NCBI GenBank assembly: GCA_044376085.1
Contig: JBILLN010000005.1
Coordinates: 1,125-65,124, forward strand
Source of the DNA: Bradymonadia bacterium
Lineage (GTDB): Bacteria > Myxococcota_A > Bradymonadia > UBA7976 > UBA1532
Reading direction: 5' to 3'
Length of the DNA: 64,000 bases
Shown here in pieces: positions 1-64,000 of this stretch. A program made the position numbers and the translations under genes. The notes beneath the pieces are model-generated. The model saw only the letters and a list, made by a program, of their open reading frames with translations, made no database searches and had not been told where the DNA came from. Numbering within the stretch: position 1 is the first letter of the stretch; each line of letters opens with the position of its first letter.

Positions 1-1
1 G

Positions 2-118
2 CTCCGGGAATCGGCCCGGCTCTTGAGATCAGCGCTGGCATTCGAACCGGACAACGACCATTTCCGTCACGCGCTCGACCACGTCACCTACCGCCTCTCC
101 GTCGGCGAGGGCGATTGA
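2..118 (+). CDS. Partial C-terminus of a hypothetical protein; the 5' end lies outside the window
   Basis: Frame 2 is open from the window edge to TGA at 116-118. It translates to LRESARLLRSALAFEPDNDHFRHALDHVTYRLSVGEGD. It is absent from the ORF track because there is no Met inside the window. Confidence 0.3.
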   Translation, partial: LRESARLLRSALAFEPDNDHFRHALDHVTYRLSVGEGD

Positions 119-137
119 CGACTGCGGATCGCGCGGG

Positions 138-908
138 TCAGAACCGACTCGTGTAACCGATCGCACCGCCGCCCGGCACCATGCCGACGTCGATGCGCCC
201 GGCACCGGCCGAGTCCGCGTCGGCACGCCACCACAGAAAAACCGCCGTTCCAGCGGCGGCCGCCGCGGCCCCGAAACAGACATCCGCCACGAGCGCCCGA
301 GACTCTGCCGTGTCCTTGTGCTTCTGGGCGTCCCGCCGAATCTCCGCATCCCGGGCCGCCTGAGCCTCGCTCAGCGCCTGGAAGCCCATGACAGCGCCGC
401 CCGCCAGCGCGGCCACACCGACCCCCGCGGCGATCCAGGGCCATGGCCCAGGCCCCCGCTCGATGGTTTCGACCTCGACGGGCGCTTCGTCCGCCACGAC
501 CGTCGGCGCCTGGGCGACCGGCTCAGCACCGAGTTGCCGGACCTTGTGGATTACGGCCGTTTCGTCGGCGGGCTGCGTGGCGAGATAGGCGCGGTACCAT
601 TCCACGGCGCCCGGAATGTCCCCCATGCGCTCCCGGCTGCGCGCGACGTTGAAGAGCATGTCGCGGTGACGGGTCAGCGTGTGCGCCTTCTGGAACGCCT
701 GGGCGGCCGCCTCGAAGCGTCCGGCCCGGTAGTGACCGAGGCCGTCGAAGAAGACCGACTCGGCCTCGTCCAGCGTCTTCTGGTCGAGGGCACCGATTTC
801 GCGAATGTCCGTGAGTTCGGCAACGCTCACCGGCGCGCCCGGCGCTGCCTGCGCCGCATGGGTCACCGTGAGAAGGATGCAGAGGCTCGTGGAGAGTCGT
901 GCTTTCAT
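138..908 (-). CDS. Secreted TPR-like protein with a C-terminal single-pass membrane anchor
   Basis: ATG at 908 gives MKARLSTSLCILLTVTHAAQA, a signal peptide. A TPR-like helical hairpin follows, then a C-terminal hydrophobic helix WIAAGVGVAALAGGAVMGF. The start overlaps the upstream stop by 4 nt (ATGA). The track ORF 138..1283 is a 5' over-extension. Confidence 0.7.
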   Translation of the reverse strand: MKARLSTSLCILLTVTHAAQAAPGAPVSVAELTDIREIGALDQKTLDEAESVFFDGLGHYRAGRFEAAAQAFQKAHTLTRHRDMLFNVARSRERMGDIPGAVEWYRAYLATQPADETAVIHKVRQLGAEPVAQAPTVVADEAPVEVETIERGPGPWPWIAAGVGVAALAGGAVMGFQALSEAQAARDAEIRRDAQKHKDTAESRALVADVCFGAAAAAAGTAVFLWWRADADSAGAGRIDVGMVPGGGAIGYTSRF

Positions 909-3900
909 TCGCAGGACTCCAGCACGCCACAGGTCGCGCCGGCCTGGCCGGAGCGCCGGCAGCACCCGAAGAGGGCAGAGACGCCGTCGGCGCCCGCGGA
1001 CGCTCCCTCCCCGCACGCTTCTCGCTGTCCGCCGGCGCCCCCGAGCCCGGGCGTTCCGGGGAAGAGGGCGTCGGGGGCCACCGCATCGGCGTCGAGCACG
1101 TTCCCTTCGTAGTCCTGGAACACGACACTCGACTCGGCCACCGTGTACAACTGCATGCTCACGGGATCGCGTCCTGGCGGGGCCACCCGGAACACGGGGA
1201 ACGACGGTCCGCCGGCGCCGCCGCCGGCGTGGCCACCGCAGCCACCCTTGCCGCCATTTCCGCCATCGCCTCCCGTCCCACACGTCGCGCAGTCCGCAGC
1301 GCGAAGCCCCTTCTGACCGAACGCGGCTCCGGCCTCTCCTTCGGCACCGCTTCCGCCCACGCCGCCGTCTCCGCCCGACGCGCTCCGAATGGTGCTGTTG
1401 ATGACCGTGACGTGCCCACCGACGATGAAGAGGCCGAACGAACCGCCTCCGCCGAAGGCGCCGTTACCGCCCTGCCCACCGCACCCGCCGGCACCACCGC
1501 CGCCACCACCACCGCCCTTGGTCGTCGGCAGACCGGGCCCGCGGCCGCCGCCGCCACCGCCACCACCGCCGCCGCCCGGCGAGCCGTTGCCCGCCCCCTG
1601 CGATTGACGAGGCTGCCAGACGAGCGGAATCGTCGTCCCATTGAACACCAGGTCGAGCACCATGCCCTCCGCGTTCGCCGGCCCGGAGTTCTCGCCATGG
1701 GCGCCCGCCTGGCCCGGCGTCCCTTGATTGCCCGGCTGGCCATCGGCCCCGGCCGGACCGCCGATGCCGTCCGGTGCGGCGGCCGCTTGCCCGTCCCCGC
1801 CGGCGGTGGCGGCTCCGTTCCCGGCAGCAGAGCCGGCACCGTTGCCGCCATCGCCGCCCTCGGTGTTCGCCGGGCAACCGGGATTCTGGCCGCCTGCACC
1901 GCCGACCCCGGGCTGATTGACGGCATCCGCGTTGGCACCGCGGGTCCCGGGCCGAGCGCTGACGCCAGAGCTGCCGTTGCCGCCGTCCCGTCCGGCCGCT
2001 CCCTGCCCGCCGCGGACCTCCACGTCGCGCAAAGTCAGGTGGGTCCCCGCGCTCAGGACATGGATGCCAATCGAGTTCTGCGATGCGTCGGCCGCGTTGC
2101 CGGCGGCCACGACGACGTTGTCCAGCAGCGTCGCGCGATTCAGGTTGCGGTAGCGGAGGACGATCGACGGACCCGTGATCCGCGTCTCGTTCTCTTCCTT
2201 CGCCGCGCGGCTCCAGGCGCGCGTCGCGATGTTGTAGCGGTAGCCGCCATGGATCCGCACGCCGGCCGGAATCTCGAGGGTCGCCGGCAGGTCATAGACA
2301 CCCGCGTCGAGGAGAATCGGTCGATTCAGCTGGTTGGCGGCCACGGAGACGGCGGCCGTCAACGTCCGATAGGGGTTGTCGATGCCGCCCGTGCCGGGTG
2401 GATCCTCGTTGGGATCGTGGCCCTCGACCGCCGACACGAAGATCGCGACGTCCTGGTCACCGTCGACGTTGTCGCAGTTCGAGTCGACGAACTCCGGATC
2501 GGGCTCGTCCGACTCGCCGCGGTTGCACTCGCAGCCGTTCTCCGTGACCCGGTCGTGGTTTTCGAAGTTCCCGGTGCACTCGTCGATTTCACACGCCCCG
2601 GCGACGCAGATCGAAACGGCGTTGGCGAGGGCGCAGCGGTTGCCGCAGACGCCGCAGTTCTCCACGTCGGAGAGCGTGTCGAAGTCCTCGTCCGCTTCGC
2701 CGTCGCAGTCGTTGTCGAGGTTGTCGCACACCTCGGGGACCGAGCCGCCGGCGACTGCTCCGCAGACGACATCATCGCGGGAGTCGGGCTTGCAGATGAG
2801 TTGACCGCTGCGTTCGCACAGGCCGATGCCGACCATGCAGGGCTGACCGATGGACTCGTACCCATTGTCGTTCTGCCCATCGCAGTCGCCGTCGATGGCA
2901 TCCCCACACAGCTCCCGTCCAGCCGCGCCGCCGGCGATCGGCTGACCTTGCGCATCTTCGCAGCGCGTCTGCTGTACGTTGGCCGGATCGCACTGTTCGG
3001 TCCCGGTGACCGCACACGCACCGACGCCCCCGCCGCACTCCTGGCCGATCGGGAACGTCTCGTCGATCTCTCCGTCGCAGTCGTTGTCCCGGCCGTCGCA
3101 GGCTTCTTCGCCTGGCGAGCCGGCCATCGCGCTGCAGGTGGTTCCCGTGCCGTCGGGCGAGCAGACCTGCGTGCTGACGCGCAGGCACTCACCGACACCG
3201 GCGCTGCACTCGATGCCGACCTCGAAGTCCTCGTCGGTTTCGCCGTCGCAGTCGTTGTCGCGCCCGTCACAGGTTTCCGCCGCCGTGCCGGGCTCGGTCA
3301 CCGGAGCTTCCGTCTCGGGGTCCAGACAGGGTCCCCAGACACCGCGCGTCTTGCCGGAATCGACCTGACAGACCTTGATCCCGGACGCGCAATCGCCACG
3401 CCCGGCGCCGCAGGCACGGGTCTCACCGGCGCCTGCGCCGTCGAGCCCGCAGCATTCGAGATCCTGGCCGTCGTCTTCGTCACCGTCGCAGTCGTTGTCG
3501 AGGCCGTCGCAAACCTCGACGCTCGGCTGCCCCGGTGTCGCGTTGCAGGCGACGCCCCCCCCCTGGCAGACGAAACGGCCCTGTCGCTGGCAGACGCCGT
3601 CCCCGACCGAACAGACGTCGCCGACCCGGTTGCCGTCGGCATCCTGGATGTTCTCGTCCTTCTCGCCGTCGCAGTCGTTGTCTTGGCCGTCGCAGGTCTC
3701 GAGCGTCCCCTCGATTCCCTCCTGCCAAGCGGTGTTGCAGGCACCGTCCTTCCCTTTGAAGTCCAGCGTGCCGCCCTCCGAGAAATTCACATCGGGCTGC
3801 TGCAGTTTGAACAGGCAGAACTGCTCCGCGCGGCAGTTGGTGTCACTCGCCCCGTCCGCAGACGGGGGGATCGAATTGGCACCGCCGCAGAGATCCGCCG

Positions 3901-4303
3901 TCGCGCCCTCCGAAAGGAACAGGAGTTCGGCGCGGATCTTGTGTCCGACGGGGAGGTCGAGCTCTGCCGTGGTGGGGTCCGTCGGGGCGATCTTCCCCTC
4001 GGACCACTTGAGCGGCACGTAGTAGGGCGGCGTCTCCGGGGCCTGCACGTCGACGATGATCAGACACGCGTTGACCGGCAGATCGGGCACCTTCTCGGTC
4101 AGCGTGGCCCGACAGGTCGACTTGAGATTGCCGCTCGCGGCGGTCACGTTGCCGCTGGCATCACCGAGGCAGGCCTTGAGATTGAAGTTCAGGTCGACCA
4201 GCGACACTTTCGTCTTCGTCTCTCCGCAGCCGGACACCGAGAAGGCGATCAGCGAGAGGAGGCCGAAAACTCGGGCATGGGATGAACGGATCGCGCCGCG
4301 CAT
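905..4303 (-). CDS. Giant lipoprotein (1133 aa): tandem MopE-like putative metal-binding Cys repeats (CDGxDNDCDGE), a right-handed beta-helix-like segment and a long Gly-rich low-complexity region
   Basis: ATG at 4303 gives MRGAIRSSHARVFGLLSLIAFSVSGC, a lipobox. The C-D-G-x-D-N-D-C-D-G-E motif occurs at least six times. The gene has a beta-helix-like NxxG/hydrophobic ladder and a GGGGGGGGGGG tract. The antisense ORF 899..4285 is a shadow. Confidence 0.8.
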   Translation of the reverse strand: MRGAIRSSHARVFGLLSLIAFSVSGCGETKTKVSLVDLNFNLKACLGDASGNVTAASGNLKSTCRATLTEKVPDLPVNACLIIVDVQAPETPPYYVPLKWSEGKIAPTDPTTAELDLPVGHKIRAELLFLSEGATADLCGGANSIPPSADGASDTNCRAEQFCLFKLQQPDVNFSEGGTLDFKGKDGACNTAWQEGIEGTLETCDGQDNDCDGEKDENIQDADGNRVGDVCSVGDGVCQRQGRFVCQGGGVACNATPGQPSVEVCDGLDNDCDGDEDDGQDLECCGLDGAGAGETRACGAGRGDCASGIKVCQVDSGKTRGVWGPCLDPETEAPVTEPGTAAETCDGRDNDCDGETDEDFEVGIECSAGVGECLRVSTQVCSPDGTGTTCSAMAGSPGEEACDGRDNDCDGEIDETFPIGQECGGGVGACAVTGTEQCDPANVQQTRCEDAQGQPIAGGAAGRELCGDAIDGDCDGQNDNGYESIGQPCMVGIGLCERSGQLICKPDSRDDVVCGAVAGGSVPEVCDNLDNDCDGEADEDFDTLSDVENCGVCGNRCALANAVSICVAGACEIDECTGNFENHDRVTENGCECNRGESDEPDPEFVDSNCDNVDGDQDVAIFVSAVEGHDPNEDPPGTGGIDNPYRTLTAAVSVAANQLNRPILLDAGVYDLPATLEIPAGVRIHGGYRYNIATRAWSRAAKEENETRITGPSIVLRYRNLNRATLLDNVVVAAGNAADASQNSIGIHVLSAGTHLTLRDVEVRGGQGAAGRDGGNGSSGVSARPGTRGANADAVNQPGVGGAGGQNPGCPANTEGGDGGNGAGSAAGNGAATAGGDGQAAAAPDGIGGPAGADGQPGNQGTPGQAGAHGENSGPANAEGMVLDLVFNGTTIPLVWQPRQSQGAGNGSPGGGGGGGGGGGRGPGLPTTKGGGGGGGGAGGCGGQGGNGAFGGGGSFGLFIVGGHVTVINSTIRSASGGDGGVGGSGAEGEAGAAFGQKGLRAADCATCGTGGDGGNGGKGGCGGHAGGGAGGPSFPVFRVAPPGRDPVSMQLYTVAESSVVFQDYEGNVLDADAVAPDALFPGTPGLGGAGGQREACGEGASAGADGVSALFGCCRRSGQAGATCGVLESCE
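2690..3700 (-). repeat. Five or more dispersed near-identical ~15-25 nt DNA repeats (plus strand gtcgcagtcgttgtc) that encode the DNDCDG core of the MopE-like repeats
   Basis: Copies at approximately 2702-2716, 3074-3088, 3245-3259, 3485-3499 and 3668-3682. A variant copy lies near 2880. Confidence 0.7.
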
Positions 4304-4308
4304 GGAAC

Positions 4309-5466
4309 TCACTCGACCTTGAAAAGCGTGGGCGCCCATCGATCGACGACGGGCTGGGCGTCGGCCGGCTTCACGGCCTGCCCGAAGCGGGCCTGCCAGA
4401 ACTGCTCGAGGACGGCGCGATGAGCATCTGCGCCGACCGGAACCGGGTACACGTCCTGTTCGATCGCGCTGTCACGGTAGGTGATGAGCGTCAGCTGCGC
4501 CTGTCCGGCGGTGCCTGGTTCGAGGTATCCGGCGACGAGCACGCGAACACCGAAACGCTCCGCCGCGTCGAACATCACCTCGGTCAGGTAGTCCTCGCTC
4601 GACGCGTCCGGCCCCGTGAAGACAATCTCCGCGAGCGGTTCGTACTCTTCCTTCCGGTTCTTGGCCTCGGTCAGTTTCGCTCGGACGGACTCGCTGGCGC
4701 CGTTCTTCAGGTTCACCAACGTCCCCCAACGGGCAAACCCCGCCTTGCGGACCTCGACGAGATGCGGCCCGGCGGGCAGGAAGGGGTCGACGAACGCCAC
4801 GTCCCGACCGACGACACCCGTCGGTCGGTCGTCCACGTAGACGTGGGCGCCGTCGACCTCGGCGGTGACCCTGAGTTCGGCCGTTCCGGCGATGGTCGTC
4901 GTGCCGCACTTGTCCGCGAGGGGCTCGAACTGCTCGATGGGACCCGCGCTGCCGGCGAGATTGCGGGTCAGCGCCACGTAGGCGCAGTAGGCCTCCCGGG
5001 CCGGCTCCTCCTGCCCCCCGGCCAGCCGGGCGAGGTAGTAGTAGAAGAAGATGCCGCGGAGGAGACCGTGGTCCGTCGCGTACGGAATCCCCTTATTGTA
5101 GAAGCGCTCCGCTCGGAACAACTGCTCCTGCGCTTCGTCGGCGTCTCCCTTTTCCAGCGCCCGCTGCGCGTCGTTGAAGTGGCGGCGAGCGGTCTCGAGA
5201 TCGGCTTTGCTGAGCCGTCCGACGTCGTACCGGAACTCGATGGACTTGGCCCGCGGAGCAGTGGGCTTCAACGTGTGCGCGTGATCGAACATGTTCCGGA
5301 GGTCACGTTCGATGCGCGCGGCGGTGACCGCATCCGTCCCTCGACGAGCGAAGACGAGCGCGGTCGCGCTTTCCTCCGCGGCCATCGCATCCGGCGCGAA
5401 GCCACCGATCGACCAGACGATTGCGGCAACGCACAGCCGCGCGAATCGGACGGACAGGCGTGTCAC
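4309..5466 (-). CDS. Secreted PEGA-domain protein
   Basis: GTG at 5466 gives VTRLSVRFARLCVAAIVWSIGGFAPDAMA, a signal peptide. A PEGA-like block (GAHVYVDDRPTGVV...GPHLVEVRKAGF) is present. GTGA overlaps the upstream stop. The track ORF 4309..6720 over-extends through the TolB-like gene in another frame. Confidence 0.65.
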   Translation of the reverse strand: MTRLSVRFARLCVAAIVWSIGGFAPDAMAAEESATALVFARRGTDAVTAARIERDLRNMFDHAHTLKPTAPRAKSIEFRYDVGRLSKADLETARRHFNDAQRALEKGDADEAQEQLFRAERFYNKGIPYATDHGLLRGIFFYYYLARLAGGQEEPAREAYCAYVALTRNLAGSAGPIEQFEPLADKCGTTTIAGTAELRVTAEVDGAHVYVDDRPTGVVGRDVAFVDPFLPAGPHLVEVRKAGFARWGTLVNLKNGASESVRAKLTEAKNRKEEYEPLAEIVFTGPDASSEDYLTEVMFDAAERFGVRVLVAGYLEPGTAGQAQLTLITYRDSAIEQDVYPVPVGADAHRAVLEQFWQARFGQAVKPADAQPVVDRWAPTLFKVE

Positions 5467-6602
5467 GGGGCGTCCGCCTTCAGATCGGCCAGCGTCAGGG
5501 TGACCAGGTACAGGCGTTCCCAGGTCTTGTCGGTCGACCCCTTCTGCCCGAGCGCCTTGAAGGCCAGCATGACCCGGTCGCCCTTGCCGAACGCCGAGAC
5601 ATCTCCGTTGAGCTGGGTACCGGTGTCGATGGTGCCGTGCGCCGAACCATCGGCCCGGACCCACTTGACCGGGTTGTCCGCCTTGAAGTCCTGCTGAACG
5701 AAGAAGACCGACGCCGAGTCGGGGGCCCAGGCCGGTCCGCCCGACTCGTCGACCACGACGTTGCTGGCGAGCTTCTTGGCGTTCTGGCCGGTCGAGTCGA
5801 CGACCCAGAGATCGAAGACCTTGTCGGACCGGGTGTCCTTGTTGGCGTAGAACGCGATGAGGCGTCCGTCCGGGGACCAGCTCGGCCGAATCTCGTCGCC
5901 CGGCCACTCCGTCACCATGCGGAGGGTCTCCTGCGGCTTGCCGGTGTCCTGGATGACGCCGATGTCCTGCCCTTTGCTGCCGCTCTGGGCACGGGTAAAC
6001 ATCAGGGTCCGGCCGGTCGGGGCGAACTTCGGGTGGAACTCCGTCGCCGTCGGCCAGAACGTCAGCCGAATGGGCGTCGCGTCTCCCTGCAGATCGATCG
6101 CGTAGATATCGCCCGAATCCTTCTGCTGGGAAGCGTAGGCGATGTAACGGCCATCCTTGGACCACGAGGGCTGCCCGTCGTTCCCCGGGTTCTTCGTCAG
6201 CCAGTCGCCGTCCGCGAAGAGGTCGAAGTTCTTGTTCGCGCCGCGGCTGGAGAAGACGTACGGCCGGCTCAGCAGCTTCATGTTCGGCGCCCACTCGAAC
6301 TCGACCACCGGCGGCTTGCGACCGCCGAGGAGATCCGCCGCCTGAGCCCGACCGGCCGAGACCTCGGTCGCATCGCCATCTCGTCGACCATCGGCGGTCA
6401 GGCGCAGAATCCACGTCTCGCGCGTGTCCTTGCTGGGGTCGTAGACCTCGTAGGCGATCTGACTCCCGTCCGGGGCCCAGCGCGGCGCCTGGCAGTGGGC
6501 CGACGGGCGGTCGGCGATCTGCTTGGGCGTGCTGACCTCGGCGCCGGCCATGGCCGGCGCGAGCACGAGAGAGCTGATGAAAAGCGTCTGGGACTTCGTC
6601 AC
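5463..6602 (-). CDS. TolB-like periplasmic beta-propeller protein (PD40/WD40-like repeats)
   Basis: Repeated SWSPDGRLIAF, SWSKDGRYIAY and WAPDGSQIAY motifs. The N-terminus has a signal peptide, TKSQTLFISSLVLAPAMA. The proposed GTG start at 6602 makes a 4-nt GTGA overlap with the upstream stop. The start is uncertain. Confidence 0.65.
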   Translation of the reverse strand: MTKSQTLFISSLVLAPAMAGAEVSTPKQIADRPSAHCQAPRWAPDGSQIAYEVYDPSKDTRETWILRLTADGRRDGDATEVSAGRAQAADLLGGRKPPVVEFEWAPNMKLLSRPYVFSSRGANKNFDLFADGDWLTKNPGNDGQPSWSKDGRYIAYASQQKDSGDIYAIDLQGDATPIRLTFWPTATEFHPKFAPTGRTLMFTRAQSGSKGQDIGVIQDTGKPQETLRMVTEWPGDEIRPSWSPDGRLIAFYANKDTRSDKVFDLWVVDSTGQNAKKLASNVVVDESGGPAWAPDSASVFFVQQDFKADNPVKWVRADGSAHGTIDTGTQLNGDVSAFGKGDRVMLAFKALGQKGSTDKTWERLYLVTLTLADLKADAP

Positions 6603-7393
6603 GGGCGTTCCCTCGCGGCCTGAAGGACGACACTGGCGCGCTGATCGACCTTCGTCTGGTCGTCCTCGGCCAACAGGAAAAAGGCGGCGACACCCGCCGC
6701 GATCGCCACACCACCGGCAATCCCGGCGTACAGCCATACGTTGCTTCCGCCGTCGCTCTCCCGCTTCACGACCTGGAGGAAGAGCTCCACGGTCGGTTGC
6801 GGCTCCCCCTGGGCGAGCGCGAAGGGCACGTTGTTGGCGGTGTAGTCTCCGTATGGAAGATAGATGGTCGTCGGGACCTGGACGTCCGTCGACCGAAAGC
6901 GCTCACGAATGGAGAGGAAGGTCTGCTTCTTCTCCTTGTTGATGATGCCCGTCTTGGCTTCGAGGAAGACGCGGCCCTCCGTATTGGTCTCGCCGGCCGC
7001 GGCCTTGATGGTCACGCCACCGTAGAGGCCCTGCATCTCCTGCTGCCACTCCTCGACCATCTTCTGCTTCCGGGCGTCTTCGCCGGCGAGTGCCTTGGCC
7101 TTCTCGGCCATCGCGAAGGCCGTCTCGAGGACGAGCAGTTTGTAGGCGGCCCGGCCGCGATAGTAGACCGTCGTGAAGTCCGCATCGCCGCCCTTCATCT
7201 TGTAGGCCCGGTCGAGCTGACTCTTGGACTGCGGGAAGCGGTCCTTCTTGAAGTAGAGGATGCCCTGCTCGCGAACCTCCTCGAAGCTGGAGGCCGCGGG
7301 GGCCTCCTCGGCGGCCTCCTGCGCCCGGGCCGGAAGCGCCGGCAGCAAGGCGCTGCCCACACTCGCGACGGTCGCCAGGTAAAAACCTCTCAT
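6599..7393 (-). CDS. Secreted protein with a C-terminal single-pass anchor, similar in architecture to the protein at 138..908
   Basis: ATG at 7393 gives MRGFYLATVASVGSALLPALPARAQE, a signal peptide. The C-terminus has a hydrophobic helix WLYAGIAGGVAIAAGVAAFFLL. ATGA overlaps the DppF-like stop. Confidence 0.6.
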   Translation of the reverse strand: MRGFYLATVASVGSALLPALPARAQEAAEEAPAASSFEEVREQGILYFKKDRFPQSKSQLDRAYKMKGGDADFTTVYYRGRAAYKLLVLETAFAMAEKAKALAGEDARKQKMVEEWQQEMQGLYGGVTIKAAAGETNTEGRVFLEAKTGIINKEKKQTFLSIRERFRSTDVQVPTTIYLPYGDYTANNVPFALAQGEPQPTVELFLQVVKRESDGGSNVWLYAGIAGGVAIAAGVAAFFLLAEDDQTKVDQRASVVLQAARERP

Positions 7394-8418
7394 CCGGTGG
7401 CCTCCTTCGCCTCGGCGGCAAAACACGCGACCCAATGCGTCGGTCCCAGGGAAACCGGACGCGGTCGCTCGTTCGAACAACGGCTCAGAATGCCCAATCG
7501 GGCGCCGAGTTGGCAATCGGCGGCGTGCACGCATCCGCCAGTGGTCAGCCCGCTGCGCTCGGCCGGGTCGAACGGTCGCGGCGCTGCGGCCGCGGACTCG
7601 CCGCCGGTCGAATGGCGCCCCTCCTCGAGAAGGTCCGCCGCCCGCATGAGCTTGTGGGTGTAGGGGTGATGGAACGCCGCGTGCCCCAGCTCGGCAGCGG
7701 GCACTTCCTCGATGATCCGCCCCTTCAACATGACCAGCACCCGCTCGCTGATCTTCCGGACCAGACCGAGGTCGTGGCTGATCAGCAGATAGGCGAGATC
7801 GGGGTCTTTCAGGGTCTTGAGAAGCTCCACCATCTGCTGCTTGATCGCAGCGTCGAGGCCGGACGTCGGTTCATCGGCGACGATGAGCTTCGGCCGAGTC
7901 GCGAGAATGCGAGCGAGTCCGACCCGCCGACGCTCGCCGCCGGACAGACTCGCGGGGCGCTGCTCGGCCCGCGCCGAGAGACCGACGCGACCGAGAAGCT
8001 CCATGGCCTGTGCCGTCCGCCCGTTTGCGTCGAGCTCGGGCCGATGGAGCCGCAGCGACTCGTCCATCATCTCCCGGACCGTCATCTTCGGGTGCAGGTT
8101 GGCGCTCTGGTTCTGGAAGACCATCTGGAATTCGCGGCGGAGCGCGCGCAGCGCCTGGCTCGAAGCACGAAAGACGTCCTGACCATCGAACAGGACCGAG
8201 CCGGCATCCAGCGTCGTCAAGCGCAAGAGCACCTTGCCGAGCGTCGTCTTGCCACTGCCGGACTCCCCGATCAGCGCGACGACCTCGCCCTTGAAAATGT
8301 CGACGTCAACCCCGTCGATGGCGCGGTTCAGCGTCTTGCGCCGAAGGAGCCCCTCGCCGCCGAAGGTCTTCACGAGGCCACGTCCGACCACGAGGGGGAT
8401 GCGCTGCTCGACGGTCAC
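7390..8418 (-). CDS. Oligopeptide/dipeptide ABC transporter ATP-binding protein (DppF/OppF-like)
   Basis: Walker [10 protein letters not shown], signature LSGGERRR and Walker B LIVADEPTSGLD are present. GTG at 8418 overlaps the DppD-like stop as GTGA. The track ORF is over-extended at the 5' end. Confidence 0.85.
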   Translation of the reverse strand: MTVEQRIPLVVGRGLVKTFGGEGLLRRKTLNRAIDGVDVDIFKGEVVALIGESGSGKTTLGKVLLRLTTLDAGSVLFDGQDVFRASSQALRALRREFQMVFQNQSANLHPKMTVREMMDESLRLHRPELDANGRTAQAMELLGRVGLSARAEQRPASLSGGERRRVGLARILATRPKLIVADEPTSGLDAAIKQQMVELLKTLKDPDLAYLLISHDLGLVRKISERVLVMLKGRIIEEVPAAELGHAAFHHPYTHKLMRAADLLEEGRHSTGGESAAAAPRPFDPAERSGLTTGGCVHAADCQLGARLGILSRCSNERPRPVSLGPTHWVACFAAEAKEATG

Positions 8419-9320
8419 GACGCCACCTCCCCGACCGGCAGATCGGCGGCCGCGAGCAGCGTCGCGGTATAGGGGTGGCGTCGGCCCTGCCCGTTCTTGA
8501 GGTCCTCCGCGGAGACGACCTCGACGATGCGACCGTGCCGCATCACGATGATCTCCCGCGCCAAGAACAACACCTCGCGAATGTCGTGGGAGATGTACAT
8601 CATCGCCCGTCGCTCGGCCGCCAGGAGCTCCTGAAAGAGTTCGACGATCTCCTGCCTCACGGTCGTGTCGAGGCCTGTCGTCGGCTCGTCGGCGATGAGC
8701 AGCCGCGGCTGGCGCGCGAGCGCGATGGCGATCATGGCCCGCTGGCACATGCCCCCGGAGAGCTCGTGGGCATAACTCGCGTAGACCCGCGCCGGATCGT
8801 GGAGCTTGACCCGTGCCAGCCAGTCGAGTGACCGACCGCGGACCTCCGCGCGGCTTTGCCCCGGCGATGCCAACCGGACGGATTCGTCGAGCTGCGCACC
8901 GATGGTCATCAGCGGGTCGAGAGACTGCCGCGGATTCTGAAAGACCGCGGTCATCACCCGCCCCCAGAGCGGACGCCACCGACGCTGCACGAGACGATTC
9001 CACCGCCGATCGTCCTTTCGCACCGGACCGCGACTCGGCGTCGAAACGACCGACGGCAGGTCCGCGAGCAGGGACTCGCGCGAGTCGTCCAGCGTGAGGT
9101 CGATGCGGCCGGAAATCACGCCTGGACGGCCCGGTACGAGGCCGAGCACCGCCAGCGTCGAGAGGGTCTTCCCGCTTCCCGACTCACCCAGAATGCCGAG
9201 GACCTCCCCCTGCTGGACGGAGAAGCTCACCCCGTCGACGACCCGTCGACGGCCCGCACTGGTGTCGAACTCGATGACGAGGTCCGCCACCTCGAGCATG
9301 GGTGGGAGATGCTGCGTCAT
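8415..9320 (-). CDS. Oligopeptide/dipeptide ABC transporter ATP-binding protein (DppD/OppD-like)
   Basis: The protein starts [18 protein letters not shown]. Walker [17 protein letters not shown] and [12 protein letters not shown] are present. ATG at 9320 overlaps the permease stop as ATGA. Confidence 0.85.
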
Positions 9321-10135
9321 CGAATGGCCTCTTCGCCACGACGCGCCGCCAGGTTTCCGAACGCCAGGAATCCCGAGATCGTCAGCACGATGGCCGCCGC
9401 GGGCACCAGCCAGGGCCACGCCGAATCCGGCGGAAGGGAGCGCACCTGCGCGACCATGTTGCCCCACGACGGATCCGGCTCCTGAACGCCGTAGTCCCCC
9501 AGGTAGGAGAGACCGGTTTCCACGAAAAGCACGTACCCGAACACGAACGCGGCCTGTCGGACCATGATCGGCCAGCACTGCAACCACAGGATGTGATAGA
9601 CGATCACCCAGACAGGCCTGAATCCATGCGCGATGTGTGCGAGGATGTAGTCCTCGGAGCCGAGCGCTTCGACCTTTCGCCGAATGACGGTCGCGACCGT
9701 GGGAATGAAGAGCACCCCGGCGACGAAGGCGATCAGCGTCACGGACGGATTCCGGATCGTGCAGACCAGAATGATGAAGACGAGCCGGGGCAGCGTATCC
9801 AGGAGTTGGAGCGCACCGGCGATGACGGCGCGAACCGGTCCGGTCGCGTAACCGGCCACGGCGCCGGCCAACGCGCCAATGAAAACGGCGATCGCGGCGG
9901 CCATGAGACCGGGCAGAAAGAAGGCTTCCGTCCCCTTCACGAGACGCATCGCCACGTCCCGGCCCTGCTCGTCCGTGCCCAGGACATGCGCGCCGGAGGG
10001 GACCTCCAGGACGCGGTCGTACGAGACCGCATCCGCCGGTTCGTACGGGATGAACGGCGCGATGCTGCCGAGCAGCACGACCACCAGGACGATCGAGCCG
10101 CTCAACCAGAGACCGAGGCGCGAGAAGCTACCCAT
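9317..10135 (-). CDS. ABC transporter permease (DppC/OppC-like)
   Basis: Multi-pass hydrophobic protein of about 272 aa with a BPD-transporter-like core. It overlaps the DppB-like gene by 8 nt. Confidence 0.85.
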   Translation of the reverse strand: MGSFSRLGLWLSGSIVLVVVLLGSIAPFIPYEPADAVSYDRVLEVPSGAHVLGTDEQGRDVAMRLVKGTEAFFLPGLMAAAIAVFIGALAGAVAGYATGPVRAVIAGALQLLDTLPRLVFIILVCTIRNPSVTLIAFVAGVLFIPTVATVIRRKVEALGSEDYILAHIAHGFRPVWVIVYHILWLQCWPIMVRQAAFVFGYVLFVETGLSYLGDYGVQEPDPSWGNMVAQVRSLPPDSAWPWLVPAAAIVLTISGFLAFGNLAARRGEEAIR

Positions 10136-11120
10136 TCCGGGCGACCTCGCGAGGGTCGACAGCGGCGCGGACGACGTCCGCGACGAGGTTCATCACGATG
10201 ATGGCGAACGTGAAGAGAACGCTGAGCCCGACGACGACCGGGAAATCGCGCTGCTTCGAGGCCTCGAGCAGCAGGTAGCCGGCGCCGTCCAGGGTGAAGA
10301 CGTACTCGACGATGACGACGCCCCCCAGGACGACCGGCAGGCGTGCGGCGAATGCCGAGACGAACGGTACCACCAGGTTGCGAAACGTATGCGGAAGCGT
10401 CGAAGCCCCCTTCGACCGGATGGCCGCGATGAACTGCGCATTCCGGACGGCCAGAATCTCGGCGCGAACGGTATTGAGCATGTCCATGAAGAGTCCGTCG
10501 CCGGCGACGAGCACCAAACCGGCAAAGAAATAGGGCATCACGGACTCCGAATAGATGGGGATCGGGTACCACGGAGGGGTCTCGTACCCTGCGTCTTCGA
10601 CGAACCGCCGAACGAACGCATTCATCCCCTGCGAGAAGAAGATGGCGGCCACGAAGGCCGGCGCAGCCGTCAGAAAATACAGGAGTCCCGTCAACCACTG
10701 TTGCCGCGGCGACGGCTCCCCGAGTGCCACCGCGAGCGCCGTGGCGAGGAAGAGGCACAGGAGGAGCGCCCCGCCGCTCAGCAGCAGCGTCAGCTTGAAC
10801 GCCGGCCGTGCGATGGTCATCACCTGCTCGCCCGGAGCGAAGACCAGCGACTCACCGAAGTCCCCCGTCGCCGACCGACCCAACCAGGTCACGTACCCCG
10901 CGACCGGTGGCTGGTCGAGACCGAAGTCCGCCGCGAGCTTCTCTTTGACCTCAGGCGGCGTCCCCATCGGCGTGATGGCGTCAATGGCGTCACCGGGCGC
11001 CGACCGGATCGTGAAGTAGATCAGGAACGACGCGCCGACGAGCAACAAGAGACCCCCCGCCAGTCGACGCCCGGCCATGAGGACCAGGCCGAGCAGTCGG
11101 TTCAAGGGGAGAGCTCCCAC
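10128..11120 (-). CDS. ABC transporter permease (DppB/OppB-like)
   Basis: The N-terminus NRLLGLVL...FLIYFTIRSAPGDA resembles the DppB N-terminus. The protein has six or more predicted TM segments. It overlaps the binding-protein gene by 19 nt. Confidence 0.8.
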   Translation of the reverse strand: MGALPLNRLLGLVLMAGRRLAGGLLLLVGASFLIYFTIRSAPGDAIDAITPMGTPPEVKEKLAADFGLDQPPVAGYVTWLGRSATGDFGESLVFAPGEQVMTIARPAFKLTLLLSGGALLLCLFLATALAVALGEPSPRQQWLTGLLYFLTAAPAFVAAIFFSQGMNAFVRRFVEDAGYETPPWYPIPIYSESVMPYFFAGLVLVAGDGLFMDMLNTVRAEILAVRNAQFIAAIRSKGASTLPHTFRNLVVPFVSAFAARLPVVLGGVVIVEYVFTLDGAGYLLLEASKQRDFPVVVGLSVLFTFAIIVMNLVADVVRAAVDPREVARNG

Positions 11121-12658
11121 TCCGGGAACGAGGTGAAGTAGTAGAAGGGCTGGATATAGACGTTCCGGACCTTCTTGCTGATGCCCGAGTAGATGTCGAG
11201 GGACCAGAGGAAGTAGTACGGGAGGTCCTGGGCGAGCAGCGCGTGGAGCTGCTTCATCATTTCCTTGTACTTCTTGTAGTCCTTGGTCGCCTTGGCGGTG
11301 TCGAGCAGCGTGTCGACGTCCGCATTATTGTATCCGATGAAGTTCATCGGTCCCTTGCTGTGGAACAGCGGGTAGACGTCCTCGACCTCTTCGAACGACC
11401 AGATGTTCAGCGTCAGGTCGAACTTGCGACGGGTGAAGACCTGGTCGCGATAGCGGGCGTGGTCGACGTAGGTCGGCCGGGTCGTCACGCCGATCTTCTT
11501 GAGCTGCGCCTGAATGCCGAGGAAGAGAGCCTGGTTGCTGGCGAGTTCCTTGTCCATGACGAACTCGAAGTCGAGCTTGAGCTTGCCCTTCATCCGGACA
11601 TCGCCCTTCTTCTTCCACCCGGCGTCTTCGAGCAGCTGATTCGCCCGTTCGAGATCGACCGCGGCCTTCTCCACCTGGAAGTTGTAGAACGGGCTCGACT
11701 CGGTGAACGGCCCCGTCAAGATGTCGCCCCGACCCAGGTGAGCCTCCAGCAGCTCTTCGCGGTCGATCGCGAGGCCGATGGCCTGCCGCACGGGACGCTC
11801 GGCCAACGCCTTGTTCTCGTGGCTGTACGCCATGTACCACCAGGAGACCGTGTGGTACGGCTCGAGCACGACGGAGTCGCTGTTCTCGAAGAGGGCGATG
11901 TTCTTCGGCGGCAGGAAGATGACCGCCTGCACACCGGCCTTCACGCCCGAGTACTGGAGGAGGTTGATCTGGGCCGACTTGTCCGGCGTGTGCTGCATCT
12001 GCACTTCGCCGACCTTGGCCTGGTTCCAGTAGTCCGGATTCTGCTCGAGCGCGATGCTGCGCAGGCTGAACCCCCCCTTCTTCAGACGGAACGGCCCGGT
12101 CCCGACCGGTTCGCGCGCGAACTTGTCCTTGCGGCTGATCGCCGTGCCGGGGAAGGCGTGCTTCGGGATGATCTTCAGCGAGATGAACCGCTTCTCGGCC
12201 TCGGGAATCGGGCGCTCGAACGCGATGTGGACGCCGTACTGCCCCTCTGCGGTCACGTCACGGATGAAGTTGAACTTGCTCTTCGCGTTGAAGATCGTTT
12301 TCGGATCCTGTGCGGCCCGAATCGTGAAGACGACGTCCTCCGCGGTGAACGGCTCTCCGTCGTGCCACTTCACGCCTTCACGCAAGACGAAGCGAATGCC
12401 GCCCTGGTCGTCATCGACCTTCCACGAGGTCGCCAGACCCTTGTCGACGTCGCCCCGCTTGTTCTGGAAGACGAGCGAGTCGAAGATGAGTTCGACCATC
12501 CGGACGGCGCTCATGTCCTCCGCGAAGAACGGCAGCAGCGACGCCGGCCGGGTGTCCTCCGGGTAGTGGAACGTCTGCTGTGCGTTGGCGACCGTCGATC
12601 CGGGACCGAAGAACACGCCGAGGGCAATCGCGATGCGACCGAGAGTGCGCTGGAACAT
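11102..12658 (-). CDS. Periplasmic peptide-binding protein, SBP family 5 (DppA/OppA-like)
   Basis: 518 aa with a signal peptide MFQRTLGRIAIALGVFFGPGSTVANA. The length and conserved blocks (GVKWHDGEPFTAEDVVFT, GTGPFRL) are typical of family-5 binding proteins. Confidence 0.85.
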   Translation of the reverse strand: MFQRTLGRIAIALGVFFGPGSTVANAQQTFHYPEDTRPASLLPFFAEDMSAVRMVELIFDSLVFQNKRGDVDKGLATSWKVDDDQGGIRFVLREGVKWHDGEPFTAEDVVFTIRAAQDPKTIFNAKSKFNFIRDVTAEGQYGVHIAFERPIPEAEKRFISLKIIPKHAFPGTAISRKDKFAREPVGTGPFRLKKGGFSLRSIALEQNPDYWNQAKVGEVQMQHTPDKSAQINLLQYSGVKAGVQAVIFLPPKNIALFENSDSVVLEPYHTVSWWYMAYSHENKALAERPVRQAIGLAIDREELLEAHLGRGDILTGPFTESSPFYNFQVEKAAVDLERANQLLEDAGWKKKGDVRMKGKLKLDFEFVMDKELASNQALFLGIQAQLKKIGVTTRPTYVDHARYRDQVFTRRKFDLTLNIWSFEEVEDVYPLFHSKGPMNFIGYNNADVDTLLDTAKATKDYKKYKEMMKQLHALLAQDLPYYFLWSLDIYSGISKKVRNVYIQPFYYFTSFPEWELSP

Positions 12659-12685
12659 GGGACGAAGGACTCCTTTGGAACTCGA

Positions 12686-14257
12686 TCACTGGCCCGACGC
12701 GGCGCCGCCTTCCTGATCCATCGCACGGATGGTCAGAAGGTCACGCAGCATGTCCGCCGCAGCCGCGACCGCCGGAAAACGCTCGGCGAGGCGGCTGAAG
12801 TATTTGAGTGCGACGCGCGGTCGCCCGATGCGAACGTTTTCTCTGGCAGCCCGCGCCAGGGCGGCGACGCCGTTGCGCGGAGAGGGCGCGAACGCCGCGC
12901 TCTTGTCCTCGGCGTTCTCCAGATGCTTCAGGGCGACCTCGGGTGCTCCGCCGGACGAGGCCGCCTCGGCGAAGCGTCGCTCCACGGCATCCGCGTACCG
13001 CTCGACGAGGTTGAGCGCCGCCACGTCGGCCGCGCCCTTCGCTTCGGCCCCCAGGGCATCGATCTCCGCCCCGACGGTGCGGGCCAGCAACGCGCGGTCT
13101 TCGGGGAACGCTCCGGCATCGAGAGCGCCGCCGGTGGCCGTGGACGCCCAGGTCTTCAGGACCCGGTGGCCGATCGTGTCCGTCGGGAGTCCGGCCACAT
13201 CGGCCTTCGCCCCTTCGGCGTCCCCGGAAGCATGTCGAGCCCGAGCGAGCAACGCCCGCGCCTCCAGCGCGAGGTCCGCCCCCGAGAGCGCGTCCGTCAG
13301 GACGAGGTCGGCGAGCGGGGCCTCCGCCGGTGGTGCCGCGACGAGGGGTTCGAGTACGGTCTTCGCCTCGGCCGACCGACCGAGAAGCAGCAGGGCCCGC
13401 GCCTTGTGCAAGGCGGCCCAGCCCGGCGCCGGCCCGAGCGCTTCGAGCGCCCGCGTGGCGTGAACGCGCACGCCGAGATCGGCCAGTGCCGGGTCACGGA
13501 AGGAAACGGCGCCCTCACCCGGTCCGACGACGACATCCGGGGCGTTGGGCGGGATCTTCTCGAAGCGTGCGACGGCCTCCGTGGAGCGTCCGGCGGCGGT
13601 CAGGGCCGCGACGGCGAGTCGCGCCCCGTACTCCGGGGTCGCCCCGGGCGGGAGCGGTGCGTCCAGGCCTTCGACCTTGCCGGCCAGCAGCGCTGCGAGG
13701 GGACCCGTCGCCCCCGCTTTGGAGGCGGCGACGAGCGCGGCCAGCGGGCCGTCGGTCGCGAGGGCGCTCAGGTCCGGTGGACGGCCCGCACGGGTCGCCA
13801 GTCGTGCGCGCATCCACACGCGCCACGCGGCCCCTTCCGCGCCACCGGCGTCCGTCTTGGCTTCGGCGAGGCGTTCGGTGAGATCGGCCACGACCATCGC
13901 GACCGCGTCGTGCGCGGCCGCCAATTCGAGCGCGGCACGGGCTGCCCCCGTGCGCACCGGGTCGCCGGGCGGGGCCGTGCGAACCCCGGCCTCGAACGCT
14001 TCCAACGCGCCGGCCGGGTCGGACGTGAAGAGCTTGCCCCACCCCGGATTGGACTGGGCGAGCGTACCCAAAGCCGTCGCGTCCTTCGCCACGGCCAGCA
14101 CCCAGCTCTCGCGAACCCGGGCGCGGTCTGCGGACACGTCCACCGCAGGGGCGGAGGGCGCGCCACCCGGTGGACGTGCGGCCCGCTCCGTGCAGCCCGG
14201 ACCGACACCGACCAAGAGAGCGGCGGTCAGAGCGACGCGCCGGACGGAAGGCTTCAT
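12686..14257 (-). CDS. Ala-rich helical (TPR-like) lipoprotein
   Basis: ATG at 14257 gives MKPSVRRVALTAALLVGVGPGC, a lipobox. The composition is highly Ala/Leu-rich and helical-repeat-like. The upstream gene lies 5 nt away. The track ORF has a 5' over-extension. Confidence 0.6.
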   Translation of the reverse strand: MKPSVRRVALTAALLVGVGPGCTERAARPPGGAPSAPAVDVSADRARVRESWVLAVAKDATALGTLAQSNPGWGKLFTSDPAGALEAFEAGVRTAPPGDPVRTGAARAALELAAAHDAVAMVVADLTERLAEAKTDAGGAEGAAWRVWMRARLATRAGRPPDLSALATDGPLAALVAASKAGATGPLAALLAGKVEGLDAPLPPGATPEYGARLAVAALTAAGRSTEAVARFEKIPPNAPDVVVGPGEGAVSFRDPALADLGVRVHATRALEALGPAPGWAALHKARALLLLGRSAEAKTVLEPLVAAPPAEAPLADLVLTDALSGADLALEARALLARARHASGDAEGAKADVAGLPTDTIGHRVLKTWASTATGGALDAGAFPEDRALLARTVGAEIDALGAEAKGAADVAALNLVERYADAVERRFAEAASSGGAPEVALKHLENAEDKSAAFAPSPRNGVAALARAARENVRIGRPRVALKYFSRLAERFPAVAAAADMLRDLLTIRAMDQEGGAASGQ

Positions 14258-14262
14258 CCCGC

Positions 14263-15972
14263 TCAGAGCTCCAGACCGTTCTTCATCTCTTCGAGTTTCT
14301 TCATCTTGGCTTCGGCCGACGCGACGCCGCCGGGATCCGTCCCGCGCGCGATCGTGGCGTAGCGCTCCCACTGACGAAGCGCTTTGTCAATCAGGGAGAC
14401 GTTCGCCTTCTTCGGATCGTCGCTGTACTGGCGTTGGAACTCGAACTCGTACATTTCGGCGTAGAACTTGAAAGCGTCGTCCTTGAGATCGGCGGGCAGA
14501 TTCCGGATGTTCTCGTCCACCCGCTGCATGGTGCTCAAGGCCTTCCGGTAGTTGTTCGACTGGGCGTAGGACTTGGCAAGCGAAAGCAAGATGGTCGGGT
14601 CGCGCTTGTACCGCCCGCTGGTCGTGGCGACTTCGAGTTCCTCCGCCTGCCGGCGATAGTCTTTGTTCTTGTGGTGGTAGTCGGCCATGAGCCGATGGGC
14701 CTCGTAGTAGCCAGGGTGCGTCCGGTCGATCTGGCCGAGGAACTCCATGTCCGCCCGCGTCAGGACCTTGGACTGGCCGAGGCGACCCTGGATCTCGTCG
14801 AGCTTGCCGTCGATCTCCTCTTTGGACATCGTCGCGGCGCTCGGGCCACCCGCCGAAAGGGCAACGCCGCCGCGCTGTGCGGCCTTGGGGTCGACCGTGT
14901 CGCCGCCATCGTTCATCAACCCGCCGAGTTCCGTCGACTCGCGCGGCGCCTTGGGGGTCGCGACGCGCGGGGCCTCGACGACCGGGGGCGGCGGGGCGGC
15001 GGGTTCGTCGGGCAGCAGGTCATCGATGCCGGGCGCTTCGTCCCGCGGCGGCGGGGTCGGCGGCGCGACCGCGACGACCGGCGGCGGGGGCTCACGCTCC
15101 GGCGGCGGCTCGAACGCCGGCTCGGGGGCGATGTCGACCGAACCGGAGTTGCCACGAGACGCCGCGCGAGGCGCCGGCGTCGGCGCGGCGGCGACGGCCC
15201 ACGGATCGGGCTGGGCCTCGGCCGGTGGGGGGGTGGGCGCGGCCTCCGCGACGACCGCCTCGGGGGCCGGCGTCGGCACCGCAGGTTCTGTCGCCGGAGC
15301 TGCGGCGACCTCGACCGGCGCGGCGCCCGAGGGACCATCGGCGACCGGCCCGGTCCGAAGGGCCGAGAGAAGATAGACTTCGTCGTCCTCGGAGAACGTG
15401 CCCCGGAAGACGGCCGTGCCGGCCGACGCGACGAACTGGGCTCCGGGAACCCCGGAGATCTTGACCAGGGCGTCGCCCCCCGGGCCGGTCTTCCCGACCG
15501 CGACGTCGTTCACCTTGATGGGCGTACCCTCGGGCTCGGCCCGGACCATCAAGAGGAAGTCGCGCTCCGGACGCTGCAGCTCGGCGCGGAAATCGATCTG
15601 CAACGGGCGTCCGTCCGCCGGGTACTGGATCTTGACCTGCCACCGGCTCTGGTCGGGATTGGGCGGAACACTGTACCCCTCGGGTGCTTCGACGTTGAAC
15701 GTCAGCGTGTCGCCGTTCTTCGCCGGGTACTTGCCGGCGAATTTGCCCTCTTGGTCCGTGATGCCGAACTTCTTGTTGTTGATGTAGAAGCGAACGCTCT
15801 CGACCGGTTTGCTCTGCAAGTCGACCGTGGAGACGTTGAGCAGCACTTCCTGCTGGGGCGGCGGGGCGGCCGGTTTCTCTTTGCACCCACCGACCACCAT
15901 CAACGCCGTCAAGGCGAAGAGCACGAGAGCGGACGTGGCGCGCACGGGCAGGTTCGGAGTCGTCGTATTCAT
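14263..15972 (-). CDS. Lipoprotein with an N-terminal beta-sandwich-like domain, a Pro-rich linker and a C-terminal helical domain
   Basis: MNTTTPNLPVRATSALVLFALTALMVVGGC is a lipobox. The linker is about 120 aa and P/A-rich. The C-terminus is helical and Tyr-rich, and TPR-like. Confidence 0.65.
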   Translation of the reverse strand: MNTTTPNLPVRATSALVLFALTALMVVGGCKEKPAAPPPQQEVLLNVSTVDLQSKPVESVRFYINNKKFGITDQEGKFAGKYPAKNGDTLTFNVEAPEGYSVPPNPDQSRWQVKIQYPADGRPLQIDFRAELQRPERDFLLMVRAEPEGTPIKVNDVAVGKTGPGGDALVKISGVPGAQFVASAGTAVFRGTFSEDDEVYLLSALRTGPVADGPSGAAPVEVAAAPATEPAVPTPAPEAVVAEAAPTPPPAEAQPDPWAVAAAPTPAPRAASRGNSGSVDIAPEPAFEPPPEREPPPPVVAVAPPTPPPRDEAPGIDDLLPDEPAAPPPPVVEAPRVATPKAPRESTELGGLMNDGGDTVDPKAAQRGGVALSAGGPSAATMSKEEIDGKLDEIQGRLGQSKVLTRADMEFLGQIDRTHPGYYEAHRLMADYHHKNKDYRRQAEELEVATTSGRYKRDPTILLSLAKSYAQSNNYRKALSTMQRVDENIRNLPADLKDDAFKFYAEMYEFEFQRQYSDDPKKANVSLIDKALRQWERYATIARGTDPGGVASAEAKMKKLEEMKNGLEL

Positions 15973-15991
15973 GGCTTGGCTGCCCGTCCCG

Positions 15992-16423
15992 TCAATTGCC
16001 GATGACCGGCGTGGAGGTCGTATCGGCTTCGAATTCCTTCTCCTGCGTCGGATCCGGGGCCGTCTCGTTGATGTCCGGTGTACGAGGCGCGAGCGTGATG
16101 TCCGGGACCTTGGTCGGTCCGCCCTCGATGGTGACCTCGTACGCGGCGTCTTCGAAGCCGAACTTGCGGACCTTGATCTTGTAGACGCCGGCGGGAATCG
16201 GCTCCGTCTCTCCGGACTCGTTCAGCCGCTGGCGCAGGGTGAAGAAACCACGGTTATTGGTCATGACGACGTCGGTCTCGGGCTCGGTGAAGATCTCGGC
16301 CTTCGAGACTGCGCTGCCCTTCTGGTCGAGAACACGTCCGGTCAGCGACACGGGCTGCGAGCCGCACGCGACGAGCGTCAGGAGGGCGGCCCAGAGGCCG
16401 GTCACGCGGAGAATGGCGTTCAT
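15992..16423 (-). CDS. Small lipoprotein with a carboxypeptidase-regulatory-like (CarbopepD_reg/PEGA-like) beta-sandwich
   Basis: MNAILRVTGLWAALLTLVACGS is a lipobox. LTGRVLDQKGSAVSKAEIF...GVYKIKVRKFGF is typical of the fold. Confidence 0.6.
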   Translation of the reverse strand: MNAILRVTGLWAALLTLVACGSQPVSLTGRVLDQKGSAVSKAEIFTEPETDVVMTNNRGFFTLRQRLNESGETEPIPAGVYKIKVRKFGFEDAAYEVTIEGGPTKVPDITLAPRTPDINETAPDPTQEKEFEADTTSTPVIGN

Positions 16424-16433
16424 GGCGGCGCTC

Positions 16434-16904
16434 CTACTGCTTCATCCGCTGACCGATGACGCTCATCGCGTACTCCACGGTCAGGTCGCGGGGGTCGAGA
16501 TCACGGAGGCTGGCGAGGTGGTCGTAGGCATCCGTCAACTTGCCGTCGATCGACGCCTGGACCGCCTTGCCGAGCAGGTCCTGCCGGAGTCGGGCAATCT
16601 CGGGAGCACCATTCGCCTGGGCGATGCGGTTTCCGATCTCCTGCAGCAGGTCCGGTGCATCGTTCTGAAGCTTGCGGCCCGTGATGAGCAGGTAGGCGCG
16701 CGCGTACTTCTTCAGCCCTTGCGAAAGCATGTCTGCCTTCTTGTCGGCACGCGCTTTCGCCGCGTCGTCGAGCAGCGCGCGGCCCTCGTCGGCCATTGCC
16801 TTGGCATCTTCGACGGGTCCGGCGAAGGCCGGCACCGCGAAGAACGCGAGGCCGAGGACGAGCGCGCAGCGAACGGGCACTGAACGTGGAGAGCGCAAAC
16901 GCAT
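16434..16904 (-). CDS. Small secreted helical protein
   Basis: Signal peptide MRLRSPRSVPVRCALVLGLAFFAVPAFA. It lies 10 nt upstream of the next gene. Confidence 0.5.
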   Translation of the reverse strand: MRLRSPRSVPVRCALVLGLAFFAVPAFAGPVEDAKAMADEGRALLDDAAKARADKKADMLSQGLKKYARAYLLITGRKLQNDAPDLLQEIGNRIAQANGAPEIARLRQDLLGKAVQASIDGKLTDAYDHLASLRDLDPRDLTVEYAMSVIGQRMKQ

Positions 16905-16972
16905 CGAAACTCCTTGGAAACCGACAGGCGACGTTAATTCACGGCCCCCGGAGAGTCAACGACCCCACCGGC

Positions 16973-19231
16973 TCACGGGCGCGCCAAGGTGAGGTCCACC
17001 GTGGTTCCGGGAGCGGAGAGCGTCACGTCCTTCTCTTGGGACGCAAACCCAGGCAGCTCGACCTGGAAACGCGCGACCGTCCCGTTCGATCCAAGGAGAG
17101 TGAGCGGGGTCCGGCCGATCTCTTTGCCGTCGAGCCGGATCGTCGCGCCCGAGGGGTCCGTCCGGACCGTCCCGGCCCCCAGCTCGCCACTGCCGCTGGC
17201 CGGCAATCGGACGTGGAGCCAGACCTCGCCACGGGTCTCGTCCAGCCGAGCCCGCCAGGAGCTCTTGCCCTTCGAGAACTGGAGCGAATGGGCCTCCCCC
17301 GTCGGCGTGACCGGGTGCTCGAGCGGCGTCTCACCGACGAAGAGGTTGCGATCGAAAACCTCGACCGCGGGCGGGTCGCTCGACACGACGAGCTTCGGGG
17401 GCGATTGCGGCTCCGCGGCCGCGCCGGCGCCGAACGGGTCGAGCAGAACGACCCCCACGACCGCGGCCGTCGTCAAGGCGACCGCCGCGCCGACCGCCAG
17501 CCAGGTCTTCAAACCGGCGCCGCCGCTGCGGACGGGTCCACCCGCCGGCAGTCCGACGGCCGTCGGTCGGGGGTTGATCTCGCGGGGGGGCGCCTTGACG
17601 GTCGGCAAGGCCGGCACCGAAGGCGCGTCCGCCGATGCGGGCCCGACGGCGCGTGGCGGCGGCGGCGAGGCGGCCGGGGGCGCCGGCGGAGAAGGCGCCG
17701 GCGCGGGGTGACCCATGAGAGTTCGTTTGTCGGACCCGGCTGGTGGCGGCGACCGCGCGGGGGGCGGCGCAGGGGCAGGTTCCGGCAAGCGGGCCGGGGC
17801 CTTCGACTCGGGCGGTTCGAACCGCTGAACGGGCATGCCGGTCCGGGTCGCTTTGGGTTCGGGAGCAGGCGCCGCGGACTTCGAGCCCCCACGCGCCGCC
17901 GCTTCGACGTCGGCGATCGGCACGATGCGCGACGGCTCGACCTCCATCAGCTCGCCGTCGTCGAGTTCGAGCATGGTCGACTCTTCGGCTCGGGAGGACA
18001 GCCCCGTCGGGATGATGCCTCCCCCCCCGAACGTGTCGATGCTCGGACCCATCATGACGCCGTCGTCGAGGTCGCCGTCCTGGCTCGCATCCCCGCCGTC
18101 GTCGGTCTCGAAGAACGTCTTCTCTTCGGCGGCCGGGGTGGGCTGTGGCTCGTCGCCGAACTCGAGAAACGTGCGCTCGTCGTGAAAGGACTGCGCTTCG
18201 GCGGACTCGTCGGCCGGATCGAGCACGGCGTCGGGCGGCGGTGCCACGGGCCGCGAGACGTTTTCGTCCGTCGGTCGGGTATCGGGCTGAGAGCCGACAC
18301 GTCCCGCCCGGGCCGCCAACTGAGCCGGGACAGCGTAGAAGCCGCTGTTGAACTTGTAGTTCTCGAGGGCTTCGAGAAACTCGTCGGCCGACTGGTATCG
18401 GGCGCGACGGTCCTTCTCGAGGGCCCGGAGGACCGTCCGTTCGAGTTCGACGTTGATCTCCCCTCGCAAGGACCGCAGCGCGGGCGGCAGGTCGCGCAGA
18501 TGGGCCATCATGACTTCGACGGGGGTCGGCGCGACGAAGGGCAACCGGCCGGCGAGCAGCTCGTAGAAGATGATGCCGAGCGAGTAGAGGTCCGACTGGG
18601 GCTCGACCGGCTTGCCGCGGATCTGCTCGGGGCTCATGTAGTTCGGCGTCCCGTAGATCTTGCCGGCCATCGTGAGACCACCCTGGTAGCCCTCGACGCC
18701 GTCCTGGACGGCGGTGAGCTTGGCGATCCCGAAGTCGAGGACCTTGACGAAGTCGCGGTCCCCTTCCATTTCGGTCAGGAAGACGTTGTCGGGCTTCAGG
18801 TCGCGATGAACCATGCCCATCCGGTGCGCTTCCGCGATGGTGCGCAGCGTCTGGGTCATGATCTTGACCGCCCCCTCGATCTTCAGCGGGCCGACGCGCC
18901 GGAGGCGCTGCTTCAGCGTCTCGCCACCGAGGAACTCCATCGCGATGTACAGCAGGCCGTCGACCGTCTGCCCGAAGTCGTGGATGACGATCGCGTTCGG
19001 ATGCTTGAGACGCGACGCGAGATAGGCTTCGTGGCGAAACCGCTCGACGGAGATCGGGTCACCGCGCTGGTCGTGCAGCAGGATCTTCAGGGCCACGACC
19101 CGGTCGACGGAGATCTGACGGGCCTTGTAGATGGCCCCCATCCCGCCTTCGCCGAGCTTCTCGAGGATCTGGAAGCGGTCGTCGATCACCGCACCGAGAA
19201 GCGAGTCTGCCGAAAATTCGTCGCGCGACAT
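16973..19231 (-). CDS. Ser/Thr protein kinase with a Pro-rich linker, one TM helix and two extracytoplasmic PEGA domains
   Basis: ATG at 19231 gives MSRDEFSADSLLGAVIDDRFQILEKLGEGGMGAIYKA. HRDLKPDN, DFG and SPE motifs are present. The TM helix is WLAVGAAVALTTAAVVGVVLL. PEGA-like blocks occur in the C-terminal 200 aa. The track ORF 16973..20371 over-extends the N-terminus. Confidence 0.85.
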   Translation of the reverse strand: MSRDEFSADSLLGAVIDDRFQILEKLGEGGMGAIYKARQISVDRVVALKILLHDQRGDPISVERFRHEAYLASRLKHPNAIVIHDFGQTVDGLLYIAMEFLGGETLKQRLRRVGPLKIEGAVKIMTQTLRTIAEAHRMGMVHRDLKPDNVFLTEMEGDRDFVKVLDFGIAKLTAVQDGVEGYQGGLTMAGKIYGTPNYMSPEQIRGKPVEPQSDLYSLGIIFYELLAGRLPFVAPTPVEVMMAHLRDLPPALRSLRGEINVELERTVLRALEKDRRARYQSADEFLEALENYKFNSGFYAVPAQLAARAGRVGSQPDTRPTDENVSRPVAPPPDAVLDPADESAEAQSFHDERTFLEFGDEPQPTPAAEEKTFFETDDGGDASQDGDLDDGVMMGPSIDTFGGGGIIPTGLSSRAEESTMLELDDGELMEVEPSRIVPIADVEAAARGGSKSAAPAPEPKATRTGMPVQRFEPPESKAPARLPEPAPAPPPARSPPPAGSDKRTLMGHPAPAPSPPAPPAASPPPPRAVGPASADAPSVPALPTVKAPPREINPRPTAVGLPAGGPVRSGGAGLKTWLAVGAAVALTTAAVVGVVLLDPFGAGAAAEPQSPPKLVVSSDPPAVEVFDRNLFVGETPLEHPVTPTGEAHSLQFSKGKSSWRARLDETRGEVWLHVRLPASGSGELGAGTVRTDPSGATIRLDGKEIGRTPLTLLGSNGTVARFQVELPGFASQEKDVTLSAPGTTVDLTLARP

Positions 19232-19330
19232 GCAGCTCCTGTGAGGACCGGGTCGGATATTAACCCAGCGCGCCGGGAGTGCAAACCAGGAGTGCGGCCC
19301 TGCCCCCTGGCCGATCGCCCTTCGGACGCG

Positions 19331-19358
19331 TTGACCCGCTCCGCTCACCTTGTATAGA
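19331..19358 (+). promoter_or_regulatory. Sigma70-like promoter candidate: TTGACC-16 nt-TATAGA with TG at -15/-14
   Basis: An AT-rich island in GC-rich DNA, about 40 nt upstream of the ATG at 19397 (MKIPS...). It sits in the divergent intergenic region between the kinase and the FCGBP-like lipoprotein. Confidence 0.35.
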
Positions 19359-19396
19359 TCGACACATACAGAAACCTTTCGGAATGTTCCCGCTCC

Positions 19397-21448
19397 ATGA
19401 AGATCCCCTCGACCGGGCTTCGGGTGGCCCTCTCCGCCCTTTCGCTCTTCCCGGTTGCCTGCGGCTCGTCCGACGGCGCGACCCCCGAAGTGCAGGAGGA
19501 CGCCACGACTGCGGAGGCCGGCGCCGGCGGCGGCGGTGGGACACGCCCGGACGCGAGCGGCGGGGGCGGTGCCAGCGAGTGCACCCCCGATGAACGTCGC
19601 TGTTCGGAAGCGGGTCAGCCCGAACGATGCACCGACGGGCGTTTCCGCGCGGACGACCCGTGTGCTCCCAACGAGGTCTGCACCGACGGCAACTGCCAGG
19701 TGCCGATGCTCTGCGAGCCGGACACGACGCGGTGCGCGGACGCTCGCACGCTCGAGATCTGTGCGCCCGACGGTACGTCCTGGGTGTCGACGGAGTGCGA
19801 GGGCAGCTGCAACTCCGCCGGTGGGACGGCGACGTGCGGGGATGTCGTCTGCGCGGCCGGAGAACGGACCTGCTCGGGCGACCAGATCGTGATCCAGTGC
19901 AAGGCCGACGGTACCGGGTTCGAGTTCGCCGAGAACTGCAACGGCGCGCGGACGGCGCGCCAGTGCGACCGGGGTGAGTGCCAGCCGATCTGCAAGCTGA
20001 CCGAGAAGCTCAGGACCAACATCGGCTGCGACTACTGGGCCGCCGATCTGGACAACGCCTTCGTGCCCGGTGGCGAAGAAGGCTTTCTCGACGCGGCCGC
20101 CGAGCAGTATTCGGTCGTCGTCTCGAATCCGCACCCCGAGTTCACGGGCGAGGTCTCCGTCTACAACAACGAGGAGGTCGTCGAGACGGCGGTCGTGCCG
20201 CCGCTGGGGCTTCACGTCTTCAATCTGCCGCGCCGGGACGTCGACGGCACCATCCTGGCGCCGCGCGCGTATCGCGTGCGGAGCAGCATCCCCGTCGTGG
20301 CCTACCAGTTCAATCCCCTCCAGAACGAAGACGTCTTCAGCAACGACGCCTCGCTTCTCCTGCCCAGCCACGTGCTGGGCAAGAAGTACTACGTCATGAC
20401 CCGCGAGCAGAGCTTCGACCGCCTCCGCGGATACCTGACGGTCATCGGCATCAACGAAGAGGCCCCGACGCGAGTCCGCGTCACGGTGACCGCCCCCACC
20501 CGCCCGGGCGTGAGCGGGATTCCGGCCCTCGCCCCCGGCGAAACGTTCGAGGCCACGCTCAACCAGTTCGACACCTTGAACATCGAAACCAATGCCCCCG
20601 GCGCCGACCTCACGGGGTCACTCATCGAGGCGGACTCGGAGGTCGTCGTTTTCGGCGGCAGCGAAGCCGCCAATGCCCCGAACACGAACCATTGCGTGAA
20701 CGTGGATCCGGCAACCGGCGAGGGCGTCTGCGAGTACAAGACGGACGTGACGTGCCGGACGAACTACGACTGCAACGACGCCCGGCTGAACACGTGCTGC
20801 GCCGACCACCTCGAAGAGCAGCTCTTCCCGGTGTCGACGCTCGGCAAACACTACATCGGCACCAAGAGCTTCGACCGCGGGCTGGAGGACGACTACTGGC
20901 GGATCCTCGCGGTCGAGGACGGCACCAAGGTCGAGACCGTGCCTCCCCAGGTGCCGATCCCGGAGCTGAACGCGGGCCAGTGGTTCGAGTTCGGCAGCCG
21001 GGAGCACTTCGAGATCCTGAGCGACAAACCGATCATGGTCGGTCAGTTCCTGGCGAGCGAGCAGGCACCGGACCCGAATCTGCGCGACTTCGAGGAGCCC
21101 GGGGACGCCGGGACGGGTGATCCGTCGTTCATCCTCGCCGTGCCGGTCGAGCAGTTCCGCTCGGACTTCGTCTTCCTCGTGCCGGACAAGTACGCCTACA
21201 ACTACGTCTCCCTGATCGCGCCGGTGACGGCTGCCATCGACTTCGACAACGGCCCCGTGCCCGCCACGTTCGAGCCCGTCGGTGCCGGCGACATCTGGCA
21301 GATTGCGCGATTCCCCGTCGGGGCGGGGGTCCATTTCATCCTGTCGGACGAGCCCCTTTCCATCATCGTCTACGGCTACGACCAGTACGTTTCGTACGGG
21401 TATCCGGGCGGCCTGAACCTCGACGTGACGGCGGAGCTCGAGCAGTGA
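19397..21448 (+). CDS. Lipoprotein with an N-terminal Cys-rich module and an IgGFc-binding-protein N-terminal-like (FCGBP_N) domain
   Basis: MKIPSTGLRVALSALSLFPVACGS is a lipobox. A repeated CxxxxC...C module follows. C-terminal blocks HVLGKKYYVMT, VVVFGGSEAANAP and SDKPIMVGQFLASEQA resemble the FCGBP_N domain. Confidence 0.65.
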   Translation: MKIPSTGLRVALSALSLFPVACGSSDGATPEVQEDATTAEAGAGGGGGTRPDASGGGGASECTPDERRCSEAGQPERCTDGRFRADDPCAPNEVCTDGNCQVPMLCEPDTTRCADARTLEICAPDGTSWVSTECEGSCNSAGGTATCGDVVCAAGERTCSGDQIVIQCKADGTGFEFAENCNGARTARQCDRGECQPICKLTEKLRTNIGCDYWAADLDNAFVPGGEEGFLDAAAEQYSVVVSNPHPEFTGEVSVYNNEEVVETAVVPPLGLHVFNLPRRDVDGTILAPRAYRVRSSIPVVAYQFNPLQNEDVFSNDASLLLPSHVLGKKYYVMTREQSFDRLRGYLTVIGINEEAPTRVRVTVTAPTRPGVSGIPALAPGETFEATLNQFDTLNIETNAPGADLTGSLIEADSEVVVFGGSEAANAPNTNHCVNVDPATGEGVCEYKTDVTCRTNYDCNDARLNTCCADHLEEQLFPVSTLGKHYIGTKSFDRGLEDDYWRILAVEDGTKVETVPPQVPIPELNAGQWFEFGSREHFEILSDKPIMVGQFLASEQAPDPNLRDFEEPGDAGTGDPSFILAVPVEQFRSDFVFLVPDKYAYNYVSLIAPVTAAIDFDNGPVPATFEPVGAGDIWQIARFPVGAGVHFILSDEPLSIIVYGYDQYVSYGYPGGLNLDVTAELEQ

Positions 21449-21489
21449 CGCCGTCCGCGTGGCCAAACGTCCCTCACTTCGGAAGGAGC

Positions 21490-24400
21490 ATGCCCATGCG
21501 GGCGATTCCCCTCCTCGCGATGCTCTCCGTCCTGACACTCGGCTGCGAAGGTGAGCCGGGCGCGGATGCGCCGACCGAATCGACGGCGTCGACCTGCGGG
21601 GACGGCGTCGACAACGACGGCAACGGCCGCGTCGATTGCGACGACACCTCGTGCGACGCGTTCTGCGAGGAAGTGTCCGGCGACGCCCGACTGCGCTCCG
21701 ACCAGGGGACTGAGCCCGAAGGAGACGGGGGCCCCCCCCCCGGCGACGCCGAGCGTCCGCCGGCCGACGGGGGGACGGGCTCGGACGACGCGAACGTCAT
21801 CGTCGTCCCCGATGCGAGCGAAGTCCTTCAACCGTTCGGGATCAACAGCGTCGTTCCGAACCGCGGCATTCTGGCGGGCGGTACCGAGGTCCGGATCATC
21901 GGTACCGGCTTCAAGCCGGAGGTCGTTTTTCTCTTCGCCAATCAGTTCGAGTGCCGGAACATCGTCGTCGAGAATCAGAATCGCGCCACCTGCACCACGC
22001 CTCCGGGCGAGCAGGTCGGGCCGGCCGACGTTCTGGCCCAACAGCCGTCGAGCGATCCCTTCGCGCGACCGGGAACGATGGAACAGGTCCAGCTGACCGC
22101 CGGGTTCGCCTACTACGAGCCGGTCTCGATTTCGACGGTCACCCCCGACCGAATCCCGCTTCGGGGTGGGGTCCAGTTGACCGTCCGCGGGACCGGCCTC
22201 GTCGAGGGTACCGAGGTCCACGTCGGGGACACGGAGGCCCTGAGCCCGGAGTACATCGCCCCGGACGAGATGCGCGTCTTCGCGCCGGCCGGCTCGCCCG
22301 GCTTCGCGGAGGTCCGTGTCGGGAACTTCAACGGAAACGACACGCTGGCCCGGGCCGTCTTCTACTACGAGGATCTCGAGCTTCTGGCCGTCGAGCCCGG
22401 CGCGGGTCCCCTGGCGGGTGGCAACGAGGTCGTCCTGACGGGTCGGGGTCTGGTCGACGCGAGCATGGTGACATTCGGGGATGCCGTCGCAGCCGTCGTC
22501 GAGGGCAGCGCCGACCATGCCCGGTTGACGGTCACGGCGCCCGCGGGCGACGCTCGGGGGCCGGTCGACGTTTCAGTGACCAACGACAACGGGACCTCGG
22601 TGCTGCGAGGCGGGTACGTGTACTTCGACCCGGGCGCAGACGCCCTCGCCGTCGACGGTCTCGCCCCCGCGAGCGGTCCTGTGGAGGGCGGAAATGCCGT
22701 CTTCGTCGCCGGCGCCGGGTTCGCCGCCGACACCTCGGTCACCGTGGCCGGTCGAGTCGTCGACTGCGACCGGATCGACGAGCACGTCCTTCGATGCACC
22801 ATGCCGCCGGGAGATCTCGGTCCCGCGGATGTCGCCGTCCGGTCCGGCGGCGACTCGGTTCTTCTCCCGGGCGGGTACACCTACTACCAGAGCCTCGAGA
22901 TTCTCGCCGTCCGCCCCGAGGCGGGCGCCGTCGCGGGCGGAACGTTCGTCGCCCTGACGGGCCGAGGCTTCGTCGACGGCATGACCATCGACCTCGGCGG
23001 CATCGAGCTCGTGGACGTCCGCGTGGTCGGCGACGCCCGTGCGGAGGGTCGTACGCCGCCCAATACGGCGGGCCCCGTGGATGTCCACGTGACCTCTCCG
23101 TTCGCACGCGCGACCCTCCCCGCCGGGTACACCTACTTCGATCCCATCTCCCGCTTCGGCGGCGTCTGGGGCGACGAAATCCGAGGCGCCGTCAATGTGA
23201 CGACGATTCATGCGACGACGGGCGCCTTCCTCGAGGAAGTCGCCGTCCTGGCCATCTCGGAAGAGACGGAGGTCCGTATCGAAGGGCTGACGAACGCCCA
23301 GGGCCAGGTGGTGCTGTCCGAAGAGGGGCTTCGCGGGCCGCTCAACATCACCGCGGCGAAAGAGGGCTTCGAGGTCACGACGGTGGAAGACGTCGAGACG
23401 CAGAACGTGACGATCTACCTCACGCCCAACACCTCCGAGATGGGCCCGCCCCCGCCGGGCGTGGCGCCGGCCATCCTGCGCGGCAACGTCAGCGGGCTCG
23501 ATCTGCTGCCGAAGCCGGACCGGGAGAGCAAGGTCAACGTCATCGTCGTGGAGACGACCCACAGCACACCCTACAACCGCCCATACCTGCCCCCCCCGGG
23601 CCCCGGCGGGCTCCTCTTCGAGGACGGCCCGTTCGAGATCATCGCCCGTCCCGGCGAGTTGGCCATCGTCGCCACGGCCGGCGCGCTCGACCGCGCCGTG
23701 CTGACGCAGTACGAGAACGGTGAGTTGGACTACTGGAGCATGCGGCAGTCGCTCGAGCCGGCTTCGATGGGCTTGCGGCGCTTCATCTCCGCGAGCCCCG
23801 GCATCGAACTCGATGGCCTCGACGTGGAGATCGATCATCCGATGGATCTCGAACTGCCGATCGACCTGGACAATCCGCCGGCGGGCGGCGCGGGGGGACC
23901 GGAGTACTACGCCGCGCTCATCCGGCTCAACCTGGGAGCGGAGGGCTTCTGGGAGATCGACACCCAGGCGTTCGACCTGCAACCCGCGCTGGTCATGCCG
24001 CGCCTCCCTCGCTTGGACGGATGGGATGCGGACATCACCTACTACTTCTTCGGTCTCGCCATCTCCGCGACCGACAGCCAGACGCCCATGTCGATCACCG
24101 TCGAAGAAACGCGCGACGTCGAAGGCGGCGTCCTCATCACGCCGTTCGTGGCCGCTCCGTTCCTGGTCGACCCCCTGGACGGCGCCGCTCTCGCCGACAG
24201 TCGTGTCGTCGATTGGGAGACCTACCCGGGCTTCGATGGCCCAATCGATCCGCCGGACGGCAACCTCGTCCTGATCGAAGAACCGGCCTTCCCGGCCCCG
24301 AAACCGATGTGGCGATACGTGACGCCGGGGCCGGTCTCCGAGTACCAGATCCCGGAACTCCCGGAGATCGCCGGCAGTGCCGGACTCAGCGCCGAGCTCA

Positions 24401-24525
24401 ATATCCTGACGATCATTCCCTTCCGCGTCGACGGGCGATTCGACTTCGGCGAGTTCACGTACGACGAGCTCAGCCAGTTCCGCTGGAAGGCCTGGGCCGT
24501 GCATTCCACGGTCTTCACCCCCTGA
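21490..24525 (+). CDS. Large lipoprotein with multiple IPT/TIG (Ig-like) domains
   Basis: A GGAAGGAG RBS lies 2-9 nt upstream of the ATG at 21490. MPMRAIPLLAMLSVLTLGCEG is a lipobox. Repeated P..G...GG..V.I.G.GF IPT-like units are present. Confidence 0.75.
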   Translation: MPMRAIPLLAMLSVLTLGCEGEPGADAPTESTASTCGDGVDNDGNGRVDCDDTSCDAFCEEVSGDARLRSDQGTEPEGDGGPPPGDAERPPADGGTGSDDANVIVVPDASEVLQPFGINSVVPNRGILAGGTEVRIIGTGFKPEVVFLFANQFECRNIVVENQNRATCTTPPGEQVGPADVLAQQPSSDPFARPGTMEQVQLTAGFAYYEPVSISTVTPDRIPLRGGVQLTVRGTGLVEGTEVHVGDTEALSPEYIAPDEMRVFAPAGSPGFAEVRVGNFNGNDTLARAVFYYEDLELLAVEPGAGPLAGGNEVVLTGRGLVDASMVTFGDAVAAVVEGSADHARLTVTAPAGDARGPVDVSVTNDNGTSVLRGGYVYFDPGADALAVDGLAPASGPVEGGNAVFVAGAGFAADTSVTVAGRVVDCDRIDEHVLRCTMPPGDLGPADVAVRSGGDSVLLPGGYTYYQSLEILAVRPEAGAVAGGTFVALTGRGFVDGMTIDLGGIELVDVRVVGDARAEGRTPPNTAGPVDVHVTSPFARATLPAGYTYFDPISRFGGVWGDEIRGAVNVTTIHATTGAFLEEVAVLAISEETEVRIEGLTNAQGQVVLSEEGLRGPLNITAAKEGFEVTTVEDVETQNVTIYLTPNTSEMGPPPPGVAPAILRGNVSGLDLLPKPDRESKVNVIVVETTHSTPYNRPYLPPPGPGGLLFEDGPFEIIARPGELAIVATAGALDRAVLTQYENGELDYWSMRQSLEPASMGLRRFISASPGIELDGLDVEIDHPMDLELPIDLDNPPAGGAGGPEYYAALIRLNLGAEGFWEIDTQAFDLQPALVMPRLPRLDGWDADITYYFFGLAISATDSQTPMSITVEETRDVEGGVLITPFVAAPFLVDPLDGAALADSRVVDWETYPGFDGPIDPPDGNLVLIEEPAFPAPKPMWRYVTPGPVSEYQIPELPEIAGSAGLSAELNILTIIPFRVDGRFDFGEFTYDELSQFRWKAWAVHSTVFTP

Positions 24526-24546
24526 GAAGGCAGCCGGCCTCGGCTC

Positions 24547-25590
24547 TCAGGCGACGAAGAGCACCTCCTCGGGTTCGCGGAGGCCGTGGTGGGCAAAGTA
24601 GGCCCGAAGACCCGCGCGACGCCCCTCCCCGCCGATGGCGACGAGCACCATCGCCTCCGGGCCGAGCTGGTCTCGGACGGCTTCCAGCGTCACGACCGGC
24701 GACCCACCGATTCGCTGCCCGAGCCGCCGCGGATGGAGGTCCAGGAATCCATCGATGGGGCGCCCCCGGTCGGCCAGCGCCCGTGCGATGCGTTTCGCAT
24801 CGTCCCCGGCACCGGCGATGTAGACGCGCGCACGGTCCCGAAGGGGCCCGGCCAGCAGGTGCGTCGCCTTGCAGGCTGCCAGGGCGCCCGGCGAGCAGTG
24901 CGCGGAGGTGCGCGTCAAGCGCGCCCCATGGTCCCGCCACCACGTCAGAATCTCAGGTGACTTGCCCATCGGAACGCCGGCCGCGAACAACCGCAACCAG
25001 AGGTCGTAGTCCTCGGGCCAGCCGCACTCGCGGTACCCACCGAAACGCAGCACCGTCTCGCGGTGGAAGAGGACCGAGGGATGGACGAACGGGCTCTCGA
25101 CGAATCGCTCGCGCGCCATCGCAGCGGCGTCCACCAGGCCGTTCTGCCACGCTTCGTAGCGCCGCAGCCCCTTCTTGACCATCGAGGCGGGAAAACACCG
25201 GATACCCGAGCCGACGACGGCCCAGCCGTTGCGCCGCGCCAGGTCGAGTTGACGCGCGAGTCGATCCGGATGCACCAGGTCGTCCGAATCGAGCCGCGCG
25301 ACGTAGGGCGCACGAGCCATCTGCAGGCCGGCGTTCAGGGCCGGTACGAGACCGAGCCGGGCCCCCCGGACCCAGCGCAGGCGTGACTCGCTGGCGGCCC
25401 AGGACGACAGAAGCATCGGCGTTTCGTCGTCCGAGCCGTCGTCGACCACCACGACTTCGAATCGAACACCCCGACTCCGTCGGACGGTGTTCCAGGTCGA
25501 TGGCAGGTATCGTGCGCCATCGCGAACCGGGATGACGACGCTGACCTCCGGCGCATCGATTTCGTCCGTCCGTGGTAGACTCAGGGCCAT
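24547..25590 (-). CDS. Family 2 glycosyltransferase
   Basis: VSVVIPVRDGARYL, VVVDDGSDDET and DSDDLVHPDRL (DxD) motifs. The start is taken at ATG 25590. An alternative upstream start at 25734 cannot be excluded. Confidence 0.75.
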   Translation of the reverse strand: MALSLPRTDEIDAPEVSVVIPVRDGARYLPSTWNTVRRSRGVRFEVVVVDDGSDDETPMLLSSWAASESRLRWVRGARLGLVPALNAGLQMARAPYVARLDSDDLVHPDRLARQLDLARRNGWAVVGSGIRCFPASMVKKGLRRYEAWQNGLVDAAAMARERFVESPFVHPSVLFHRETVLRFGGYRECGWPEDYDLWLRLFAAGVPMGKSPEILTWWRDHGARLTRTSAHCSPGALAACKATHLLAGPLRDRARVYIAGAGDDAKRIARALADRGRPIDGFLDLHPRRLGQRIGGSPVVTLEAVRDQLGPEAMVLVAIGGEGRRAGLRAYFAHHGLREPEEVLFVA

Positions 25591-26380
25591 GCCTCGTTCC
25601 GATTCTCTCCATCGCACAAGCGCCCGCCCGGCTCTCCGTGGCGGGATGGTTTCGCTCACACTCGCCCTCGCCGCGCTGCTCGGCGCCTGTGGGGCCGAGA
25701 AACCCCGGGGCGAACGCAACGTCCAATACCGCATTCAGCATGCCGAGTCTCCGGACACCCGCATGGCAGACCTGCACGGGCATCTGGCGGACGCCGAGGT
25801 GCGGCGGGTCATCGAGGAGCATCGGGCCGGATTCAACAACTGCTTCCGGCAGTCACCGGATGCCTTCATCAGCGGCAACGTCGAGTTGACCTTCGTCGTT
25901 CGAGAGACCGGCCGCGTGGCGGAGGTCTTCGTCTCGAAGAGCAGCCTCGGCGCATTGCCCGCCGAGGACTGCCTCGTTCAGACCGCGAAGTTCCTGGAGT
26001 TCCCGGCCCCGCACGGTGGCAAAGCCCGATTCGCCTTCCCGTTCGAGTGGAACGAGCCTGCCCGTCGCCTTTCCGAGCCTGTGCCCGTGGACTGGGGGTA
26101 CTCGGTGCTCGCCAGCAATCGGGAACGCTTCGAGCGCTGCCGCGCGAAGCACGATTTCCAGGCGCCGTTCAATCTGCTGGTCTACGTCGGCCGACTCGGG
26201 ACCGTGCTCAGCGCCGGGTTCGACTCCGGTCTGCCGCCGGGCACGGATTTCCCATCCTGCGTCGTCGACGTCGTCAAGGAGCTCCGGTTCCCCAATCCCG
26301 GGAATCGCATCGTCCGCTACCGATCTCTCGTCGAGCATCTGCCGGACGATCTGACCCCGATGAACAAGGACGTCGATTGA
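25589..26380 (+). CDS. Lipoprotein with two tandem AgmX/PglI C-terminal-like (TonB-C-like) domains
   Basis: ATG at 25589 gives MPRSDSLHRTSARPALRGGMVSLTLALAALLGAC, a lipobox. Two repeats match the AgmX/PglI-C pattern ...C...V..W.FP.P.GG..F.FPF (PHGGKARFAFPFEW and FPNPGNRIVRY). The start is uncertain. Confidence 0.55.
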   Translation: MPRSDSLHRTSARPALRGGMVSLTLALAALLGACGAEKPRGERNVQYRIQHAESPDTRMADLHGHLADAEVRRVIEEHRAGFNNCFRQSPDAFISGNVELTFVVRETGRVAEVFVSKSSLGALPAEDCLVQTAKFLEFPAPHGGKARFAFPFEWNEPARRLSEPVPVDWGYSVLASNRERFERCRAKHDFQAPFNLLVYVGRLGTVLSAGFDSGLPPGTDFPSCVVDVVKELRFPNPGNRIVRYRSLVEHLPDDLTPMNKDVD

Positions 26381-26393
26381 GCGACGAGCGGGC

Positions 26394-27101
26394 TCAGGTC
26401 CCCCCGGCCAGGTTCTTCCGCAAAATGTCGCGGACATAGCGGGCCACGACCGAGACCGCGATGCAGTTCATGAGGAAGTGCCGCAGACGCCCGCGATCGA
26501 TGGTCTTGAAACCGTTGTAGAAGACGAGATCGCCCAGGTAGAGGCGCTGCTCGTCGCCCTCCCCCGTGAGCCCCGGAATCCCGTCCTCGACGTCGCCGGT
26601 GGCGAGCGCTTCGAGGAAGCCGGGGAGGCAGTACTGCGCCGCCAGGGGGTTGCCCTGGGCATCGACCAGCGTGCCGGCGTGGAAGAACCGCAGGATGGCT
26701 GGTTCCCGCCCGACCTTCTCGATCGTCGTGTCGACCCGCGGGCTGTTGCTGAAGCTGACGATGAGGTCCGGCGAGAGGAGCGTCGAGGCGCTCGGCAGCT
26801 CCCGAGCGACGTGACAGACCAGCTCCGGCAACCCGGACGGCTGCTTGTGCATGCGCAGCAGCGCCCAGAAGCGACTCGGATAGATGTTGAAGGGCTCGAT
26901 CAGTCCTCGGAACGGCATGAAAGAAAGCGCGGTCCATGCCACCAGATTGTCTTTGCGACCGCCGGGTGAGATCGGCCGGTACACGATCTGGACGTCCTGC
27001 ACCTCCTGGACGAGGGCGTGCTGCACCTCGCCGTCGAAGAGCGTGTCGGTCCCGCCTTCCAGCAGTTCCCGAATCTGCTCGCTGATGTCGCGTAGTCGCA
27101 T
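26394..27101 (-). CDS. Hypothetical cytoplasmic protein (235 aa)
   Basis: ATG at 27101 gives MRLRDISEQIRELLEGG. No signal peptide and no recognisable motif. The track ORF 26394..27377 has an Arg-rich 5' over-extension. Confidence 0.45.
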   Translation of the reverse strand: MRLRDISEQIRELLEGGTDTLFDGEVQHALVQEVQDVQIVYRPISPGGRKDNLVAWTALSFMPFRGLIEPFNIYPSRFWALLRMHKQPSGLPELVCHVARELPSASTLLSPDLIVSFSNSPRVDTTIEKVGREPAILRFFHAGTLVDAQGNPLAAQYCLPGFLEALATGDVEDGIPGLTGEGDEQRLYLGDLVFYNGFKTIDRGRLRHFLMNCIAVSVVARYVRDILRKNLAGGT

Positions 27102-27186
27102 GGATTCTCCTCTGAACGGACGGCCAGAGATACCCACCCGGACCGTGAACGTCAACATTGGACGCGTTCTGATATGATGCCCGGCC

Positions 27187-28020
27187 ATGCGTGCACGACG
27201 ACGCCTTTTTCCCTGGATTCTCGCGGCCCTGGCCGGGTGCGGCGGCGCGCCGGCGACCCCGGTTCCGGACCACCCCCCGTCGGCCCAGGCGGCCACCGCC
27301 GCACCGCCGTCGGCGTTCGGACGCCCGCCGCGCGCACTCGGCGCGGATGCCCCCGAAGCGGCCGATGTCAGCGCCATCGTCGGACGCTACCGGGACGAGC
27401 TCGGGGCGAAGCTGTCCGTCCCCGTCGGGCGGGCCGAGGCCGACATCACGCCCACAGGCGAACCCTCGAACGCGCTGGGGCAGCTCGTCGCCGACGAGAT
27501 GCTCGCCCATCTCCGCTCGATGCCCGAGCACACCGTCGACCTCTTCGTCACCAACGATGGCGGCCTTCGGACGCCGCTGTACGGTGGCCAGATTCTCCTT
27601 CGCCACGTGTACGAGGTCATGCCGTTCGACAACGAGCTGGTCGTCCTCGAGCTCGACGGCGCAACCGTCCAGCGCATCCTGGATCTTGTCGCCCGCAAGG
27701 GGGGTGAGCCTCTCGCGGGCGCACGCCTCGTCATCGATCCGACGGCGGGTCGAGCTCACGAAGTCACCGTGAACGCCCGACCCTTGGACCCGAGCGCTCG
27801 CTATCGGCTCGGGACGACCGATTACCTCGCGGACTCCGGCTGGCTGCACGAGGTCGTCGATGGTCTGCCCGTGACGCGCACGGGCATTCTGATGCGAGAC
27901 GCCATCGTCACGCGCCTTCGAGAGCGGGACGCGCGCGGTGAAGTGCTCCGTCCCGTGGTCGACGACCGCATCCGCCTCGTCTCCGGCGCGGCCGCCCCCG
28001 AGAAAGGCAACTACCCATGA
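27187..28020 (+). CDS. Lipoprotein carrying a 5'-nucleotidase C-terminal (substrate-binding) domain
   Basis: MRARRRLFPWILAALAGC is a lipobox. GQLVADEM, TNDGGLR and FDNELVVLELDGATV resemble the 5'-nucleotidase C-terminal domain. ATGA overlaps the next gene. Confidence 0.65.
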   Translation: MRARRRLFPWILAALAGCGGAPATPVPDHPPSAQAATAAPPSAFGRPPRALGADAPEAADVSAIVGRYRDELGAKLSVPVGRAEADITPTGEPSNALGQLVADEMLAHLRSMPEHTVDLFVTNDGGLRTPLYGGQILLRHVYEVMPFDNELVVLELDGATVQRILDLVARKGGEPLAGARLVIDPTAGRAHEVTVNARPLDPSARYRLGTTDYLADSGWLHEVVDGLPVTRTGILMRDAIVTRLRERDARGEVLRPVVDDRIRLVSGAAAPEKGNYP

Positions 28021-28943
28021 ACCGCCCCCGACCGCGACCCGACCGTCGAACCGTCCTCGGAGGCCTGGGCGCACTCGCCGGAGCGACCCTCCTCGGACCG
28101 AGCGCAGCCCTGGCATCGCCGCGCGCCACGCGAGTCACCCTGCTTCACACGAACGACACCCACTCGCGCCTCGAGCCGTTCGAGAAGGGCAAACTCGCCG
28201 GCCTGGGCGGGATCGCCCGTCGAGCGTCGCTGATCCGAGCGATCCGTGCCGAACAACCGCACACGCTGGTTCTCGATGCGGGCGACACGTTTCAGGGAAC
28301 GCCGTACTACAACGCGTTCGCCGGCCACGCCGAGTTCGAGACGATGACGGCCGCTGGGTACGACTGCGTCACCCTCGGCAACCACGACTTCGACAAGGGG
28401 GTCGAGGCGCTCGTCTCGGCCATGCAGAAGGCGCGTTTCTCCTTCGTTTCGGCCAACTACGACATCGACGCGCCCGGTCTTCGAGAGCGCGTCGCGCCCT
28501 ACGAGGTCCGGACGGTCGGTGGACGCCGCATCGGGCTGTTCGGACTGGGCGTGAGCTTCTCCGGTCTCGTCTCGGGCTCGCTCCACGCGGGCGTTCGGTA
28601 TCGGCCCCCGGTCGCGGCGGCTCGGACCGCCGTGGAGACGCTCCGCACGACCCAGGGCGTCGACGCCGTGGTGTTGCTCTCGCACCTGGGGTACTTCGGA
28701 CACGGGAACGAGCCCGGCGACGTCGAGTTGGCCGAAGCCGTGCCCGGCATCGACGTCATCATCGGCGGGCATACCCACACCTTTCTGGACGTGCCACACG
28801 TCGTCACGCATCGCGCCGGTGGGCAGACGGCCATCGTCCAGGTCGGCTCGAGCGGCACGCACCTCGGCCGCGTCGACCTCGAGTTCGGTGCCGGCGGTGT
28901 GGCCTGGATCGAGGCGGGCGCATACCGCGTCGCCCCGGTCTGA
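28017..28943 (+). CDS. Tat-exported calcineurin-like metallophosphoesterase (5'-nucleotidase N-terminal catalytic domain)
   Basis: RRTVLGGLGALAGATLLG is a twin-arginine signal. LHTNDTHS, DAGDTFQG, GNHDFD and GGHTHT are metallophosphatase motifs. Confidence 0.75.
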   Translation: MNRPRPRPDRRTVLGGLGALAGATLLGPSAALASPRATRVTLLHTNDTHSRLEPFEKGKLAGLGGIARRASLIRAIRAEQPHTLVLDAGDTFQGTPYYNAFAGHAEFETMTAAGYDCVTLGNHDFDKGVEALVSAMQKARFSFVSANYDIDAPGLRERVAPYEVRTVGGRRIGLFGLGVSFSGLVSGSLHAGVRYRPPVAAARTAVETLRTTQGVDAVVLLSHLGYFGHGNEPGDVELAEAVPGIDVIIGGHTHTFLDVPHVVTHRAGGQTAIVQVGSSGTHLGRVDLEFGAGGVAWIEAGAYRVAPV

Positions 28944-28972
28944 AACGGCCTTCTGACTTCGATGAAAAGTCG

Positions 28973-29046
28973 CGCCCCCAGCAGGATTCGAACCTGCGAC
29001 CCCAGGTTTAGGAAACCTGTGCTCTATCCGACTGAGCTATGGGGGC
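28973..29046 (-). tRNA. tRNA-Arg (anticodon CCT)
   Basis: Hand-folded cloverleaf: acceptor GCCCCCA/UGGGGGC, D-arm GCUC/GAGC, anticodon stem CAGGU/ACCUG with loop UUCCUAA, T-arm GCAGG-UUCGAAUC-CCUGC. Discriminator G; CCA is not encoded. Confidence 0.85.
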
Positions 29047-29062
29047 GCTGGGCGACCGAATC

Positions 29063-29578
29063 TCAGTACTTGAGCAGCGCGTGAACCGGGCGCGGCGCAA
29101 GGCGACCCACCCCGCCGAGCGCGGTGAGCTCGATGAGCACCAGGACGCCCGCCACCGTGGCCCCGAGCCCTTCGACCAGGCGGCACACGGCGTCGGCCGT
29201 ACCGCCGGTCGCGAGCAGGTCGTCGACGACGACCACCCGGTCACCGGGACGGATCGCATCCGCATGAATCTCGAGGGCATCCGTCCCGTACTCGAGCTGG
29301 TACTCGGCGCGCCGGGTCTCCCGCGGCAGCTTGCCCGGTTTCCGTGCGGGCACGAATGGCAACCGAAGGCGGTGCGCCACCGGCACGCCCAAGATGAACC
29401 CGCGGGACTCGATCCCGATGACGTGCGTCGGACCGCTCAGTCCGGCGACCCCCACCAGGGCGTCGACGACCTTGGCCATCGCTTCCGGATGCCCGAGTAC
29501 CGGCGTGATGTCGCGAAACAGGATGCCGGGCTTCGGGAAGTCCGGAACGTCCCGAATGAGGGCCTTGATGTCCGTCAT
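29063..29578 (-). CDS. apt: Adenine phosphoribosyltransferase
   Basis: 171 aa. The PRPP-binding motif VVVVDDLLATGGTA is present. Length and N-terminus are typical of Apt. Confidence 0.9.
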   Translation of the reverse strand: MTDIKALIRDVPDFPKPGILFRDITPVLGHPEAMAKVVDALVGVAGLSGPTHVIGIESRGFILGVPVAHRLRLPFVPARKPGKLPRETRRAEYQLEYGTDALEIHADAIRPGDRVVVVDDLLATGGTADAVCRLVEGLGATVAGVLVLIELTALGGVGRLAPRPVHALLKY

Positions 29579-29583
29579 GGGAA

Positions 29584-30273
29584 CTACCGTGCGGGCAGGT
29601 GAATCAAGGGATCGACTGCCTCTGCGTCGATCCGGATCTCGAAGTGAAGGTGGGGACCGGTGCTGCGGCCCGTGCTCCCGACCTCGGCAATGGGCGCACC
29701 TTGCCGCACGGTCTGCCCCTCGTCAACCAGGATGCGGCTGTTGTGGGCGTACACGGTGAGGCACTTGCCGCGGTGCTCGAGGATCACGAGCTTGCCATAG
29801 CCCCCGTCGGAAACTTCGGCGAAGACGACCTCCCCGTCGGCCGCCGCGTAGATGGGAGTCCCTTCGGCTGCGGCGATATCGATGCCCTTGTGCGGTCGGC
29901 CCCACCGCTCACCGAAACCGCTGCTGACGATGCCTTCGTTCATCGGCCAGGCGAAAGCGGGCAAGTCCTCCGTCGGCCGTGACACGGGCGGCTTCGCCTT
30001 GCGCGGCAGTCGGCGAACGACCTCCTCCACACCGTAGAGGAAGAGGCGCTGCCCCACCTCCAGCCGATCGGGATCGACGAGCCCGTTGAGCTCCACGATG
30101 TCGTCCAGCGGCACGTCGAACCGCTCGGAGATGCCGGTCACCGTGTCGCCGGCCTCGACGACGTACCAGCGGCCGACGAACTCGTCGGACGACCTCTCGA
30201 CAGGTCGCGCGCCGCTGCATCCGAGCAGGCCGCACAGCAGCAACCGGCCGGTCGCGGCGCGCAGACGGCTCAC
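29584..30273 (-). CDS. LysM + M23 metallopeptidase lipoprotein (NlpD-like)
   Basis: GTG at 30273 gives VSRLRAATGRLLLCGLLGCSG, a lipobox. YVVEAGDTVTGIS is a LysM domain. HKGIDIAAAEGTPIYAAADG...GPHLHFEI is an M23 domain. GTGA overlaps the surE stop. Confidence 0.8.
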   Translation of the reverse strand: MSRLRAATGRLLLCGLLGCSGARPVERSSDEFVGRWYVVEAGDTVTGISERFDVPLDDIVELNGLVDPDRLEVGQRLFLYGVEEVVRRLPRKAKPPVSRPTEDLPAFAWPMNEGIVSSGFGERWGRPHKGIDIAAAEGTPIYAAADGEVVFAEVSDGGYGKLVILEHRGKCLTVYAHNSRILVDEGQTVRQGAPIAEVGSTGRSTGPHLHFEIRIDAEAVDPLIHLPAR

Positions 30274-31037
30274 ACGCGTTCGAAGCCCGCCAGCTCGACG
30301 TGGCCCCAGGCCTCGAGCAGGGCGTGATGGGTCAGGTCGAGGTACAACGGAGTAATCGCCGCGATCCCCGCCTCGACAGCGTCGCAGTCCCCGCCCTCCA
30401 CCGGATGATGAGTGATGTCGCTGCCGATCCAGTACATCGCACGACCCCGGGGGTCCTGCTGCAGGATGACCCGATGGCCGTAGTCGCGATGCCCGCCCCG
30501 AGCCCATCGGAAGCGGGTCACGGGGGCACCGTCCGTGTCCGGCACGTTGACGTTGAGCAACGAGCGTGCAGGCAGGCCGTGCTCCAGAACGTGGCGCGCC
30601 ACCGCGACCGCGAACTCGGCCGCCGGCATGAAGTCCCGGGGGTTGCGGGACGAGACGCTCACCGCAACGGATGGCACGCCCATGATGGTGCCCTCCATGG
30701 CGCCGGCGACGGTACCCGAGTAGGTCACGTCGTCCCCCAGATTGGGCCCGTGGTTGATCCCGCTGAGCACGAGCGCGGGCCGACGCGGCAGAAGCGACTG
30801 AATGGCGAGGAACACGCAGTCCGTCGGCGTCCCGTCCGTGACGAATCGCCGCGGCCCCGCCTCGCGCACGCGCAAGGGGTTGGTCAGGGTGATCGCGTGC
30901 GAGGCGCCGGACCGCTCCCGATCCGGTGCCACGAGCCAGACCTCTCCAAGGGCGGCACACGCCGTCGCGAGGGCCTCGAGCCCACGCGCCTCGTAGCCGT
31001 CGTCGTTGGTCAACAGGATGAGCGGCGGTGCGTCCAT
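30270..31037 (-). CDS. surE: 5'/3'-nucleotidase SurE
   Basis: The N-terminus is MDAPPLILLTNDDGYEARGL. ATG is at 31037. The track ORF 30270..31181 over-extends through the tRNA-Pro. Confidence 0.85.
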   Translation of the reverse strand: MDAPPLILLTNDDGYEARGLEALATACAALGEVWLVAPDRERSGASHAITLTNPLRVREAGPRRFVTDGTPTDCVFLAIQSLLPRRPALVLSGINHGPNLGDDVTYSGTVAGAMEGTIMGVPSVAVSVSSRNPRDFMPAAEFAVAVARHVLEHGLPARSLLNVNVPDTDGAPVTRFRWARGGHRDYGHRVILQQDPRGRAMYWIGSDITHHPVEGGDCDAVEAGIAAITPLYLDLTHHALLEAWGHVELAGFERV

Positions 31038-31092
31038 GTCGATCCCCGAAAAAACGAAAGGCCGCCCGGCGTTCGCCGGCGGCCTTTCTGAG

Positions 31093-31166
31093 TCGGGGTG
31101 AGAGGATTTGAACCTCCGACCACTTGCACCCCATGCAAGTGCGCTACCAGGCTGCGCTACACCCCG
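31093..31166 (-). tRNA. tRNA-Pro (anticodon GGG)
   Basis: Acceptor CGGGGUG/CACCCCG, D-arm GCGC, anticodon stem CUUGC/GCAAG with loop AUGGGGU (G37), T-arm GGAGG-UUCAAAU-CCUCU. Discriminator A. Confidence 0.85.
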
Positions 31167-31204
31167 AAACGCGGTGCGCAAGTTAGTTTGCGCGCGTTAC
31201 GGTG

Positions 31205-31750
31205 TCAACCGGAATCCTTCTCGATTTTCTGGACCGTCATCGATTTCAAACCGCCCAGAACGCCCCGGAGTGCAGCGGTGAGGTCTCGCAGGCGCTTCTC
31301 CTCCGCCATTGCCCGCCGACGCCAGAAGAATGCCTCCTCCGAGGCACTGCGAAGCTGCTTCTCGAGTCGTGCGACCCGCCCTCGAAGCCCGTCGAGTTCG
31401 ACGCCGGCGGCGTCGAGGCGCGCGGTCGCGTCGTCTCGCGCCGCGGCCGCCTCGCTCGGATTCGCGTCGAGCACGGCCTGAACGGCCGACTCGCCCTGCG
31501 CCAGCAGCGTCCGCGCACCCGCAATCGTATAGCCCCGGTCGTGCACGAGGAGGCGGATGCGGCGCAGCAACTCGACATCCGCTCTCGCGTAAACGCGATG
31601 GCCGTTGGGGCTCTTCTCGGGGCGAATCTGGGTGAACTCGCTCTCCCAGAACCGGAGCACCGATGTCCGCACGCCGACGAGGTCGGCGACCTCGCCGATC
31701 TTGAAGAAGTGCTTCTCGGGAAGCGGGGGCAGCGCGGCGGCCCGTTTCAA
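31205..31750 (-). CDS. MerR-family transcriptional regulator
   Basis: The N-terminal HTH FKIGEVADLVGVRTSVLRFWESEF is MerR-like. The C-terminus is a coiled coil. It lies 7 nt downstream of ihfA. Confidence 0.8.
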   Translation of the reverse strand: MKRAAALPPLPEKHFFKIGEVADLVGVRTSVLRFWESEFTQIRPEKSPNGHRVYARADVELLRRIRLLVHDRGYTIAGARTLLAQGESAVQAVLDANPSEAAAARDDATARLDAAGVELDGLRGRVARLEKQLRSASEEAFFWRRRAMAEEKRLRDLTAALRGVLGGLKSMTVQKIEKDSG

Positions 31751-31757
31751 AGGGACC

Positions 31758-32036
31758 TCAGGGGTTGATCGCGTTCTTGAGAACCTGAGACGGCTTGAAG
31801 GTCAACACCTTGCGCGGCGCGATCTTGATCTCGTCGCCCGTCTGCGGATTCCGGCCCACGCGTTCCTTCTTCTGACGCACGACGAAATTGCCGAACCCGC
31901 TGATCTTGATCTTCTCGCCCTGCTCGAGCGTGTTTTTCAGCGTCTCGAAAACGAGCTCGACGATCTCGGCGGACTCTTTCTTCGAGAGCCCACCCAGATT
32001 GTCGTAGACCTTCTCGACGATGTCGGCCTTGGTCAT
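31758..32036 (-). CDS. ihfA: Integration host factor subunit alpha
   Basis: MTKADIVEKV...GFGNFVVRQKKERVGRNPQTGDEIKIAPRKVLTFKPS is the HU/IHF fold. The gene sits directly downstream of pheT, as in the E. coli pheST-ihfA operon. Confidence 0.85.
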   Translation of the reverse strand: MTKADIVEKVYDNLGGLSKKESAEIVELVFETLKNTLEQGEKIKISGFGNFVVRQKKERVGRNPQTGDEIKIAPRKVLTFKPSQVLKNAINP

Positions 32037-32054
32037 CGAGTGCTCTCCCCCGGG

Positions 32055-34463
32055 TCAGCGCTGTACGCCACCGAATCGCTCGACCAGGTGACCGACCAGC
32101 GCAGACTGCGTCGCGCTGACTTCGTCGTCCGTCAAGGTCCGATCCGGCGCACGGTAGGTGATCGTCAACCCCAGGCTGAAGTGCCCGGCGCCGACGGATT
32201 CCCCCTCGTATACGTCGAAAATCTCTACGTTGTCAATGACTTGCACGCCCAGCCCGGCGACCGCGTTCAGCACGTCCGCGGCGCGCGTGCCCTTCGGAAG
32301 CTGCAACGCAACGTCACGACGGACCGCCGGCAGGCGTTGGAAGTCGGCAAACCGGACGACCGCCGGTGCGGTATCGACCAAGGGGCCGAGATCGAGTTCG
32401 GCCACGAACAACGGCCCGCCCAGACCGAGCGTGCGTCCGAGCCGCGGGTGCAGCTGACCGACGACGCCGATCGATCGGCCATCGAGGCGGACGGTGGCAG
32501 CGACCCCCGGATGAAGCCAGACCGTCGTGGAGAGCGCCTCGAAGGTCAGCGCGACGTCGGGCCGACACTGTCGCACGACACGCTCGACCTCGCCCTTGAG
32601 ATCGAAGAAGTCCACCGGACGCCGACCGCCGCTCCAGTGGCCGCTCGTCTGCCCGCCCCAGACGAGGCCGAGGCGCTCGATCTCGGTCGGCATCTCGCCG
32701 GCCGCGGGACCGGGAAGGAAGACCCGGCCGATCTCGAACGCTCCGAAGTCGAGTTGCCCATGACGCTCGTTGTGAGCCGCATTCGCCACCAGGCGGGGCA
32801 ACATCGAGGTCCGAAGTACGCGGAGGTCTTCGGACAGCGGATTCTGCAGGGCCAGCGGCGGCGGCCCACCGAACGGCGCGAGGAGTTCCGTGGAGAGGAA
32901 CGGATAGTTCAACGCCTGGTGGAAGCCTCGGGTCGCAAGTCCTCGTCTGAGCTGACGAATCCGCTTGTCGCGCGCGAGGCCCTCACCCGTTGCGAACGTC
33001 AGGCGGGCCGGCGGCGTCGGGATCGCGTCGAATCCGACGAAACGCGCGACCTCCTCGACCAGGTCGGCGCTCTCGGCCACATCCGGCCGCCAACCGGGCG
33101 CCCGAACGCTCCAGCGCGGATCCGGCCCGTCGGCCGGGGGCACATCTACCTCGAACCCCAGGCGTCCCAGGGCGACGCGCTGGGTTCCGGCGTCGATGGC
33201 CACGCCGAGCAATCGCTCTGCTTGGGCCGGCGCGTACCGGACGAGGGCCCGTGGGACCTCACGCGCGACGCGGTCGGTGACGACCGAACTTGCCCGAGGC
33301 GAGGAGCCGGAGGCCGACAGTTCGATCATGAGCCGCACGGCGCGATCGGCGGCAGCCCGCGTCGCCAGCGGATCGACGCCACGCTCGAACCGCTGGCTGG
33401 AGTCGCTTCTGAGCCCGAGCCTGCGCGAGGTCGCGCGGACCCCCGTCGGCAGGAACCAGGCGCTCTCCAGGAAGACGTCCGTCGTGTCGGCCTTCACCTC
33501 GCTGTCGAGGCCACCCATGACGCCGGCCAGAGCGACGGGACGCTCGGCGTCGCAGATCAGCAGGTCGTCTTCGATGCAGGTGCGCTCGATGCCGTCGAGC
33601 GTCGTCATCCGCTCCCCGGATACGGCCCGACGCACGACGATTCGGGGACCCCTGAGGTCTCGGAGATCAAAGGCGTGGAGCGGCTGCCCGAGTTCCATCA
33701 GAACGAAATTCGTGACGTCGACCAGGTTGTTGATCGCGCGAACCCCCACGGACTCGAGCAGGCGGCGGACCCAGAGGGGGCTCGGTCCGACCCGCAGACC
33801 CCGGACCACGCGCCCCACGTAGCGAGCGCACCGCTCGGCGTCCGCGATTTCGACGGAGACGGCGTCGTCGCCTGCGACCGCCGGAATCTCCGTCGGTGGC
33901 GGGCGAAGGGCGACACCGGCCAACGCGGCCACCTCACGGGCGACGCCGAGGTGAGAAAGCATGTCGCCCCGATTCGCCGTCGGGCTCGTGTGGAGCACGG
34001 TATCCTCGAGCGCGAGCGCCGTGGTCAGGGCCATACCGGGCGCGAGGCCCGACTCGAGCTCGAGGATGCCGTCGCTCTCGGCAGAGAGTCCGAGTTCACG
34101 CTCGCTGCAGAGCATGCCGAAGCTCTCCTCGCCGCGGATCTTCGCCTTCTTGATGACGAAGTCGCCCGGGAGGACGGCCCCCGGCGTGGCGAGCGCCACC
34201 GTGAGTCCGGGACGACAGTTCGGGGCGCCGCAGACGACCGTAAGCTGTTCGGTGCCCGTGTCGACGCGCGCCAGCTGGAGTTTGTCGGCGTTCGGATGGC
34301 GCCAGGCCTCGAGGACCCGGGCCACGACGACACCGGGGAGTGGCGTCGACCGGCTTTCGACCTCTTCGACCTCCAGGCCGGAAAGTGTCAGGCGCCGGGC
34401 GATCTCGGCGGCGTCCCAGTCGACCTCGACGAGGCGGCGCAGCCAGTTCACGCTGATTTTCAT
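32055..34463 (-). CDS. pheT: Phenylalanine--tRNA ligase beta subunit
   Basis: 802 aa. The N-terminus MKISVNWLRRLV..., the B3/B4, B5 and FDX-ACB domain order, and the position after pheS all fit PheT. Confidence 0.9.
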   Translation of the reverse strand: MKISVNWLRRLVEVDWDAAEIARRLTLSGLEVEEVESRSTPLPGVVVARVLEAWRHPNADKLQLARVDTGTEQLTVVCGAPNCRPGLTVALATPGAVLPGDFVIKKAKIRGEESFGMLCSERELGLSAESDGILELESGLAPGMALTTALALEDTVLHTSPTANRGDMLSHLGVAREVAALAGVALRPPPTEIPAVAGDDAVSVEIADAERCARYVGRVVRGLRVGPSPLWVRRLLESVGVRAINNLVDVTNFVLMELGQPLHAFDLRDLRGPRIVVRRAVSGERMTTLDGIERTCIEDDLLICDAERPVALAGVMGGLDSEVKADTTDVFLESAWFLPTGVRATSRRLGLRSDSSQRFERGVDPLATRAAADRAVRLMIELSASGSSPRASSVVTDRVAREVPRALVRYAPAQAERLLGVAIDAGTQRVALGRLGFEVDVPPADGPDPRWSVRAPGWRPDVAESADLVEEVARFVGFDAIPTPPARLTFATGEGLARDKRIRQLRRGLATRGFHQALNYPFLSTELLAPFGGPPPLALQNPLSEDLRVLRTSMLPRLVANAAHNERHGQLDFGAFEIGRVFLPGPAAGEMPTEIERLGLVWGGQTSGHWSGGRRPVDFFDLKGEVERVVRQCRPDVALTFEALSTTVWLHPGVAATVRLDGRSIGVVGQLHPRLGRTLGLGGPLFVAELDLGPLVDTAPAVVRFADFQRLPAVRRDVALQLPKGTRAADVLNAVAGLGVQVIDNVEIFDVYEGESVGAGHFSLGLTITYRAPDRTLTDDEVSATQSALVGHLVERFGGVQR

Positions 34464-34497
34464 GGTCGACTCCGGAAAGAGGGCCGGTCTCGTTCGG

Positions 34498-35508
34498 TCA
34501 ACGGGTCGGGAACTGACGCAAGAAGCGGGCGTCGTTCTCCCAGAGGTAACGGATGTCGGTGATGCCGTAGCGGATCATCGCCAGACGATCGACGCCCAGC
34601 CCAAAGGCGAACCCTTGGACCTGCTCGGGATCGTAACCGACGTTCCGAAGGACCTGCGGATGGACCATGCCGGCGCCCAGGACCTCCATCCACCGGGTCC
34701 CGGTCCAGACGTCGAGTTCGACGGACGGCTCCGTGAACGGGAAGAAGCTCGGGCGGAACCGGACGGGCCGGTCGGGCCCGTACAGCGTCCGAAGGAAGTG
34801 CGTGAGCGTGCCCTTGAGGTCCGCCATCGTCACGTCGCGGTCGATCCAGAGCCCCTCGATCTGGTGAAAGACCGGACTGTGCGTCGTGTCCGCATCGCAG
34901 CGGAAGACCTTGCCCGGCGCGATGATCCGCACCGGAGGCTGTCGCGCCTGCATCGTGCGGACCTGCACGGGGCTGGTCTGGGTCCGCAGGAGCAGGCCGC
35001 CTTCGAGATAGAAGGTGTCCTGCATGTCCCGGGCGGGGTGAGAAGCCGGCATGTTCAGGAGGTCGAAATTGTAGGTCTCGGATTCGACCTCCGGTCCGTC
35101 CGCGAGTTCGAATCCGAACGCGCAGAGGAGATCGACCAGATCATCGAGGACCTGCTGAACCGGATGGGTCGCGCCGGTCGCGATCGTCCGTCCGGGCAGC
35201 GTGACGTCGATCCTTCCCTGCTCCAGGGCGGTCGCGAGGGCTGCCTCCGCGAGGCGCTCCCGGGCCTGCTCGAACGAGGCGTCCACGGTGTCGCGGGCCG
35301 CATTGATCCGCGCGCCGGCCGCCGGCCGGTCCTCCGGCGCCAAGCGTCCGAGCGCCTGCATCAGCGGCGCGAACGCGCCCTTCTTGCCGACGAAACGGGC
35401 GCGAACCGTCGGCAGGTCGGACTCGCGGTCGAGCGCCGCGGCCGCCTGGAGGGCCTCGGCGCAGATCGCGTCGATTTCGGCCTGAAGCCGAGCATGAGTC
35501 TCCGACAC
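34498..35508 (-). CDS. pheS: Phenylalanine--tRNA ligase alpha subunit
   Basis: 336 aa. Class II aaRS motifs FRPSFFPFTEPS and GLGVDRLAM are present. Confidence 0.9.
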   Translation of the reverse strand: MSETHARLQAEIDAICAEALQAAAALDRESDLPTVRARFVGKKGAFAPLMQALGRLAPEDRPAAGARINAARDTVDASFEQARERLAEAALATALEQGRIDVTLPGRTIATGATHPVQQVLDDLVDLLCAFGFELADGPEVESETYNFDLLNMPASHPARDMQDTFYLEGGLLLRTQTSPVQVRTMQARQPPVRIIAPGKVFRCDADTTHSPVFHQIEGLWIDRDVTMADLKGTLTHFLRTLYGPDRPVRFRPSFFPFTEPSVELDVWTGTRWMEVLGAGMVHPQVLRNVGYDPEQVQGFAFGLGVDRLAMIRYGITDIRYLWENDARFLRQFPTR

Positions 35509-35624
35509 GGGAACCTCCTGAGGTCGGCGTCCGTGCGGAGCGAAGCGCGCGCAGCGTCGGCGGCGGTGGCCTCAGACGCGCAGTCTTCTCGGCCCGGGGC
35601 GGACGCTGTTTCGGCGATGAACGA

Positions 35625-35978
35625 TCAGAGCGCCGCGCGGGCCGCCTGGACCACGGCACCGAACGCAGCCGGGTCGCTGATGGCCAGCTCGGCGAGCACA
35701 CGGCGATCGAGACCGATGTTCGCCTTCGCGAGCCCGTGGACGAAGCGGCTGTAGGTCAAACCGTGGAGCCGCGTGGCCGCGTTGATGCGCACGATCCACA
35801 GCCGACGGAAGGCACGCTTGCGGGCCTTGCGGTCACGGAATGCGTAGCAGAGGCCGCGCTCGACGGCCTCCTTCGCGCTCCGGAAGAGACGGCTGTGGCT
35901 GCCGCGGTACCCCTTGGCGAGCTTGAGAATGCGGTTGTGACGACGGCGGGTTTTGAATCCACCTTTTGCGCGAGGCAT
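35625..35978 (-). CDS. rplT: 50S ribosomal protein L20
   Basis: MPRAKGGFKTRRRHNRILKLAKGYRGSHSRLFRSAKEAVERGLCYAFRDRKARKRAFRRLWIVRINAA matches L20. Confidence 0.9.
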   Translation of the reverse strand: MPRAKGGFKTRRRHNRILKLAKGYRGSHSRLFRSAKEAVERGLCYAFRDRKARKRAFRRLWIVRINAATRLHGLTYSRFVHGLAKANIGLDRRVLAELAISDPAAFGAVVQAARAAL

Positions 35979-36066
35979 GACGGCTCCTGGGTGGTCGCTA
36001 CGCCCCCGGGCTTTTCAGGCGGGTGTTCCGTGCGCGCGAACCGTTGGGGTTGGACGGCGTGAGTGC

Positions 36067-36264
36067 TCAGCCGTTGGGCAGCAAGACCTTGACGAGACCC
36101 GCGTCACCGGACTGCAGGAAGGACTGGCGGCGGAGCTGGCGCTTCCGCTTCGAGCTCTTCTTGGTCAGGATGTGACGCTTGTTCGCCCGGGTGGCCTTGA
36201 CTTTGCCGTTCTTGGTGACCTGGAACCGCTTGCGCGCGGCCTTGCGGGTCTTCATCTTGGGCAT
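36067..36264 (-). CDS. rpmI: 50S ribosomal protein L35
   Basis: ATG at 36264 gives MPKMKTRKAARKRFQVTKNGKVKATRANKRHILTKKSSKRKRQLRR. The track ORF 36067..36432 over-extends through the tRNA-Val. Confidence 0.85.
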   Translation of the reverse strand: MPKMKTRKAARKRFQVTKNGKVKATRANKRHILTKKSSKRKRQLRRQSFLQSGDAGLVKVLLPNG

Positions 36265-36353
36265 GGGTGTTCCCGGCTCCTCGAAATGCCGCCGATGTGC
36301 GGCCAGAAAACGGCAGCGCCCGCCGACGTACATCGGCGGGCGCTGAATGGCTT

Positions 36354-36428
36354 TGGTAGGCGCGGGCGGGATTGAACCGCCGACCCCTTCCACGTCAAGG
36401 AAGTGCTCTCCCGCTGAGCTACGCGCCT
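36354..36428 (-). tRNA. tRNA-Val (anticodon GAC), with CCA encoded
   Basis: Acceptor AGGCGCG/CGCGCCU, D-arm GCUC/GAGC, anticodon stem CUUCC/GGAAG with loop UUGACGU, T-arm GGCGG-UUCAAUC-CCGCC. Discriminator A followed by CCA. Confidence 0.8.
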
Positions 36429-36455
36429 GCAATGCAGACGTCCAAAGCGGCGAGG

Positions 36456-36485
36456 CTTATACCAAGCGGCATTTCGGAACGTCAA
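36456..36485 (-). promoter_or_regulatory. Sigma70-like promoter candidate: TTGACG-18 nt-TATAAG
   Basis: Read on the minus strand. The -10 element ends about 27 nt upstream of the mature tRNA-Val 5' end, in an AT-rich island that includes a T8 run. Confidence 0.4.
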
Positions 36486-36523
36486 CGATTTTTTTTCGAC
36501 GAATCGTGGCACGCTCTGCCGAC

Positions 36524-36997
36524 ATGAAGGCGCTCACGACCGTCCTGGACGATGTCCTCGAGAAACTCGCCCATGGCACCGGGTCCGGGTCCGACGCCTC
36601 GGCGAAGGCGGCGGAGTCGGCCCTGCGCCTGGGTTGGTCCCGAATCGTCGGCCGCGAGCTCGCGCGGGTGACCACCCCCCTTCGTTTCGACGCGACCTCT
36701 CGCCTGCTCGAGGTTGCCGTCGAGGCGCGCTGGCGTGAGGCGCTCTTCGCGTCACGCGGCGTGATCACGGAGCGGGCGCGCGACATCGTCGCCGCGCTGG
36801 CGGGCGTCCGCCTCGTCACCGTCCCGGAGGGACACGTTCCGCGACCGGTTCCCGCATCGCCGCTCGGGTCCGCCCCCGAAGCCCTCGCAGAGCCTGCGCG
36901 AGACCCGCGGACCGCGGGCCTCCACGACCCGGACCTGCGACGTTCGGTCGACGCGTTGATCGCCGCCGTCGAGCGCGTGCGCCCCGGTGCCCCGTGA
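36524..36997 (+). CDS. DUF721/DciA-like protein
   Basis: ATG at 36524 gives MKALTTVLDDVLEKL... The pattern L..W..IVG.ELA..T.P..F....L.V.V....W..AL is typical of DUF721. The 5' part of track ORF 36347..36997 overlaps the tRNA-Val and is rejected. Confidence 0.5.
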   Translation: MKALTTVLDDVLEKLAHGTGSGSDASAKAAESALRLGWSRIVGRELARVTTPLRFDATSRLLEVAVEARWREALFASRGVITERARDIVAALAGVRLVTVPEGHVPRPVPASPLGSAPEALAEPARDPRTAGLHDPDLRRSVDALIAAVERVRPGAP

Positions 36998-37866
36998 GGG
37001 CTCGGAATCACCGACTCGTCGGAGGAAAAGCCAGTCTCGGGTGGGCCGCCGCGGTGGTGTTCGTCCTGTCCCTCGCGCTGGGGTCCCTGCCCTCGCTCGC
37101 CATGGCGCATCTGGGGACGCCGTTCGGGGACGTCCTCGGCCCGCTGCTCGAGGCGGAGGTCGTCGTGCTCGTGCGGACCCGCGCCGAAACCGTCGTCGAG
37201 CCCGCCGGTGCCCGGACCGAGGCCGAGGTGACAGCGAATCTGGTCGGCCACGCCCCACGCCGTCTGACGATGATCCAACCGCCGCCCCACATCCATCGGC
37301 TGAGAGAGGGCACGAGCGCCGTCGTGCCGCTCCGTCGGATCGGGCCGGGTCGGTACCGGGTGCTCGTCGAGACGTCCACACCCCTGGACGGCGATCCGCG
37401 CGAGGTCGCCGCCCTTCGTCGGCTCCTGGCCGCCTGGCGGGCGTTGCCCCGACCCCTTCCGGATTCGGTTCGGCTGCGTCGCGCCTTGGCGCACCTCGAG
37501 GGCTCGACCATGCTCGAACGCCGCCTGGTGCTGGAGCAGTTGCTGAACGCCACCGCGGAAGCCCGACGCGCGATGGGACCCGCGGACGACGCCGCGCTGG
37601 TCGACGCGGTCCGGAAGGCACGGCTGCCGGAGCCCTACCGACTCGGGCTGTTGCGCTTCGCCGCGCTGTCCGGCCGACAGGCTGTTCTCGACGGTCTCTG
37701 CCAGCGGGAGACGGACCTCTCCCCGGCACTCCGCGGTGCCCTCTTCGACGCGATGAGTCGTTCGCCGTCCCGCTGCGCCACGGACGCACTGGCTGCGTGC
37801 GCCGTGCGCGCGGGAGATCCGCTGGCGGAGCGGTGCCGCACGCTCGCTGCTCGCCGGGGGCCGTGA
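36994..37866 (+). CDS. Hypothetical secreted protein
   Basis: The GTG start makes a GTGA overlap with the previous stop. A hydrophobic signal-like segment AAAVVFVLSLALGSLPSLAMA follows. Confidence 0.45.
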   Translation: MRARNHRLVGGKASLGWAAAVVFVLSLALGSLPSLAMAHLGTPFGDVLGPLLEAEVVVLVRTRAETVVEPAGARTEAEVTANLVGHAPRRLTMIQPPPHIHRLREGTSAVVPLRRIGPGRYRVLVETSTPLDGDPREVAALRRLLAAWRALPRPLPDSVRLRRALAHLEGSTMLERRLVLEQLLNATAEARRAMGPADDAALVDAVRKARLPEPYRLGLLRFAALSGRQAVLDGLCQRETDLSPALRGALFDAMSRSPSRCATDALAACAVRAGDPLAERCRTLAARRGP

Positions 37867-37969
37867 ACCGCCGACGAACGGACGACTTCCCTGCACCTCG
37901 GCGCATGTGCGCCTTGACACCCGCGCGCCCACTGCCCTAGACGGTAGCCCTTCCACGATGGGGAGAGAC

Positions 37970-39319
37970 ATGCGCACAGCGTCCCGAACGCGCGACCTGG
38001 TAGCGGCCCTGGCGGTCGCCTCGGTCCTGGCCGCCTGCAAAGGCACGGAAGTCAAGGGCTACTACAGCGACGTCGCCGACGCAGGGGCGGGTGGCAGCGA
38101 ATCCGGCGGCGGTGCCGACGGCGGCGCGGCCACCGGGGGCATGGCAGCCGGGGGTACACCGTCCGAAGGCGGCTCCGATGGCGGCGCGGCGGTCGGCGGT
38201 GCCGGTGGTTCGGGCAGCGGTGGCACCCCGTCCGGCGAGATCGAACCGTTCGCCGGCGGCTGCACGGCCGACACCGATTGTGGGCCCGACACCCGCTGCG
38301 TTCTGGGTATCTGCGTGAAGCCGCCCCCCCAGAACTTCAAGGCGAACTTCGCCTGCGACGACGTGCTGATCGAGGGTTCCGACCCCGACTTCTCCTGCTG
38401 GGAGACCCCTCAGGCGCTCGAGGCCGACGGCCCGGCCGAGGTCCCGATGCGAGGCCGCATCGAGTATTTCGGCGACGGCAACGTGACGAAGGATCTGACG
38501 GTCAAGATCTACGACTTCACGACATTCGATCCGACGCCCTGTCTCGGCGTCGCCGACGGCATCATGAACGTCGACGATGCACGGGCCATGACCGAGGCCT
38601 GCGTCGACGAGAACAACATCGCGCTGGCCGAAACGGTCAGCCACCTCTGCGAAGACAACCCGAGCGAGGGCTGCTACGAGATCGATGCCGTCCCCACGGG
38701 CACCGAACTCGTGATTCGCGTTTTCGGCGAAAGCCGGCTCTGGGTCCCGACCTACGAGTACGGCGTCTTCGTCAACCCGTGCGTGCTGTCCGAGTTCAAG
38801 GACGACAGCGTCTGCCCCGAGCAGCGCGAGGGCGCGGCGCCGGACACGAACTGGAGCTGTTCCCTGAAGGACGAGGCGGGCGAGGTCTACATGCCGAACG
38901 ACCTCAACGTCCTGTCGAAGACGACGTGGACGACGTTCCCTCCGACTGCCGGGGTCCCGCGCATCGAGCTCGGGCACGGTGCGATCGCAGGGCGCGCCTA
39001 CGACTGCCAGGGACGCCCGGTGGTCAACGCCTCGGTCGGGGTCCATGACCCGGGCCGTCGCACGACGTACTTCAACGGCAATCCGAACGACACCCTGCCC
39101 CAGCCCGGTCTCGACCGCACCAACCTCGACGCGACCTACGCCAATCTCGATACCCCGGCCGGCGTCCAGGGCGTCGTTACGGTGGCATGGCAGGGAGACG
39201 GCGCCGGCCGCACGCTGACCCTCGTCAACTTCAATCGGATGGTCCTGCTTCCGAACACCCTGATCATCCTGAGCCCCTCCGGTCGGCATCCCAAAGACGT
39301 CTTCCCGCCCTACCTCTGA
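37970..39319 (+). CDS. Lipoprotein with a Gly-rich linker and a Cys-containing globular domain
   Basis: A GGGGAGAG RBS lies 3-10 nt upstream of the ATG at 37970. MRTASRTRDLVAALAVASVLAAC is a lipobox. The G/S/A linker is about 70 aa. Confidence 0.6.
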   Translation: MRTASRTRDLVAALAVASVLAACKGTEVKGYYSDVADAGAGGSESGGGADGGAATGGMAAGGTPSEGGSDGGAAVGGAGGSGSGGTPSGEIEPFAGGCTADTDCGPDTRCVLGICVKPPPQNFKANFACDDVLIEGSDPDFSCWETPQALEADGPAEVPMRGRIEYFGDGNVTKDLTVKIYDFTTFDPTPCLGVADGIMNVDDARAMTEACVDENNIALAETVSHLCEDNPSEGCYEIDAVPTGTELVIRVFGESRLWVPTYEYGVFVNPCVLSEFKDDSVCPEQREGAAPDTNWSCSLKDEAGEVYMPNDLNVLSKTTWTTFPPTAGVPRIELGHGAIAGRAYDCQGRPVVNASVGVHDPGRRTTYFNGNPNDTLPQPGLDRTNLDATYANLDTPAGVQGVVTVAWQGDGAGRTLTLVNFNRMVLLPNTLIILSPSGRHPKDVFPPYL

Positions 39320-39328
39320 GGAGTCCCG

Positions 39329-41362
39329 ATGCGCACCGCCCAACTGCTCGGCAGCGCCCTCTGCCTCTCGACGCTGGCGCTCGGGGGATGCCTGATCCCG
39401 GACGAGCGGTCCAGCACGCGTTTCGTGACGGACGGCGTCGCGGACGCCGCGGTCGTGGAAGATGCCGCCGCCCCCGAGGCGGATCGGGGTCCGGTCGTGG
39501 ACGCCGTCGTTTCGACCGGCGATGCGGCCACCGGCCCCTCGGCCGACGCCGGCCCCTGCGGACCGCCCCCCTTCGACCCCGTCGTCACTCAGATCTGCCC
39601 GGGAGGGACCGGGTGCCAGTCGGCGGGGGGGGTGCTCCTGCGTGTGGGTGCCGCCCGCCACGAGGTCAGCGATCTCTCCTTCGAACTGCCCCGCGTCGAG
39701 TTCCTCGAAGAGTTCGGCGGATGCAACGAAAGCCAGGGAGGCGGTCCCGGGCGGTGCGGCGCCCTCGACCGGAACTTCATGCGAAACTGCGGACGCGACC
39801 GCCTGTGCCCCGAAGACGAGGGCTACCCCGGGGTCGCCGACGAGGGCGAAGGCGACATCGGCGCGGACGGCATCCCCATCTGGGACTACTTTCACGACTG
39901 CGGCATCGACCGGCTGTGCCCGGGTGATCCCGGTTACGTCGGGCCGGACGAGGGCGAGGGCAACGGCAAGTTCGACGGCCTCTGGCTCGCCGGTTTCCAG
40001 AACAACCGCCCGGCGCTCGGCGTCCGGGACCCCCTCTGGGCCCGGACGATTGCCGTCGAGGACGGCGAGACTCTGTTGACCCTCACCTCGATCGACGCCG
40101 TCGGCATCTTCTACGACGACGTCAAGCGAATCCGGGCGCGCGCCATCGAGCTCCTCGCCGACGAACGGCCGGACCTCGAGGTCGACTACATGTTCGTTTC
40201 GTCGACGCACGACCACGAGGCCCCGGACACGATGGGACAGTGGGCCGGCGAGGTGGACCCCGAAATCGACATCCCGCTGGTCACCGGCGTCAACCCGCGC
40301 TACATCGCGCACCTTCGGGAGAAGGCCGCGCGCAGCATCGTGGACGCCGTCGTCTCCATGCGACCGGCGTCCATGCGGGTTGCCGAGACGCACACCGGCG
40401 CCGACGGCTTTCTCCGGGACTCGCGCGATCCGCAGGTCATCAACGACACCATGGGCGTCGTTCAGTTTCTCGACGAAACAGATGCGACGATTGCGACGCT
40501 CGTCACCTGGGGCAACCACCCCGAGGGCATGAGTGATGTCAATAATCTGATCACCTCCGACTTCGCACACGGGCTTCGGGACGGCATCGAAAACGGCATC
40601 CCGGAGTCCCCGTCGACCACCGCGCGCCCCGGCGTGGGTGGCATCGCGGTCTACATGCAGGGCACCGTCGGCGGTCTCATGACGCCCCTCGGGGTCGAGG
40701 TTCGCGACCTTCAGGGCCAGGTCGTCACGAACTACACGTTCCACCGGGTCGACGTGATGGGCTGGCGTCTCGCGGGTCACGCGCTCGACGCGATGGCGGC
40801 CGCCGCGACGGCCGAGACCACCGCCGTGCGGTTCGCGCAGACCGACTTCGTGATTCCGGTCGAGAACCGCATCTTCCACGTCGCGACCCTGGTCAACCTC
40901 TTCAACCGCGAGAATCCCTACTTCGACTCGAACCTGCCCATCGACGCCTGCAACATGCCCCATGCCCGCACGGAAATGGCCGTCATGCAGATCGGCCCGG
41001 TCACGCTGTACTCCGTGCCGGGCGAGTTGTTCCCGGAGTTGGCCGTGGGTTTCGATGCCCGCTGGGCGTTTGGCCGACCCCAGATCAAGGCGGACAATCC
41101 GAATCCGCCGGATCTGAGCGCCGCTCCCCCTCCCCCGTACTTCTCCGATCTGGCCCCGGGTCAGTACCGCTGGCCTCTCGGTCTCGGAAACGATGAGCTC
41201 GGTTACCTCGTGCCCGAGTACGACTACAAGCTCGACGACGACGCTCCGTACTTCACGGAGCCCGACGGCGACCACTACGAGGAAACCAATTCCGTGGGCC
41301 CGAATGCGGTGCCCCGCGTGCGGATCGTGCTCGATCGCCTCATCCAGGCGCTCGCGCCCTGA
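39329..41362 (+). CDS. Lipoprotein with distant similarity to the neutral/alkaline ceramidase family
   Basis: MRTAQLLGSALCLSTLALGGC is a lipobox. SSTHDHEAPD resembles the ceramidase AATHTHSGP motif. GIFYDDVKRIRARAIELL resembles GMIFQAVHLKVLARLK. SVPGELFPE resembles GAPAEFT. These are remembered motifs and not a computed alignment. Confidence 0.4.
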   Translation: MRTAQLLGSALCLSTLALGGCLIPDERSSTRFVTDGVADAAVVEDAAAPEADRGPVVDAVVSTGDAATGPSADAGPCGPPPFDPVVTQICPGGTGCQSAGGVLLRVGAARHEVSDLSFELPRVEFLEEFGGCNESQGGGPGRCGALDRNFMRNCGRDRLCPEDEGYPGVADEGEGDIGADGIPIWDYFHDCGIDRLCPGDPGYVGPDEGEGNGKFDGLWLAGFQNNRPALGVRDPLWARTIAVEDGETLLTLTSIDAVGIFYDDVKRIRARAIELLADERPDLEVDYMFVSSTHDHEAPDTMGQWAGEVDPEIDIPLVTGVNPRYIAHLREKAARSIVDAVVSMRPASMRVAETHTGADGFLRDSRDPQVINDTMGVVQFLDETDATIATLVTWGNHPEGMSDVNNLITSDFAHGLRDGIENGIPESPSTTARPGVGGIAVYMQGTVGGLMTPLGVEVRDLQGQVVTNYTFHRVDVMGWRLAGHALDAMAAAATAETTAVRFAQTDFVIPVENRIFHVATLVNLFNRENPYFDSNLPIDACNMPHARTEMAVMQIGPVTLYSVPGELFPELAVGFDARWAFGRPQIKADNPNPPDLSAAPPPPYFSDLAPGQYRWPLGLGNDELGYLVPEYDYKLDDDAPYFTEPDGDHYEETNSVGPNAVPRVRIVLDRLIQALAP

Positions 41363-41373
41363 AAGCGCCTTCC

Positions 41374-43227
41374 ATGTCTTCCCTTCGTTTCGCCGATCTC
41401 GATCTCTCGGCGCCGATGCTCTCTGCCCTCGAGGCCATCGGATACCTCCAGCCCACGCCCGTCCAGTCCACCGCCATCCCGTTGATCGGCGCCGGGCGGG
41501 ACCTCATGGTCCAGTCCCAGACGGGGACCGGGAAGACGGCCGCCTTCGGCATCCCGCTCATCGAGCGCCTCGGCGCCGAGCCCGTCCGTGGGATTCAAGC
41601 CCTCATCCTCGCGCCGACGCGTGAACTCGCGAAACAGGTCTCCGACGAACTGAACCGTCTGGCGGCGCACCACGGTGTCCAGAGCGTGGCCATCTACGGC
41701 GGCGCGTCGATGGACAAGCAGATCGCAGAAATCAAGTTCGCCCACATCGTCGCCGGCACACCGGGCCGCGTTCTCGACCACCTGCGGCGCGGCACCTTGC
41801 GCTTCAACGGGTTGAAGATGGTCGTGCTCGACGAGGCCGACGAGATGCTGAGCCTGGGGTTCGCCCGCGAACTCGAACAGGTCATGAGTTTCGTGCCGAC
41901 CGAGCGCCAGACGCTCCTGTTCTCCGCGACGATCCCGGAGGACATCAAGAGCTACGCGCAGCGGTACATGCGCCAGCCCGAGTTCGTCAGCCTCATCGAG
42001 CAGAATGTGGGGGCGGACGACGTCGAACACCATTACTACATGGTGAGCGGCGTGGGTCGCTCCAAGGACCTCGTTCAGGTCATCGAATTCGAGGAGCCGG
42101 GCAACGCGATCATCTTCACCAACACCCGAGCCGACAGCGAGGTCGTTGCTCAGTTCTTGAAGCGGCAGGGCTACGAGGCCGAGTACCTCAACGGCGACCT
42201 GCCGCAGCGGGACCGAGAGGCCATCATGGCCCGCACCAAGGACAAGTCACTGCGTTTCCTGGTGGCCACGGACATCGCGGCGCGCGGTATCGACATCAGC
42301 CAGTTGAGCCATGTCATCAACTTCACGCTGCCCGAGTCCCCGGAGGTCTACATCCACCGGACGGGCCGAACGGGGCGCGCCGGCCACAAGGGGACGGCGA
42401 TCAGCCTGATCGGTCCGAGAGAGATCGGGGTCTACTACTATCTCAAGCGGATCTACAAGGTCGCCCTTCAGGAGCGCAGCGTGCCGACCCAGGCCGAGAT
42501 TGACCTCAAGAAGGCGGAACGTCGGACCGATTCGCTCGTCCACGAGATCTTCGCCCTGCATCACGGACGGCCGCCCCACAGCGCGGAACTCCGGGCGCAG
42601 GCGGTCCGACTGCTCGAGCGCGACGACGCGATCGAGGTGATGGAGGCCTTGCTGGCGGCCTTCCATCAGCGGGGTCAGCGCCCGGTCGCCGCCGCGTCGG
42701 TCCCGGCGAGCGGACCCCTGGCAGCCGTGCCTCGACCGGAGACCATCGCGCCGGGCGGGCGCCCCGACACGCTCGCCAGCGTTGCGGAGCGAGTCGCCAT
42801 CGTGCAGAGCGAGTTCCGCGGCCTTCCCCCCGAACGTGACGCCGCGCCGCGTCGGAGTCCCTCACCGATGCCCGACCGCACGGCGCTTCCCCCCGCCCCC
42901 CCGGCGCCGCCCCCCCCTGCCCCCCGAACGGCGCCCGAGCCGCAGGCAGACAGCCCGGCCCCCCGTCTGCCCCCCCTCGGCGCCGGCCAGGCCCGGTTGT
43001 GGGTCAACGTCGGCGATCGTGACGGACTCAGCGCCGAAGAGCTGCGCACGTCCCTGGCCGATCTCGCCGGACTCGACCCGGAAGACGTCCTGGACGTTGA
43101 CCTCCGGTTGCGACACAGCTACGTGGTTGTGCTCGATGACTACGCCCGAGACGTCGTCGACGCCCTCGATGGAGAGCGCCTCGACGGAAAGAAACTGCGC
43201 GTCGAACTGGCAAAGGAAGAAGCCTGA
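41374..43227 (+). CDS. DEAD-box ATP-dependent RNA helicase with a C-terminal Gly/Pro-rich and DbpA-like extension
   Basis: Q-motif PTPVQ, Walker A SQTGTGKT, DEAD (VLDEADEML), SAT and HRTGRTGRAG motifs. It lies 11 nt after the previous stop. Confidence 0.9.
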   Translation: MSSLRFADLDLSAPMLSALEAIGYLQPTPVQSTAIPLIGAGRDLMVQSQTGTGKTAAFGIPLIERLGAEPVRGIQALILAPTRELAKQVSDELNRLAAHHGVQSVAIYGGASMDKQIAEIKFAHIVAGTPGRVLDHLRRGTLRFNGLKMVVLDEADEMLSLGFARELEQVMSFVPTERQTLLFSATIPEDIKSYAQRYMRQPEFVSLIEQNVGADDVEHHYYMVSGVGRSKDLVQVIEFEEPGNAIIFTNTRADSEVVAQFLKRQGYEAEYLNGDLPQRDREAIMARTKDKSLRFLVATDIAARGIDISQLSHVINFTLPESPEVYIHRTGRTGRAGHKGTAISLIGPREIGVYYYLKRIYKVALQERSVPTQAEIDLKKAERRTDSLVHEIFALHHGRPPHSAELRAQAVRLLERDDAIEVMEALLAAFHQRGQRPVAAASVPASGPLAAVPRPETIAPGGRPDTLASVAERVAIVQSEFRGLPPERDAAPRRSPSPMPDRTALPPAPPAPPPPAPRTAPEPQADSPAPRLPPLGAGQARLWVNVGDRDGLSAEELRTSLADLAGLDPEDVLDVDLRLRHSYVVVLDDYARDVVDALDGERLDGKKLRVELAKEEA

Positions 43228-43228
43228 G

Positions 43229-43768
43229 ATGTCCTCGACCTCCGCTCGTTTGCTCGCCCTCGCGGGGGCCCTCTTCGTCGTCCCGGCCTGCAAGCCCAAA
43301 ACGACGCCTCCTCCGGTGGACCCGGCCGAGGCAGCGGCGGCCAGCCTGCCACCGGCGCGCATCGACCTTCCGGCCCCCATCAAGCTCGAAGGCACGCTGC
43401 CCCCGGATACCCACGCCGACGGCAAGATGCGCATCGATGGACTCCTCGCTCGGCGCGAGAAGTACATCGGCAAGAAGATCGTCGTCCGCGGCTTCCTCGT
43501 CGAGAAGTACGAGCCGCCCAAGGACGCCAAGCGATTTCTTCAGAACCACGGATACTTGGCGGATACGCCCGCGGGGGGCGACAAGCGCCTGCTCCTGACC
43601 GGCCTGCGCGACAGCGTGCGAGATGCCCTCGTGGTCGGGACGGAGTACGTCATTACGGGCGAGTTCGCCCAGCGGTCCGACGATGGGTTCGTCAACTCTC
43701 TCGGGCTGCTCATCTTCGAGAGCGCCGAAGGTCTCGAGATTCCGGACGAGAAGAACAAGAAGCGCTGA
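43229..43768 (+). CDS. Small lipoprotein
   Basis: The ATG lies 1 nt after the helicase stop. MSSTSARLLALAGALFVVPACK is a lipobox. Confidence 0.5.
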   Translation: MSSTSARLLALAGALFVVPACKPKTTPPPVDPAEAAAASLPPARIDLPAPIKLEGTLPPDTHADGKMRIDGLLARREKYIGKKIVVRGFLVEKYEPPKDAKRFLQNHGYLADTPAGGDKRLLLTGLRDSVRDALVVGTEYVITGEFAQRSDDGFVNSLGLLIFESAEGLEIPDEKNKKR

Positions 43769-43795
43769 CGCGCCCGCCCCACCGGTCGGCTGCGG

Positions 43796-45259
43796 TCATC
43801 CGCGGCTTGCCGGCTTCTCCATCGTCAGGATGATGCGGTTGCTCTCCGGACCGAAGAACGCGCCCGGGGTGTGCCGACTGCCCGAAATCTCACGCACCTC
43901 GAAGCCGACCATCTGCGCCATCCGCACGAGTTCGTGAACGGCGTAGAGGCGCATCGAGATGTTGTACTCACGCTGCATGCCGTCCGCGAAAACGGCAAAG
44001 CGTTTGATCGCGAGTCGGCTGGTGAGGTGGTCGAACTCGATGTCCTCCTGGACGAGGCACCCGTCGCCTTCCCACCAGTTGCGGGTTGGAATCCCCCGCA
44101 GCGCATAGTCTCGATTCGCGACGTCCAGGATGAAACGACCGCCCCGCTTCAGGGCGTCGTGGACGCCCCGGAGGACCATGAGGTTCTCCGGCTCGGTGAA
44201 GAACCCGAAGCTGCTGTCGAAGCAGAAGACCCCATCGAAGACATCTCGGAAGTTGAGATCACGCATGTCGCCATGCACGAACTTGATCGCCAGGGCGTTC
44301 GCTTGGGCTCGCCCGAGAGCGGCCTTGAGCATGTCGAGGCTCAGATCCAGCCCGACGACCTCGTAGCCCTTCGCCGCCAGCGGTACGGTGTGGCGCCCGT
44401 ATCCGCAACAGAGGTCGAGCACACGGGCGCCCCCCGAGAGCTTCAGCGCCGACTCGATCGTGTTCACCTCGCCCGCCGTCGAAGGGCCGAGTCGCTGGGG
44501 GTGCGCGAGGAAGTAGTCGTTCCCGAAGAGCTCCGCGAACCAGGCGCCGGCCGTCGGCGTTCGTCGAACGGTCGCACTCTTTCGAGCGAGACTCAGAATC
44601 GTGTCCACGGCCAGCGCGGGGTCGAGTTCGACGGCGTTCTCGGGGAGGCCGATCCGGGCGGCGGGTTCGGTGTCGTCCGGAATCTCGATGCTCTCGTCGG
44701 CGTCGGGGGCCGGGGTTTCGAGACGCGGCGGGCCACTGAGCGCGACGCCCGAGGGCGGCGGCGGCGGCGGCGGGGCCGGCGGAGCGACCGGCATCGACAC
44801 CGGAGGGGGGGCCACGACCGGCGGCGGCGCGACCGTCTCCACAGGCGGTTTCGGGGCATCGTCCACTCGAAACGCATCCGTCAGGACGACATCGTATCCG
44901 GCACCGTCGGCCTGAGCGGATGGTGACTCGGCGCGCGCCTGCGTCAACTCGAACTCGACGGCATCGGCGGCGGGGCGGTTCGCGCGTCGGCCCGCGGCGC
45001 CCGAGGCGGACCCTCCGCGACGTCGTTTGAACACGGCGGCGAGCGGCGCCTGCTCGGGCTCACCCAACGAAAAAAGCGGCGAAGCACCGGGGTCGTCGGC
45101 CGGTGCCGGGGCCGTCGGACCCGCAGCATCCTCCGGCGCCGCCGGCTGGGCGTCCCCATCGTTCGCGCGAGGGGTGTCGGGCTTCTCGTCTGACTCGTCC
45201 GGCAGCACTGATCCGTCCGCGTTTCTGAGGGGGGGGTGCCCCCTGCCGGTCACGGCCAA
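43796..45259 (-). CDS. Class I SAM-dependent methyltransferase with a 230-aa disordered Pro/Ala-rich N-terminus
   Basis: RVLDLCCGYGRH (motif I), VVGLDLS, FVHGDM and GRFILDV motifs. Confidence 0.8.
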   Translation of the reverse strand: MAVTGRGHPPLRNADGSVLPDESDEKPDTPRANDGDAQPAAPEDAAGPTAPAPADDPGASPLFSLGEPEQAPLAAVFKRRRGGSASGAAGRRANRPAADAVEFELTQARAESPSAQADGAGYDVVLTDAFRVDDAPKPPVETVAPPPVVAPPPVSMPVAPPAPPPPPPPSGVALSGPPRLETPAPDADESIEIPDDTEPAARIGLPENAVELDPALAVDTILSLARKSATVRRTPTAGAWFAELFGNDYFLAHPQRLGPSTAGEVNTIESALKLSGGARVLDLCCGYGRHTVPLAAKGYEVVGLDLSLDMLKAALGRAQANALAIKFVHGDMRDLNFRDVFDGVFCFDSSFGFFTEPENLMVLRGVHDALKRGGRFILDVANRDYALRGIPTRNWWEGDGCLVQEDIEFDHLTSRLAIKRFAVFADGMQREYNISMRLYAVHELVRMAQMVGFEVREISGSRHTPGAFFGPESNRIILTMEKPASRG

Positions 45260-45303
45260 TTCACGGCATTGACGCCCACTCTAACACGCGCGGAGCATCT
45301 TCC

Positions 45304-46161
45304 CTACTTTTGTGACCGACGGCGCGCGATCGCCTGACCCATGCGAATGGTCATCCCGGGTTCGAGCGCCTCGAAGTCGATCTCCCCACGAGCGAACAGG
45401 ACGATGGCCGTGGATCCGAGGTGGAAGACGCCGAGTTCATCGCCGCGCCCGATGGTGATCGGGGGGGCGTAGGTCTTCGAACCGCCGGGCCCCCCACGGT
45501 TCGTCGCGACCGCGTCATCGTACGTCGCGGTAATGTGTCCGACCGAGGTGGCACCGACCATGATTGTCGCAACCTCACCGGCAGGGCCACGAACGAACGT
45601 GACCAGACGTTCGTTCACGCAGAACAGATCCTCGATGTTCTCGACTGCAGCGCGGTTCACGGGCCAAAGGTGCCCGGGCACGTGGCGCGCCTGGAAGATC
45701 TCGCCCTCGACCGGGTGGTGCACGCGGTGGTAGTCGCGCGGACTGAGGTAGATCGTGACCCACGCACCATTCTTGAAGCGCTCACCATCTGCGGTGTCGG
45801 CCAGGAGCTCGTCGAGGCGGTAGTGTCGCCCCTTGGCCTGAAGCAACGTGCCGTCTTCGACGTAGCCGAAGTTCAGGACGCGGCCATCGGCCGGCGAGAC
45901 CGCAACGCCCGGACGTCGGTCGACGGGCCGGGCGCCGAGACGAAGGCGCCGGACGAAAAACGAGCCGAGCGAGTCGAAGGAGGACAACGGCTGCTCGGTC
46001 TCTTCGAGGTCAATGTCGTACAGCCGGGCAAAGGCTCGCACGCTCAGCTGCGCGATCGGTTTCGGAAGCGGCGCGTGAGCAGCAGCGCCGATCACGCGGC
46101 TCCAGGCGTTCTTCGGCAGCAGGCGCAGCGCGCCGAGGTAGAGGGCGTCCTTCACGGTCAC
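45304..46161 (-). CDS. psd: Phosphatidylserine decarboxylase proenzyme
   Basis: YLSPRDYHRVH and the FHLGSTAI self-cleavage site are present. The N-terminus LRLLPKNAWSRVIG resembles E. coli Psd. GTG at 46161 overlaps the giant-TPR stop as GTGA. Confidence 0.9.
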   Translation of the reverse strand: MTVKDALYLGALRLLPKNAWSRVIGAAAHAPLPKPIAQLSVRAFARLYDIDLEETEQPLSSFDSLGSFFVRRLRLGARPVDRRPGVAVSPADGRVLNFGYVEDGTLLQAKGRHYRLDELLADTADGERFKNGAWVTIYLSPRDYHRVHHPVEGEIFQARHVPGHLWPVNRAAVENIEDLFCVNERLVTFVRGPAGEVATIMVGATSVGHITATYDDAVATNRGGPGGSKTYAPPITIGRGDELGVFHLGSTAIVLFARGEIDFEALEPGMTIRMGQAIARRRSQK

Positions 46162-49100
46162 TCCAGGCCGGCCATTGCCGCCTTGCTCGCGGCGTGCTCA
46201 GGGTCGTACCCCAGCGCACGATTGAACATGTCCTTCGCCTTCCGCGGGTCGCCCAGCTTCAGCCGCAGAATGCCCAGGTGATAAAAGATGTCCACCCGCT
46301 GCTCGTTGGACTCGATGTTCATCTGGTGCAACAGCATGGTCTGGAAGATCTTCAGCGCTTTGTCCCAGTTCTCCTTCCGGAAGTGCAGCTTCCCGAGTCG
46401 GAACAGGTTCGGCAGGTAGGTCGCGTCGTAGTCGAAGCACTCGGTGTAGTACTGCAGGGCGGCCGCCTCGTCGCCCTTCTCCTCGGCGACGCGGCCCATC
46501 TGGAAGTTGTACGTAAAGAGTTCCTTGAATCGACGCTCGCCCTTCAGGCGCTCGATGGTCTTCAGGAGCACCGGCTCGGCGTCCTGGAACCGACCAGCGC
46601 CGAGGTAGGCTGCCAGCAACGCGTCGTTGACCTTGCCGTCGGTGGGCGCCAGCGTCGCAGCCTCCTCGAGCGCGACGATGCGTCCGGCGGCGTCGTTCTG
46701 CTTCTCCGCCAGGGCGGCCATCTGGAGAAGCACCGGCACCCGTTCCTTGCCTTCGAGCCCGGCGCGGCGCTGCCCGAGCAGTGCGAAAGCCTCTGCGTCG
46801 TCCCCGGCCGCTTCGGCCATGCGCAGCAACGCGTCGAGCGCTTCGACGTCCTGGGCTTCGGACACCGCCTGGTACAGGCGTTCCTTCGCTTCGGAGACCC
46901 GGTCGAGGCGCTCGAGGTAGAGCAGGCCGAGACGCCGGAGGGCTTCGGCCCGTGCCGCCCCCGGTTCGCCGTGCTCGATGGCTCGCGACAAGGCCGCCGC
47001 GCACTTCTCCCACTCTCCGCTCTGCTCGTGGAGCCGCGCCAGGACCGTGAGGGCACGAAGGTGATTGGGTTCTGCGTCGAGAACCTGGTTCAGCGCGGAG
47101 ACGGCCAGCTCGGCGTCCATCAGGTGAGCCTGGGCGACGTCGGCGATCTGCACCAGCGTCGCGACCGTGCCGACGGTGTCGTTGGCTCGGCGGAGAACGT
47201 CGACGTGCTCGCGCAACATGTCCACGAGGTCGAACCAGCGAGACGTCTGGGTATAGAGCCGCTCGAGGTGCCCCACCGTCTCCGTGTCGGCCGGGGCGGC
47301 CGCATGCACCTGTCGGTAGTACTCGATGGCCGACTCGGGGTTGGAAAGATGGACGTCTGCCGTCTGGCCGAGCGCCCGCAGCAGGGGTACCCGGTCTTCC
47401 TCGGAGGTCGTCAGCGTGAGTTCCTTCACCAGAACATCCTGGAGGCGGTCCCAGGACGCCTGGCTTTCGTAGAGTGTCCGCAGCGCCCGCACTGCGTCGA
47501 CGTCGTCGGGCGCGAGTTCGAGGACCTTCTCGAGAGATTCGGCCGCCAGCGTCGGATCGGAGAGCTGGTCCCGCGCGATGGAGGCCATTCGTCGGTGCAG
47601 CATCGCGAGGTCGTCGGCGTCGAACGTGTTCTCGGCCTTGCGGCTGAGGACGCCGTGGAGCGCCGCCCAGTTCTCCGAAAGTTCGTGGAGGTCTTCCAGG
47701 GCCGCCAAGGCCCCCGCGTCCGTATCGTCGAGCGCGAGGACCTCCTCGTAGGCCGCGACGGCACCCGGGATGTCGTTCAGCTTGTCGGCGGAGAGCGCCG
47801 CCAGCAGACGCAGGCGCTCGCGCTTCTCGTCGAGGTCATAAATCAGCTCTGCCTTGCGACGGTGAATCTCCGCAAGTCGCGGCCAGACCTCGGACTCCGA
47901 GTAGATCTCCTCCAGCGCGTCGAGTGCCTTCGCATTGTTCGGGTCGATCGCCAGGACGGCCACGTAGCGCTCCGCCGCCCGGTAGATGTCGCGCAGGCGC
48001 CCCCTGCTCCAGGTCGCGACGTCGAGCAGATCGGCGATCCGCATCTCCGGGTCGCTCAGGCGCGGTTGAACGGCATCGACCGCAGCCGCCAGCCGTTCCC
48101 AGGCGCCCCGCTCCGTCGCCACGCGGACGAGGGACTTGCGGATGTCCTCGTCCAGCGGATTCGCGTCGAACGCCCGAAGGAGACACTCCAGGGCACCGTC
48201 GGCGTCCTGGAGCCGCGTCTCGCGGAGTTCCGCCGAGGTCATCCAGAGGCGGGCCTGTTCGAGGTGATCCGAGGTCAGCTCGATCCGCATTTCCGCCAGG
48301 ATGGCCAGTTTGTCGGCCGCGTTCCGTTCACGGTAGATCGGCTCGAGGACGTCGGAAATCGACGCCCGGTGCTCGAGGTGAACGGCCAGTCGTTCCATCG
48401 CCTCGAGGGCGAACGCGTGTTCCGGACGCTCCCACAGAATCGACCGGTACAGCTCGATGGCCTGCGGGACCTCATTGCGGACCACCTCCAGGAGGTACCC
48501 GAGGCGGAACCGGAGGTCCGTGCTGTCGTCGTCCCCGCCGAGCTCGATCTCTCGGCGGAGGACCTCGATGAGCGCGTCCCAGTCCTGGCGAGCCTGGTAC
48601 AGCCGGTCGAGCGCGCTCAGCGCCTCCCGATCGTATGGGTCACCGCGCAGCACAGCCTGCCAGGCATCGATGGAGCGATCGGGCCGGGAGAGTTTGGCGT
48701 CGTACAGCCGCGCCAGGCGGCGGTTCAGGCCGCGCCCGACCTCCGCGTCGAGCGCCGCGGGGATCTGCTCCTCGTACGCGCCGGCCAGCGCCTCGTGGGC
48801 GCTCAGCTCGTCCGCGAGCTCGTGCAGGGCCCCGACGATCTCTTCGTCGGCCGGATCCTCCTGGAACGCACGCAGATAGCTCTCGAAGGCGCTGCGCGGA
48901 TGCTTGAGAACCTCGTACCGGAGCCTGGCCAGTCGTTTGAGGAGTTCGAGGCGCTCCACCCGGTCGTCGATGTCGAGCAGTTGCAGCTCGTAGACCCGCG
49001 CGAGCAACTCGGGCTGCCCCTTGGCCGCGTAATGGGGTTCGAGCATCCGGCTGGCGCCGAGCCGGTAGCGCTCGTGCCCGAGAAGGCGCTCCAGGGCCGT

Positions 49101-52100
49101 CCGGGCGTCGGTGAACTCCGGATTCCGGCCCAGAATCTGGCCGTAGAGCTCAATCGACTGCTCGACCTGACCCAGATGGTGCTCGAGGACGTCGGCGATT
49201 CGCAGGTCCAGCGCGTCGACGCGGCGGGCGGCCGCGGGCCGTTTGTCTTCGGCGATCAGGGCACGCTCGGTCTCGAGGAGGTCGATGAGCTCGCCCCAGC
49301 GGAGTTCTCGGCTGTAAAGGCGGTCGAGGGCCTCCATCGAGCGACGGTCCCGCGCGTCCGTCTCCAGAACGGAGCGGTAGGTGAGGATCGTCTCGTTCGC
49401 GTCGTTGAGCTGCTCTTCGCAGACCCGAGCGATGCGGAAGAGAATCTCCTTCCGCTCATCGTCGTCCGCAGCGACCTCGAGCTTCTCCCGAAGGACCTCG
49501 ACGAGGAGCGTCCAGTTGCTGGTCCGCTCGTAGAGGCGGATCAACGCCTCGATCGCATTCTGGTCCTCGGGATCCTCCTCGAGGACACGACGGTAGGTCT
49601 GGATGGCCTGGTCCGGGCGATCGAGAACGTCCTCCCAGATCTCGCAGATCCGGTAGAGGAGTTCCTTCTTCTCCATGACGTCCCGCGCGAAATCGGCCTT
49701 CCGCGACAGAACCGTGACGAGGTCGTGGTAGCGCCGTTCGGCCGCAAAGAGGCGTTCGAGGGCGTTGAGCGACTCGGCGTTGGCCTCGTCGATCAGCAGC
49801 ACCCGCCGGTAGCAGTCGATCGCGCGCTCCGCATCTTTGAGGCGGTGATCGTAGGTCCGCGCGACCTTCAGCAGAATCTGAGTCGCGCCATCGAGATCGT
49901 CGTACCCCTCGATCCCGCTCAGATACGCCTCGACGAGCGGCTGCCAGGCACCCTCGGACTCGGCGAGCCGGTCGAGGTCGCGCTGCAGATCGAGGTTGCC
50001 GTAGTCCTCGGCGAACGCGCGGGCAAACGCCTGGAAGGCGGCCGCCGGCGCCGCCAGCTTCTCCTCGTAGGTCTTGGCGATGCGGACCAGCGTCTCCAGT
50101 CGCCGCCAGCGGTCGGTCTCGGAACCGAGTTGCACCTCGAGGGTTCCGATCCAGTCGTGCCACTGGCCACGCCCCTCGTAGATCGGCTCGAGGACCTCGG
50201 CGACCTTGCGGCGCAGGGGATGGTCGGGCGCTCTGTCCGCGAGCTCGAGGATCATGCGCTCGAGGGCCGCCAGCGACGGCTCGTGGTCGGGGACTTCGTC
50301 CCGGAGGACGCCGTGCCAGGCGTCGACGGCCCCTTCCGGATCGCCGAGGCGCCCCTCGAGGACTTCGCCGAGTCGGTGCAGCAGGGCGGCACGCGGTCCC
50401 GGCTCCGTCGCGAACCGGATTTCTTCGCGGAGCAGGTCGGCGAGATCCGGCCACTGTTCGCGGGCCGTGAAGAAGCGCTCGAGGGCTCTGAAGGCCTGCG
50501 GATTGTCGTTCTCGATCTCGAGGACCTGCCGCCAGATGCCGATGGCCCGCGGCACATCGTCGAGGACGTCCTCGAGCAACTGGCACACCTTGAAGAGCAG
50601 ACCCTTCTTCTCGTCGATGTCGGTGGCGTCGTCCGCGAGCCGGAGGTACAGCCCGACGAGATCGTCCCAGGCGGCCGTCCGGCTGTAGAGCTCGATGAGC
50701 GCGCCGACCGCCGCGCGGTTCTCCGGCTGAAGTCCGAGAACCTCCTGGTAGACGGCACGGGCGGCCGCATCCTGGCCCCGCTGGAACTCCTCGGTGAGGC
50801 CGAGCTCGAGCAGGAGGGCCACCTTCAGATCGACCGCGTCGAGACCGTCGATGACCTCGCGAAGGAGGCCGGCGAGCGCGTCGAAACGCCCCGCCTTCTG
50901 CGCGAGTCGGCGCAGGGCCTCGCGGTTCTCCTCGTTCTCCGGCTGAACGTGCAGCACGCGCCCACAGGTCTCGAAGGCCGCAGCCGCGTCCCCGAGACGG
51001 GTCTCCTGGAGCCGTGCGATTTCGCGGAGGACTTCGACCCGCTCGATGGGGTCCTCGCGCAGGTTGGACTGCCGAACCTCGAGGACGCGGACCAGCCGGA
51101 CATCGTCCCCCTCGGCCCGGTAGACCGGTTCGAGGATGGCGCCGACGGCCATGCGCTCGACGCCGACGGCCGCTGCGGCCTCGTCCGATTCGAACAGCGC
51201 GTCGAGGGCGCCCCGCGTCGCGGCGTGGCCCGGAAGGTCCTGGAGAATGCCGGAATACAGGTCGAGCGCCCGAGGTCCTTCGGAGAGGAAACGCTGGCAC
51301 GTATCCGCAAGCCTGAATTCGATCTCCGCCTGCGCGGCGCGGTCCGTCACGATGGAGGCGCGATGCTCGTAGAGCGCGGCCACCTCCGGCCACCGCTCGG
51401 ACGTCGAGAGAAGCCTCTCGAGTTCGTCCAGCGAGAACGCGTCGCGGTCGTCGATCAGCAGAACGCGTCGATGCGTCTCGACGGCGGCCGGCAGGTCGGC
51501 AAGGCCGGTCTCGCACAGATTCGCGATGTGGTAGAGCAGCAGCTTGCGCTCGTCGGCATCGGCGGTGAGCGCGAGTTTCCGATCGATGATCTCGATCTGG
51601 TCCCCCACGTCCCCGGTCTGCTCGTAGAGGGCCTCGAGCGCATCGAGGGCGGCCAGGTTCTCCGGCTCGATCAGCAGCACCTCGCGGTACTCCTCGATGG
51701 CCCGGGCCGCGTCTTCGACCTGGTCGCGCAGGATGGCCGCACGCGTCGAGCGCAGCGCCACGGCCCGCCCTGGCGCGATCACGACGCCTTCCCCGAAGAG
51801 CTCGACCAGGGCCTCCCACGCGCCGACCAGCGAAGCCAACCGAACCAGTTCGTCTTCGAACTCGGCGCGCGCCTCGCCCTGACGCCACGCCTCGGCCAAG
51901 GCATTCAGGGCCGCGCCCGGGGCCTCGAGTCGCTGTTCTTCGATCTCCGCCACGCGGACGAGCGTCGCGACCCGCTCCGTCGCTTCGTCCAGGTCCTGGA
52001 GCGTGCCGAGGAGCACGTCCCGGAGACGGGACCACTCCCCCGCACGCTCGTAGATCGGGGTCAGAATCCGGGCCGCCGTCAGCCGAACCTCGGGCGTCTC

Positions 52101-55100
52101 CAACAAGGCTTCGAGGGACTGCCGGGCGCCGCGGTGCCCCGGCGTGCGCGTCAGCACCGCCCGGAACGCAGCGATCGCGCGTTCCGGATCGCCGAGTCGG
52201 GTCCGGAGGAGCTCACCGGTCCGATACTCGAACTCGTCCTGGGTCTCCGCCTCGGCCGCCAGCGCGCGTTCCCGCTCCAGAATGTCGAGAAGATCGACCC
52301 ACGAACCGAGGGTCTCGAACAGACGGTCGAGGGCTCCGAGCGCCGCGACGTCCTGCGGGTCGTCCGTCAGGACATCCTGGTAGATCCGCACCGCCTCGGT
52401 CGGACGCTCCAGGCGAGTTTCCGTGACCTCGGCCGCCCGGAACGCCAATCGCTTTCTGGACTCGAGTCCGTCGCTGCGCTCGGCGTGGTCGAGCAGGACC
52501 GCGACGAGGTCCGACCAGCGCTCGACGCCCGGATACAGGCGCTCCAGGGCTTCGTGGGCCCGCAGGTCCGCCGGCGTGATCTCCGTACGAATGTGCTCGA
52601 AGGTCTCGATCGCGAGGTCCGTCCGGCCCAGGAGCGTCTCCTGCAGTTCGGCCAAGCGGAACGCCAGGGCCGCGCTCTCCGTCGGCGTGTCGGCGAGGCG
52701 AACCCGTGTCGCCACGACCTCGACGAGTGCGTCGGCATCCCCCACCCGCTCGAAGAGGCGGTCGAGACTCAGCAGGGCCGCGGCGTCCTCGGACCACTCC
52801 TCGAGGATGCGGCGGTTGTAGCCGATCGCCAGCGTCAGATCGCCGACCTTGGTCTCCTGAATCTCGGCCACCCGACCCAGCATCTCGCGGCGCAGCGCCG
52901 GTTCGAGGTCGAGCGCCCGGTCGTCGTCCAGGCCCTGCGCCAGCACGTCACCCAGTTCGGCCCACGCCTCGAGGTTCGCCGCGAGGCGGCTCATCTCGGC
53001 CAACAGACCCGGCTCGCCGTAGGCCTCACGGAAGGCCGCGGCGTACTCGGCGAATGCCGTCCGCTGCGCGCCGTCGCGCGCCTCGGACAAACGCGCGATG
53101 CGGGTGTGGAGCTCGACCCGGTCTGCGGGTGAAGTGGCATCGCCGAGTCGGACCCGACAGATGCCGATCTCTTTGCGCCAGTCGTCCCGCGAGACGTAGA
53201 TCGGCTCCAGAACGTCACACGCCCGCGTCCGAATCGCGACGTCCTCCGGACGCGCATGGGCCCCGAGAAGGTGCTCGAGGGCTTCGACCGTGGGATCGTG
53301 GTCCGGCGCCAACACCAGGACCTCGGCGTATCGCTCGAGCGCCTCTTCCACGCGTCCGAGATGGCGCTCCAGGACGAGCGCGAGCTGGTAGGTCAACGGT
53401 ACCCGCTGCTCGGGCGAGGCATCGGTGAGCCGACTCGAGAGGAGATCCGCCAGCTCGCTGAAGCGGCCCGTGTTCCGGAAGATGCGCTCCAGAGCAGCCA
53501 GCGCGCGTTCATCACCCGGTGTGGCCTCGTGAATGCGCCGATAGGCATCGATCGCGGCCTCGGGGTTCTCGAGCACCTCTTCGAGCAGATCACCGATCCG
53601 GAAGAGCAGCGCCACGCGGGCCGAAGTGTCTTCGAGCAGCAGCAGCTTGCGCTCGCAGATGTCCACCAGGCGAGGCCAATCCTCGAGCCGGGTCGTCAAG
53701 CGGTCCACGGCATCGAGGAGTTCGAGGTCGTCACCGACGGCGCCGAGGACGCGGTCCAGAACGTCCCGGGCGTCGGCGAATCGGGCGAGGCGTTCTTCGA
53801 GCAGCTCCGCGTAGCGGCGGCTGTACATCGCGGCCAGCGGGACGTCCGCCCCCGCCTCGGCCCCGCCGAGCGCGAACCCGCCGTAGAGGCTGGCCAGCGC
53901 GTCCCACGACCCGAGTTCGCCCGCCAGCCGCTCGAGTTCCCGCCGGACCGAACCGTCCTCCCGGTCCTCGCCGAGCAGCCGCTGCCACGTCTGAAATGCC
54001 CCGCGCGGATCGGAGAGCTGCTGTTCGCGCAGATGGGCGACTTCGCGGAGGACACGGCAGCGGAAGGCCGGATCGTCGGAGCCTTCCACCTGAAGCTCCA
54101 GCACCTGGCGCAAGGAGGACCACTTCTCCGCGCGACGCATCTGAGGCTCGAGGACCCGCGCGGCGTCCGCGGAGAGGTCCGTCTCCAAGAACCGCTCGAG
54201 CGCGTTGATCGCGCCGAGGTGGTCGGGGACCTGGTCGAGCACGGCCGCGTACCGGCCGAGAGCCGATGCCGCCATCCCGCGGCGCTCATCGAGCTGGCCG
54301 AGACGGAAGAGCAGGGCGGCCACATCGGCGACCGCCGTCGTCAGCGCCCGTTCGGCCTCCACCCAGCGTGTGATCGCCGCCAGATCCCCCCCGCGCTCGG
54401 CAATGCGCTGCAGGCCGCGGATCGCCTCGAGGTTCCCCCGGTCGAGGGCATGCAGCTGTTCCCAGGCCGCCTGGGCGGCGTCGGCGTCGTCCCGGACCGT
54501 CTCGTGGAGCTGCCCGATCTCCGCCAGGATGGCGGCCTGCACCGGGAGCGCCTCCGCGAGCTCGAGCTGTCGCGTGTAGACGGCGAGGAGTTCATCCCAC
54601 TGTCCGAGGCGCTTGTACAACGCCACGAGAGCGTCGAGGACCTCCGGGGCGTCACCCGCCAACGCCCGGATGCGCTCGAGATGCCCGGCCGCGTCGGTGA
54701 AGCGTCCCAGTTCCTCCGCGCAGGCCTCGGCCAGGACGCGCCGCATCCGCACCTCGACCTCGACGGCCGGGTGAGCATCCGCAAGCCCCCCGAGCAAAGT
54801 GACGAGGCCTTCCCAGTCGCCCACCAGCGCCGCCGTGCGGCGGGTCTCGATCAAGAGATCCGAGCGCTCGGGCGCGGCTTCGAGCGCCCGCGCGAAGTAG
54901 GCGAACGCGTTCGGCAGGTCGCCTCGACGGACCTCGTGGACCTGCGCGAGATCGATCATCAGCGCGACCGGATCCTCCGGATTCTGGCGGAGCAGAACCT
55001 CGAGGACGGCGACGAGGGCGTCCCACGCGCCGACCTCGACGTAGTGCGGCGCCAGCGTGCGCGCCGCCTCCACGTGGTCGGGATCTTCGGAGAGGACGCG

Positions 55101-57686
55101 CTCCCAGCACTCGACGGCCGCCGCTTCGTGATGAAGGTTGACCCGGCAGATGCGAGCCATGCGTTTGTAGAGCTCGACGCGGACCTCGACCTCGACCGCC
55201 TGTGCCGCGCTGCCCGAAAGCAGCCGGATGAACCCTTCCCAGTCGCCCCGTTCGCCGTAGAGGCCCTCCAGCGACGTCCAGTCGCCCCGACGCAGGTAGA
55301 GTTCCCGGAGGTAGTTCTCGGCGTGAAGGTCGCCCGGCGCCAGACGGAGCACGGCACGCCACGTCTCGGCCGCGCGGTCCTCGTCGCCGAGTTTCTCGGC
55401 GTAGACGTTGCCGAGCTTCTTCAGCCAGGCGACGCGACCGGCATCGTCCTCGGCACGGCCCGCCTGCTGAGCGAAGAGGTGGGCGAGGTCGAGGTACCGC
55501 TCCGTCCGCACGTAGAGCTGCTCGAGGGACTGCCAGGCCTTGACGACCCCTTCGTCCGCTTCGATGACCGATCGCCACAGTTCGATGGCCTCGTCCCGCT
55601 CTTCGAGCCGTTCCGCGGCGATCCGGGCCATCTCCATCAGGCGCTCGACACGGGCCGCCCCTTCGAGGAGACCGAGCTGCTTGCGGTACGTCTGGTAGAG
55701 CGCGCGCCAATCCTTGCGGTGTCGGTAGATGTCGATCAGTTGGGCGATCGCGGCTTCGTCGCGCGGCCGCAACTCGAGGATCGCTTCGAGATGCGAAATG
55801 GCCTGATTCGGGTTCGAGAACTTGTCGATCCACAGCTGCGAGATCTGCCGCTGGAGACCGACGAGCGTCTCTTCGTCCCCGGCAGCCTGCGCGGCCTCGA
55901 CGCGGCGTTTGTAGATGCCGATGAGGTCGTTCCAGCGCGCACTCTCGATGTACCGCGCCTGCAGCGCATCGAGCGCTTCGGCGTTGGTCGGATCCACCTG
56001 GAGCACCTGGTTGTAGGTGTTGACGACCATGACCTCGAGGTTGAGCTGGTCGCGGTAGATCTCGATCATCCGCCGGTAGATGCCCACCCGGGCCTCGACC
56101 TGGGCCGGGCCATCGCCCGTGATCAGATTCAGGTCCTCTTTCAGGAACTCGAGCAGCGCGTTCCACTTCGCCGTCTGGAAGAAGAGACGGCGCAACGCAT
56201 CGCGGGCGACCTCGTGGTCGGGCTTGAGCTTCAGGATCGACTTCCAGATGTCGATCGCCTTCTCGGCGTTGTCGATCTCGCGCTCGGCCACCCGAGCCAT
56301 CTGCAGGCCGATCTCGATCCGGGCTTCGTTGGTCGACTCGATGGCCTGCCGCGACGCCAACGTGGCGAGGAGCTTCTTCCAGTCCTGCTGCGCCGTGTAG
56401 AACTCGGCGTAGAACTGGAGCATGAGGACGTTGCGCGGATCGTTGAGTTTGATGCGCTTGAAGTAGTTCTCGGCCTGCTCGAAGTCGCCGACCTTCTTCC
56501 ACAGGATCATGGCGATCTGCACGAGCATGGCGCTCTCGTTGCCGGCACGCGCGCGGGCACGCAGGGCCGCTTCATAGATCGCGACGAGGTCCAGCCAGCG
56601 TTCCTGATCGCTGTAGAAGTCGACACAGTAGCCGAGAGCCTCCTGGTCGACCGGCTCGAGCGCGAGGACTTCGCGATACCAGCGGCTGGCGGCCTCCGCG
56701 TCCTGCAACTCCTGCCGCGCGATCTGCGCCAGGCGCTGGACGATCGCGAGGCGGTCGGCCTTCCGGGTGGTCTGCTCCACCCGACCCTCGAGGTGCTTGA
56801 TGAGCGACTCCCACTGGCCGTTCAGTTCGTAGAACTGCTCCAGGAAGATGCGCGCCGGCTCGTTGCGGGGGTCGGCGTCGAGGACGAGCCGGAGGGTCGC
56901 CTCGATGGCCGGATCGTCGGGCTGTTCCTTGAGCCAGAGTTCGGCTGCCTGAAGCTGGAGGCCGGCGCGCTGCCGGGGGTCGCGCGTCGCTTCGGCCTGA
57001 GCGATCAGCGCGTCGTACCGCGCACGGGCGTCTCCCCGGACCGCCTCGAGGAGTTCCGCGAAGTCCGCCGCGCGGGGGTGATCCGGGACGAGGCGCAGCG
57101 CCGACCGGACGCACAGCGCCGCATCCCCGGCTTCACCGAGTCCGCCCCGGCACACCTCGGCCATCTCGAAGTAGAGTTCGGCCTGCGCCCCGGGTTCGGC
57201 CGTCGCCTGGAGTTCCAGGCTGTAAAGCTGGAGAACGAGTCGCCAGTTCTGCTGCTGCCAGTAGACCGCACGGGCCGCTCGCAACGCGTCGACGCGCTGC
57301 GGGTCGAGCTTGAAGGCGCGCTGATAGCGCATCATCGCCTGTTCGGGCGAACCGAGGACCTCCTCGTGGATGCGACCGACGATGAGTGCGATCTCCGACT
57401 CGACGCCGGGCTCGCCCACCTCGGCGCCGTAGATTTCGAGCTTGGTGGCCAGCTCGGCCCAGGCCGCCGTCGCTTCGTCCGCCGGCAGTGCCGCCCATCG
57501 CTCGCCGTACAGGGCCACCACGCCGGCGAAATCCCGGTGACGCAAGAGTGCGTCTTCGAGCCGCAGCAGGGCCTCGGCGTCGTCCGGATTGCTCTGCAAC
57601 TGGTCGCGGTAGGTTTCGAGCTCGTTGTCCATGGGTGTGCGCTTCTCGGGACTGAGGACTGAAGGCTTCGGCGGAACGTCGACCAC
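46158..57686 (-). CDS. Giant all-TPR-repeat protein (about 3842 aa)
   Basis: An 11.5-kb uninterrupted frame encodes dozens of 34-aa TPR-like units with a W-LG-Y-A-P pattern and no signal peptide. The alternative start ATG 57632 gives MDNELETYRDQ. The antisense ORFs 46194..53132 and 53256..57662 are shadows. Confidence 0.85.
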   Translation of the reverse strand: MVDVPPKPSVLSPEKRTPMDNELETYRDQLQSNPDDAEALLRLEDALLRHRDFAGVVALYGERWAALPADEATAAWAELATKLEIYGAEVGEPGVESEIALIVGRIHEEVLGSPEQAMMRYQRAFKLDPQRVDALRAARAVYWQQQNWRLVLQLYSLELQATAEPGAQAELYFEMAEVCRGGLGEAGDAALCVRSALRLVPDHPRAADFAELLEAVRGDARARYDALIAQAEATRDPRQRAGLQLQAAELWLKEQPDDPAIEATLRLVLDADPRNEPARIFLEQFYELNGQWESLIKHLEGRVEQTTRKADRLAIVQRLAQIARQELQDAEAASRWYREVLALEPVDQEALGYCVDFYSDQERWLDLVAIYEAALRARARAGNESAMLVQIAMILWKKVGDFEQAENYFKRIKLNDPRNVLMLQFYAEFYTAQQDWKKLLATLASRQAIESTNEARIEIGLQMARVAEREIDNAEKAIDIWKSILKLKPDHEVARDALRRLFFQTAKWNALLEFLKEDLNLITGDGPAQVEARVGIYRRMIEIYRDQLNLEVMVVNTYNQVLQVDPTNAEALDALQARYIESARWNDLIGIYKRRVEAAQAAGDEETLVGLQRQISQLWIDKFSNPNQAISHLEAILELRPRDEAAIAQLIDIYRHRKDWRALYQTYRKQLGLLEGAARVERLMEMARIAAERLEERDEAIELWRSVIEADEGVVKAWQSLEQLYVRTERYLDLAHLFAQQAGRAEDDAGRVAWLKKLGNVYAEKLGDEDRAAETWRAVLRLAPGDLHAENYLRELYLRRGDWTSLEGLYGERGDWEGFIRLLSGSAAQAVEVEVRVELYKRMARICRVNLHHEAAAVECWERVLSEDPDHVEAARTLAPHYVEVGAWDALVAVLEVLLRQNPEDPVALMIDLAQVHEVRRGDLPNAFAYFARALEAAPERSDLLIETRRTAALVGDWEGLVTLLGGLADAHPAVEVEVRMRRVLAEACAEELGRFTDAAGHLERIRALAGDAPEVLDALVALYKRLGQWDELLAVYTRQLELAEALPVQAAILAEIGQLHETVRDDADAAQAAWEQLHALDRGNLEAIRGLQRIAERGGDLAAITRWVEAERALTTAVADVAALLFRLGQLDERRGMAASALGRYAAVLDQVPDHLGAINALERFLETDLSADAARVLEPQMRRAEKWSSLRQVLELQVEGSDDPAFRCRVLREVAHLREQQLSDPRGAFQTWQRLLGEDREDGSVRRELERLAGELGSWDALASLYGGFALGGAEAGADVPLAAMYSRRYAELLEERLARFADARDVLDRVLGAVGDDLELLDAVDRLTTRLEDWPRLVDICERKLLLLEDTSARVALLFRIGDLLEEVLENPEAAIDAYRRIHEATPGDERALAALERIFRNTGRFSELADLLSSRLTDASPEQRVPLTYQLALVLERHLGRVEEALERYAEVLVLAPDHDPTVEALEHLLGAHARPEDVAIRTRACDVLEPIYVSRDDWRKEIGICRVRLGDATSPADRVELHTRIARLSEARDGAQRTAFAEYAAAFREAYGEPGLLAEMSRLAANLEAWAELGDVLAQGLDDDRALDLEPALRREMLGRVAEIQETKVGDLTLAIGYNRRILEEWSEDAAALLSLDRLFERVGDADALVEVVATRVRLADTPTESAALAFRLAELQETLLGRTDLAIETFEHIRTEITPADLRAHEALERLYPGVERWSDLVAVLLDHAERSDGLESRKRLAFRAAEVTETRLERPTEAVRIYQDVLTDDPQDVAALGALDRLFETLGSWVDLLDILERERALAAEAETQDEFEYRTGELLRTRLGDPERAIAAFRAVLTRTPGHRGARQSLEALLETPEVRLTAARILTPIYERAGEWSRLRDVLLGTLQDLDEATERVATLVRVAEIEEQRLEAPGAALNALAEAWRQGEARAEFEDELVRLASLVGAWEALVELFGEGVVIAPGRAVALRSTRAAILRDQVEDAARAIEEYREVLLIEPENLAALDALEALYEQTGDVGDQIEIIDRKLALTADADERKLLLYHIANLCETGLADLPAAVETHRRVLLIDDRDAFSLDELERLLSTSERWPEVAALYEHRASIVTDRAAQAEIEFRLADTCQRFLSEGPRALDLYSGILQDLPGHAATRGALDALFESDEAAAAVGVERMAVGAILEPVYRAEGDDVRLVRVLEVRQSNLREDPIERVEVLREIARLQETRLGDAAAAFETCGRVLHVQPENEENREALRRLAQKAGRFDALAGLLREVIDGLDAVDLKVALLLELGLTEEFQRGQDAAARAVYQEVLGLQPENRAAVGALIELYSRTAAWDDLVGLYLRLADDATDIDEKKGLLFKVCQLLEDVLDDVPRAIGIWRQVLEIENDNPQAFRALERFFTAREQWPDLADLLREEIRFATEPGPRAALLHRLGEVLEGRLGDPEGAVDAWHGVLRDEVPDHEPSLAALERMILELADRAPDHPLRRKVAEVLEPIYEGRGQWHDWIGTLEVQLGSETDRWRRLETLVRIAKTYEEKLAAPAAAFQAFARAFAEDYGNLDLQRDLDRLAESEGAWQPLVEAYLSGIEGYDDLDGATQILLKVARTYDHRLKDAERAIDCYRRVLLIDEANAESLNALERLFAAERRYHDLVTVLSRKADFARDVMEKKELLYRICEIWEDVLDRPDQAIQTYRRVLEEDPEDQNAIEALIRLYERTSNWTLLVEVLREKLEVAADDDERKEILFRIARVCEEQLNDANETILTYRSVLETDARDRRSMEALDRLYSRELRWGELIDLLETERALIAEDKRPAAARRVDALDLRIADVLEHHLGQVEQSIELYGQILGRNPEFTDARTALERLLGHERYRLGASRMLEPHYAAKGQPELLARVYELQLLDIDDRVERLELLKRLARLRYEVLKHPRSAFESYLRAFQEDPADEEIVGALHELADELSAHEALAGAYEEQIPAALDAEVGRGLNRRLARLYDAKLSRPDRSIDAWQAVLRGDPYDREALSALDRLYQARQDWDALIEVLRREIELGGDDDSTDLRFRLGYLLEVVRNEVPQAIELYRSILWERPEHAFALEAMERLAVHLEHRASISDVLEPIYRERNAADKLAILAEMRIELTSDHLEQARLWMTSAELRETRLQDADGALECLLRAFDANPLDEDIRKSLVRVATERGAWERLAAAVDAVQPRLSDPEMRIADLLDVATWSRGRLRDIYRAAERYVAVLAIDPNNAKALDALEEIYSESEVWPRLAEIHRRKAELIYDLDEKRERLRLLAALSADKLNDIPGAVAAYEEVLALDDTDAGALAALEDLHELSENWAALHGVLSRKAENTFDADDLAMLHRRMASIARDQLSDPTLAAESLEKVLELAPDDVDAVRALRTLYESQASWDRLQDVLVKELTLTTSEEDRVPLLRALGQTADVHLSNPESAIEYYRQVHAAAPADTETVGHLERLYTQTSRWFDLVDMLREHVDVLRRANDTVGTVATLVQIADVAQAHLMDAELAVSALNQVLDAEPNHLRALTVLARLHEQSGEWEKCAAALSRAIEHGEPGAARAEALRRLGLLYLERLDRVSEAKERLYQAVSEAQDVEALDALLRMAEAAGDDAEAFALLGQRRAGLEGKERVPVLLQMAALAEKQNDAAGRIVALEEAATLAPTDGKVNDALLAAYLGAGRFQDAEPVLLKTIERLKGERRFKELFTYNFQMGRVAEEKGDEAAALQYYTECFDYDATYLPNLFRLGKLHFRKENWDKALKIFQTMLLHQMNIESNEQRVDIFYHLGILRLKLGDPRKAKDMFNRALGYDPEHAASKAAMAGLE

Positions 57687-57838
57687 TGACGACGCTTGGA
57701 TCGGACGGGACGGTTCGGACGCCGTCGAAAACGGGCTGTCCGGACGGGCGCGGATGGTACAAATCCGGACTGCGGTTCACAAGACGCTTGGCGGCCCGCC
57801 GCGCGGCTTCGCGCCGCGTCCGGCTCCGCTTCGCCGCG

Positions 57839-58699
57839 ATGCGGCACCGACGCTCCCGGGTGGAGCGCGCCCCTCCCGGAGGGTCCCTTCTGTCCCCCGT
57901 ACCCGTCACCCTCGCGTGGAACGGCGTCCCCTGCCCGACCGGCGAGCCCCCGTGGCTCGGGGCGGCGTCGGACGACCTGCCCGGTTCGGACGGCCCCTTC
58001 GAGACCATTCGCGTGGTCCGGTGCCGGCCGACGGCCTTCGACGCTCACCGCGCGCGCATCGAGGGGACGCTCACCGCGCTCGGCTGGCCCGTGCCGGACT
58101 TGACGGGCGCCCCGGAGTTGATCGCCTACCTCGCCCGCGACCTCGAAGAAGCCCGGGCCCGCCTGACGGTCGTCCGATGCTCGCCCGCGGTCTTCGGGTG
58201 GGCGCTTCAGGTCGGCCCGGTGTCGCCGGCGCTCCCGGCGCGGCGCCGGGGCGTGCGGGCGCGGACCCGACCGTCACCGGTCGAAGCCGGCAATCCGGAA
58301 TGGAAGACGGTCGACCGGGCTCGCGCGCTGGCCCGATTGGCGGCAGCGGTGGACGACGCCGAGGTGCTCCTCGCCGACGACTCGGGGCACCTCCTGGAAG
58401 GGTCGACGTGGAATCTCTTTGCGGTCGTCGCCGGCGTCCTCGTCACCCCACCACTCGATGGCCGGTGTCTTCCCGGCGTCACCCGAGGCCGGGTCCTGGC
58501 CGCGGCGGCCCGTCTCGGGTTCGCGCACGTCGAGGCGCCGCTGACCCGCCAGGAACTCCTCCGCCGCGCCGCGGAGACCTTCGTCACGAACGCCTTGCTC
58601 CCTCTGGCACCGTTGTGCTCCTTGGACGACCAACCACTCCCGGGAGCCGGCGCGATGGCGACCTGTCTGCACGAGGCGATCGATGCGCCTCCCCCATGA
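57839..58699 (+). CDS. Class IV aminotransferase-fold protein (aminodeoxychorismate lyase-like)
   Basis: PFETIRV, EGSTWNLF and LPGVTR blocks are present. The start is uncertain: the track gives 57788 and 57839 is chosen here. Confidence 0.55.
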   Translation: MRHRRSRVERAPPGGSLLSPVPVTLAWNGVPCPTGEPPWLGAASDDLPGSDGPFETIRVVRCRPTAFDAHRARIEGTLTALGWPVPDLTGAPELIAYLARDLEEARARLTVVRCSPAVFGWALQVGPVSPALPARRRGVRARTRPSPVEAGNPEWKTVDRARALARLAAAVDDAEVLLADDSGHLLEGSTWNLFAVVAGVLVTPPLDGRCLPGVTRGRVLAAAARLGFAHVEAPLTRQELLRRAAETFVTNALLPLAPLCSLDDQPLPGAGAMATCLHEAIDAPPP

Positions 58700-59348
58700 C
58701 CCCCGAGGGCGCGGGTTCGCTTCCGTGCTCGTCGCGGGCCTGCTCGGCGCCGCGGGCTGCGGCGGCGTCGACGAAGTCCGGCCGGTCTCGTGCGATCCGG
58801 TCGCCGATACGGGGTGCCGGTCGGGCGAACACTGCCGCCTCGACGGGCGTGGGGCGACGCTGTGCCTCTCGCCGGCGTCGCCGCCCGAGGGCGCGGTCTG
58901 CGGCTCGGGGAGTTGTGGAGCGGGAGAGGCCTGCGTCCGGGTGGAAGGTCACCTCGCCTGTCGTCCGCTGTGCGAGCTCGACGCGGCGGATGGCGCCTGC
59001 GAGGCCGGCGCGCGGTGCGCGTATGCCCTGACGGAGCGAATCGGCGTCTGCGTCGCCCCTTGCGACCCCTTCCCCGGTGACGGCGCGGAGCCCTGTCCGG
59101 GCGGAACCTGCGCCCCCGTGCCCGACCTCCCCTACCCGATCTGCGTCGCGACCGGTGGGGCCCGACTCGACGAGCCGTGCACCTCGAAGCGGTGCGCCCG
59201 CAGCCTCGGATGCCTGTCCGCTGCCGACGGCACCCGCTGTCGAGCGCTCTGCGAGCCGGGCCGGGACGACCACTGCCCGTCACCGTTGCGCTGCGGCGGA
59301 GAGGTCGCCCGGGCGGACCTCGGATACTGCACCGCCCCGCCGCCGTAG
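58683..59348 (+). CDS. Cys-rich (EGF-like) lipoprotein
   Basis: MRLPHDPRGRGFASVLVAGLLGAAGC is a lipobox. About 30 Cys residues sit in CxxxxC patterns. It overlaps the previous gene by 17 nt. Confidence 0.5.
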   Translation: MRLPHDPRGRGFASVLVAGLLGAAGCGGVDEVRPVSCDPVADTGCRSGEHCRLDGRGATLCLSPASPPEGAVCGSGSCGAGEACVRVEGHLACRPLCELDAADGACEAGARCAYALTERIGVCVAPCDPFPGDGAEPCPGGTCAPVPDLPYPICVATGGARLDEPCTSKRCARSLGCLSAADGTRCRALCEPGRDDHCPSPLRCGGEVARADLGYCTAPPP

Positions 59349-59371
59349 CGCGTCCGCACGGTCGTCCCGAC

Positions 59372-60544
59372 CTACGTCAGATCGGCAAGGGCCTGGAATT
59401 GTCGCCGAAGATGCTGATCGACGCCGGCGAGTCGTTCCGCCGTGAGCCCGAGGAACGTCGACGCAGGGTGATGAACCGGCTCGATGTGGGCATGGGGATC
59501 TTCCTCGCGACCGAATCCGCATCGGACCGCCAGGGTGCCGGCCAGAGCGACGCAGGCCACGAGTTTCATGTTGGAGAACGACTTCTGGGGCTGGTGATGG
59601 AACTGCGCGACCTCGCCGAAGGAGTCGTCGAATCGCCACCGCTGGAGCAGGGCCGAGCCGAACTGCCCGTGCAGGCTGTCGATGGTGCGCTCGACCTCGT
59701 CCGGATTGAAGCGCGTGCCGCTGTCTTCGATCTCGTCGAAGATCTGCAGCAGCAGCGCACGCCCGATATCGTGCAGGAGCCCGTGGAGGAAGCAGGTCGG
59801 TGCGTGGAGCCCGGGGACCTCGAGAGCGAGGTACTCGGAGACGATCGCCGTCGCCAGCCCGTGGTGCCAGAGGTCCCGCAGCGCATGGTCTCGGTGACGG
59901 CAGCGAAAGGAGAAGAGTCGCCGATTCGAGTAGGCCAGCAACTGCTGCCCGAGTTCCCGCGCGCCGAGCCGGACGATGGCCTCCTGAAGGTTCCGGGGCG
60001 CGCGTCCGCCCAGCGTGAAGGCGGGAGACGCCGCCAGCTTCATCACGCGGGCCGAGAGCGCGATGTCACGTCGGATGAGGTCGATCACCACCGCCAGGTC
60101 ATGGTCGGGATTACCCAGGAGCCGGTTGAGCTGCTGCGTGACCTCCGGCATGGCGGGCAGCCGCAGCTCTTCGTTCCGGAAACGCTCGACCACCATCTGA
60201 ACCGGCGAACGGGTCCGGCCGACCTCGCCGGCGAGTTCGACGAACCCGGGGGCCCCTGTCTCCGGAGACGCCTCGAGCGGGCCCTCCGTCGGGACGGGCG
60301 TCGAAACCCGGGTCGCCGAAAAGGCCCGGTCCACCCCCTCGCGCATCCCCTGCAGGAAGACCGCGCCAATGAGCTTCCGCATGGCATCCCGGCTGCCCGG
60401 CGTGTCGAGGCCCTTGAGCAGTCGGCGTCCGGCACCGCTCGCGTCGGCCCGCTCGAGCAGAACGTCGATGGCGGGCCCTTCCGGGACCACGAGGACGACA
60501 TTGCGGTGACTGGTCTTCGGCACGATCGACTCACGACTGAGCAC
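59372..60544 (-). CDS. HDOD-domain signalling protein
   Basis: LPAMPEVTQQLNRLLGNPDHDLAVVIDLIRRDIALSARVMKLAASPAF is the start of an HDOD domain. LHDIGRALL is present. The first ~120 aa have no assigned domain. Confidence 0.7.
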   Translation of the reverse strand: MLSRESIVPKTSHRNVVLVVPEGPAIDVLLERADASGAGRRLLKGLDTPGSRDAMRKLIGAVFLQGMREGVDRAFSATRVSTPVPTEGPLEASPETGAPGFVELAGEVGRTRSPVQMVVERFRNEELRLPAMPEVTQQLNRLLGNPDHDLAVVIDLIRRDIALSARVMKLAASPAFTLGGRAPRNLQEAIVRLGARELGQQLLAYSNRRLFSFRCRHRDHALRDLWHHGLATAIVSEYLALEVPGLHAPTCFLHGLLHDIGRALLLQIFDEIEDSGTRFNPDEVERTIDSLHGQFGSALLQRWRFDDSFGEVAQFHHQPQKSFSNMKLVACVALAGTLAVRCGFGREEDPHAHIEPVHHPASTFLGLTAERLAGVDQHLRRQFQALADLT

Positions 60545-60737
60545 CGCGGCGACGCGCGGCCCAAGCGGAGATTCGGCCGAGGCGCGGCCCGGCCGTTCCC
60601 CCGGGTCAGACCCGACCCATGGGTGCCGGGTCGCCGGAGGCCCGGCGGGGCTCTCCGGGCCATCGAGCGCTCGGAGCGAAGTACCTGAAGGGTCTGCGGA
60701 GACTCACCAAAGGCGCGAGGGCATGCGGTATCGCGGC

Positions 60738-60753
60738 TGGCACGCTCGATGCA
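60738..60753 (+). promoter_or_regulatory. Sigma54-type -24/-12 promoter candidate TGGCACGctcgaTGCA
   Basis: It matches TGGCACG-N4-TTGCA at 15 of 16 positions. It lies in a 360-nt intergenic region, about 150 nt upstream of the small secreted protein and YcbZ-like genes. Confidence 0.3.
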
Positions 60754-60905
60754 GCGGATGTCTCCGGCCGCCGGTCACCGCTCGCGGTCGTTCACGAAAA
60801 CTCCGAGAGACGCATGGTGCGCCTCCCGAAACGGCAAACCACCCGCGAGGGTGGGACGCAAAGCCAGAGGTCCCCCGCGGACGGCTCAGCTACCGAAGGA
60901 GATGA

Positions 60906-61232
60906 ATGATGAAGCCCGAAACTCTCCGCACGTTCTCCCGCACCCTTCTGACCCTGGGAACCGCCCTCGTGCTGACGTCGACCGCCGCGGCGGAAGACCG
61001 GATCGTCGCCGGTTTCGCCCCGGAGCCCGGGGATCCCGCCTTCGCGTACGTCCCCGCCACCGTCGCCGCCGAAGAGGTCGTCGTCGTGCTCGTCGACCGC
61101 AGCGCCCCCCTGACCACGGGCGTCGTGCTCCTCACGGGCGGCCGGACGGTCGAGTTCTCCGGCGTCGAGAGCCGCCCGTTCGCCGTGACGGAATCGATCG
61201 TCGCGCCGGTGATCGCGTTCGCAGACAAGTGA
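60906..61232 (+). CDS. Small secreted protein
   Basis: An AAGGAGA RBS lies 4-10 nt upstream. Signal peptide MMKPETLRTFSRTLLTLGTALVLTSTAAA. Confidence 0.5.
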   Translation: MMKPETLRTFSRTLLTLGTALVLTSTAAAEDRIVAGFAPEPGDPAFAYVPATVAAEEVVVVLVDRSAPLTTGVVLLTGGRTVEFSGVESRPFAVTESIVAPVIAFADK

Positions 61233-61313
61233 TTCGATTTCGGTTCCAGCAGCACCGACCTTCGGCTATTCAGGGGCGCTTCTCTCCCATGGCCCCCGCC
61301 GAGGACCACACCG

Positions 61314-63821
61314 TTGGCCAGAATCACGCGTTCCCGTCGCCCGCTCACCCCCTCCGCCCCGGCCCTGACCCCCGATGAGCTCGCCTGGCGCTGCCCCCCG
61401 GCCCTCCTGGTTCCGCTGCGCGGCGTCGAGGAAGAGCACGGCGCCCTGATCGGTCAGGCCCGCGCGCTCGACGCGCTGCGGCTCGGGCTGACGATCGAGT
61501 CGCCCGGACACAACATCTTCGTCTGCGGGCCGAGCGGCACGGGCAAGATGTCGACCGTCCGCGCGCTGCTCAAGCGACGGCCGCAGCGGGACCGCCCGCT
61601 CTACGACTACGCCTACGTCCACAACTTCTCCGATCCCGACCGTCCGCGTCTGTTGCGAATGCCCGCGGGCACGGCGCGGCGCTTCCGCAAGGAGTTCGAG
61701 AAGCTCGTGGTCGAGCTTCCCGAGACGGTCTCGAGACTGCTGGAAGCGGAAACGCTCGAACGTCGGCGCGAAAAGGCGGCCGAGACCTACAAGTCGATGG
61801 AGCGGGAGCTCATCGGGGCGTTCGAGCGCACCTGCGAGAAGCAGCAGTTCCAGCTCGCGCAGGTTCAGGTCGGCGAGAGCCAGCACCTGGAGATCTACCC
61901 CGTCTACCGGAAGAAGCCGATCGACATCGAAGAGCTGCGCGAGCTCGTTGCGACCGGCAAGGCCCGCGTGCCCCGCTTCGAGGAGATTCAGGCGACCTAC
62001 GAGACGCTGAAGGGCGAACTCCGCAACATCCTCGGGCAGCTTCGAAAGGAGGCCCGCCGGATGCAGGAGGAGATCAAAGACCTCGAGAGCGGCGCCGTTC
62101 GACGTGCCCTCGACGATGCGTTCAATGACCTGCTCGAGTCGTTCTCGTTCGACGGCGCCCGGACCTGGCTCGAAGAGGTCACCAGCGCAATCCTCGAACA
62201 CCTCGACCTCTTCGACGACGACCTCGGGGACGACGAAGACGGCGAGCCCGATCCGAGCCGGGTCGAGGAACTCCTTCGGCGTCTTCGCATCAACATCGTG
62301 CTGGACAACGACGGCGCGACGGCCACGCCGGTCGTCTTCGAGAACTTCCCGACCTTCACGAACCTGCTCGGCACCGTCGAGAGGTCCTCCGAAGACACGC
62401 GCGGGACGGTGGACTTCACCCACATCAAGGCCGGCTCACTGCTGCGCGCCGACGGTGGGTTCCTCATCATCAACGCCAACGACGCGGTCCAGGAGGCGGG
62501 CGTCTGGCGGGCTCTCTATCGGGTCTTGAAGACCCGGGAGCTCGAGATCCAGTCCCCGGAGCAGTTCATGTCGCCCGGAGCGGCCTGCGCCCTCAAGCCG
62601 GAGTCCATCCGGGTGGACGTCAAGGTGATCGCCGTCGGAGATGACGACCTCTACCGTCTGCTCTATACCGGCACGGACGAGTTCCGGCGCGTCTTCAAGA
62701 TCAAGGCCGACTTCGACGACGAAATGCCGCGGGACCCCCAGCACCTGGCGCTCTACGCGCAGCACGTGTGGCGGGTCGTCCGCGAGGAGAACCTGATGCC
62801 CGTGGGCGACACGGGGCTGGCGCGGCTCGTCGAGTTCGGCATCCGCCTGGCGGACCGTCAGGACCGCCTCTCGGCCCGGTTCTCCGACATCACCGACCTG
62901 CTGCGCGAGGCCAGTCATTACGCGCGGGCGGCCGGTGCCGAGGAGGTCGGCGCGGAGCACGTCCGCCGTGCTCTCGACGAACGGCGACGCCGCCACGGCC
63001 TCGCCGAGGAGAAGCTGCACGAGCTCATCCAGTGCGGGGTGATCGACATCGCGACCGACGGCGACGAAGTCGGCCAGATCAATGCGCTGACGGTCCTGGA
63101 CCTCGCGGATCACACCTTCGGGCAGCCCTGCCGCGTAACGGCGAGCGTCGCTCCGGGCTCGGACGGGCTGATCAGCATCGAGCGCGAGGTCGAGCTCAGC
63201 GGGCGCCTCCACGACAAGGGGACGCTCATCCTGTCGGGATGGTTGCGATCGCATTACCTGCCGATGCAGCCGCTGAGCCTCTCGGCCACGCTCACGTTCG
63301 AGCAGCTCCACGACGACATCGACGGCGACAGCGCCTCGGCGGCGGAAGCGCTCGCGCTCCTGTCTGCCCTCGCCGACGTCCCGCTCCCGCAGGGCATGGC
63401 GATCACCGGCGCCATCGACCAGCGGGGACGCATCCTCGCGATTGGCGGCGTCAACGAAAAGATCGAGGGGTTCTTCCGACTGTGCGCCCATCGGGGGCTC
63501 ACCGGCCGCCAGGGCATCCTGATTCCGGCCGACAATCGGCGGAATCTGCAACTCGAAGACGACGTCGTCGAGGCCGTCCGCCAGGGTCGATTCCACATCT
63601 GGTCGGTGGGCAGCCTCGACGCCGCGATCGAGCGTCTGACCGGCAAACCCGCCGGCGCCCCCGACGCTCAGGGCCGATTTGCCCCCAACAGCTTCAACGC
63701 CCGCGTGCGCGCCCGCCTCGTCGAGCTCGCGCACCTCGGCGCCGAGAAGCCCACCCCGCCGGGACGTCGAGGCTCGGCTCGCGGGCGTCGGCCGGTCCCC
63801 ACCGCCGATGGAGAGCCGTGA
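61314..63821 (+). CDS. YcbZ-type Lon-like ATP-dependent protease (AAA+ with helical insertion plus Lon S16 domain)
   Basis: LAWR N-terminal motif and Walker A GPSGTGKM. The protease block LTFEQLHDDIDGDSASAAEALALLSALADVP...GGVNEKIEGFF resembles the remembered E. coli YcbZ (catalytic Ser-Lys dyad). The start is TTG at 61314 and is uncertain. Confidence 0.8.
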   Translation: MARITRSRRPLTPSAPALTPDELAWRCPPALLVPLRGVEEEHGALIGQARALDALRLGLTIESPGHNIFVCGPSGTGKMSTVRALLKRRPQRDRPLYDYAYVHNFSDPDRPRLLRMPAGTARRFRKEFEKLVVELPETVSRLLEAETLERRREKAAETYKSMERELIGAFERTCEKQQFQLAQVQVGESQHLEIYPVYRKKPIDIEELRELVATGKARVPRFEEIQATYETLKGELRNILGQLRKEARRMQEEIKDLESGAVRRALDDAFNDLLESFSFDGARTWLEEVTSAILEHLDLFDDDLGDDEDGEPDPSRVEELLRRLRINIVLDNDGATATPVVFENFPTFTNLLGTVERSSEDTRGTVDFTHIKAGSLLRADGGFLIINANDAVQEAGVWRALYRVLKTRELEIQSPEQFMSPGAACALKPESIRVDVKVIAVGDDDLYRLLYTGTDEFRRVFKIKADFDDEMPRDPQHLALYAQHVWRVVREENLMPVGDTGLARLVEFGIRLADRQDRLSARFSDITDLLREASHYARAAGAEEVGAEHVRRALDERRRRHGLAEEKLHELIQCGVIDIATDGDEVGQINALTVLDLADHTFGQPCRVTASVAPGSDGLISIEREVELSGRLHDKGTLILSGWLRSHYLPMQPLSLSATLTFEQLHDDIDGDSASAAEALALLSALADVPLPQGMAITGAIDQRGRILAIGGVNEKIEGFFRLCAHRGLTGRQGILIPADNRRNLQLEDDVVEAVRQGRFHIWSVGSLDAAIERLTGKPAGAPDAQGRFAPNSFNARVRARLVELAHLGAEKPTPPGRRGSARGRRPVPTADGEP

Positions 63822-64000
63822 AGGGGTTTACGACGGCGCGCGCAGAGCGTATGACGCACGCGCCCATGCGGACCTCGTCAGGATTCTGACCGGTCCGGAT
63901 CTTGCTTTGGCCCGCGGGCCGACATTGGCCGCTCGTGCAGGCGTACAGAACTGCACACCAGCGCCCCCGGGCGCCCAGGGGAAGGGAATTCGTCGTGACC

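Follow-up and report, generated by a model that had tools for sequence, protein, structure and literature searches.

Why should the genes of an ABC importer be packed into one train with genes for envelope proteins? Importers of the binding-protein-dependent type are generally regarded as five-part machines that need nothing else, and in the window, a stretch of 64,000 nucleotides from a Bradymonadia bacterium, such an importer is encoded among secreted and membrane-anchored proteins. Full-text searches found no literature on this cluster, and the statement in the first-pass annotation that no textbook dpp/opp operon carries such a set agrees with the literature, in which we found no described one. 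The term 'PEGA domain' appears in 18 papers, and of these, going by titles and abstracts, only the 2004 paper that identified the repeat centres on it. Where a source names the non-transporter proteins, they are called 'hypothetical' or given a domain label only.

A block of fifteen minus-strand genes

Judging by gene spacing, 15 minus-strand genes at positions 138-19231 are probably co-transcribed as one lineage-specific envelope operon. They encode a peptide/nickel-type importer (five genes), a membrane kinase and nine secreted or membrane-anchored proteins. The features are, from the upstream end:

16973-19231, minus strand: Hanks-type Ser/Thr kinase, 752 aa, first gene of the conserved block (Pfam Pkinase, 155 bits)
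16434-16904, minus strand: s2, small secreted protein, 156 aa, with a signal peptide (no Pfam match)
15992-16423, minus strand: s1, small lipoprotein, 143 aa, lipobox LVAC, CarboxypepD_reg (transthyretin-like) beta-sandwich (Pfam, 39.6 bits)
14263-15972, minus strand: u2, lipoprotein, 569 aa (from sequence)
12686-14257, minus strand: u1, Ala-rich, all-helical lipoprotein, 523 aa, weak TPR matches (from sequence)
11102-12658, minus strand: g1, family-5 periplasmic substrate-binding protein (SBP), 518 aa, with a signal peptide (SBP_bac_5)
10128-11120, minus strand: g2, OppB/NikB-like permease, 330 aa (BPD_transp_1)
9317-10135, minus strand: g3, OppC/NikC-like permease, 272 aa (BPD_transp_1; Opp4C, 160 bits)
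8415-9320, minus strand: g4, DppD/NikD-like ATPase, 301 aa, with a ~50-aa insertion in the ABC domain (ABC_tran)
7390-8418, minus strand: g5, DppF/NikE-like ATPase, 342 aa, with a Cys-rich C-terminal extension (ABC_tran, 118 bits)
6599-7393, minus strand: g6, signal peptide, TPR, beta domain and C-terminal transmembrane (TM) anchor; core member
5463-6602, minus strand: g7, secreted PD40 beta-propeller, 379 aa, without a TolB N-terminal domain; core member (PD40, 96 bits)
4309-5466, minus strand: g8, secreted PEGA protein, 385 aa (PEGA, 23.8 bits against a cut-off of 20.8)
905-4303, minus strand: g9, giant lipoprotein, 1132 aa, optional member (Cu-binding_MopE, 69 bits, five stretches)
138-908, minus strand: g10, signal peptide, TPR domain and two hydrophobic segments; last gene (TPR_2, TPR_16; TM scan)
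1-117, plus strand: converging DnaJ-domain gene, 3' end only; bounds the block downstream in this genome (translation)

The first-pass annotation had described a train of nine genes between 12658 and 138. Its ORF coordinates, starts, stops and junctions are correct, but eight overlaps and one gap make nine junctions and hence ten genes, five for the ABC transporter and five for envelope proteins. We confirmed the 4-nt ATGA or GTGA overlaps at 905-908, 5463-5466, 6599-6602, 7390-7393, 8415-8418 and 9317-9320, the 8-nt overlap at 10128-10135, the 19-nt overlap at 11102-11120 and the 5-nt gap at 4304-4308, which correspond to spacings of -19, -8, five of -4, +5 and -4 nt. The train does not start at 12658, however, as five further minus-strand genes extend it upstream to 19231 with spacings of +27, +5, +19, +10 and +68 nt; this overlooked half encodes the kinase, three lipoproteins and the small secreted protein. 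The proposed end at 138 holds, because the converging DnaJ-like gene stops at ~117. The plus-strand translation of 1-117 matches the C-terminus of a 315-aa ORF in locus L004 (15351-16298), the window's closest relative.

No train ORF contains an internal stop, and those kept by the composition filter have a GC3 of 0.83-0.91, which fits real genes in a 68% GC genome. Independent public gene calls of the same length (264 aa and 385 aa; 100% identity and coverage) are available for two of the train genes, and the earlier domain calls proved right against Pfam (SBP_bac_5, two BPD_transp_1, two ABC_tran, PD40, PEGA, Cu-binding_MopE, and TPR on the last gene). A signal peptide, lipobox or bitopic topology was identified in all ten non-ABC proteins of the block. 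Scans of positions 1-20000 returned one promoter-like site where 0.7 were expected, and 16 weak terminator-like sites against an expectation of 9.9 +/- 2.9, but are uninformative in this 68% GC genome because the within-train sites fall inside coding sequences.

The 15-gene cluster contains no outer-membrane beta-barrel, secretin or TonB-type component, and the suggestion of a 'trans-envelope or surface complex' was not borne out. Likewise, no Pfam match to the MotA/ExbB, TonB_C or OMP families was obtained for the 15 block proteins, and no block gene matched the tolQ, tolR, tolA, pal or cpoB families. There is also no peptidase among the block genes.

An importer of the Opp/Dpp/Nik family

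The transporter is a canonical Opp/Dpp/Nik-family (PepT) importer and, judging from its motifs, should be catalytically intact. Walker A (GESGSGKT), signature (LSGG) and Walker B (DEPT.GLD) motifs are kept in both ATPases. In g4 the ABC_tran match (84 bits) spans residues 29-215 against a 137-position profile, and the oligo_HPY domain scores 16.7 bits in g5 (cut-off 27.1) and is undetected in g4. The two permeases have BPD_transp_1 scores of 59.8 and 26.9 bits (g3 being the 26.9) against a cut-off of 26.4, and OppB/C- and NikB/C-type models align with them end to end. Their translations show KG.S...RN...P and HIL....P motifs, and an EAA-type coupling region was found.

Assignment to a subfamily was not possible, as no curated model for Dpp, Opp, Nik, Gsi, Cnt, Sap or Yej reached its cut-off. 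The binding protein matches SBP_bac_5 with 224.7 bits (Pfam cut-off 32.4), but among the NCBIfam equivalogs it scores at best 147.7 bits with Opp5A_nikA (cut-off 600), followed by DppA at 79.5 bits (cut-off 1005) and OppA at 68.3 bits (cut-off 947). Scores of g2 with Opp4B, Opp2B and NikB are also below their cut-offs. The SBP and permeases are marginally nearer to nickel/metallophore systems (Opp5A/NikA, Opp1/2) than to DppA/OppA, with all scores far below cut-off, and the earlier label 'Dpp-type' is too specific, since none of the Dpp, Opp or Nik equivalog cut-offs is reached. The PDB neighbours of the SBP are a mixture of peptide, nickel and unknown binders; the nearest solved structures are 8efz, AppA, Lmo0135 and NikZ (all <=150 bits), of which the oligopeptide binders AppA and Lmo0135 count for a peptide-like ligand, and the murein-peptide binder MppA is also among its relatives. 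Two variations on the importer were seen in related loci: g4 and g5 are fused in L001, with junction analysis indicating the same in L023, and the SBP gene is tandemly duplicated in L002 and again in L031. Nutrient importers broadening their range of substrates show such SBP duplication.

Envelope proteins and kinase encoded beside the importer

The kinase combines a cytoplasmic kinase domain (HRDLKPDN) with a long disordered linker, a TM helix (residues 574-592) and one or more periplasmic PEGA domains (47.4 bits, Pfam). Of the lipoproteins, u2 has one or more N-terminal beta domains, a Pro/Ala-rich linker of ~200 aa and a C-terminal helical TPR-like domain. No Pfam match was found for g6, the first of two proteins originally described as anchors, which folds as a TPR segment (residues 37-123), a beta domain (124-204) and a TM helix (223-241) followed by a short cytoplasmic tail. 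The hydrophobic segments of g10 lie at residues 158-176 and 206-224. TPR matches of the block proteins include LpoP, YbgF/CpoB, NlpI, BamD and LapB.

The description of g7 as 'TolB-like' holds at the level of PD40 repeats only. Its score with the TolB equivalog TIGR02800 is 90 bits against a cut-off of 343, aligning residues 135-259 alone, and for this low score we reject its identification as TolB. The protein consists of a signal peptide and propeller only. PD40 propellers of this type also match Tricorn and DPP-IV N-terminal models, and the Tricorn and DPP-IV propellers are peptide-gating.

The adjacent g8 has no propeller. Its alpha/beta domain is split (residues 33-66 and 285-365), and it further contains a helical bundle of TPR-like type, a PEGA beta-sandwich and a flexible C-terminal tail that is invariant (PT.F.VE). 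PEGA is matched in 32/32 family members at E<=10 (best 4e-10), with a transthyretin-like fold. Foldseek matches of g8 include ~15 TolB chains (E 0.01-0.04, 70-120 columns, probability 0.84-0.99), but hhalign against an approximate sequence of E. coli TolB-N gave a probability of 4%, none of the 32 family members has a Pfam TolB_N match and a PDB profile search was also negative for TolB-N. A TolB-N-like domain in g8 is thus a lead. No C-terminal docking motif shared across divergent clusters was seen.

In g9 we counted six Cys-rich D.DCDG (MopE-type) repeats and 61 Cys, together with a Gly-rich region (36% Gly over residues 800-1060, with runs of 11 and 8 Gly); its length had been given as 1133 aa and is 1132. 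Of all the block proteins, g9 alone could plausibly be exposed at the surface. Its repeats were the sole basis for the proposal of metal scavenging, which is weakened by the absence of g9 from four deep-branching members (L001, L023, L024 and L025).

Conservation of the block

Gene order is colinear in 24/24 further non-redundant loci, all from metagenome-assembled genomes (MAGs) of uncultured Myxococcota, and the tight junctions recur. Sources of these MAGs include the lake and ocean water column (Lake Baikal, Tara Oceans) and activated sludge. Genes g4-g8 are present in every one of the 24 loci, across which the PEGA protein is 43-88% identical, and u2 and u1 were each found in 18. A g6 start that overlaps the ATPase stop by 4 nt is available in 22/24 loci, the other two having -1 and -8, and translational coupling at this junction thus appears to be conserved. 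With 164 clusters at E<=1e-10, g6 belongs to a rare family; its gene directly follows the second ATPase gene in every g6-bearing locus examined. This tight conserved arrangement is more than chance.

Five clusters of much greater divergence, with SBPs 36-45% identical, retain a reduced core made up of a small lipoprotein, u2-/u1-like proteins, the SBP, two permeases, two ATPases, an anchored TPR protein and a PD40 propeller. Proteins resembling s1, u2, u1, g6 and g7 sit at equivalent positions in the divergent clusters: g7 in L031-L034, u1 homologues in L031 and L032, and s1 homologues in L030-L033, with a Pfam-recorded CarboxypepD_reg protein in that place in L034. The loci L035 and L036 have an s1 homologue and the kinase gene in the same positions as the window, and s2 counterparts of 151-167 aa. 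In L033 and L034, the u2 C-domain is fused to a (pseudo)kinase-TM protein, a gene fusion that links kinase and scaffold. The kinase domain in divergent clusters lacks the HRD motif, and the u2 C-domain stands in place of the external domain. By contrast, g8, g9 and g10 are clade-specific additions. The claim that importer and envelope proteins belong together as one conserved unit therefore survives comparison of gene neighbourhoods in the 24 loci and, for the reduced core, does so again where the SBP is only 36-45% identical.

The surroundings of the block differ between these groups. In the main clade it is followed by genes for an MsbA-like exporter, DUF374, an RpoD-like sigma factor and LpxK-family and lipid-A-acyltransferase-family proteins, often across an overlap or a gap of <60 nt, and in several relatives g10 abuts or overlaps the exporter gene. 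The exporter scores 99-200 bits with MsbA_lipidA (cut-off 602), and we therefore call it MsbA-like and not a bona fide MsbA; likewise, lpxK scores 41 bits against 92 and lauroyl acyltransferase 68 against 248 (NCBIfam), so that all three are on record at the level of Pfam families only. The divergent clusters L031-L034 lack this lipid-A neighbourhood, and in L004 it is interrupted by an opposite-strand gene, the 3' end of which is also present in the window. On the other side, IgGFc_binding and TIG-repeat surface proteins are conserved divergent neighbours. In the divergent clusters the flanks are different ones, purD/purH and an ABC-F gene. On the chromosome, the block sits in a housekeeping region with pheST and surE.

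Discussion

Comparison with known systems places the transporter close to Opp/Dpp/Nik importers (PepT, TC 3.A.1.5), with which it shares a family-5 SBP, two BPD_transp_1 permeases, two motif-intact ATPases, a Cys-rich C-terminal extension, the gene order SBP-B-C-D-F and, in some members, tandem SBP duplications. Unlike those, its genes are embedded among genes for extracytoplasmic non-transport proteins and a kinase, an arrangement kept over deep divergence, and we know of no PepT importer that needs such accessory proteins. Operons that join an outer-membrane receptor to an ABC importer, such as fecABCDE, fhu and btu, also co-transcribe the importer with envelope proteins that feed it, but the block has no TonB-dependent receptor or beta-barrel, and its accessories are TPR, propeller and beta-sandwich scaffolds. 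As in PASTA-type Ser/Thr kinases, a bitopic Hanks kinase with an extracytoplasmic sensor domain is encoded with envelope genes, although here the sensor is PEGA (transthyretin-like) and not PASTA.

We favour, with a probability of about 40%, a dedicated periplasmic apparatus that captures and imports a peptide-like ligand and is monitored by the kinase. At its core would be the ATP-hydrolysing, binding-protein-dependent importer. The bitopic inner-membrane protein g6 would display a TPR and beta-sandwich module in the periplasm, alongside a free PD40 propeller (g7) and lipid-anchored TPR-like and transthyretin-like proteins (s1, u2 and u1). These non-transporter core proteins would most likely form a periplasmic scaffold around the importer, and the block proteins are thus expected to associate physically. 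The scaffold might capture a peptide-like ligand and present it to the binding protein, for the transporter then to bring to the cytoplasm; candidates for this ligand are oligopeptides and peptides from the cell wall or from prey, with a metal-chelate less probable. Through its periplasmic PEGA domains, the kinase may report occupancy or assembly to the cell. Several findings count against capture and import: the SBP and permeases score marginally nearer to nickel/metallophore systems than to DppA or OppA, no PepT importer is known to need such accessory proteins, without a peptidase in the block a 'peptide processing' step would have no enzyme, and the lipid-A-type genes downstream in the main clade point to envelope biogenesis rather than nutrition.

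A rather unlikely alternative is an envelope-maintenance machine that is Tol-Pal-like or LPS-linked. Here g7, the putative TolB-N-like domain of g8 and the periplasmic TPR proteins (g6, g10, u1 and u2), the latter comparable with CpoB, LapB, BamD and LpoA/P, would build a scaffold across the periplasm for the homeostasis of the outer membrane or peptidoglycan. The importer would recycle a product of envelope turnover, for example murein peptides, with the kinase coupling recycling to growth. The MsbA-like, DUF374, sigma factor, LpxK- and lipid-A-acyltransferase-family genes that follow the block in the main clade fit this, as do the ~15 TolB chains matched by g8, the LpoP, YbgF/CpoB, NlpI, BamD and LapB matches of the TPR proteins, MppA among the PDB relatives of the SBP and the housekeeping location beside pheST and surE. 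With Tol-Pal the block shares a PD40 propeller in the periplasm, TPR proteins with signal peptides and, possibly, an alpha/beta domain like TolB-N in g8, but it lacks the TolQRA motor and Pal, and places the propeller and putative N-like domain on separate proteins. Furthermore, no TolQ/R/A, Pal/OmpA-like, Lpt or Bam component is present in the block, g7 fails the TolB model, and hhalign, Pfam and the PDB profile search see no TolB-N in g8. The exporter, LpxK and LpxL matches are all below NCBIfam cut-offs, and the lipid-A neighbourhood itself is absent in L031-L034 and interrupted in L004. A stronger version, which we regard as quite improbable, makes the importer an obligate subunit of a 'split-TolB'-like trans-periplasmic scaffold that comprises the propeller g7, g8 with its TolB-N-like, TPR and PEGA parts, and g6 and g10 as anchored TPR proteins, is kinase-wired and was ancestrally co-transcribed with lipid A export genes. 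If true, one group of uncultured Myxococcota would possess its own ATP-driven, Tol-Pal-like system for outer-membrane homeostasis.

It is unlikely that the block merely joins independent modules under a shared promoter, with an ordinary peptide/nickel importer held amid unrelated envelope genes by operon inertia. Every ABC component does look canonical, and in the main clade synteny extends beyond the block, to IgGFc_binding and TIG at one end and to the MsbA-like gene, DUF374 and sigma factor at the other, so general synteny is high. None-the-less, the core association recurs with different flanks (purD/purH, ABC-F gene) and persists at 36-45% SBP identity, where background synteny is lost; the 4-nt ATPase/g6 overlap in 22/24 loci and the constant position of the rare g6 family (164 clusters) directly after the second ATPase gene, wherever examined, also speak against inertia. 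We consider very improbable a surface adhesion, motility or predation apparatus with the giant Cys/Gly-rich lipoprotein displayed on the surface, after the model of Agl-Glt in Myxococcus xanthus, of the same phylum, where many periplasmic or membrane-anchored TPR proteins and lipoproteins are encoded in a conserved cluster. The many periplasmic TPR proteins, the giant repeat lipoprotein g9, the Pro-rich periplasm-spanning linkers of u2 and the kinase, and the conserved IgGFc_binding and TIG-repeat neighbours would suit it. However, Glt draws power from a TolQR-type proton channel and includes outer-membrane barrels, and the block has neither, carrying instead a solute importer and a Hanks kinase. 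It has no outer-membrane barrel, TonB/TolQR-type motor or secretion component, its energy-converting part is the solute importer, and g9 is dispensable in four deep-branching members; the lake and ocean water column (Lake Baikal, Tara Oceans) and activated sludge sources of the MAGs also argue against it.

Across lineages whose SBPs are ~36-45% identical, this importer has remained joined to an unchanging group of periplasmic proteins and to a transmembrane kinase. Our analysis provides first annotations and folds for the 'hypothetical' families g6, g8, u1, u2 and s2 of abundant uncultured aquatic Myxococcota, and defines the block as a concrete unit that structural and biochemical work can test. 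If its parts assemble, they may represent a new way in which a diderm cell feeds an ABC importer with no receptor in the outer membrane or, alternatively, an importer that serves envelope homeostasis.

Extent and organisation of the gene block

The first-pass annotation had described a train of nine minus-strand genes at 138-12658; its starts and stops proved exact, but the stretch holds ten ORFs, namely those for a substrate-binding protein (SBP; g1), two permeases (g2, g3), two ATPases (g4, g5) and five envelope proteins (g6-g10). Its junctions were re-read as described, with six 4-nt ATGA/GTGA overlaps, one 8-nt and one 19-nt overlap, and one 5-nt gap. The GC content of the window over the block is 66-75%, GC3 is 0.83-0.91 in those train ORFs kept by the composition filter, and the 264-aa and 385-aa products were given the same lengths by independent public gene callers. 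The start of the train at 12658 had to be moved, as five further minus-strand genes lie ahead of the SBP gene, with gaps of 27, 5, 19, 10 and 68 nt from the SBP gene to the kinase gene:

u1, minus strand, first gene upstream of the SBP gene: Ala-rich helical lipoprotein
u2, minus strand: lipoprotein with a ~200-aa Pro-rich linker and a TPR-like C-domain
s1, minus strand: 143-aa CarboxypepD_reg lipoprotein
s2, minus strand: 156-aa secreted protein
kinase, minus strand: Hanks Ser/Thr kinase with a single TM helix and periplasmic PEGA

Since the strand switches upstream of the kinase, to a divergent IgGFc_binding gene, and a converging DnaJ-like gene ends at ~117, beyond g10, the whole unit comprises 15 genes over ~19 kb.

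Two genes are divergent from the kinase, encoding an IgGFc_binding-domain lipoprotein (19397-21448, plus strand) and a 1026-aa TIG-repeat protein (21445-24525, plus strand). Both occur beside the kinase in one related locus (L035), and the IgGFc_binding gene in another (L036); these proteins may belong to the functional neighbourhood of the block.

Elsewhere in the window, a single 3842-aa ORF (46158-57686, minus strand; GC3 0.87) consists almost wholly of TPR-type repeats, followed on the same strand by phosphatidylserine decarboxylase and methyltransferase genes. In size and make-up it may resemble AgmK/GltI, a giant TPR protein of gliding motility in Myxococcus. Three ORFs of 470, 677 and 327 aa, at 37907-41362 (plus strand) and 26394-27377 (minus strand), have a strong coding signal (GC3 0.83-0.87) and no Pfam match at E<=1e-4.

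Conservation across uncultured Myxococcota

Homologues of the PEGA protein g8 formed 87 clusters, nearly all of ~330-420 aa; their sources are without exception metagenomes or MAGs that bear the label Myxococcota, Myxococcales or Bradymonadia. Scanning GTDB with one genome per species yielded 23 full-length loci, one being a contig already in the set (L002), and together with individual cluster look-ups this gave 24 non-redundant loci. By tblastn the colinear gene order was identical in all 24, with g4-g8 found in every one and contig ends accounting for most other absences; four members that branch deeply (L001, L023-L025) genuinely lack g9. The spacing of the junctions is kept along with gene order, an in-frame g6 start with a 4-nt overlap of the ATPase stop being available in 22/24 loci. 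The half of the block from the kinase to u1 is present in L035 and L036 too.

The SBP search returned orthologues of >=53% identity and then a second tier at 35-45%, which we sampled with five divergent clusters (L030-L034). The L030 contig ends just past the SBP gene, leaving only the upstream part visible. In the other four, the genes for the SBP, the permease pair and the ATPase pair are retained together with those for an unknown protein of 300-420 aa and a PD40 propeller, and ahead of the SBP gene come those for a small CarboxypepD_reg-type lipoprotein and one or two large unknown proteins; with phmmer, proteins of the divergent clusters matched s1, u2, u1, g6 and g7, and in L032 also g8. 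The first cluster gene of L033 (5356-8202) and L034 (5058-8228) encodes a kinase-like protein without the catalytic HRD motif, in which the kinase-like domain, a TM helix, a Ser/Thr/Pro-rich linker and the u2 C-domain are fused, whereas u2 in the window is a separate lipoprotein. This gene fusion links the kinase with the scaffold. A g6-family profile matched no more than 164 clusters at E<=1e-10 in a set of 1.84 billion representatives, and by this measure the system is rare and restricted in distribution.

The importer and envelope proteins

Judged by its motifs and alignments, the importer is of canonical type: Walker A, Walker B and signature motifs occur in both ATPases, and OppB/C and NikB/C models give end-to-end alignments with the permeases. 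None of the curated subfamily models was reached (the SBP scored 148 bits at best, with a cut-off of 600), and the nearest solved SBP structures are a mix of peptide, nickel and uncharacterised binders. The g4 ATPase (8415-9320, minus strand) has a ~50-residue insertion rich in Arg and Trp within its ABC_tran domain, residues 29-215 matching the 137-position profile. In L001 (6010-8016) a fusion of g4 and g5 makes a single two-domain ATPase of 668 aa, like GsiA/YejF, and junction analysis suggests the same fusion in L023 (3307-5163). A duplicated SBP gene occurs in L002 and in L031.

The g7 protein is a propeller alone; as TolB it was rejected, scoring 90 bits against an equivalog cut-off of 343. 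In the g8 structure model (pLDDT 89.5), a split α/β domain is combined with a TPR-like bundle and a PEGA sandwich, and the tail, modelled at low confidence, ends in an invariant P-T-x-F-x-V-E. The last 15 residues (4309-4353, minus strand) have a pLDDT of 55-62, which predicts flexibility; since P379, T380 and F382 are nevertheless invariant and V384 and E385 nearly so across 32 sequences, the tail resembles a docking peptide that would bind a partner, for example a TPR domain or the propeller. The giant lipoprotein g9 has 1132 aa, six D.DCDG repeats, 61 Cys and one 36%-Gly region.

Downstream neighbourhood

Genes for an ABC_membrane exporter, DUF374, an RpoD-like sigma factor, an LpxK-family and a lipid-A-acyltransferase-family protein adjoin the block on its 3' side in the main clade; none of them reached NCBIfam equivalog cut-offs. 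In several members these directly follow g10 (gaps of -13 to ~60 nt), and the MsbA-like exporter gene lies right against g10 in deeper-branching relatives. L004, a close relative of the window, has a 315-aa J-domain (DnaJ-like) gene (15351-16298, minus strand) in opposite orientation between the two, and the 3' end of this gene is also found in the window (1-117, plus strand); several other relatives have a ~1-kb gap at this position.

Proposed function

Association with lipid-A-type genes is only a hint, because the scores fall below equivalog cut-offs and the link is not seen in the divergent clusters, and we regard a Tol-like or LPS-linked role in envelope maintenance as rather unlikely. 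That the block consists of independent modules, merely co-transcribed, seems less probable again; the flanks of the divergent clusters (purD/purH, an ABC-F gene) are unlike those of the main clade, and the association is therefore not background synteny. An outer-membrane barrel, a TonB/TolQR motor, a peptidase and secretion components are all missing from the block. A surface, motility or predation apparatus is very improbable. The most unusual alternative, an ATP-driven 'split-TolB' envelope machine, is likewise improbable.

The best-supported reading, at a probability of roughly 0.4, is a dedicated periplasmic capture-and-import apparatus for a peptide-like ligand, with the kinase as monitor. 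At the sequence level, conservation, coupling, topology and intact catalysis of the block are established; the assembly of its parts, its ligand and signalling by the kinase we infer. The g6 protein, anchored in the inner membrane beside the permeases, would build a scaffold with the g7 propeller and the lipid-tethered TPR and β-sandwich proteins, the scaffold would hand the ligand to the SBP, and the kinase would sense the state of the apparatus via PEGA.

Full-text literature searches found nothing on this gene arrangement, and wherever the sources name a non-transporter protein, they call it 'hypothetical' or give it just the label of a domain. While the transporter type is already known, its fixed partnership with the accessory set and kinase is new.

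Follow-up and report, generated by a model that had tools for sequence, protein, structure and literature searches.

Does a lipoprotein gene that lies beside an ABC importer and combines MopE-type Cys/Asp repeats, a beta-helix and a long glycine tract encode a selected envelope structure, and what might that structure do? The gene occupies positions 905..4303 of the window, the 64,000-nucleotide stretch of DNA that was analysed, on the minus strand, as do all features described below. The open reading frame is intact (1132 aa plus a stop codon at 905-907), and a comparison of starts placed its beginning at 4303 (MRGAIR...), matching orthologs P0001 and P0002. Full-length orthologs were found at identities from 87% (best) down to 33% (most distant). 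The signal peptide (aa 1-26, ...FSVSG↓C; 4226..4303), as read from the sequence, ends in the lipobox VSG↓C, and at least 90% of the 14 orthologs keep Cys26. These data bear out the lipoprotein call of the initial annotation, and each element of the three-part architecture it described is present. The product, intact and conserved, is a cell-envelope lipoprotein from an uncultured, myxobacterium-like lineage.

The lipid anchor is followed by an N-terminal domain (aa 27-200; 3704..4225) that contains seven conserved Cys residues and is confined to its own ortholog group. C64, C80, C139, C157, C163 and C189 were invariant in the ortholog alignment. This domain had no Pfam match, and a word-indexed search with it returned one fragment only. 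Next come six MopE-type modules of approximately 57-80 aa each (aa 201-545; 2669..3703), delimited using PF11617 and the motif coordinates. Each consists of CDGxDNDCDGxxDE followed by a four-Cys knot. Canonical CDGxDNDCDG units start at aa 204, 265, 345, 402 and 526 (cores at 3665-3694, 3482-3511, 3242-3271, 3071-3100 and 2699-2728, respectively), and one degenerate unit, CGDAIDGDCDG, is at aa 466 (2876-2908). About six units had been anticipated, with a profile search named beforehand as a test of the motif; PF11617 matched five stretches of the protein at 69.3 bits, against a cut-off of 27. The accompanying claims that the repeat DNA is near-identical between copies and that the repeats expanded recently did not hold. 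Specifically, the units share 61-77% DNA identity over 79-92 nt, the common DNA is limited to a core of approximately 17 nt that the conserved amino acids force, and the number of units is six in 14 of 14 orthologs. Each module has an even number of Cys residues, all invariant, as expected for disulfides.

A Cys-rich connector (aa 546-595, NCGxCGNxC...C...C...C...GCEC; 2519..2668) links the repeats to a C-terminal module of approximately 540 aa. Its residues C550, C553, C557, C566, C571, C576, C591 and C593 are invariant among the orthologs, and the same connector stands ahead of the module in otherwise unrelated family members. The module starts (aa 596-765; 2009..2518) with an acidic loop, a capping helix and right-handed beta-helix rungs; the loop, DxPDxxFxDSNCDxVDG, constitutes a seventh half-motif at 2459-2485. 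The glycine-rich core (aa ~766-1035; 1199..2008) was delimited based on triplet phase, conservation and an AlphaFold2 (AF2) model. The C-terminal tail (aa 1036-1132; 908..1198) ends in a conserved GCCR...C...L..CE, in which C1114, C1115, C1125 and C1131 are invariant.

The glycine-rich core spans about 270 aa, and glycine makes up 39% of aa 790-1030. In order, it comprises GxxGxx triplets (aa 766-880), a beta-hairpin (aa 880-898), a run of 11 glycines (G11; aa 910-920, 1544..1576), a loop, a run of eight (G8; aa 930-937, 1493..1516) continuing into AGGCGG, a GGGGSFG rung, GGx repeats and a GGPS end. The Gly-dominated tract with 11 consecutive glycines was thus correctly recognized in the initial annotation. 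By hand arithmetic, a G11 run would be expected by chance roughly 0.008 times in about 240 residues at 39% Gly. The term glycine zipper was misapplied, as the pattern is GxxGxx and GGx triplets rather than GxxxG. Similarly, the description of the tract as encoded by GGC/GCC simple repeats applies to about 70 nt of the approximately 720-nt tract, as determined using TRF; it does not extend to the remainder, and both glycine runs mix GGC and GGT codons.

Recent slippage had also been raised for this tract. In its strongest form, this explanation holds that the tract is a disordered, low-complexity linker generated by replication slippage in GC-rich DNA and has no specific structure. The local DNA is indeed 73-77% GC and contains short tandem repeats of period 3 and period 12 at 1485-1576. 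Nevertheless, run lengths were maintained in orthologs down to 33% identity, with few indels in the region. Of 13 orthologs aligned with G11, 12 had a run of 8-11 residues there; of 13 aligned with G8, 12 had a run of 7-8 residues, the 37%-GC gene L003 among them. A 37%-GC ortholog gene retained the G8+G8 pattern, and the target and its 86% ortholog had runs of equal length built from different synonymous codons. Lengths that persist at 33% identity and in a 37%-GC gene, despite synonymous codon exchange inside the runs, argue for selection and not recent slippage. Moreover, no other part of the protein was as well conserved or had as few gaps among orthologs as the glycine region, the same pattern recurred in >5,600 clusters across phyla, and the predicted confidence (pLDDT) of the region exceeded 90. 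The slippage linker is already contradicted by the conservation data, and we regard it as highly improbable. On the alignment evidence, G11, G8 and the GxxGxx/GGx triplets are under strong purifying selection and represent a selected structural feature.

The AF2 model of aa 596-1132 had a pLDDT of 94.7 and a pTM of 0.89; it was computed from a MAFFT alignment, and such confidence could be inflated on low-complexity sequence. In this model, pLDDT was mostly 89-98 in the glycine core, averaged 97 in the G11 block and dropped to approximately 79 at the end of the tail. An isolated glycine sub-model was less confident (pLDDT 87). DSSP assigned neither helix nor strand to the core, which is thus predicted to be ordered but neither alpha nor beta. 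Glycine holds a strict three-residue phase, and the GxxGxx part of the profile drew collagen chains, with heavy compositional bias. Comparable sequences in PGRS proteins, ALK, gp38 and a snow-flea antifreeze protein have been described, using AlphaFold and molecular dynamics, as bundles of polyglycine-II or polyproline-II (PGII/PPII) helices (PMC9436101, PMC13243192, bioRxiv 10.1101/2023.11.25.568672). The glycine core may likewise consist of packed polyglycine-II (PPII-type) helices. Only glycine fits in such packing, which would explain the obligate homopolymeric runs.

Searches of solved structures returned no significant match for the beta-helix and glycine module, nor for the glycine part against solved PPII bundles. 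The likeness to the latter (mycobacterial PGRS, the ALK/LTK glycine-rich domain, phage S16 gp38, snow-flea and springtail antifreeze proteins, and the Obg N-domain) resides in GGx/GxxGxx periodicity, long glycine runs, confident AlphaFold models lacking alpha or beta structure, and an extracellular or surface context (PMC9436101, PMC13243192, bioRxiv 10.1101/2023.11.25.568672). The target differs in that beta-helix rungs are joined to its glycine part and interspersed with it. Compared with right-handed parallel beta-helix (pectin-lyase fold) surface proteins, including those of the DUF1565/LIC10774 type and adhesins such as PfbA, the target has few canonical rungs, its solenoid yields to glycine-rich segments lacking strand assignment, and it carries no enzyme signature.

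The module, combining beta-helix and glycine core, occurred in 5,661 clusters at E<=1e-30, and full-module matches scored 400-766 bits, mostly at protein C-termini. Other members fuse it to CARDB, Big_2, Calx-beta and PKD, domains typical of extracellular proteins. Homopolymeric G9-11 and G8 runs are a family-wide signature: the longest run was 9-11 residues in 102 of 132 members, and about 60 Gly positions were conserved in at least 90% of those 132 sequences. Some members are named 'PE-PGRS family protein' by NCBI; having neither a PE domain nor a mycobacterial origin, they bear a compositional misnomer. The architecture had been called undescribed. This stands for the C-terminal module, which no Pfam or NCBIfam model covers and on which no paper was found. 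It does not stand for the whole layout, which at least 14 orthologs share, some of them under the label 'MopE-related protein', and the module alone occurs in thousands of proteins.

Gene order and spacing tie the lipoprotein gene closely into a conserved operon of 11 genes, to which a twelfth gene, upstream, may be added. The gene content at 138..14371 corroborates its placement in an ABC-transporter operon. Downstream, the start of a gene for a 256-aa protein with a signal peptide, TPR repeats and C-terminal hydrophobic segments (138..908) overlaps the lipoprotein stop codon (ATGA), and this gene is conserved downstream of orthologs. Upstream, the stop codon of a gene for a 385-aa PEGA-domain protein with a signal peptide (4309..5466; PF08308, 23.8 bits; position conserved) lies 5 nt ahead of the lipoprotein start; the joints near the lipoprotein gene are 4-bp overlaps or this 5-nt gap. 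There follow genes for a 379-aa TolB-like PD40 beta-propeller protein (5463..6602; PF07676, 96 bits; TIGR02800 TolB, E 1.6e-25, below cut-off) and a 264-aa hypothetical envelope protein with a signal peptide and a C-terminal hydrophobic segment (6599..7393; position conserved), for which no family match was obtained. Family matches identified the next five genes as an Opp/Dpp/Nik-type ABC importer (7390..12658): two ATPases (7390-8418, 8415-9320), two permeases (9317-10135, 10128-11120) and an SBP_bac_5 binding protein, or SBP (11102-12658). At the head of the set is a 561-aa protein with weak TPR matches (12686..14371), at whose position ortholog loci carry a gene of 499-529 aa. The same gene order surrounds orthologs of 45%, 45% and 33% identity. 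A functional tie of the lipoprotein to the transporter is suggested by this conserved order alone.

Tol-Pal gene sets of the cell envelope comprise the TolB beta-propeller, the Pal lipoprotein and the TPR protein CpoB. The locus similarly presents a TolB-like PD40 propeller, then, past the PEGA gene, a lipoprotein and a TPR protein, all with export signals. Unlike Tol-Pal, it lacks TolQRA, an OmpA-like Pal domain and a TolB N-domain match above cut-off, and has an ABC importer at the upstream position. The comparison is a loose analogy only.

Given this setting, the protein might serve metal acquisition: at the cell surface, its Cys/Asp repeats would bind copper, nickel or a metallophore and pass it to the co-encoded Nik-like importer. 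Consistent with this, the protein has six copies of PF11617, a 'putative metal-binding motif', MopE and CorA are surface-associated copper proteins (PMC3912023), and the best NCBIfam matches of the SBP are to nickel and metallophore proteins (Opp5A/NikA, 148; NikA, 131; CntA, 98 bits) ahead of DppA (80) and OppA (68). However, all of these scores are far below family cut-offs, and among the nearest solved relatives of the SBP are peptide binders such as AppA. PF11617 is not specific and matches only a small motif of MopE/CorA (PMC6189053). The copper site of MopE*/CorA, formed by two His and a kynurenine, is elsewhere in the fold, and these proteins have a separate structural Ca2+ site formed by acidic side chains (PMC3912023). 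The motif therefore does not imply copper binding, contrary to the MopE-like metal (copper) binding suggested initially. MopE* of methanotrophs has a single copy of the short acidic/Cys motif near its N-terminus (2vov), and its copper-binding beta-sandwich has no counterpart in the target (PMC3912023); homology of the target to MopE is confined to the motif (PMC6189053). The sole PDB sequence match was 2vov, over one motif (residues 20-79; E 0.26). Of the 1132 residues of the protein, just 10 are His and 5 are Met, and its Cys pattern is that of disulfides. Metal acquisition thus appears unlikely. Other counterparts are Myxococcota proteins that share the repeated C-D-G-x-D-N-D-C-D-G-x-x-D-E, interleaved Cys knots and a secreted or lipoprotein setting (PF11617). 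Their NCBI name, 'MopE-related' or 'putative metal-binding motif-containing', which orthologs P0005, P0047 and P0050 also bear, covers the repeat only and is silent on the N-domain, the beta-helix/glycine module and the operon.

The beta-helix could alternatively be a catalytic lyase, hydrolase or esterase that degrades polysaccharide or cell wall, freeing fragments such as prey muropeptides for an Opp-type importer. Relatives carry the annotation Bradymonadia, and this class has been described as predatory (PMC11509652). The best beta-helix matches of the module are enzymes, and its profile weakly matches the N-termini of pectinesterases and RG-lyases. Nevertheless, these enzymes align over about 190 of 537 residues at just 14-18% identity, and non-enzymatic adhesins of the same fold (PfbA, UpaB, pertactin and Vag8) score almost level with them. 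The fold support favours the beta-helix proposed in the initial annotation; the Pfam Beta_helix, pectate lyase and pectinesterase models did not match. Across 132 sequences, the near-invariant non-Gly rung residues were Y, W, R and S, with no conserved acidic/basic catalytic set. A degradative enzyme is accordingly quite improbable.

We propose that the lipoprotein is a lipid-anchored envelope protein organized as anchor, stalk and head, with a MopE-type stalk, a polyglycine-II core and a non-catalytic head, and assign this overall explanation a probability of roughly 0.5. The lipid anchor is followed by the ortholog-specific, Cys-containing N-domain and then the six diverged MopE-type modules. 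These modules may be disulfide-knotted and Ca2+-stabilized through their acidic residues; they would make up an extended, rigid stalk, not a copper site. The C-terminal module begins as a right-handed beta-helix and runs on into the glycine-rich core. The head could provide a binding or scaffolding surface, possibly while complexed with the periplasmic and membrane proteins encoded alongside it; it might, for instance, capture or hold a substrate or partner on behalf of the ABC importer system. The lipoprotein would thus have a binding or scaffold role in the envelope. Its C-terminal module is a widespread bacterial domain, representing a very large family without a name in curated databases.

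The longest open reading frame of the lipoprotein gene spans 905-4339 on the minus strand. A start at 4339 was discarded in favor of one at 4303 because the orthologs begin with MRGA and position 4303 lies 5 nt past the upstream stop. From 4303 (MRGAIRSS...), the product comprises 1132 residues and agrees with the N-termini of the closest orthologs. It carries a signal peptide with a VSG-C lipobox (...LIAFSVSG-C, aa 18-26), whose cysteine, Cys26, is shared by at least 90% of 14 orthologs; on these features, the product is predicted to be a bacterial lipoprotein. A search with the N-terminal domain returned a single fragment, the word-index filter probably being limiting. A pseudogene reading was rejected, as the frame is intact, colinear with the orthologs and without frameshift. 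The 1128-aa ORF at 899-4285 (+) was likewise rejected as a gene: it is a by-product of the ~70% GC content, and all homology is on the minus strand. Throughout the window, real genes are overlapped by very long ORFs in antisense or alternative frames, among them ones of 1128 and 803 aa; such ORFs are typical of DNA of ~68-70% GC and are not to be counted as genes. One ortholog, P0087 from a MAG, has lost the glycine pattern: it is Arg/Ala/Pro-rich across the glycine region (columns ~1190-1400 of the ortholog alignment) and ends in a long unrelated tail, which looks like an assembly frameshift in GC-rich DNA.

Searches with aa 596-1132 revealed that the C-terminal half of the protein constitutes a separate module, carried by 500-900-aa proteins of Myxococcota, Gemmatimonadota, Planctomycetota and a Methyloprofundus MAG. 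A precomputed Pfam domain was absent from nearly all of these proteins. The family consensus opens with DxPDxxFxDSNCDGIDG, a cap helix and a few beta-helix rungs. These are followed by AGxGxxGxxGxxG... triplets leading to W.P, by G9-11, a variable loop and G8-AGGCGG, and finally by GGGGSFG, eight GGx triplets and GGGGGGPS. The longest Gly run measured 9-11 residues in 102 of the 132 members. A profile search of 1.84 billion cluster representatives yielded 5,661 proteins at E ≤ 1e-30; the best matches scored 400-766 bits, covered the whole module and mostly ended at the protein C-terminus. Fusion partners among the matches listed were CARDB, Big_2, Calx-beta, PKD, Big_5 and MopE motifs, a set typical of extracellular proteins.

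No model for the module was found in Pfam or NCBIfam, the sole signal being a weak match of the cap to the surface-protein model LIC10774 (19-21 bits for the full protein and the module, against a cut-off of 380). Searches of the literature turned up no account of the module, of the operon or of Myxococcota proteins termed 'MopE-related'. Some module proteins bear the NCBI label 'PE-PGRS family protein'. PE_PGRS proteins have an N-terminal PE domain, whereas no PE-domain Pfam match was detected in the lipoprotein or in 15 family members; on myxobacterial genes, the label is a compositional misnomer.

An AlphaFold2 model of aa 596-1132, based on the 132-sequence alignment, had a mean pLDDT of 94.7 and a pTM of 0.89. 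The predicted structure contains a right-handed parallel beta-helix of the pectin-lyase fold. The beta-helix proposed in the initial annotation thus stands as a fold but not by Pfam beta-helix or pectate-lyase HMMs: no match to Beta_helix, DUF1565, pectate lyase or pectinesterase was obtained at E ≤ 0.1 using the whole protein or the module. The glycine-rich region extends over aa ~766-1035, with 39% Gly in aa 790-1030, and includes a G11 run (aa 910-920) and a G8 run (aa 930-937). Glycine segments of the 537-aa model had pLDDT values of 89-98 (mean 97 for the G11 block) and were predicted as neither helix nor strand (DSSP '-'); a separate glycine sub-model gave a pLDDT of 87. Phase analysis revealed a strict three-residue Gly phase over long stretches, with GGx or third-position Gly in several consecutive segments, and the family consensus also has Gly triplets across consecutive segments. 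The GxxGxx part of the module profile drew collagens from the PDB, a match with heavy compositional bias.

Such sequences have been described as polyglycine-II/PPII helix bundles or lattices whose inward positions admit only Gly, as in snow-flea antifreeze protein, Obg, gp38, ALK/LTK and AlphaFold models of mycobacterial PGRS (bioRxiv 10.1101/2023.11.25.568672; PMC9436101; PMC13243192). Natural packed glycine-rich PPII proteins are few; published work lists antifreeze proteins, Obg, two carboxylases, phage gp38, ALK/LTK and predicted PGRS domains, and speaks of an 'emerging class'. We infer similar PPII-type packing for the glycine core of the module, alternating with residual beta-helix rungs (aa 955-973 and 1034-1040). 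In the most far-reaching reading, to which we give a probability of about 0.4, the ~540-aa module would be a distinct, unnamed fold class in which a right-handed beta-helix is continued and filled by a polyglycine-II lattice, the core strands being obligatorily pure Gly (G9-11, loop, G8). If so, its >5,600 clusters at 50% identity would make it the largest natural family of glycine-rich PPII-bundle domains by a wide margin, and it would be a bacterial counterpart of the rare ALK/LTK glycine-rich domain, serving in this lineage as the lipoprotein head in a conserved ABC-linked envelope machine.

The repeats preceding the module raise the question of metal binding. Canonical CDGxDNDCDG units occur at aa 204, 265, 345, 402 and 526; a further unit, at aa 466, is degenerate. 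An HMM scan bore out the MopE motif recognized in the initial annotation: PF11617 (Cu-binding_MopE) matched five stretches around the recurrent C-x-D-x-D-N-D-C-D-G core with 69.3 bits against a cut-off of 27, and no second Pfam family was matched. The Cys and Asp residues of this core are invariant in the 14 orthologs. In MopE* and CorA, copper is ligated by two histidines and a kynurenine, and a separate structural Ca2+ site is built of acidic side chains (PMC3912023); the copper-binding domain of MopE/CorA is not covered by PF11617 (PMC6189053). Using phmmer against the PDB, the repeat array matched only residues 20-79 of MopE* (2vov, E 0.26), the whole protein returned noise, and no homologous copper-binding domain with a His/His/kynurenine site was found. 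The protein contains 10 His and 5 Met. Based on the site chemistry of MopE*/CorA, the 2vov-only match and this composition, we interpret the six modules as disulfide-knotted acidic units, probably stabilized by Ca2+, that would form a stalk. A related motif has been noted in the cysteine-rich region of teneurins (PMC3278476). MopE-like metal capture, to which the family match would point and the missing copper site would not, appears an unlikely role for the lipoprotein; for genome annotation, a PF11617 match should not be equated with copper binding.

An enzymatic role, which the pectin-lyase fold might suggest, seems improbable, and the near-invariant columns of the 132 sequences revealed no conserved acidic or basic catalytic set. 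A third possibility is that the glycine-rich region is a disordered slippage tract, in line with the near-identical repeat DNA and GGC/GCC simple repeats described in the initial annotation. Simple repeats of this kind account for only ~70 nt of the glycine region, not the rest, and the Gly runs are encoded by mixed GGC/GGT codons. The MopE units are 61-77% identical over 79-92 nt and have in common only a core of ~17 nt, which is shared because the conserved residues dictate it. Comparison of repeat number among the 14 orthologs, ranging from 87% to 33-35% identity, placed six units at the same positions in all of them (14/14, down to ~33%). The lengths of G11 and G8 are the same in the 86%-identical ortholog although many synonymous positions differ, an ortholog with a 37%-GC gene retains G8 plus G8, and in the ortholog alignment no other part of the protein is as conserved or as free of gaps as the glycine region. 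The fixed run lengths, the synonymous divergence, the 37%-GC ortholog and the conservation of the region show that selection maintains the Gly runs and that recent slippage did not produce them. Recent repeat expansion or slippage was accordingly discarded on the diverged repeat DNA, the fixed unit number and the conserved glycine sequence, and a disordered slippage tract is highly improbable.

The lipoprotein gene belongs to a series of genes on one strand that overlap by 4 bp or are separated by very small gaps. The series begins with a TPR-containing protein (12686-14371, -), followed by a transporter set of the Opp/Dpp/Nik type (7390-12658, -) comprising one SBP_bac_5 binding protein, two BPD_transp_1 permeases and two ABC_tran ATPases on one strand, as in an importer operon. 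Next come genes for a 264-aa hypothetical protein, a TolB-like PD40 propeller, a PEGA-domain protein and the lipoprotein (all -). The ATG of a 256-aa TPR protein (-), located 3' of the lipoprotein gene, overlaps its stop. N-terminal signal sequences can be read in every product outside the transporter, and C-terminal hydrophobic segments in two of them. Assignment of a substrate did not succeed: the binding protein is a generic peptide/nickel family member whose curated matches were all below cut-off. Scanning for promoters and terminators yielded no usable signal in DNA of such high GC content.

The gene order is repeated around orthologs of 45%, 45% and 33% identity. The closest genome is a Myxococcota MAG (86% identity), and more distant orthologs are labelled Bradymonadia. 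Directly upstream of the first TPR gene is a 569-aa ORF without Pfam match (14263-15972, -). It overlaps the longest ORF of the TPR gene by ~109 nt, so 12686-14371 is a longest-ORF extent with a tentative start. Two ortholog loci have genes of 565-624 aa at this position; the conserved set of 11 genes may therefore extend to 12. In Myxococcus sp. and Cystobacter fuscus (loci L010, 4134-10960, and L011, 4242-11931), a stand-alone module gene has a conserved neighborhood that differs from the ABC operon: upstream are a 580-586-aa protein, with a T2SSE ATPase domain in Cystobacter, and a 304-314-aa hypothetical protein, and downstream is a Ser/Thr kinase.

Elsewhere in the window, a second PEGA protein is encoded near the operon at 16973-20371 (-). 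Its length of 1132 aa equals that of the lipoprotein by coincidence, and it combines a Ser/Thr protein kinase domain (aa 400-635, 154 bits) with a C-terminal PEGA domain. A 683-aa protein at 19397-21448 (+) strongly matches IgGFc_binding (PF17517, 215 bits). A single ORF of 3842 aa at 46158-57686 (-) consists almost entirely of TPR repeats matching many Pfam TPR families; in size and type it recalls the giant TPR gliding-motility protein GltI/AgmK of Myxococcus xanthus.

The lipoprotein is novel as a variant of MopE-motif repeat lipoproteins, beta-helix surface proteins and glycine-rich PPII-type domains. We propose a lipid-anchored protein in which a rigid stalk carries a beta-helix/polyglycine head; it would have a binding or scaffolding function within an envelope complex that is encoded together with the ABC importer and presumably serves it. 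Of this picture, the analysis establishes the domain architecture, its conservation and the operon; the disulfide/Ca2+ stalk, the PPII packing and the part played in a complex are inferences. The operon of 11 (possibly 12) genes flags an uncharacterized envelope system in Bradymonadia-like Myxococcota. The chief interest lies less in the single gene than in the module it exposes, which is very large as a family, has no name and carries obligate polyglycine runs. In the module, homopolymeric Gly runs retain a fixed length even where the genome is AT-rich, and long Gly runs in GC-rich genomes should not be written off as slippage artefacts. Under the reading of a beta-helix filled by a polyglycine-II lattice, the module would offer comparative data on a large scale and, being easily expressed, a test case for polyglycine-core folding, and an extracellular module in thousands of clusters would alter the picture of few natural PPII-bundle proteins.

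Follow-up and report, generated by a model that had tools for sequence, protein, structure and literature searches.

A PEGA-ectodomain Ser/Thr kinase gene as a conserved, apparently separable neighbour of an envelope lipoprotein and ABC importer locus in Bradymonadia-like bacteria

The 64,000-nucleotide stretch of DNA analysed here (the window) carries the gene of a Hanks-type receptor Ser/Thr kinase followed, on the same strand, by four genes for exported proteins, designated A to D, and by an Opp/Dpp-family ABC importer. It is a genuine, clade-specific envelope locus of deep conservation, and its kinase is probably regulatory. With moderate confidence, we take the kinase for a regulatory add-on of this envelope/ABC module, as opposed to the opening cistron of a single obligate operon; judged from the sequence, it seems to be a neighbour with transcription of its own that some lineages do without. 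The locus may well be built from three neighbouring units that each carry a promoter-like element: a divergent IgGFc_binding/TIG pair, the kinase gene and a train of about 17 kb. The initial annotation of this DNA had placed the kinase at the head of a cluster of about 19 kb. The adjacency was borne out, but the operon-head part of that description was weakened by a promoter-like element in the spacer behind the kinase gene, by hairpins and by a lineage without the kinase.

The ORFs, strand and coordinates first proposed for the kinase and the four secreted or lipoprotein genes were confirmed, all five lying on the minus strand. The gaps calculated from the coordinates are 68 nt between the kinase gene and A, then 10 (A-B), 19 (B-C) and 5 nt (C-D), as in the announced range of 5-68 nt, and 27 nt separate D from the gene of the solute-binding protein (SBP). 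From the 3' side of the SBP gene to position 138, each gene either shares 4-8 nt with its neighbour or lies 5-8 nt from it; the train of same-strand genes reaches that far, as had been suggested. On metagenome contigs of identical sequence, gene calling done independently yielded the same products (752, 156, 143, 569 and 523 aa), GC3 in the called frames of the five genes is 0.82-0.91 and all five proteins are conserved in the orthologous loci.

The kinase gene (16973..19231, minus strand) codes for a protein of 752 aa in which Pfam profile search detected both Pkinase and PEGA, in agreement with the kinase with a PEGA ectodomain described initially. The catalytic domain (about residues 13-305; 19195-18317) matches PF00069 with 155 bits, as expected of a Hanks-type Ser/Thr kinase. 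The motifs GEGGMG (27), VALK with Lys49, HRDLKPDN (142), DFG (166-168) and SPE (200) are invariant in 10 orthologues and, these motifs being intact, the enzyme is predicted to be catalytically competent. The catalytic domain is followed by an acidic, Pro-rich and disordered linker (residues 306-574), a transmembrane segment (575-597; 17509-17441) and a periplasmic ectodomain (598-752; 17440-16976). A single hydropathy peak at residues 578-597, in a conserved hydrophobic segment, marks this as a receptor-type single-pass protein. In the ectodomain, residues 688-749 (17170-16985) match PEGA (PF08308) with 47.6 bits for a cut-off of 20.8. Only this second module reaches PEGA significance, the first one (598-687) alone giving no Pfam match, and the whole 130-aa ectodomain with both modules aligns to the tandem repeats of multi-PEGA proteins. 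In the cytoplasmic linker, a regular expression located three acidic Thr motifs that are conserved (17969..18178): ERTFLE (352), EKTFFE (370) and ESTMLE(LDD) (417). T354 is invariant and T372 nearly invariant in 10 orthologues, within a linker that is otherwise unalignable, and these motifs are candidate phospho-acceptor or docking sites.

Gene A (16434..16904, minus strand) encodes a secreted protein of 156 aa, all-helical with six helices in the AF2 model (pLDDT 89.6), whose type-I signal peptide ends in AxA immediately before GP. No Pfam or NCBIfam match was obtained, the 61 homologues found are each at least 50% identical, and comparison with PDB folds gave only weak TPR matches (E ~0.09, TM 0.3-0.4); A is a clade-specific family. 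The product of gene B (15992..16423, minus strand) is a 143-aa lipoprotein with a CarboxypepD_reg (transthyretin-like) β-sandwich (PF13620, 39.6 bits for a cut-off of 32.3), a match that recurs in the orthologues, together with a conserved C-terminal tail, PRTPDI...S.P..G. Gene C (14263..15972, minus strand) encodes a 569-aa lipoprotein in which the AF2 model shows two β-sandwich domains (residues 41-209; 15852-15346), a Pro-rich disordered linker (212-374) and a TPR-like helical domain (384-568; 14823-14269). Foldseek searches of the PDB with C returned pilin/CnaB-type sandwiches and TPR proteins, among them KLC1, MamA and BamD; its C-terminal domain, for which no Pfam match was found, resembles TPR structures with E values of 4e-5 to 3e-4 and a probability of 1.0. 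Only 34 homologues of C were present in 5.8 billion proteins. Gene D (12686..14257, minus strand) codes for an Ala-rich helical lipoprotein of 523 aa that starts at 14257 (MKPS...) and not at the first GTG of the ORF (14371); orthologue alignment shows an invariant C-terminal GQ, and no sequence relative was found in the PDB. The lipobox cysteines of B (C20), C (C30) and D (C22) are invariant in the orthologue alignments, as expected of lipoproteins. The initial descriptions of A as a small helical secreted protein, of B as a CarbopepD_reg-like lipoprotein and of C as a Pro-rich lipoprotein with a helical C-terminus agree with these results, while for D the Ala-rich lipoprotein was recovered and TPR_19 scored 21.2 bits, under the Pfam cut-off of 25.

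Behind D lies the importer (7390..12658, minus strand), in which Pfam identified the combination typical of Opp/Dpp systems: SBP_bac_5 (11102-12658), two BPD_transp_1 permeases (10128-11105 and 9317-10135) and two ABC_tran ATPases (8415-9320 and 7390-8418), one of them with a weak oligo_HPY tail. The start and stop codons of these genes overlap by 4-8 nt. For the substrate, the NCBIfam equivalog matches (NikA, Opp4A, DppA, OppA, GsiB and SapA) were all under their cut-offs. The rest of the train (138..7393, minus strand) comprises J, of 264 aa with a signal peptide and a C-terminal transmembrane segment (6599-7393), and, by Pfam, a TolB-like PD40 propeller (5463-6602), the PEGA protein L (4309-5466), a MopE-repeat Cys-rich lipoprotein (905-4303) and a protein with TPR and a transmembrane segment (138-896). 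Synteny of the train was seen through L, and the overlaps of 4-8 nt from the SBP gene to L occur in the window and in the orthologues. The train, which begins with the four exported-protein genes and continues through the importer into the further periplasmic proteins, may well be largely coupled in translation.

The initial annotation had also linked the kinase to envelope genes and to the ABC importer, and this association is kept far beyond the window. Gene order in the block and in the divergent IgGFc_binding/TIG pair is preserved in at least 14 divergent MAG lineages. The full block is syntenic in loci L004-L022, with 45-90% amino acid identity, and also in the distant loci L023, L026/L027 and L030, in which the kinase is 40-42%, A 36-40% and C 33-37% identical; L033-L035 agree with this synteny. 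Across the lineages, identity drops as low as 41% for the kinase and ~30-36% for A, C and D. In at least 14 lineages the kinase gene has remained next to the genes of the four exported proteins and of the importer, which argues for a functional link, although vertical inheritance alone could also preserve such adjacency. A LysM/M23 neighbour is also common to the orthologous loci, which indicates inheritance as part of the core chromosome. We favour, with moderate confidence, an envelope locus that is specific to one clade of uncultured Myxococcota/Bradymonadia-like bacteria and has been inherited vertically.

The separation of the kinase gene from the train is suggested by the upstream region of each. 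In front of the kinase gene, a promoter-like element (19257..19284, minus strand) is formed by TTGCAC (19284-19279), a 16-nt spacer and TAATAT (19262-19257), and is followed by the Shine-Dalgarno sequence AGGAG at 19240-19236. The pattern cTTG(C/A)nC, ~17 nt, TA(A/G)(A/T)AT, GGAG is found in 10 of 13 orthologous upstream regions, and this element is a putative promoter. The kinase-A spacer contains a second promoter-like element (16931..16959, minus strand), with TTGACT (16959-16954), a 17-nt spacer and TAACGT (16936-16931), upstream of the gene A Shine-Dalgarno sequence AAGGAG (16915-16910). Across 13 aligned orthologous kinase-A spacers, the -35 block TTGAC is the sole invariant one. Candidate -10 boxes of the orthologues are TGCAAT, TGTAGT, TCTAGT and TAGGCT at 17 nt and TATACT at 19 nt, and some copies of this sigma70-type element carry an extended TG; the -10 of the window itself, TAACGT, is weak (3/6 to consensus). 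The kinase-A gap is the longest and most variable of the train, measuring 62-150 nt in most loci.

These data bear on the view of a single ~19-kb operon, driven by the promoter of the kinase gene, in which the kinase would be both the leading cistron and a sensor dedicated to the envelope module. All 16 genes do lie on one strand with gaps of at most 68 nt, a consensus scan of 12686-19231 gave one weak site, located within the kinase gene, and otherwise neither promoter nor terminator, and in L005 and L018 the kinase stop apparently overlaps the called start of A (gaps of -4 to -1, with uncertain start calls). In the window, moreover, the kinase stop is only 13 nt from the -35 box and is followed by no hairpin, so that transcription of the kinase gene is likely to run on into A to some extent in this organism. 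Against a single operon stand the conserved promoter-like element of the spacer, GC-rich hairpins of -22 to -29 kcal/mol located 3' of the kinase stop in several orthologues with long spacers, a spacer of ~1.1 kb in L023 and a lineage (L024/L025) in which the train from A to MopE is present without kinase at the locus, with the same promoter-like element 5' of A in L024. Versions of the kinase gene devoid of the kinase domain, in L020 and L029, point in the same direction. A strong promoter or terminator signal between the kinase and A had been named initially as evidence against the cluster; what was found answers this description in part, namely the conserved element and the orthologue hairpins, the -10 of the window being weak. 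We regard the single operon as unlikely.

A comparably low probability is given to the kinase as a conserved neighbour uncoupled from A-D and the importer, serving the IgGFc_binding/TIG proteins or unrelated pathways, its linkage reflecting vertical inheritance in a slowly rearranging region. The divergent unit (19331..24525, plus strand) begins with a promoter-like element, TTGACC (19331-19336), 16 nt and TATAGA (19353-19358), and GGTCAACG(C/A) is conserved across all orthologous divergent regions; by Pfam it encodes an IgGFc_binding-domain protein (19397-21448) and a TIG-repeat protein (21445-24525). This pair is absent together with the kinase in L024/L025, the train being intact. The wider synteny (SDF, LysM/M23 and GT2 neighbours) is conserved too, the kinase gene has its own promoter-like element, and the Pfam search turned up neither an FHA domain nor a response regulator nor anything else recognisable as a kinase substrate in the cluster proteins. 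However, the IgGFc/TIG pair is widespread without a kinase or A-D and, since dozens of more distant contigs carry it with no adjacent kinase, it does not need one. The kinase-A adjacency holds down to 40% kinase identity while more distal flanks change, and the retention of the transmembrane segment and ectodomain at the exact position of the kinase in L020 and L029 suggests a local function.

For the regulatory add-on that we prefer, we infer every step of the mechanism as follows. The transmembrane segment and the tandem PEGA-like ectodomain would make contact with, or sense, either the assembly in the periplasm or its substrate. The cytoplasmic domain would then phosphorylate its own conserved acidic Thr motifs as well as targets in the cytoplasm, for instance a transcription factor or the ATPases of the importer. 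The kinase domain is the best conserved part of the protein in most lineages (75-82% identity, far above the ectodomain), which argues for strong selection on catalysis. In three lineages the kinase domain or the whole gene is missing, so that the module works there without phosphorylation. A more integrated arrangement, in which the kinase product is an integral subunit of an undescribed periplasmic lipoprotein/ABC-importer assembly, its transmembrane segment and tandem PEGA docking on A-D, L or the SBP, substrate load at the importer being read out directly by the kinase in a transceptor-like coupling of SBP-dependent import to Hanks-type signalling, and the kinase module detachable (lost in L020 and L029, where the scaffold part stayed), is quite improbable. 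The least probable proposal makes the linker, transmembrane segment and tandem PEGA, as periplasmic scaffold, the essential part of the gene and the kinase domain an optional one, repeatedly lost: in L020 (456 aa) and L029 (503 aa) the acidic motifs, transmembrane segment and ectodomain are retained whereas a kinase domain is absent and space for it is lacking, a 503-aa representative (P0224) is present in the family census and, of the kinase domains compared, that of L012, which is closely related to L029, diverges most (45%), but the two cases, the only ones found, are both MAG/metagenome assemblies, in which deletions or misassemblies are possible, and the conservation of the kinase domain in most lineages opposes it.

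The initial annotation had further suggested a shared ligand or scaffold from the recurrence of β-sandwiches. PEGA does occur in the kinase and in protein L (23.8 bits, for the same threshold of 20.8) and CarboxypepD_reg in B, but without specific mutual similarity: in profile-profile comparison, B showed no specific similarity to the N-domain of C or to the kinase ectodomain. Tandem ectodomains of PEGA type occur in hundreds of unrelated protein clusters, and neither this wide distribution nor the profile comparison lends support to a common ligand or scaffold. We know of no ligand for PEGA-type kinase ectodomains, and a full-text literature search found no paper on such ligands. If the kinase reads out or controls the module, the locus would show, as a concrete and conserved case, how Hanks-type signalling can be connected in a diderm to periplasmic lipoproteins and an importer that depends on an SBP, and would give such ectodomains a first context. 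Three clade-restricted families (A, C and D) are defined here with good structural models or alignments, and, being strictly syntenic, they are candidate partners in a single physical complex. The locus, not surprising in kind, can help annotation and offers a target for the prediction of complexes.

Compared with known systems, the kinase resembles the PASTA kinases PknB/Stk1 in its N-terminal Hanks domain, juxtamembrane linker, single transmembrane segment and C-terminal tandem small extracytoplasmic sensor domains. It scores 306 bits against NF033483 (PknB/Stk1; cut-off 450), only model positions 2-276, the kinase domain, being matched; its ectodomain is a PEGA-type β-sandwich, with no PASTA match in Pfam, and is periplasmic since the host is a diderm Myxococcota. 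In M. tuberculosis, PknF is encoded in an operon with the ABC transporter Rv1747 and positively regulates it by phosphorylation (PMC3138270, PMC3908365). Both loci place a membrane Ser/Thr kinase gene near ABC transporter genes, but Rv1747 is an exporter with two signal-receiving FHA domains, whereas the transporter here is an SBP-dependent Opp/Dpp-type importer without FHA, no cluster protein having an FHA match in Pfam, and is separated from the kinase by four exported-protein genes and a promoter-like element. The importer shares with Opp/Dpp/Nik systems one cluster-C SBP, two permeases, two ATPases and tightly overlapping genes; canonical opp/dpp operons lack the clade-specific lipoproteins and the TolB-like propeller, PEGA and MopE proteins that flank it here. 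Among TPR lipoproteins, profile and sequence searches found no sequence-level relationship of C to BamD or MamA. C is likewise a lipoprotein whose residues 384-568 resemble MamA and R. marinus BamD (3qky, E 2.7e-4), and it differs from them by its two N-terminal β-sandwiches and its 160-aa disordered Pro-rich linker.

The receptor-type Hanks Ser/Thr kinase gene and the four exported-protein genes A to D that follow it on the minus strand were delimited by ORF listing, by translation and by genes called independently on metagenome contigs of identical sequence, which agreed for all five genes: the kinase occupies 16973-19231 (752 aa), A 16434-16904 (156 aa), B 15992-16423 (143 aa), C 14263-15972 (569 aa) and D 12686-14257 (523 aa). 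For D, the start at 14257 (MKPS...) is in line with the orthologues and with the lipobox, whereas 14371, where the ORF has its first GTG, is not. In the window, whose GC content is 64-73%, the called frames have a GC3 of 0.82-0.91. Genes in common with named MAGs assign the window to uncultured Myxococcota. The genes are separated by 68 (kinase-A), 10 (A-B), 19 (B-C) and 5 nt (C-D), and D by 27 nt from the SBP_bac_5 gene, past which overlaps of 4-8 nt run through the permeases, the ATPases and three more exported-protein genes. The last two genes of the train are spaced by 5 and 8 nt and the train ends at position 138. Coordinates, strand, gaps, independent calls and GC3 confirm the five genes as they had been described in the initial annotation. 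Near the end of the train, 5 nt past the gene of the PEGA protein L, a 1132-aa lipoprotein is encoded (905-4303, minus strand) that has at least five Cys-rich repeats of the MopE type and whose C-terminal region is long and rich in Gly; a MopE-repeat protein also follows L in the related locus L024.

The catalytic core of the kinase is complete (GEGGMG, Lys49, HRD at 142, DFG at 166 and SPE at 200). The catalytic domain is the best-conserved part of the protein, with 75-82% identity in most lineages, indicating that catalysis should matter wherever the domain is present. The acidic and Pro-rich linker of about 270 aa could not be aligned between orthologues, except for a KRTLxGHP patch and three E-x-T-hydrophobic-hydrophobic-E motifs. 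The latter, ERTFLE, EKTFFE and ESTMLELDD in the window (17969-18178, minus strand; residues 352-421), are conserved in the orthologue alignment and are candidate autophosphorylation or docking sites in a disordered linker. A single transmembrane segment (residues 578-597) was found, and the second half of the ectodomain of about 155 aa is a significant PEGA domain (Pfam, 47.6 bits). No domain was recognised in the first half alone; because the whole 130-aa ectodomain unit aligns to consecutive repeats of multi-PEGA proteins, the ectodomain probably consists of two PEGA-like sandwiches in tandem. A tRNA-Glu reported by ARAGORN antisense to the kinase coding sequence (18386-18461, plus strand; CTC anticodon at position 31) was not returned by the Rfam tRNA model and is in all likelihood spurious, and no RNA family was detected by Rfam within 12686-19231.

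Among the exported proteins, A is a secreted six-helix protein (model pLDDT of 89.6) with a weak TPR resemblance and B a lipoprotein that carries a CarboxypepD_reg domain and ends in a conserved tail. C is a lipoprotein composed of two confidently modelled beta-sandwiches, a disordered Pro-rich linker of 160 aa and a TPR-like C-domain, and its fold matches pilin/CnaB-type sandwiches and TPR proteins. D is an Ala-rich helical lipoprotein whose TPR match is sub-threshold only. No Pfam family matches A, C or D, and sequence-profile comparison of these three proteins with all PDB chains gave nothing under an E value of 0.02, so they are without a solved relative. None of A, B, C, D, J and L was assigned to an NCBIfam family, and the families of A, C and D are small (61 clusters for A and 34 for C in 5.8 billion proteins). 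The tail of B (PRTPDIxExAPD...S.P..G-x; 15992-16100, minus strand) and the invariant GQ at the end of D (12686-12700, minus strand) may be sorting or interaction motifs.

The recurrence of beta-sandwiches in these proteins had been read initially as a sign of a shared ligand. The recurrence itself holds, PEGA and CarboxypepD_reg domains being present and C adding two more sandwiches, but the common ligand does not follow. Profile-profile comparison (hhalign) of B with C and with the kinase aligned the signal peptide and first strand only, with probabilities of 38% and 0.5% respectively, and a specific homology of B with C or with the kinase ectodomain was rejected. For the ectodomain type, 783 representative clusters matched at E <=1e-3, many of them long multi-repeat proteins. 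These sandwiches are generic extracytoplasmic modules, and their recurrence is no pointer to a common ligand.

One genome per GTDB species was scanned with the alignment of C, yielding 19 loci, every one from a Myxococcota-type MAG. Wherever contigs were long enough, tblastn with the window proteins revealed a single gene order at 45-90% identity: IgGFc_binding and TIG genes on one side and, divergent from them, the kinase, A, B, C, D, SBP, two permeases, two ATPases, J, PD40 and L. This order is also kept in the distant locus L023 (C at 37% identity), in L026/L027, labelled Bradymonadia (kinase 41%, A 36%, C 33% and D ~30%), and in L030 and L033-L035. The window and L026/L027 also share a LysM/M23 peptidase gene, located a few kb upstream. 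These comparisons indicate a vertically inherited region of the core chromosome and not an island. The idea that the kinase travels with the IgGFc_binding/TIG pair (19397-24525, plus strand) was rejected by a metagenome scan, in which the pair is found at 38-51% identity in dozens of more distant contigs (L037-L079), mostly without kinase or A-D. The pair is a widespread, autonomous two-gene module, and in this clade it happens to adjoin the locus.

No other gap of the train is as long or as variable as the one between the kinase and A, which measures 62-150 nt in the majority of loci and about 1.1 kb in L023; where start calls are uncertain, in two loci, it is apparently -4 to -1 nt. When 13 orthologous spacers were aligned, TTGAC was the sole invariant block, usually as (G)CGTTGACTTGCCG, with -10-like hexamers 17 nt (TGCAAT, TGTAGT, TCTAGT, TAGGCT) or 19 nt (TATACT) past it, often preceded by TG. 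At ~65% GC, TTGAC is expected by chance in roughly 5% of 100-nt spacers, and its recurrence at a corresponding position in about nine independent lineages is far beyond chance. The window carries TTGACT-17-TAACGT (16959-16931, minus strand), followed by a strong SD AAGGAG. A consensus promoter/terminator scan found nothing between genes and missed this element because its -10 is weak (3/6 matches); the evidence for it is therefore comparative and does not come from the scan. In long-spacer orthologues the kinase stop is directly followed by a hairpin rich in GC (-22 to -29 kcal/mol). The window lacks such a hairpin, and no more than 13 nt lie between the stop and the -35 box, which makes read-through from the kinase into A plausible here. 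A promoter-like element, TTGCAC-16-TAATAT in the window, is likewise conserved before the kinase gene, whose leader is very short, and a conserved -35, CGCGTTGACC, precedes the divergent IgGFc_binding/TIG pair. In most orthologues an extended -35, CG(C)GTTGAC, is common to A (16955-16961, minus strand) and to the divergent unit (19327-19336, plus strand), and could be either a clade-typical -35 context or the site of a common regulator.

The train also exists without the kinase. In L024 (8550-9010) and L025, A-B-C-D-ABC-J-PD40-L-MopE is kept with TTGACT-17-TGTAGT before A, and only UbiA, YdjY and methyltransferase genes lie upstream, with neither kinase nor IgGFc/TIG. In L020 (UBA1238; 2837-4207) and L029 (2352-3863), the product encoded where the kinase gene would stand is 456 and 503 aa long, respectively, and lacks a kinase domain, for which there is no room before the IgGFc gene; acidic T/S motifs, the transmembrane segment and a two-module ectodomain are retained. 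These are apparently independent deletions of ~300 codons, or assembly artefacts. A search of 1.84 billion representatives with linker, transmembrane segment and ectodomain gave one clear kinase-less protein (503 aa), a census that is weakly informative as the ectodomain matches hundreds of generic multi-PEGA proteins.

The initial annotation had suggested one cluster of perhaps 19 kb headed by the kinase, and had named a strong promoter or terminator signal between the kinase and 16904, or a kinase orthologue located elsewhere in related genomes, as findings that would speak against it. Cluster and linkage are real, whereas a single operon with the kinase as its head is unsupported: the promoter-like element before A, the hairpins of long-spacer orthologues, the kinase-less train and the domain-less genes therefore tell in part against it, and the kinase is not necessarily such a head. 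The locus would rather be a composite of three transcription units, kept together over deep divergence. That the kinase persistently sits directly before A-D and the ABC importer speaks for a functional link, as does the retention of transmembrane segment and ectodomain where the kinase domain is gone. Most likely, the kinase would sense, or dock to, the periplasmic module and phosphorylate cytoplasmic targets, for which the Thr motifs of its linker, the ATPases of the ABC importer and a regulator of the promoters are candidates; a scaffold with a detachable kinase is a possibility. Among documented systems, the pairing of PknF and the ABC transporter Rv1747 (PMC3138270, PMC3908365) comes nearest; it differs by its use of FHA domains and an exporter. 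Domain searches of the cluster proteins detected no FHA domain, response regulator or phosphatase, and full-text literature searches for PEGA-domain kinases returned nothing relevant. The locus presents a receptor Ser/Thr kinase adjoining a transporter operon, accompanied by exported proteins specific to the clade.

Elsewhere in the window, a giant ORF of 3842 aa full of TPR repeats occupies 46158-57686 (minus strand), and a c-di-GMP-I-GGC riboswitch aptamer (RF03167; 60824-60898, plus strand; Rfam score 61.0 bits, gathering threshold 59) precedes a large ORF (61314-63821) by about 400 nt.
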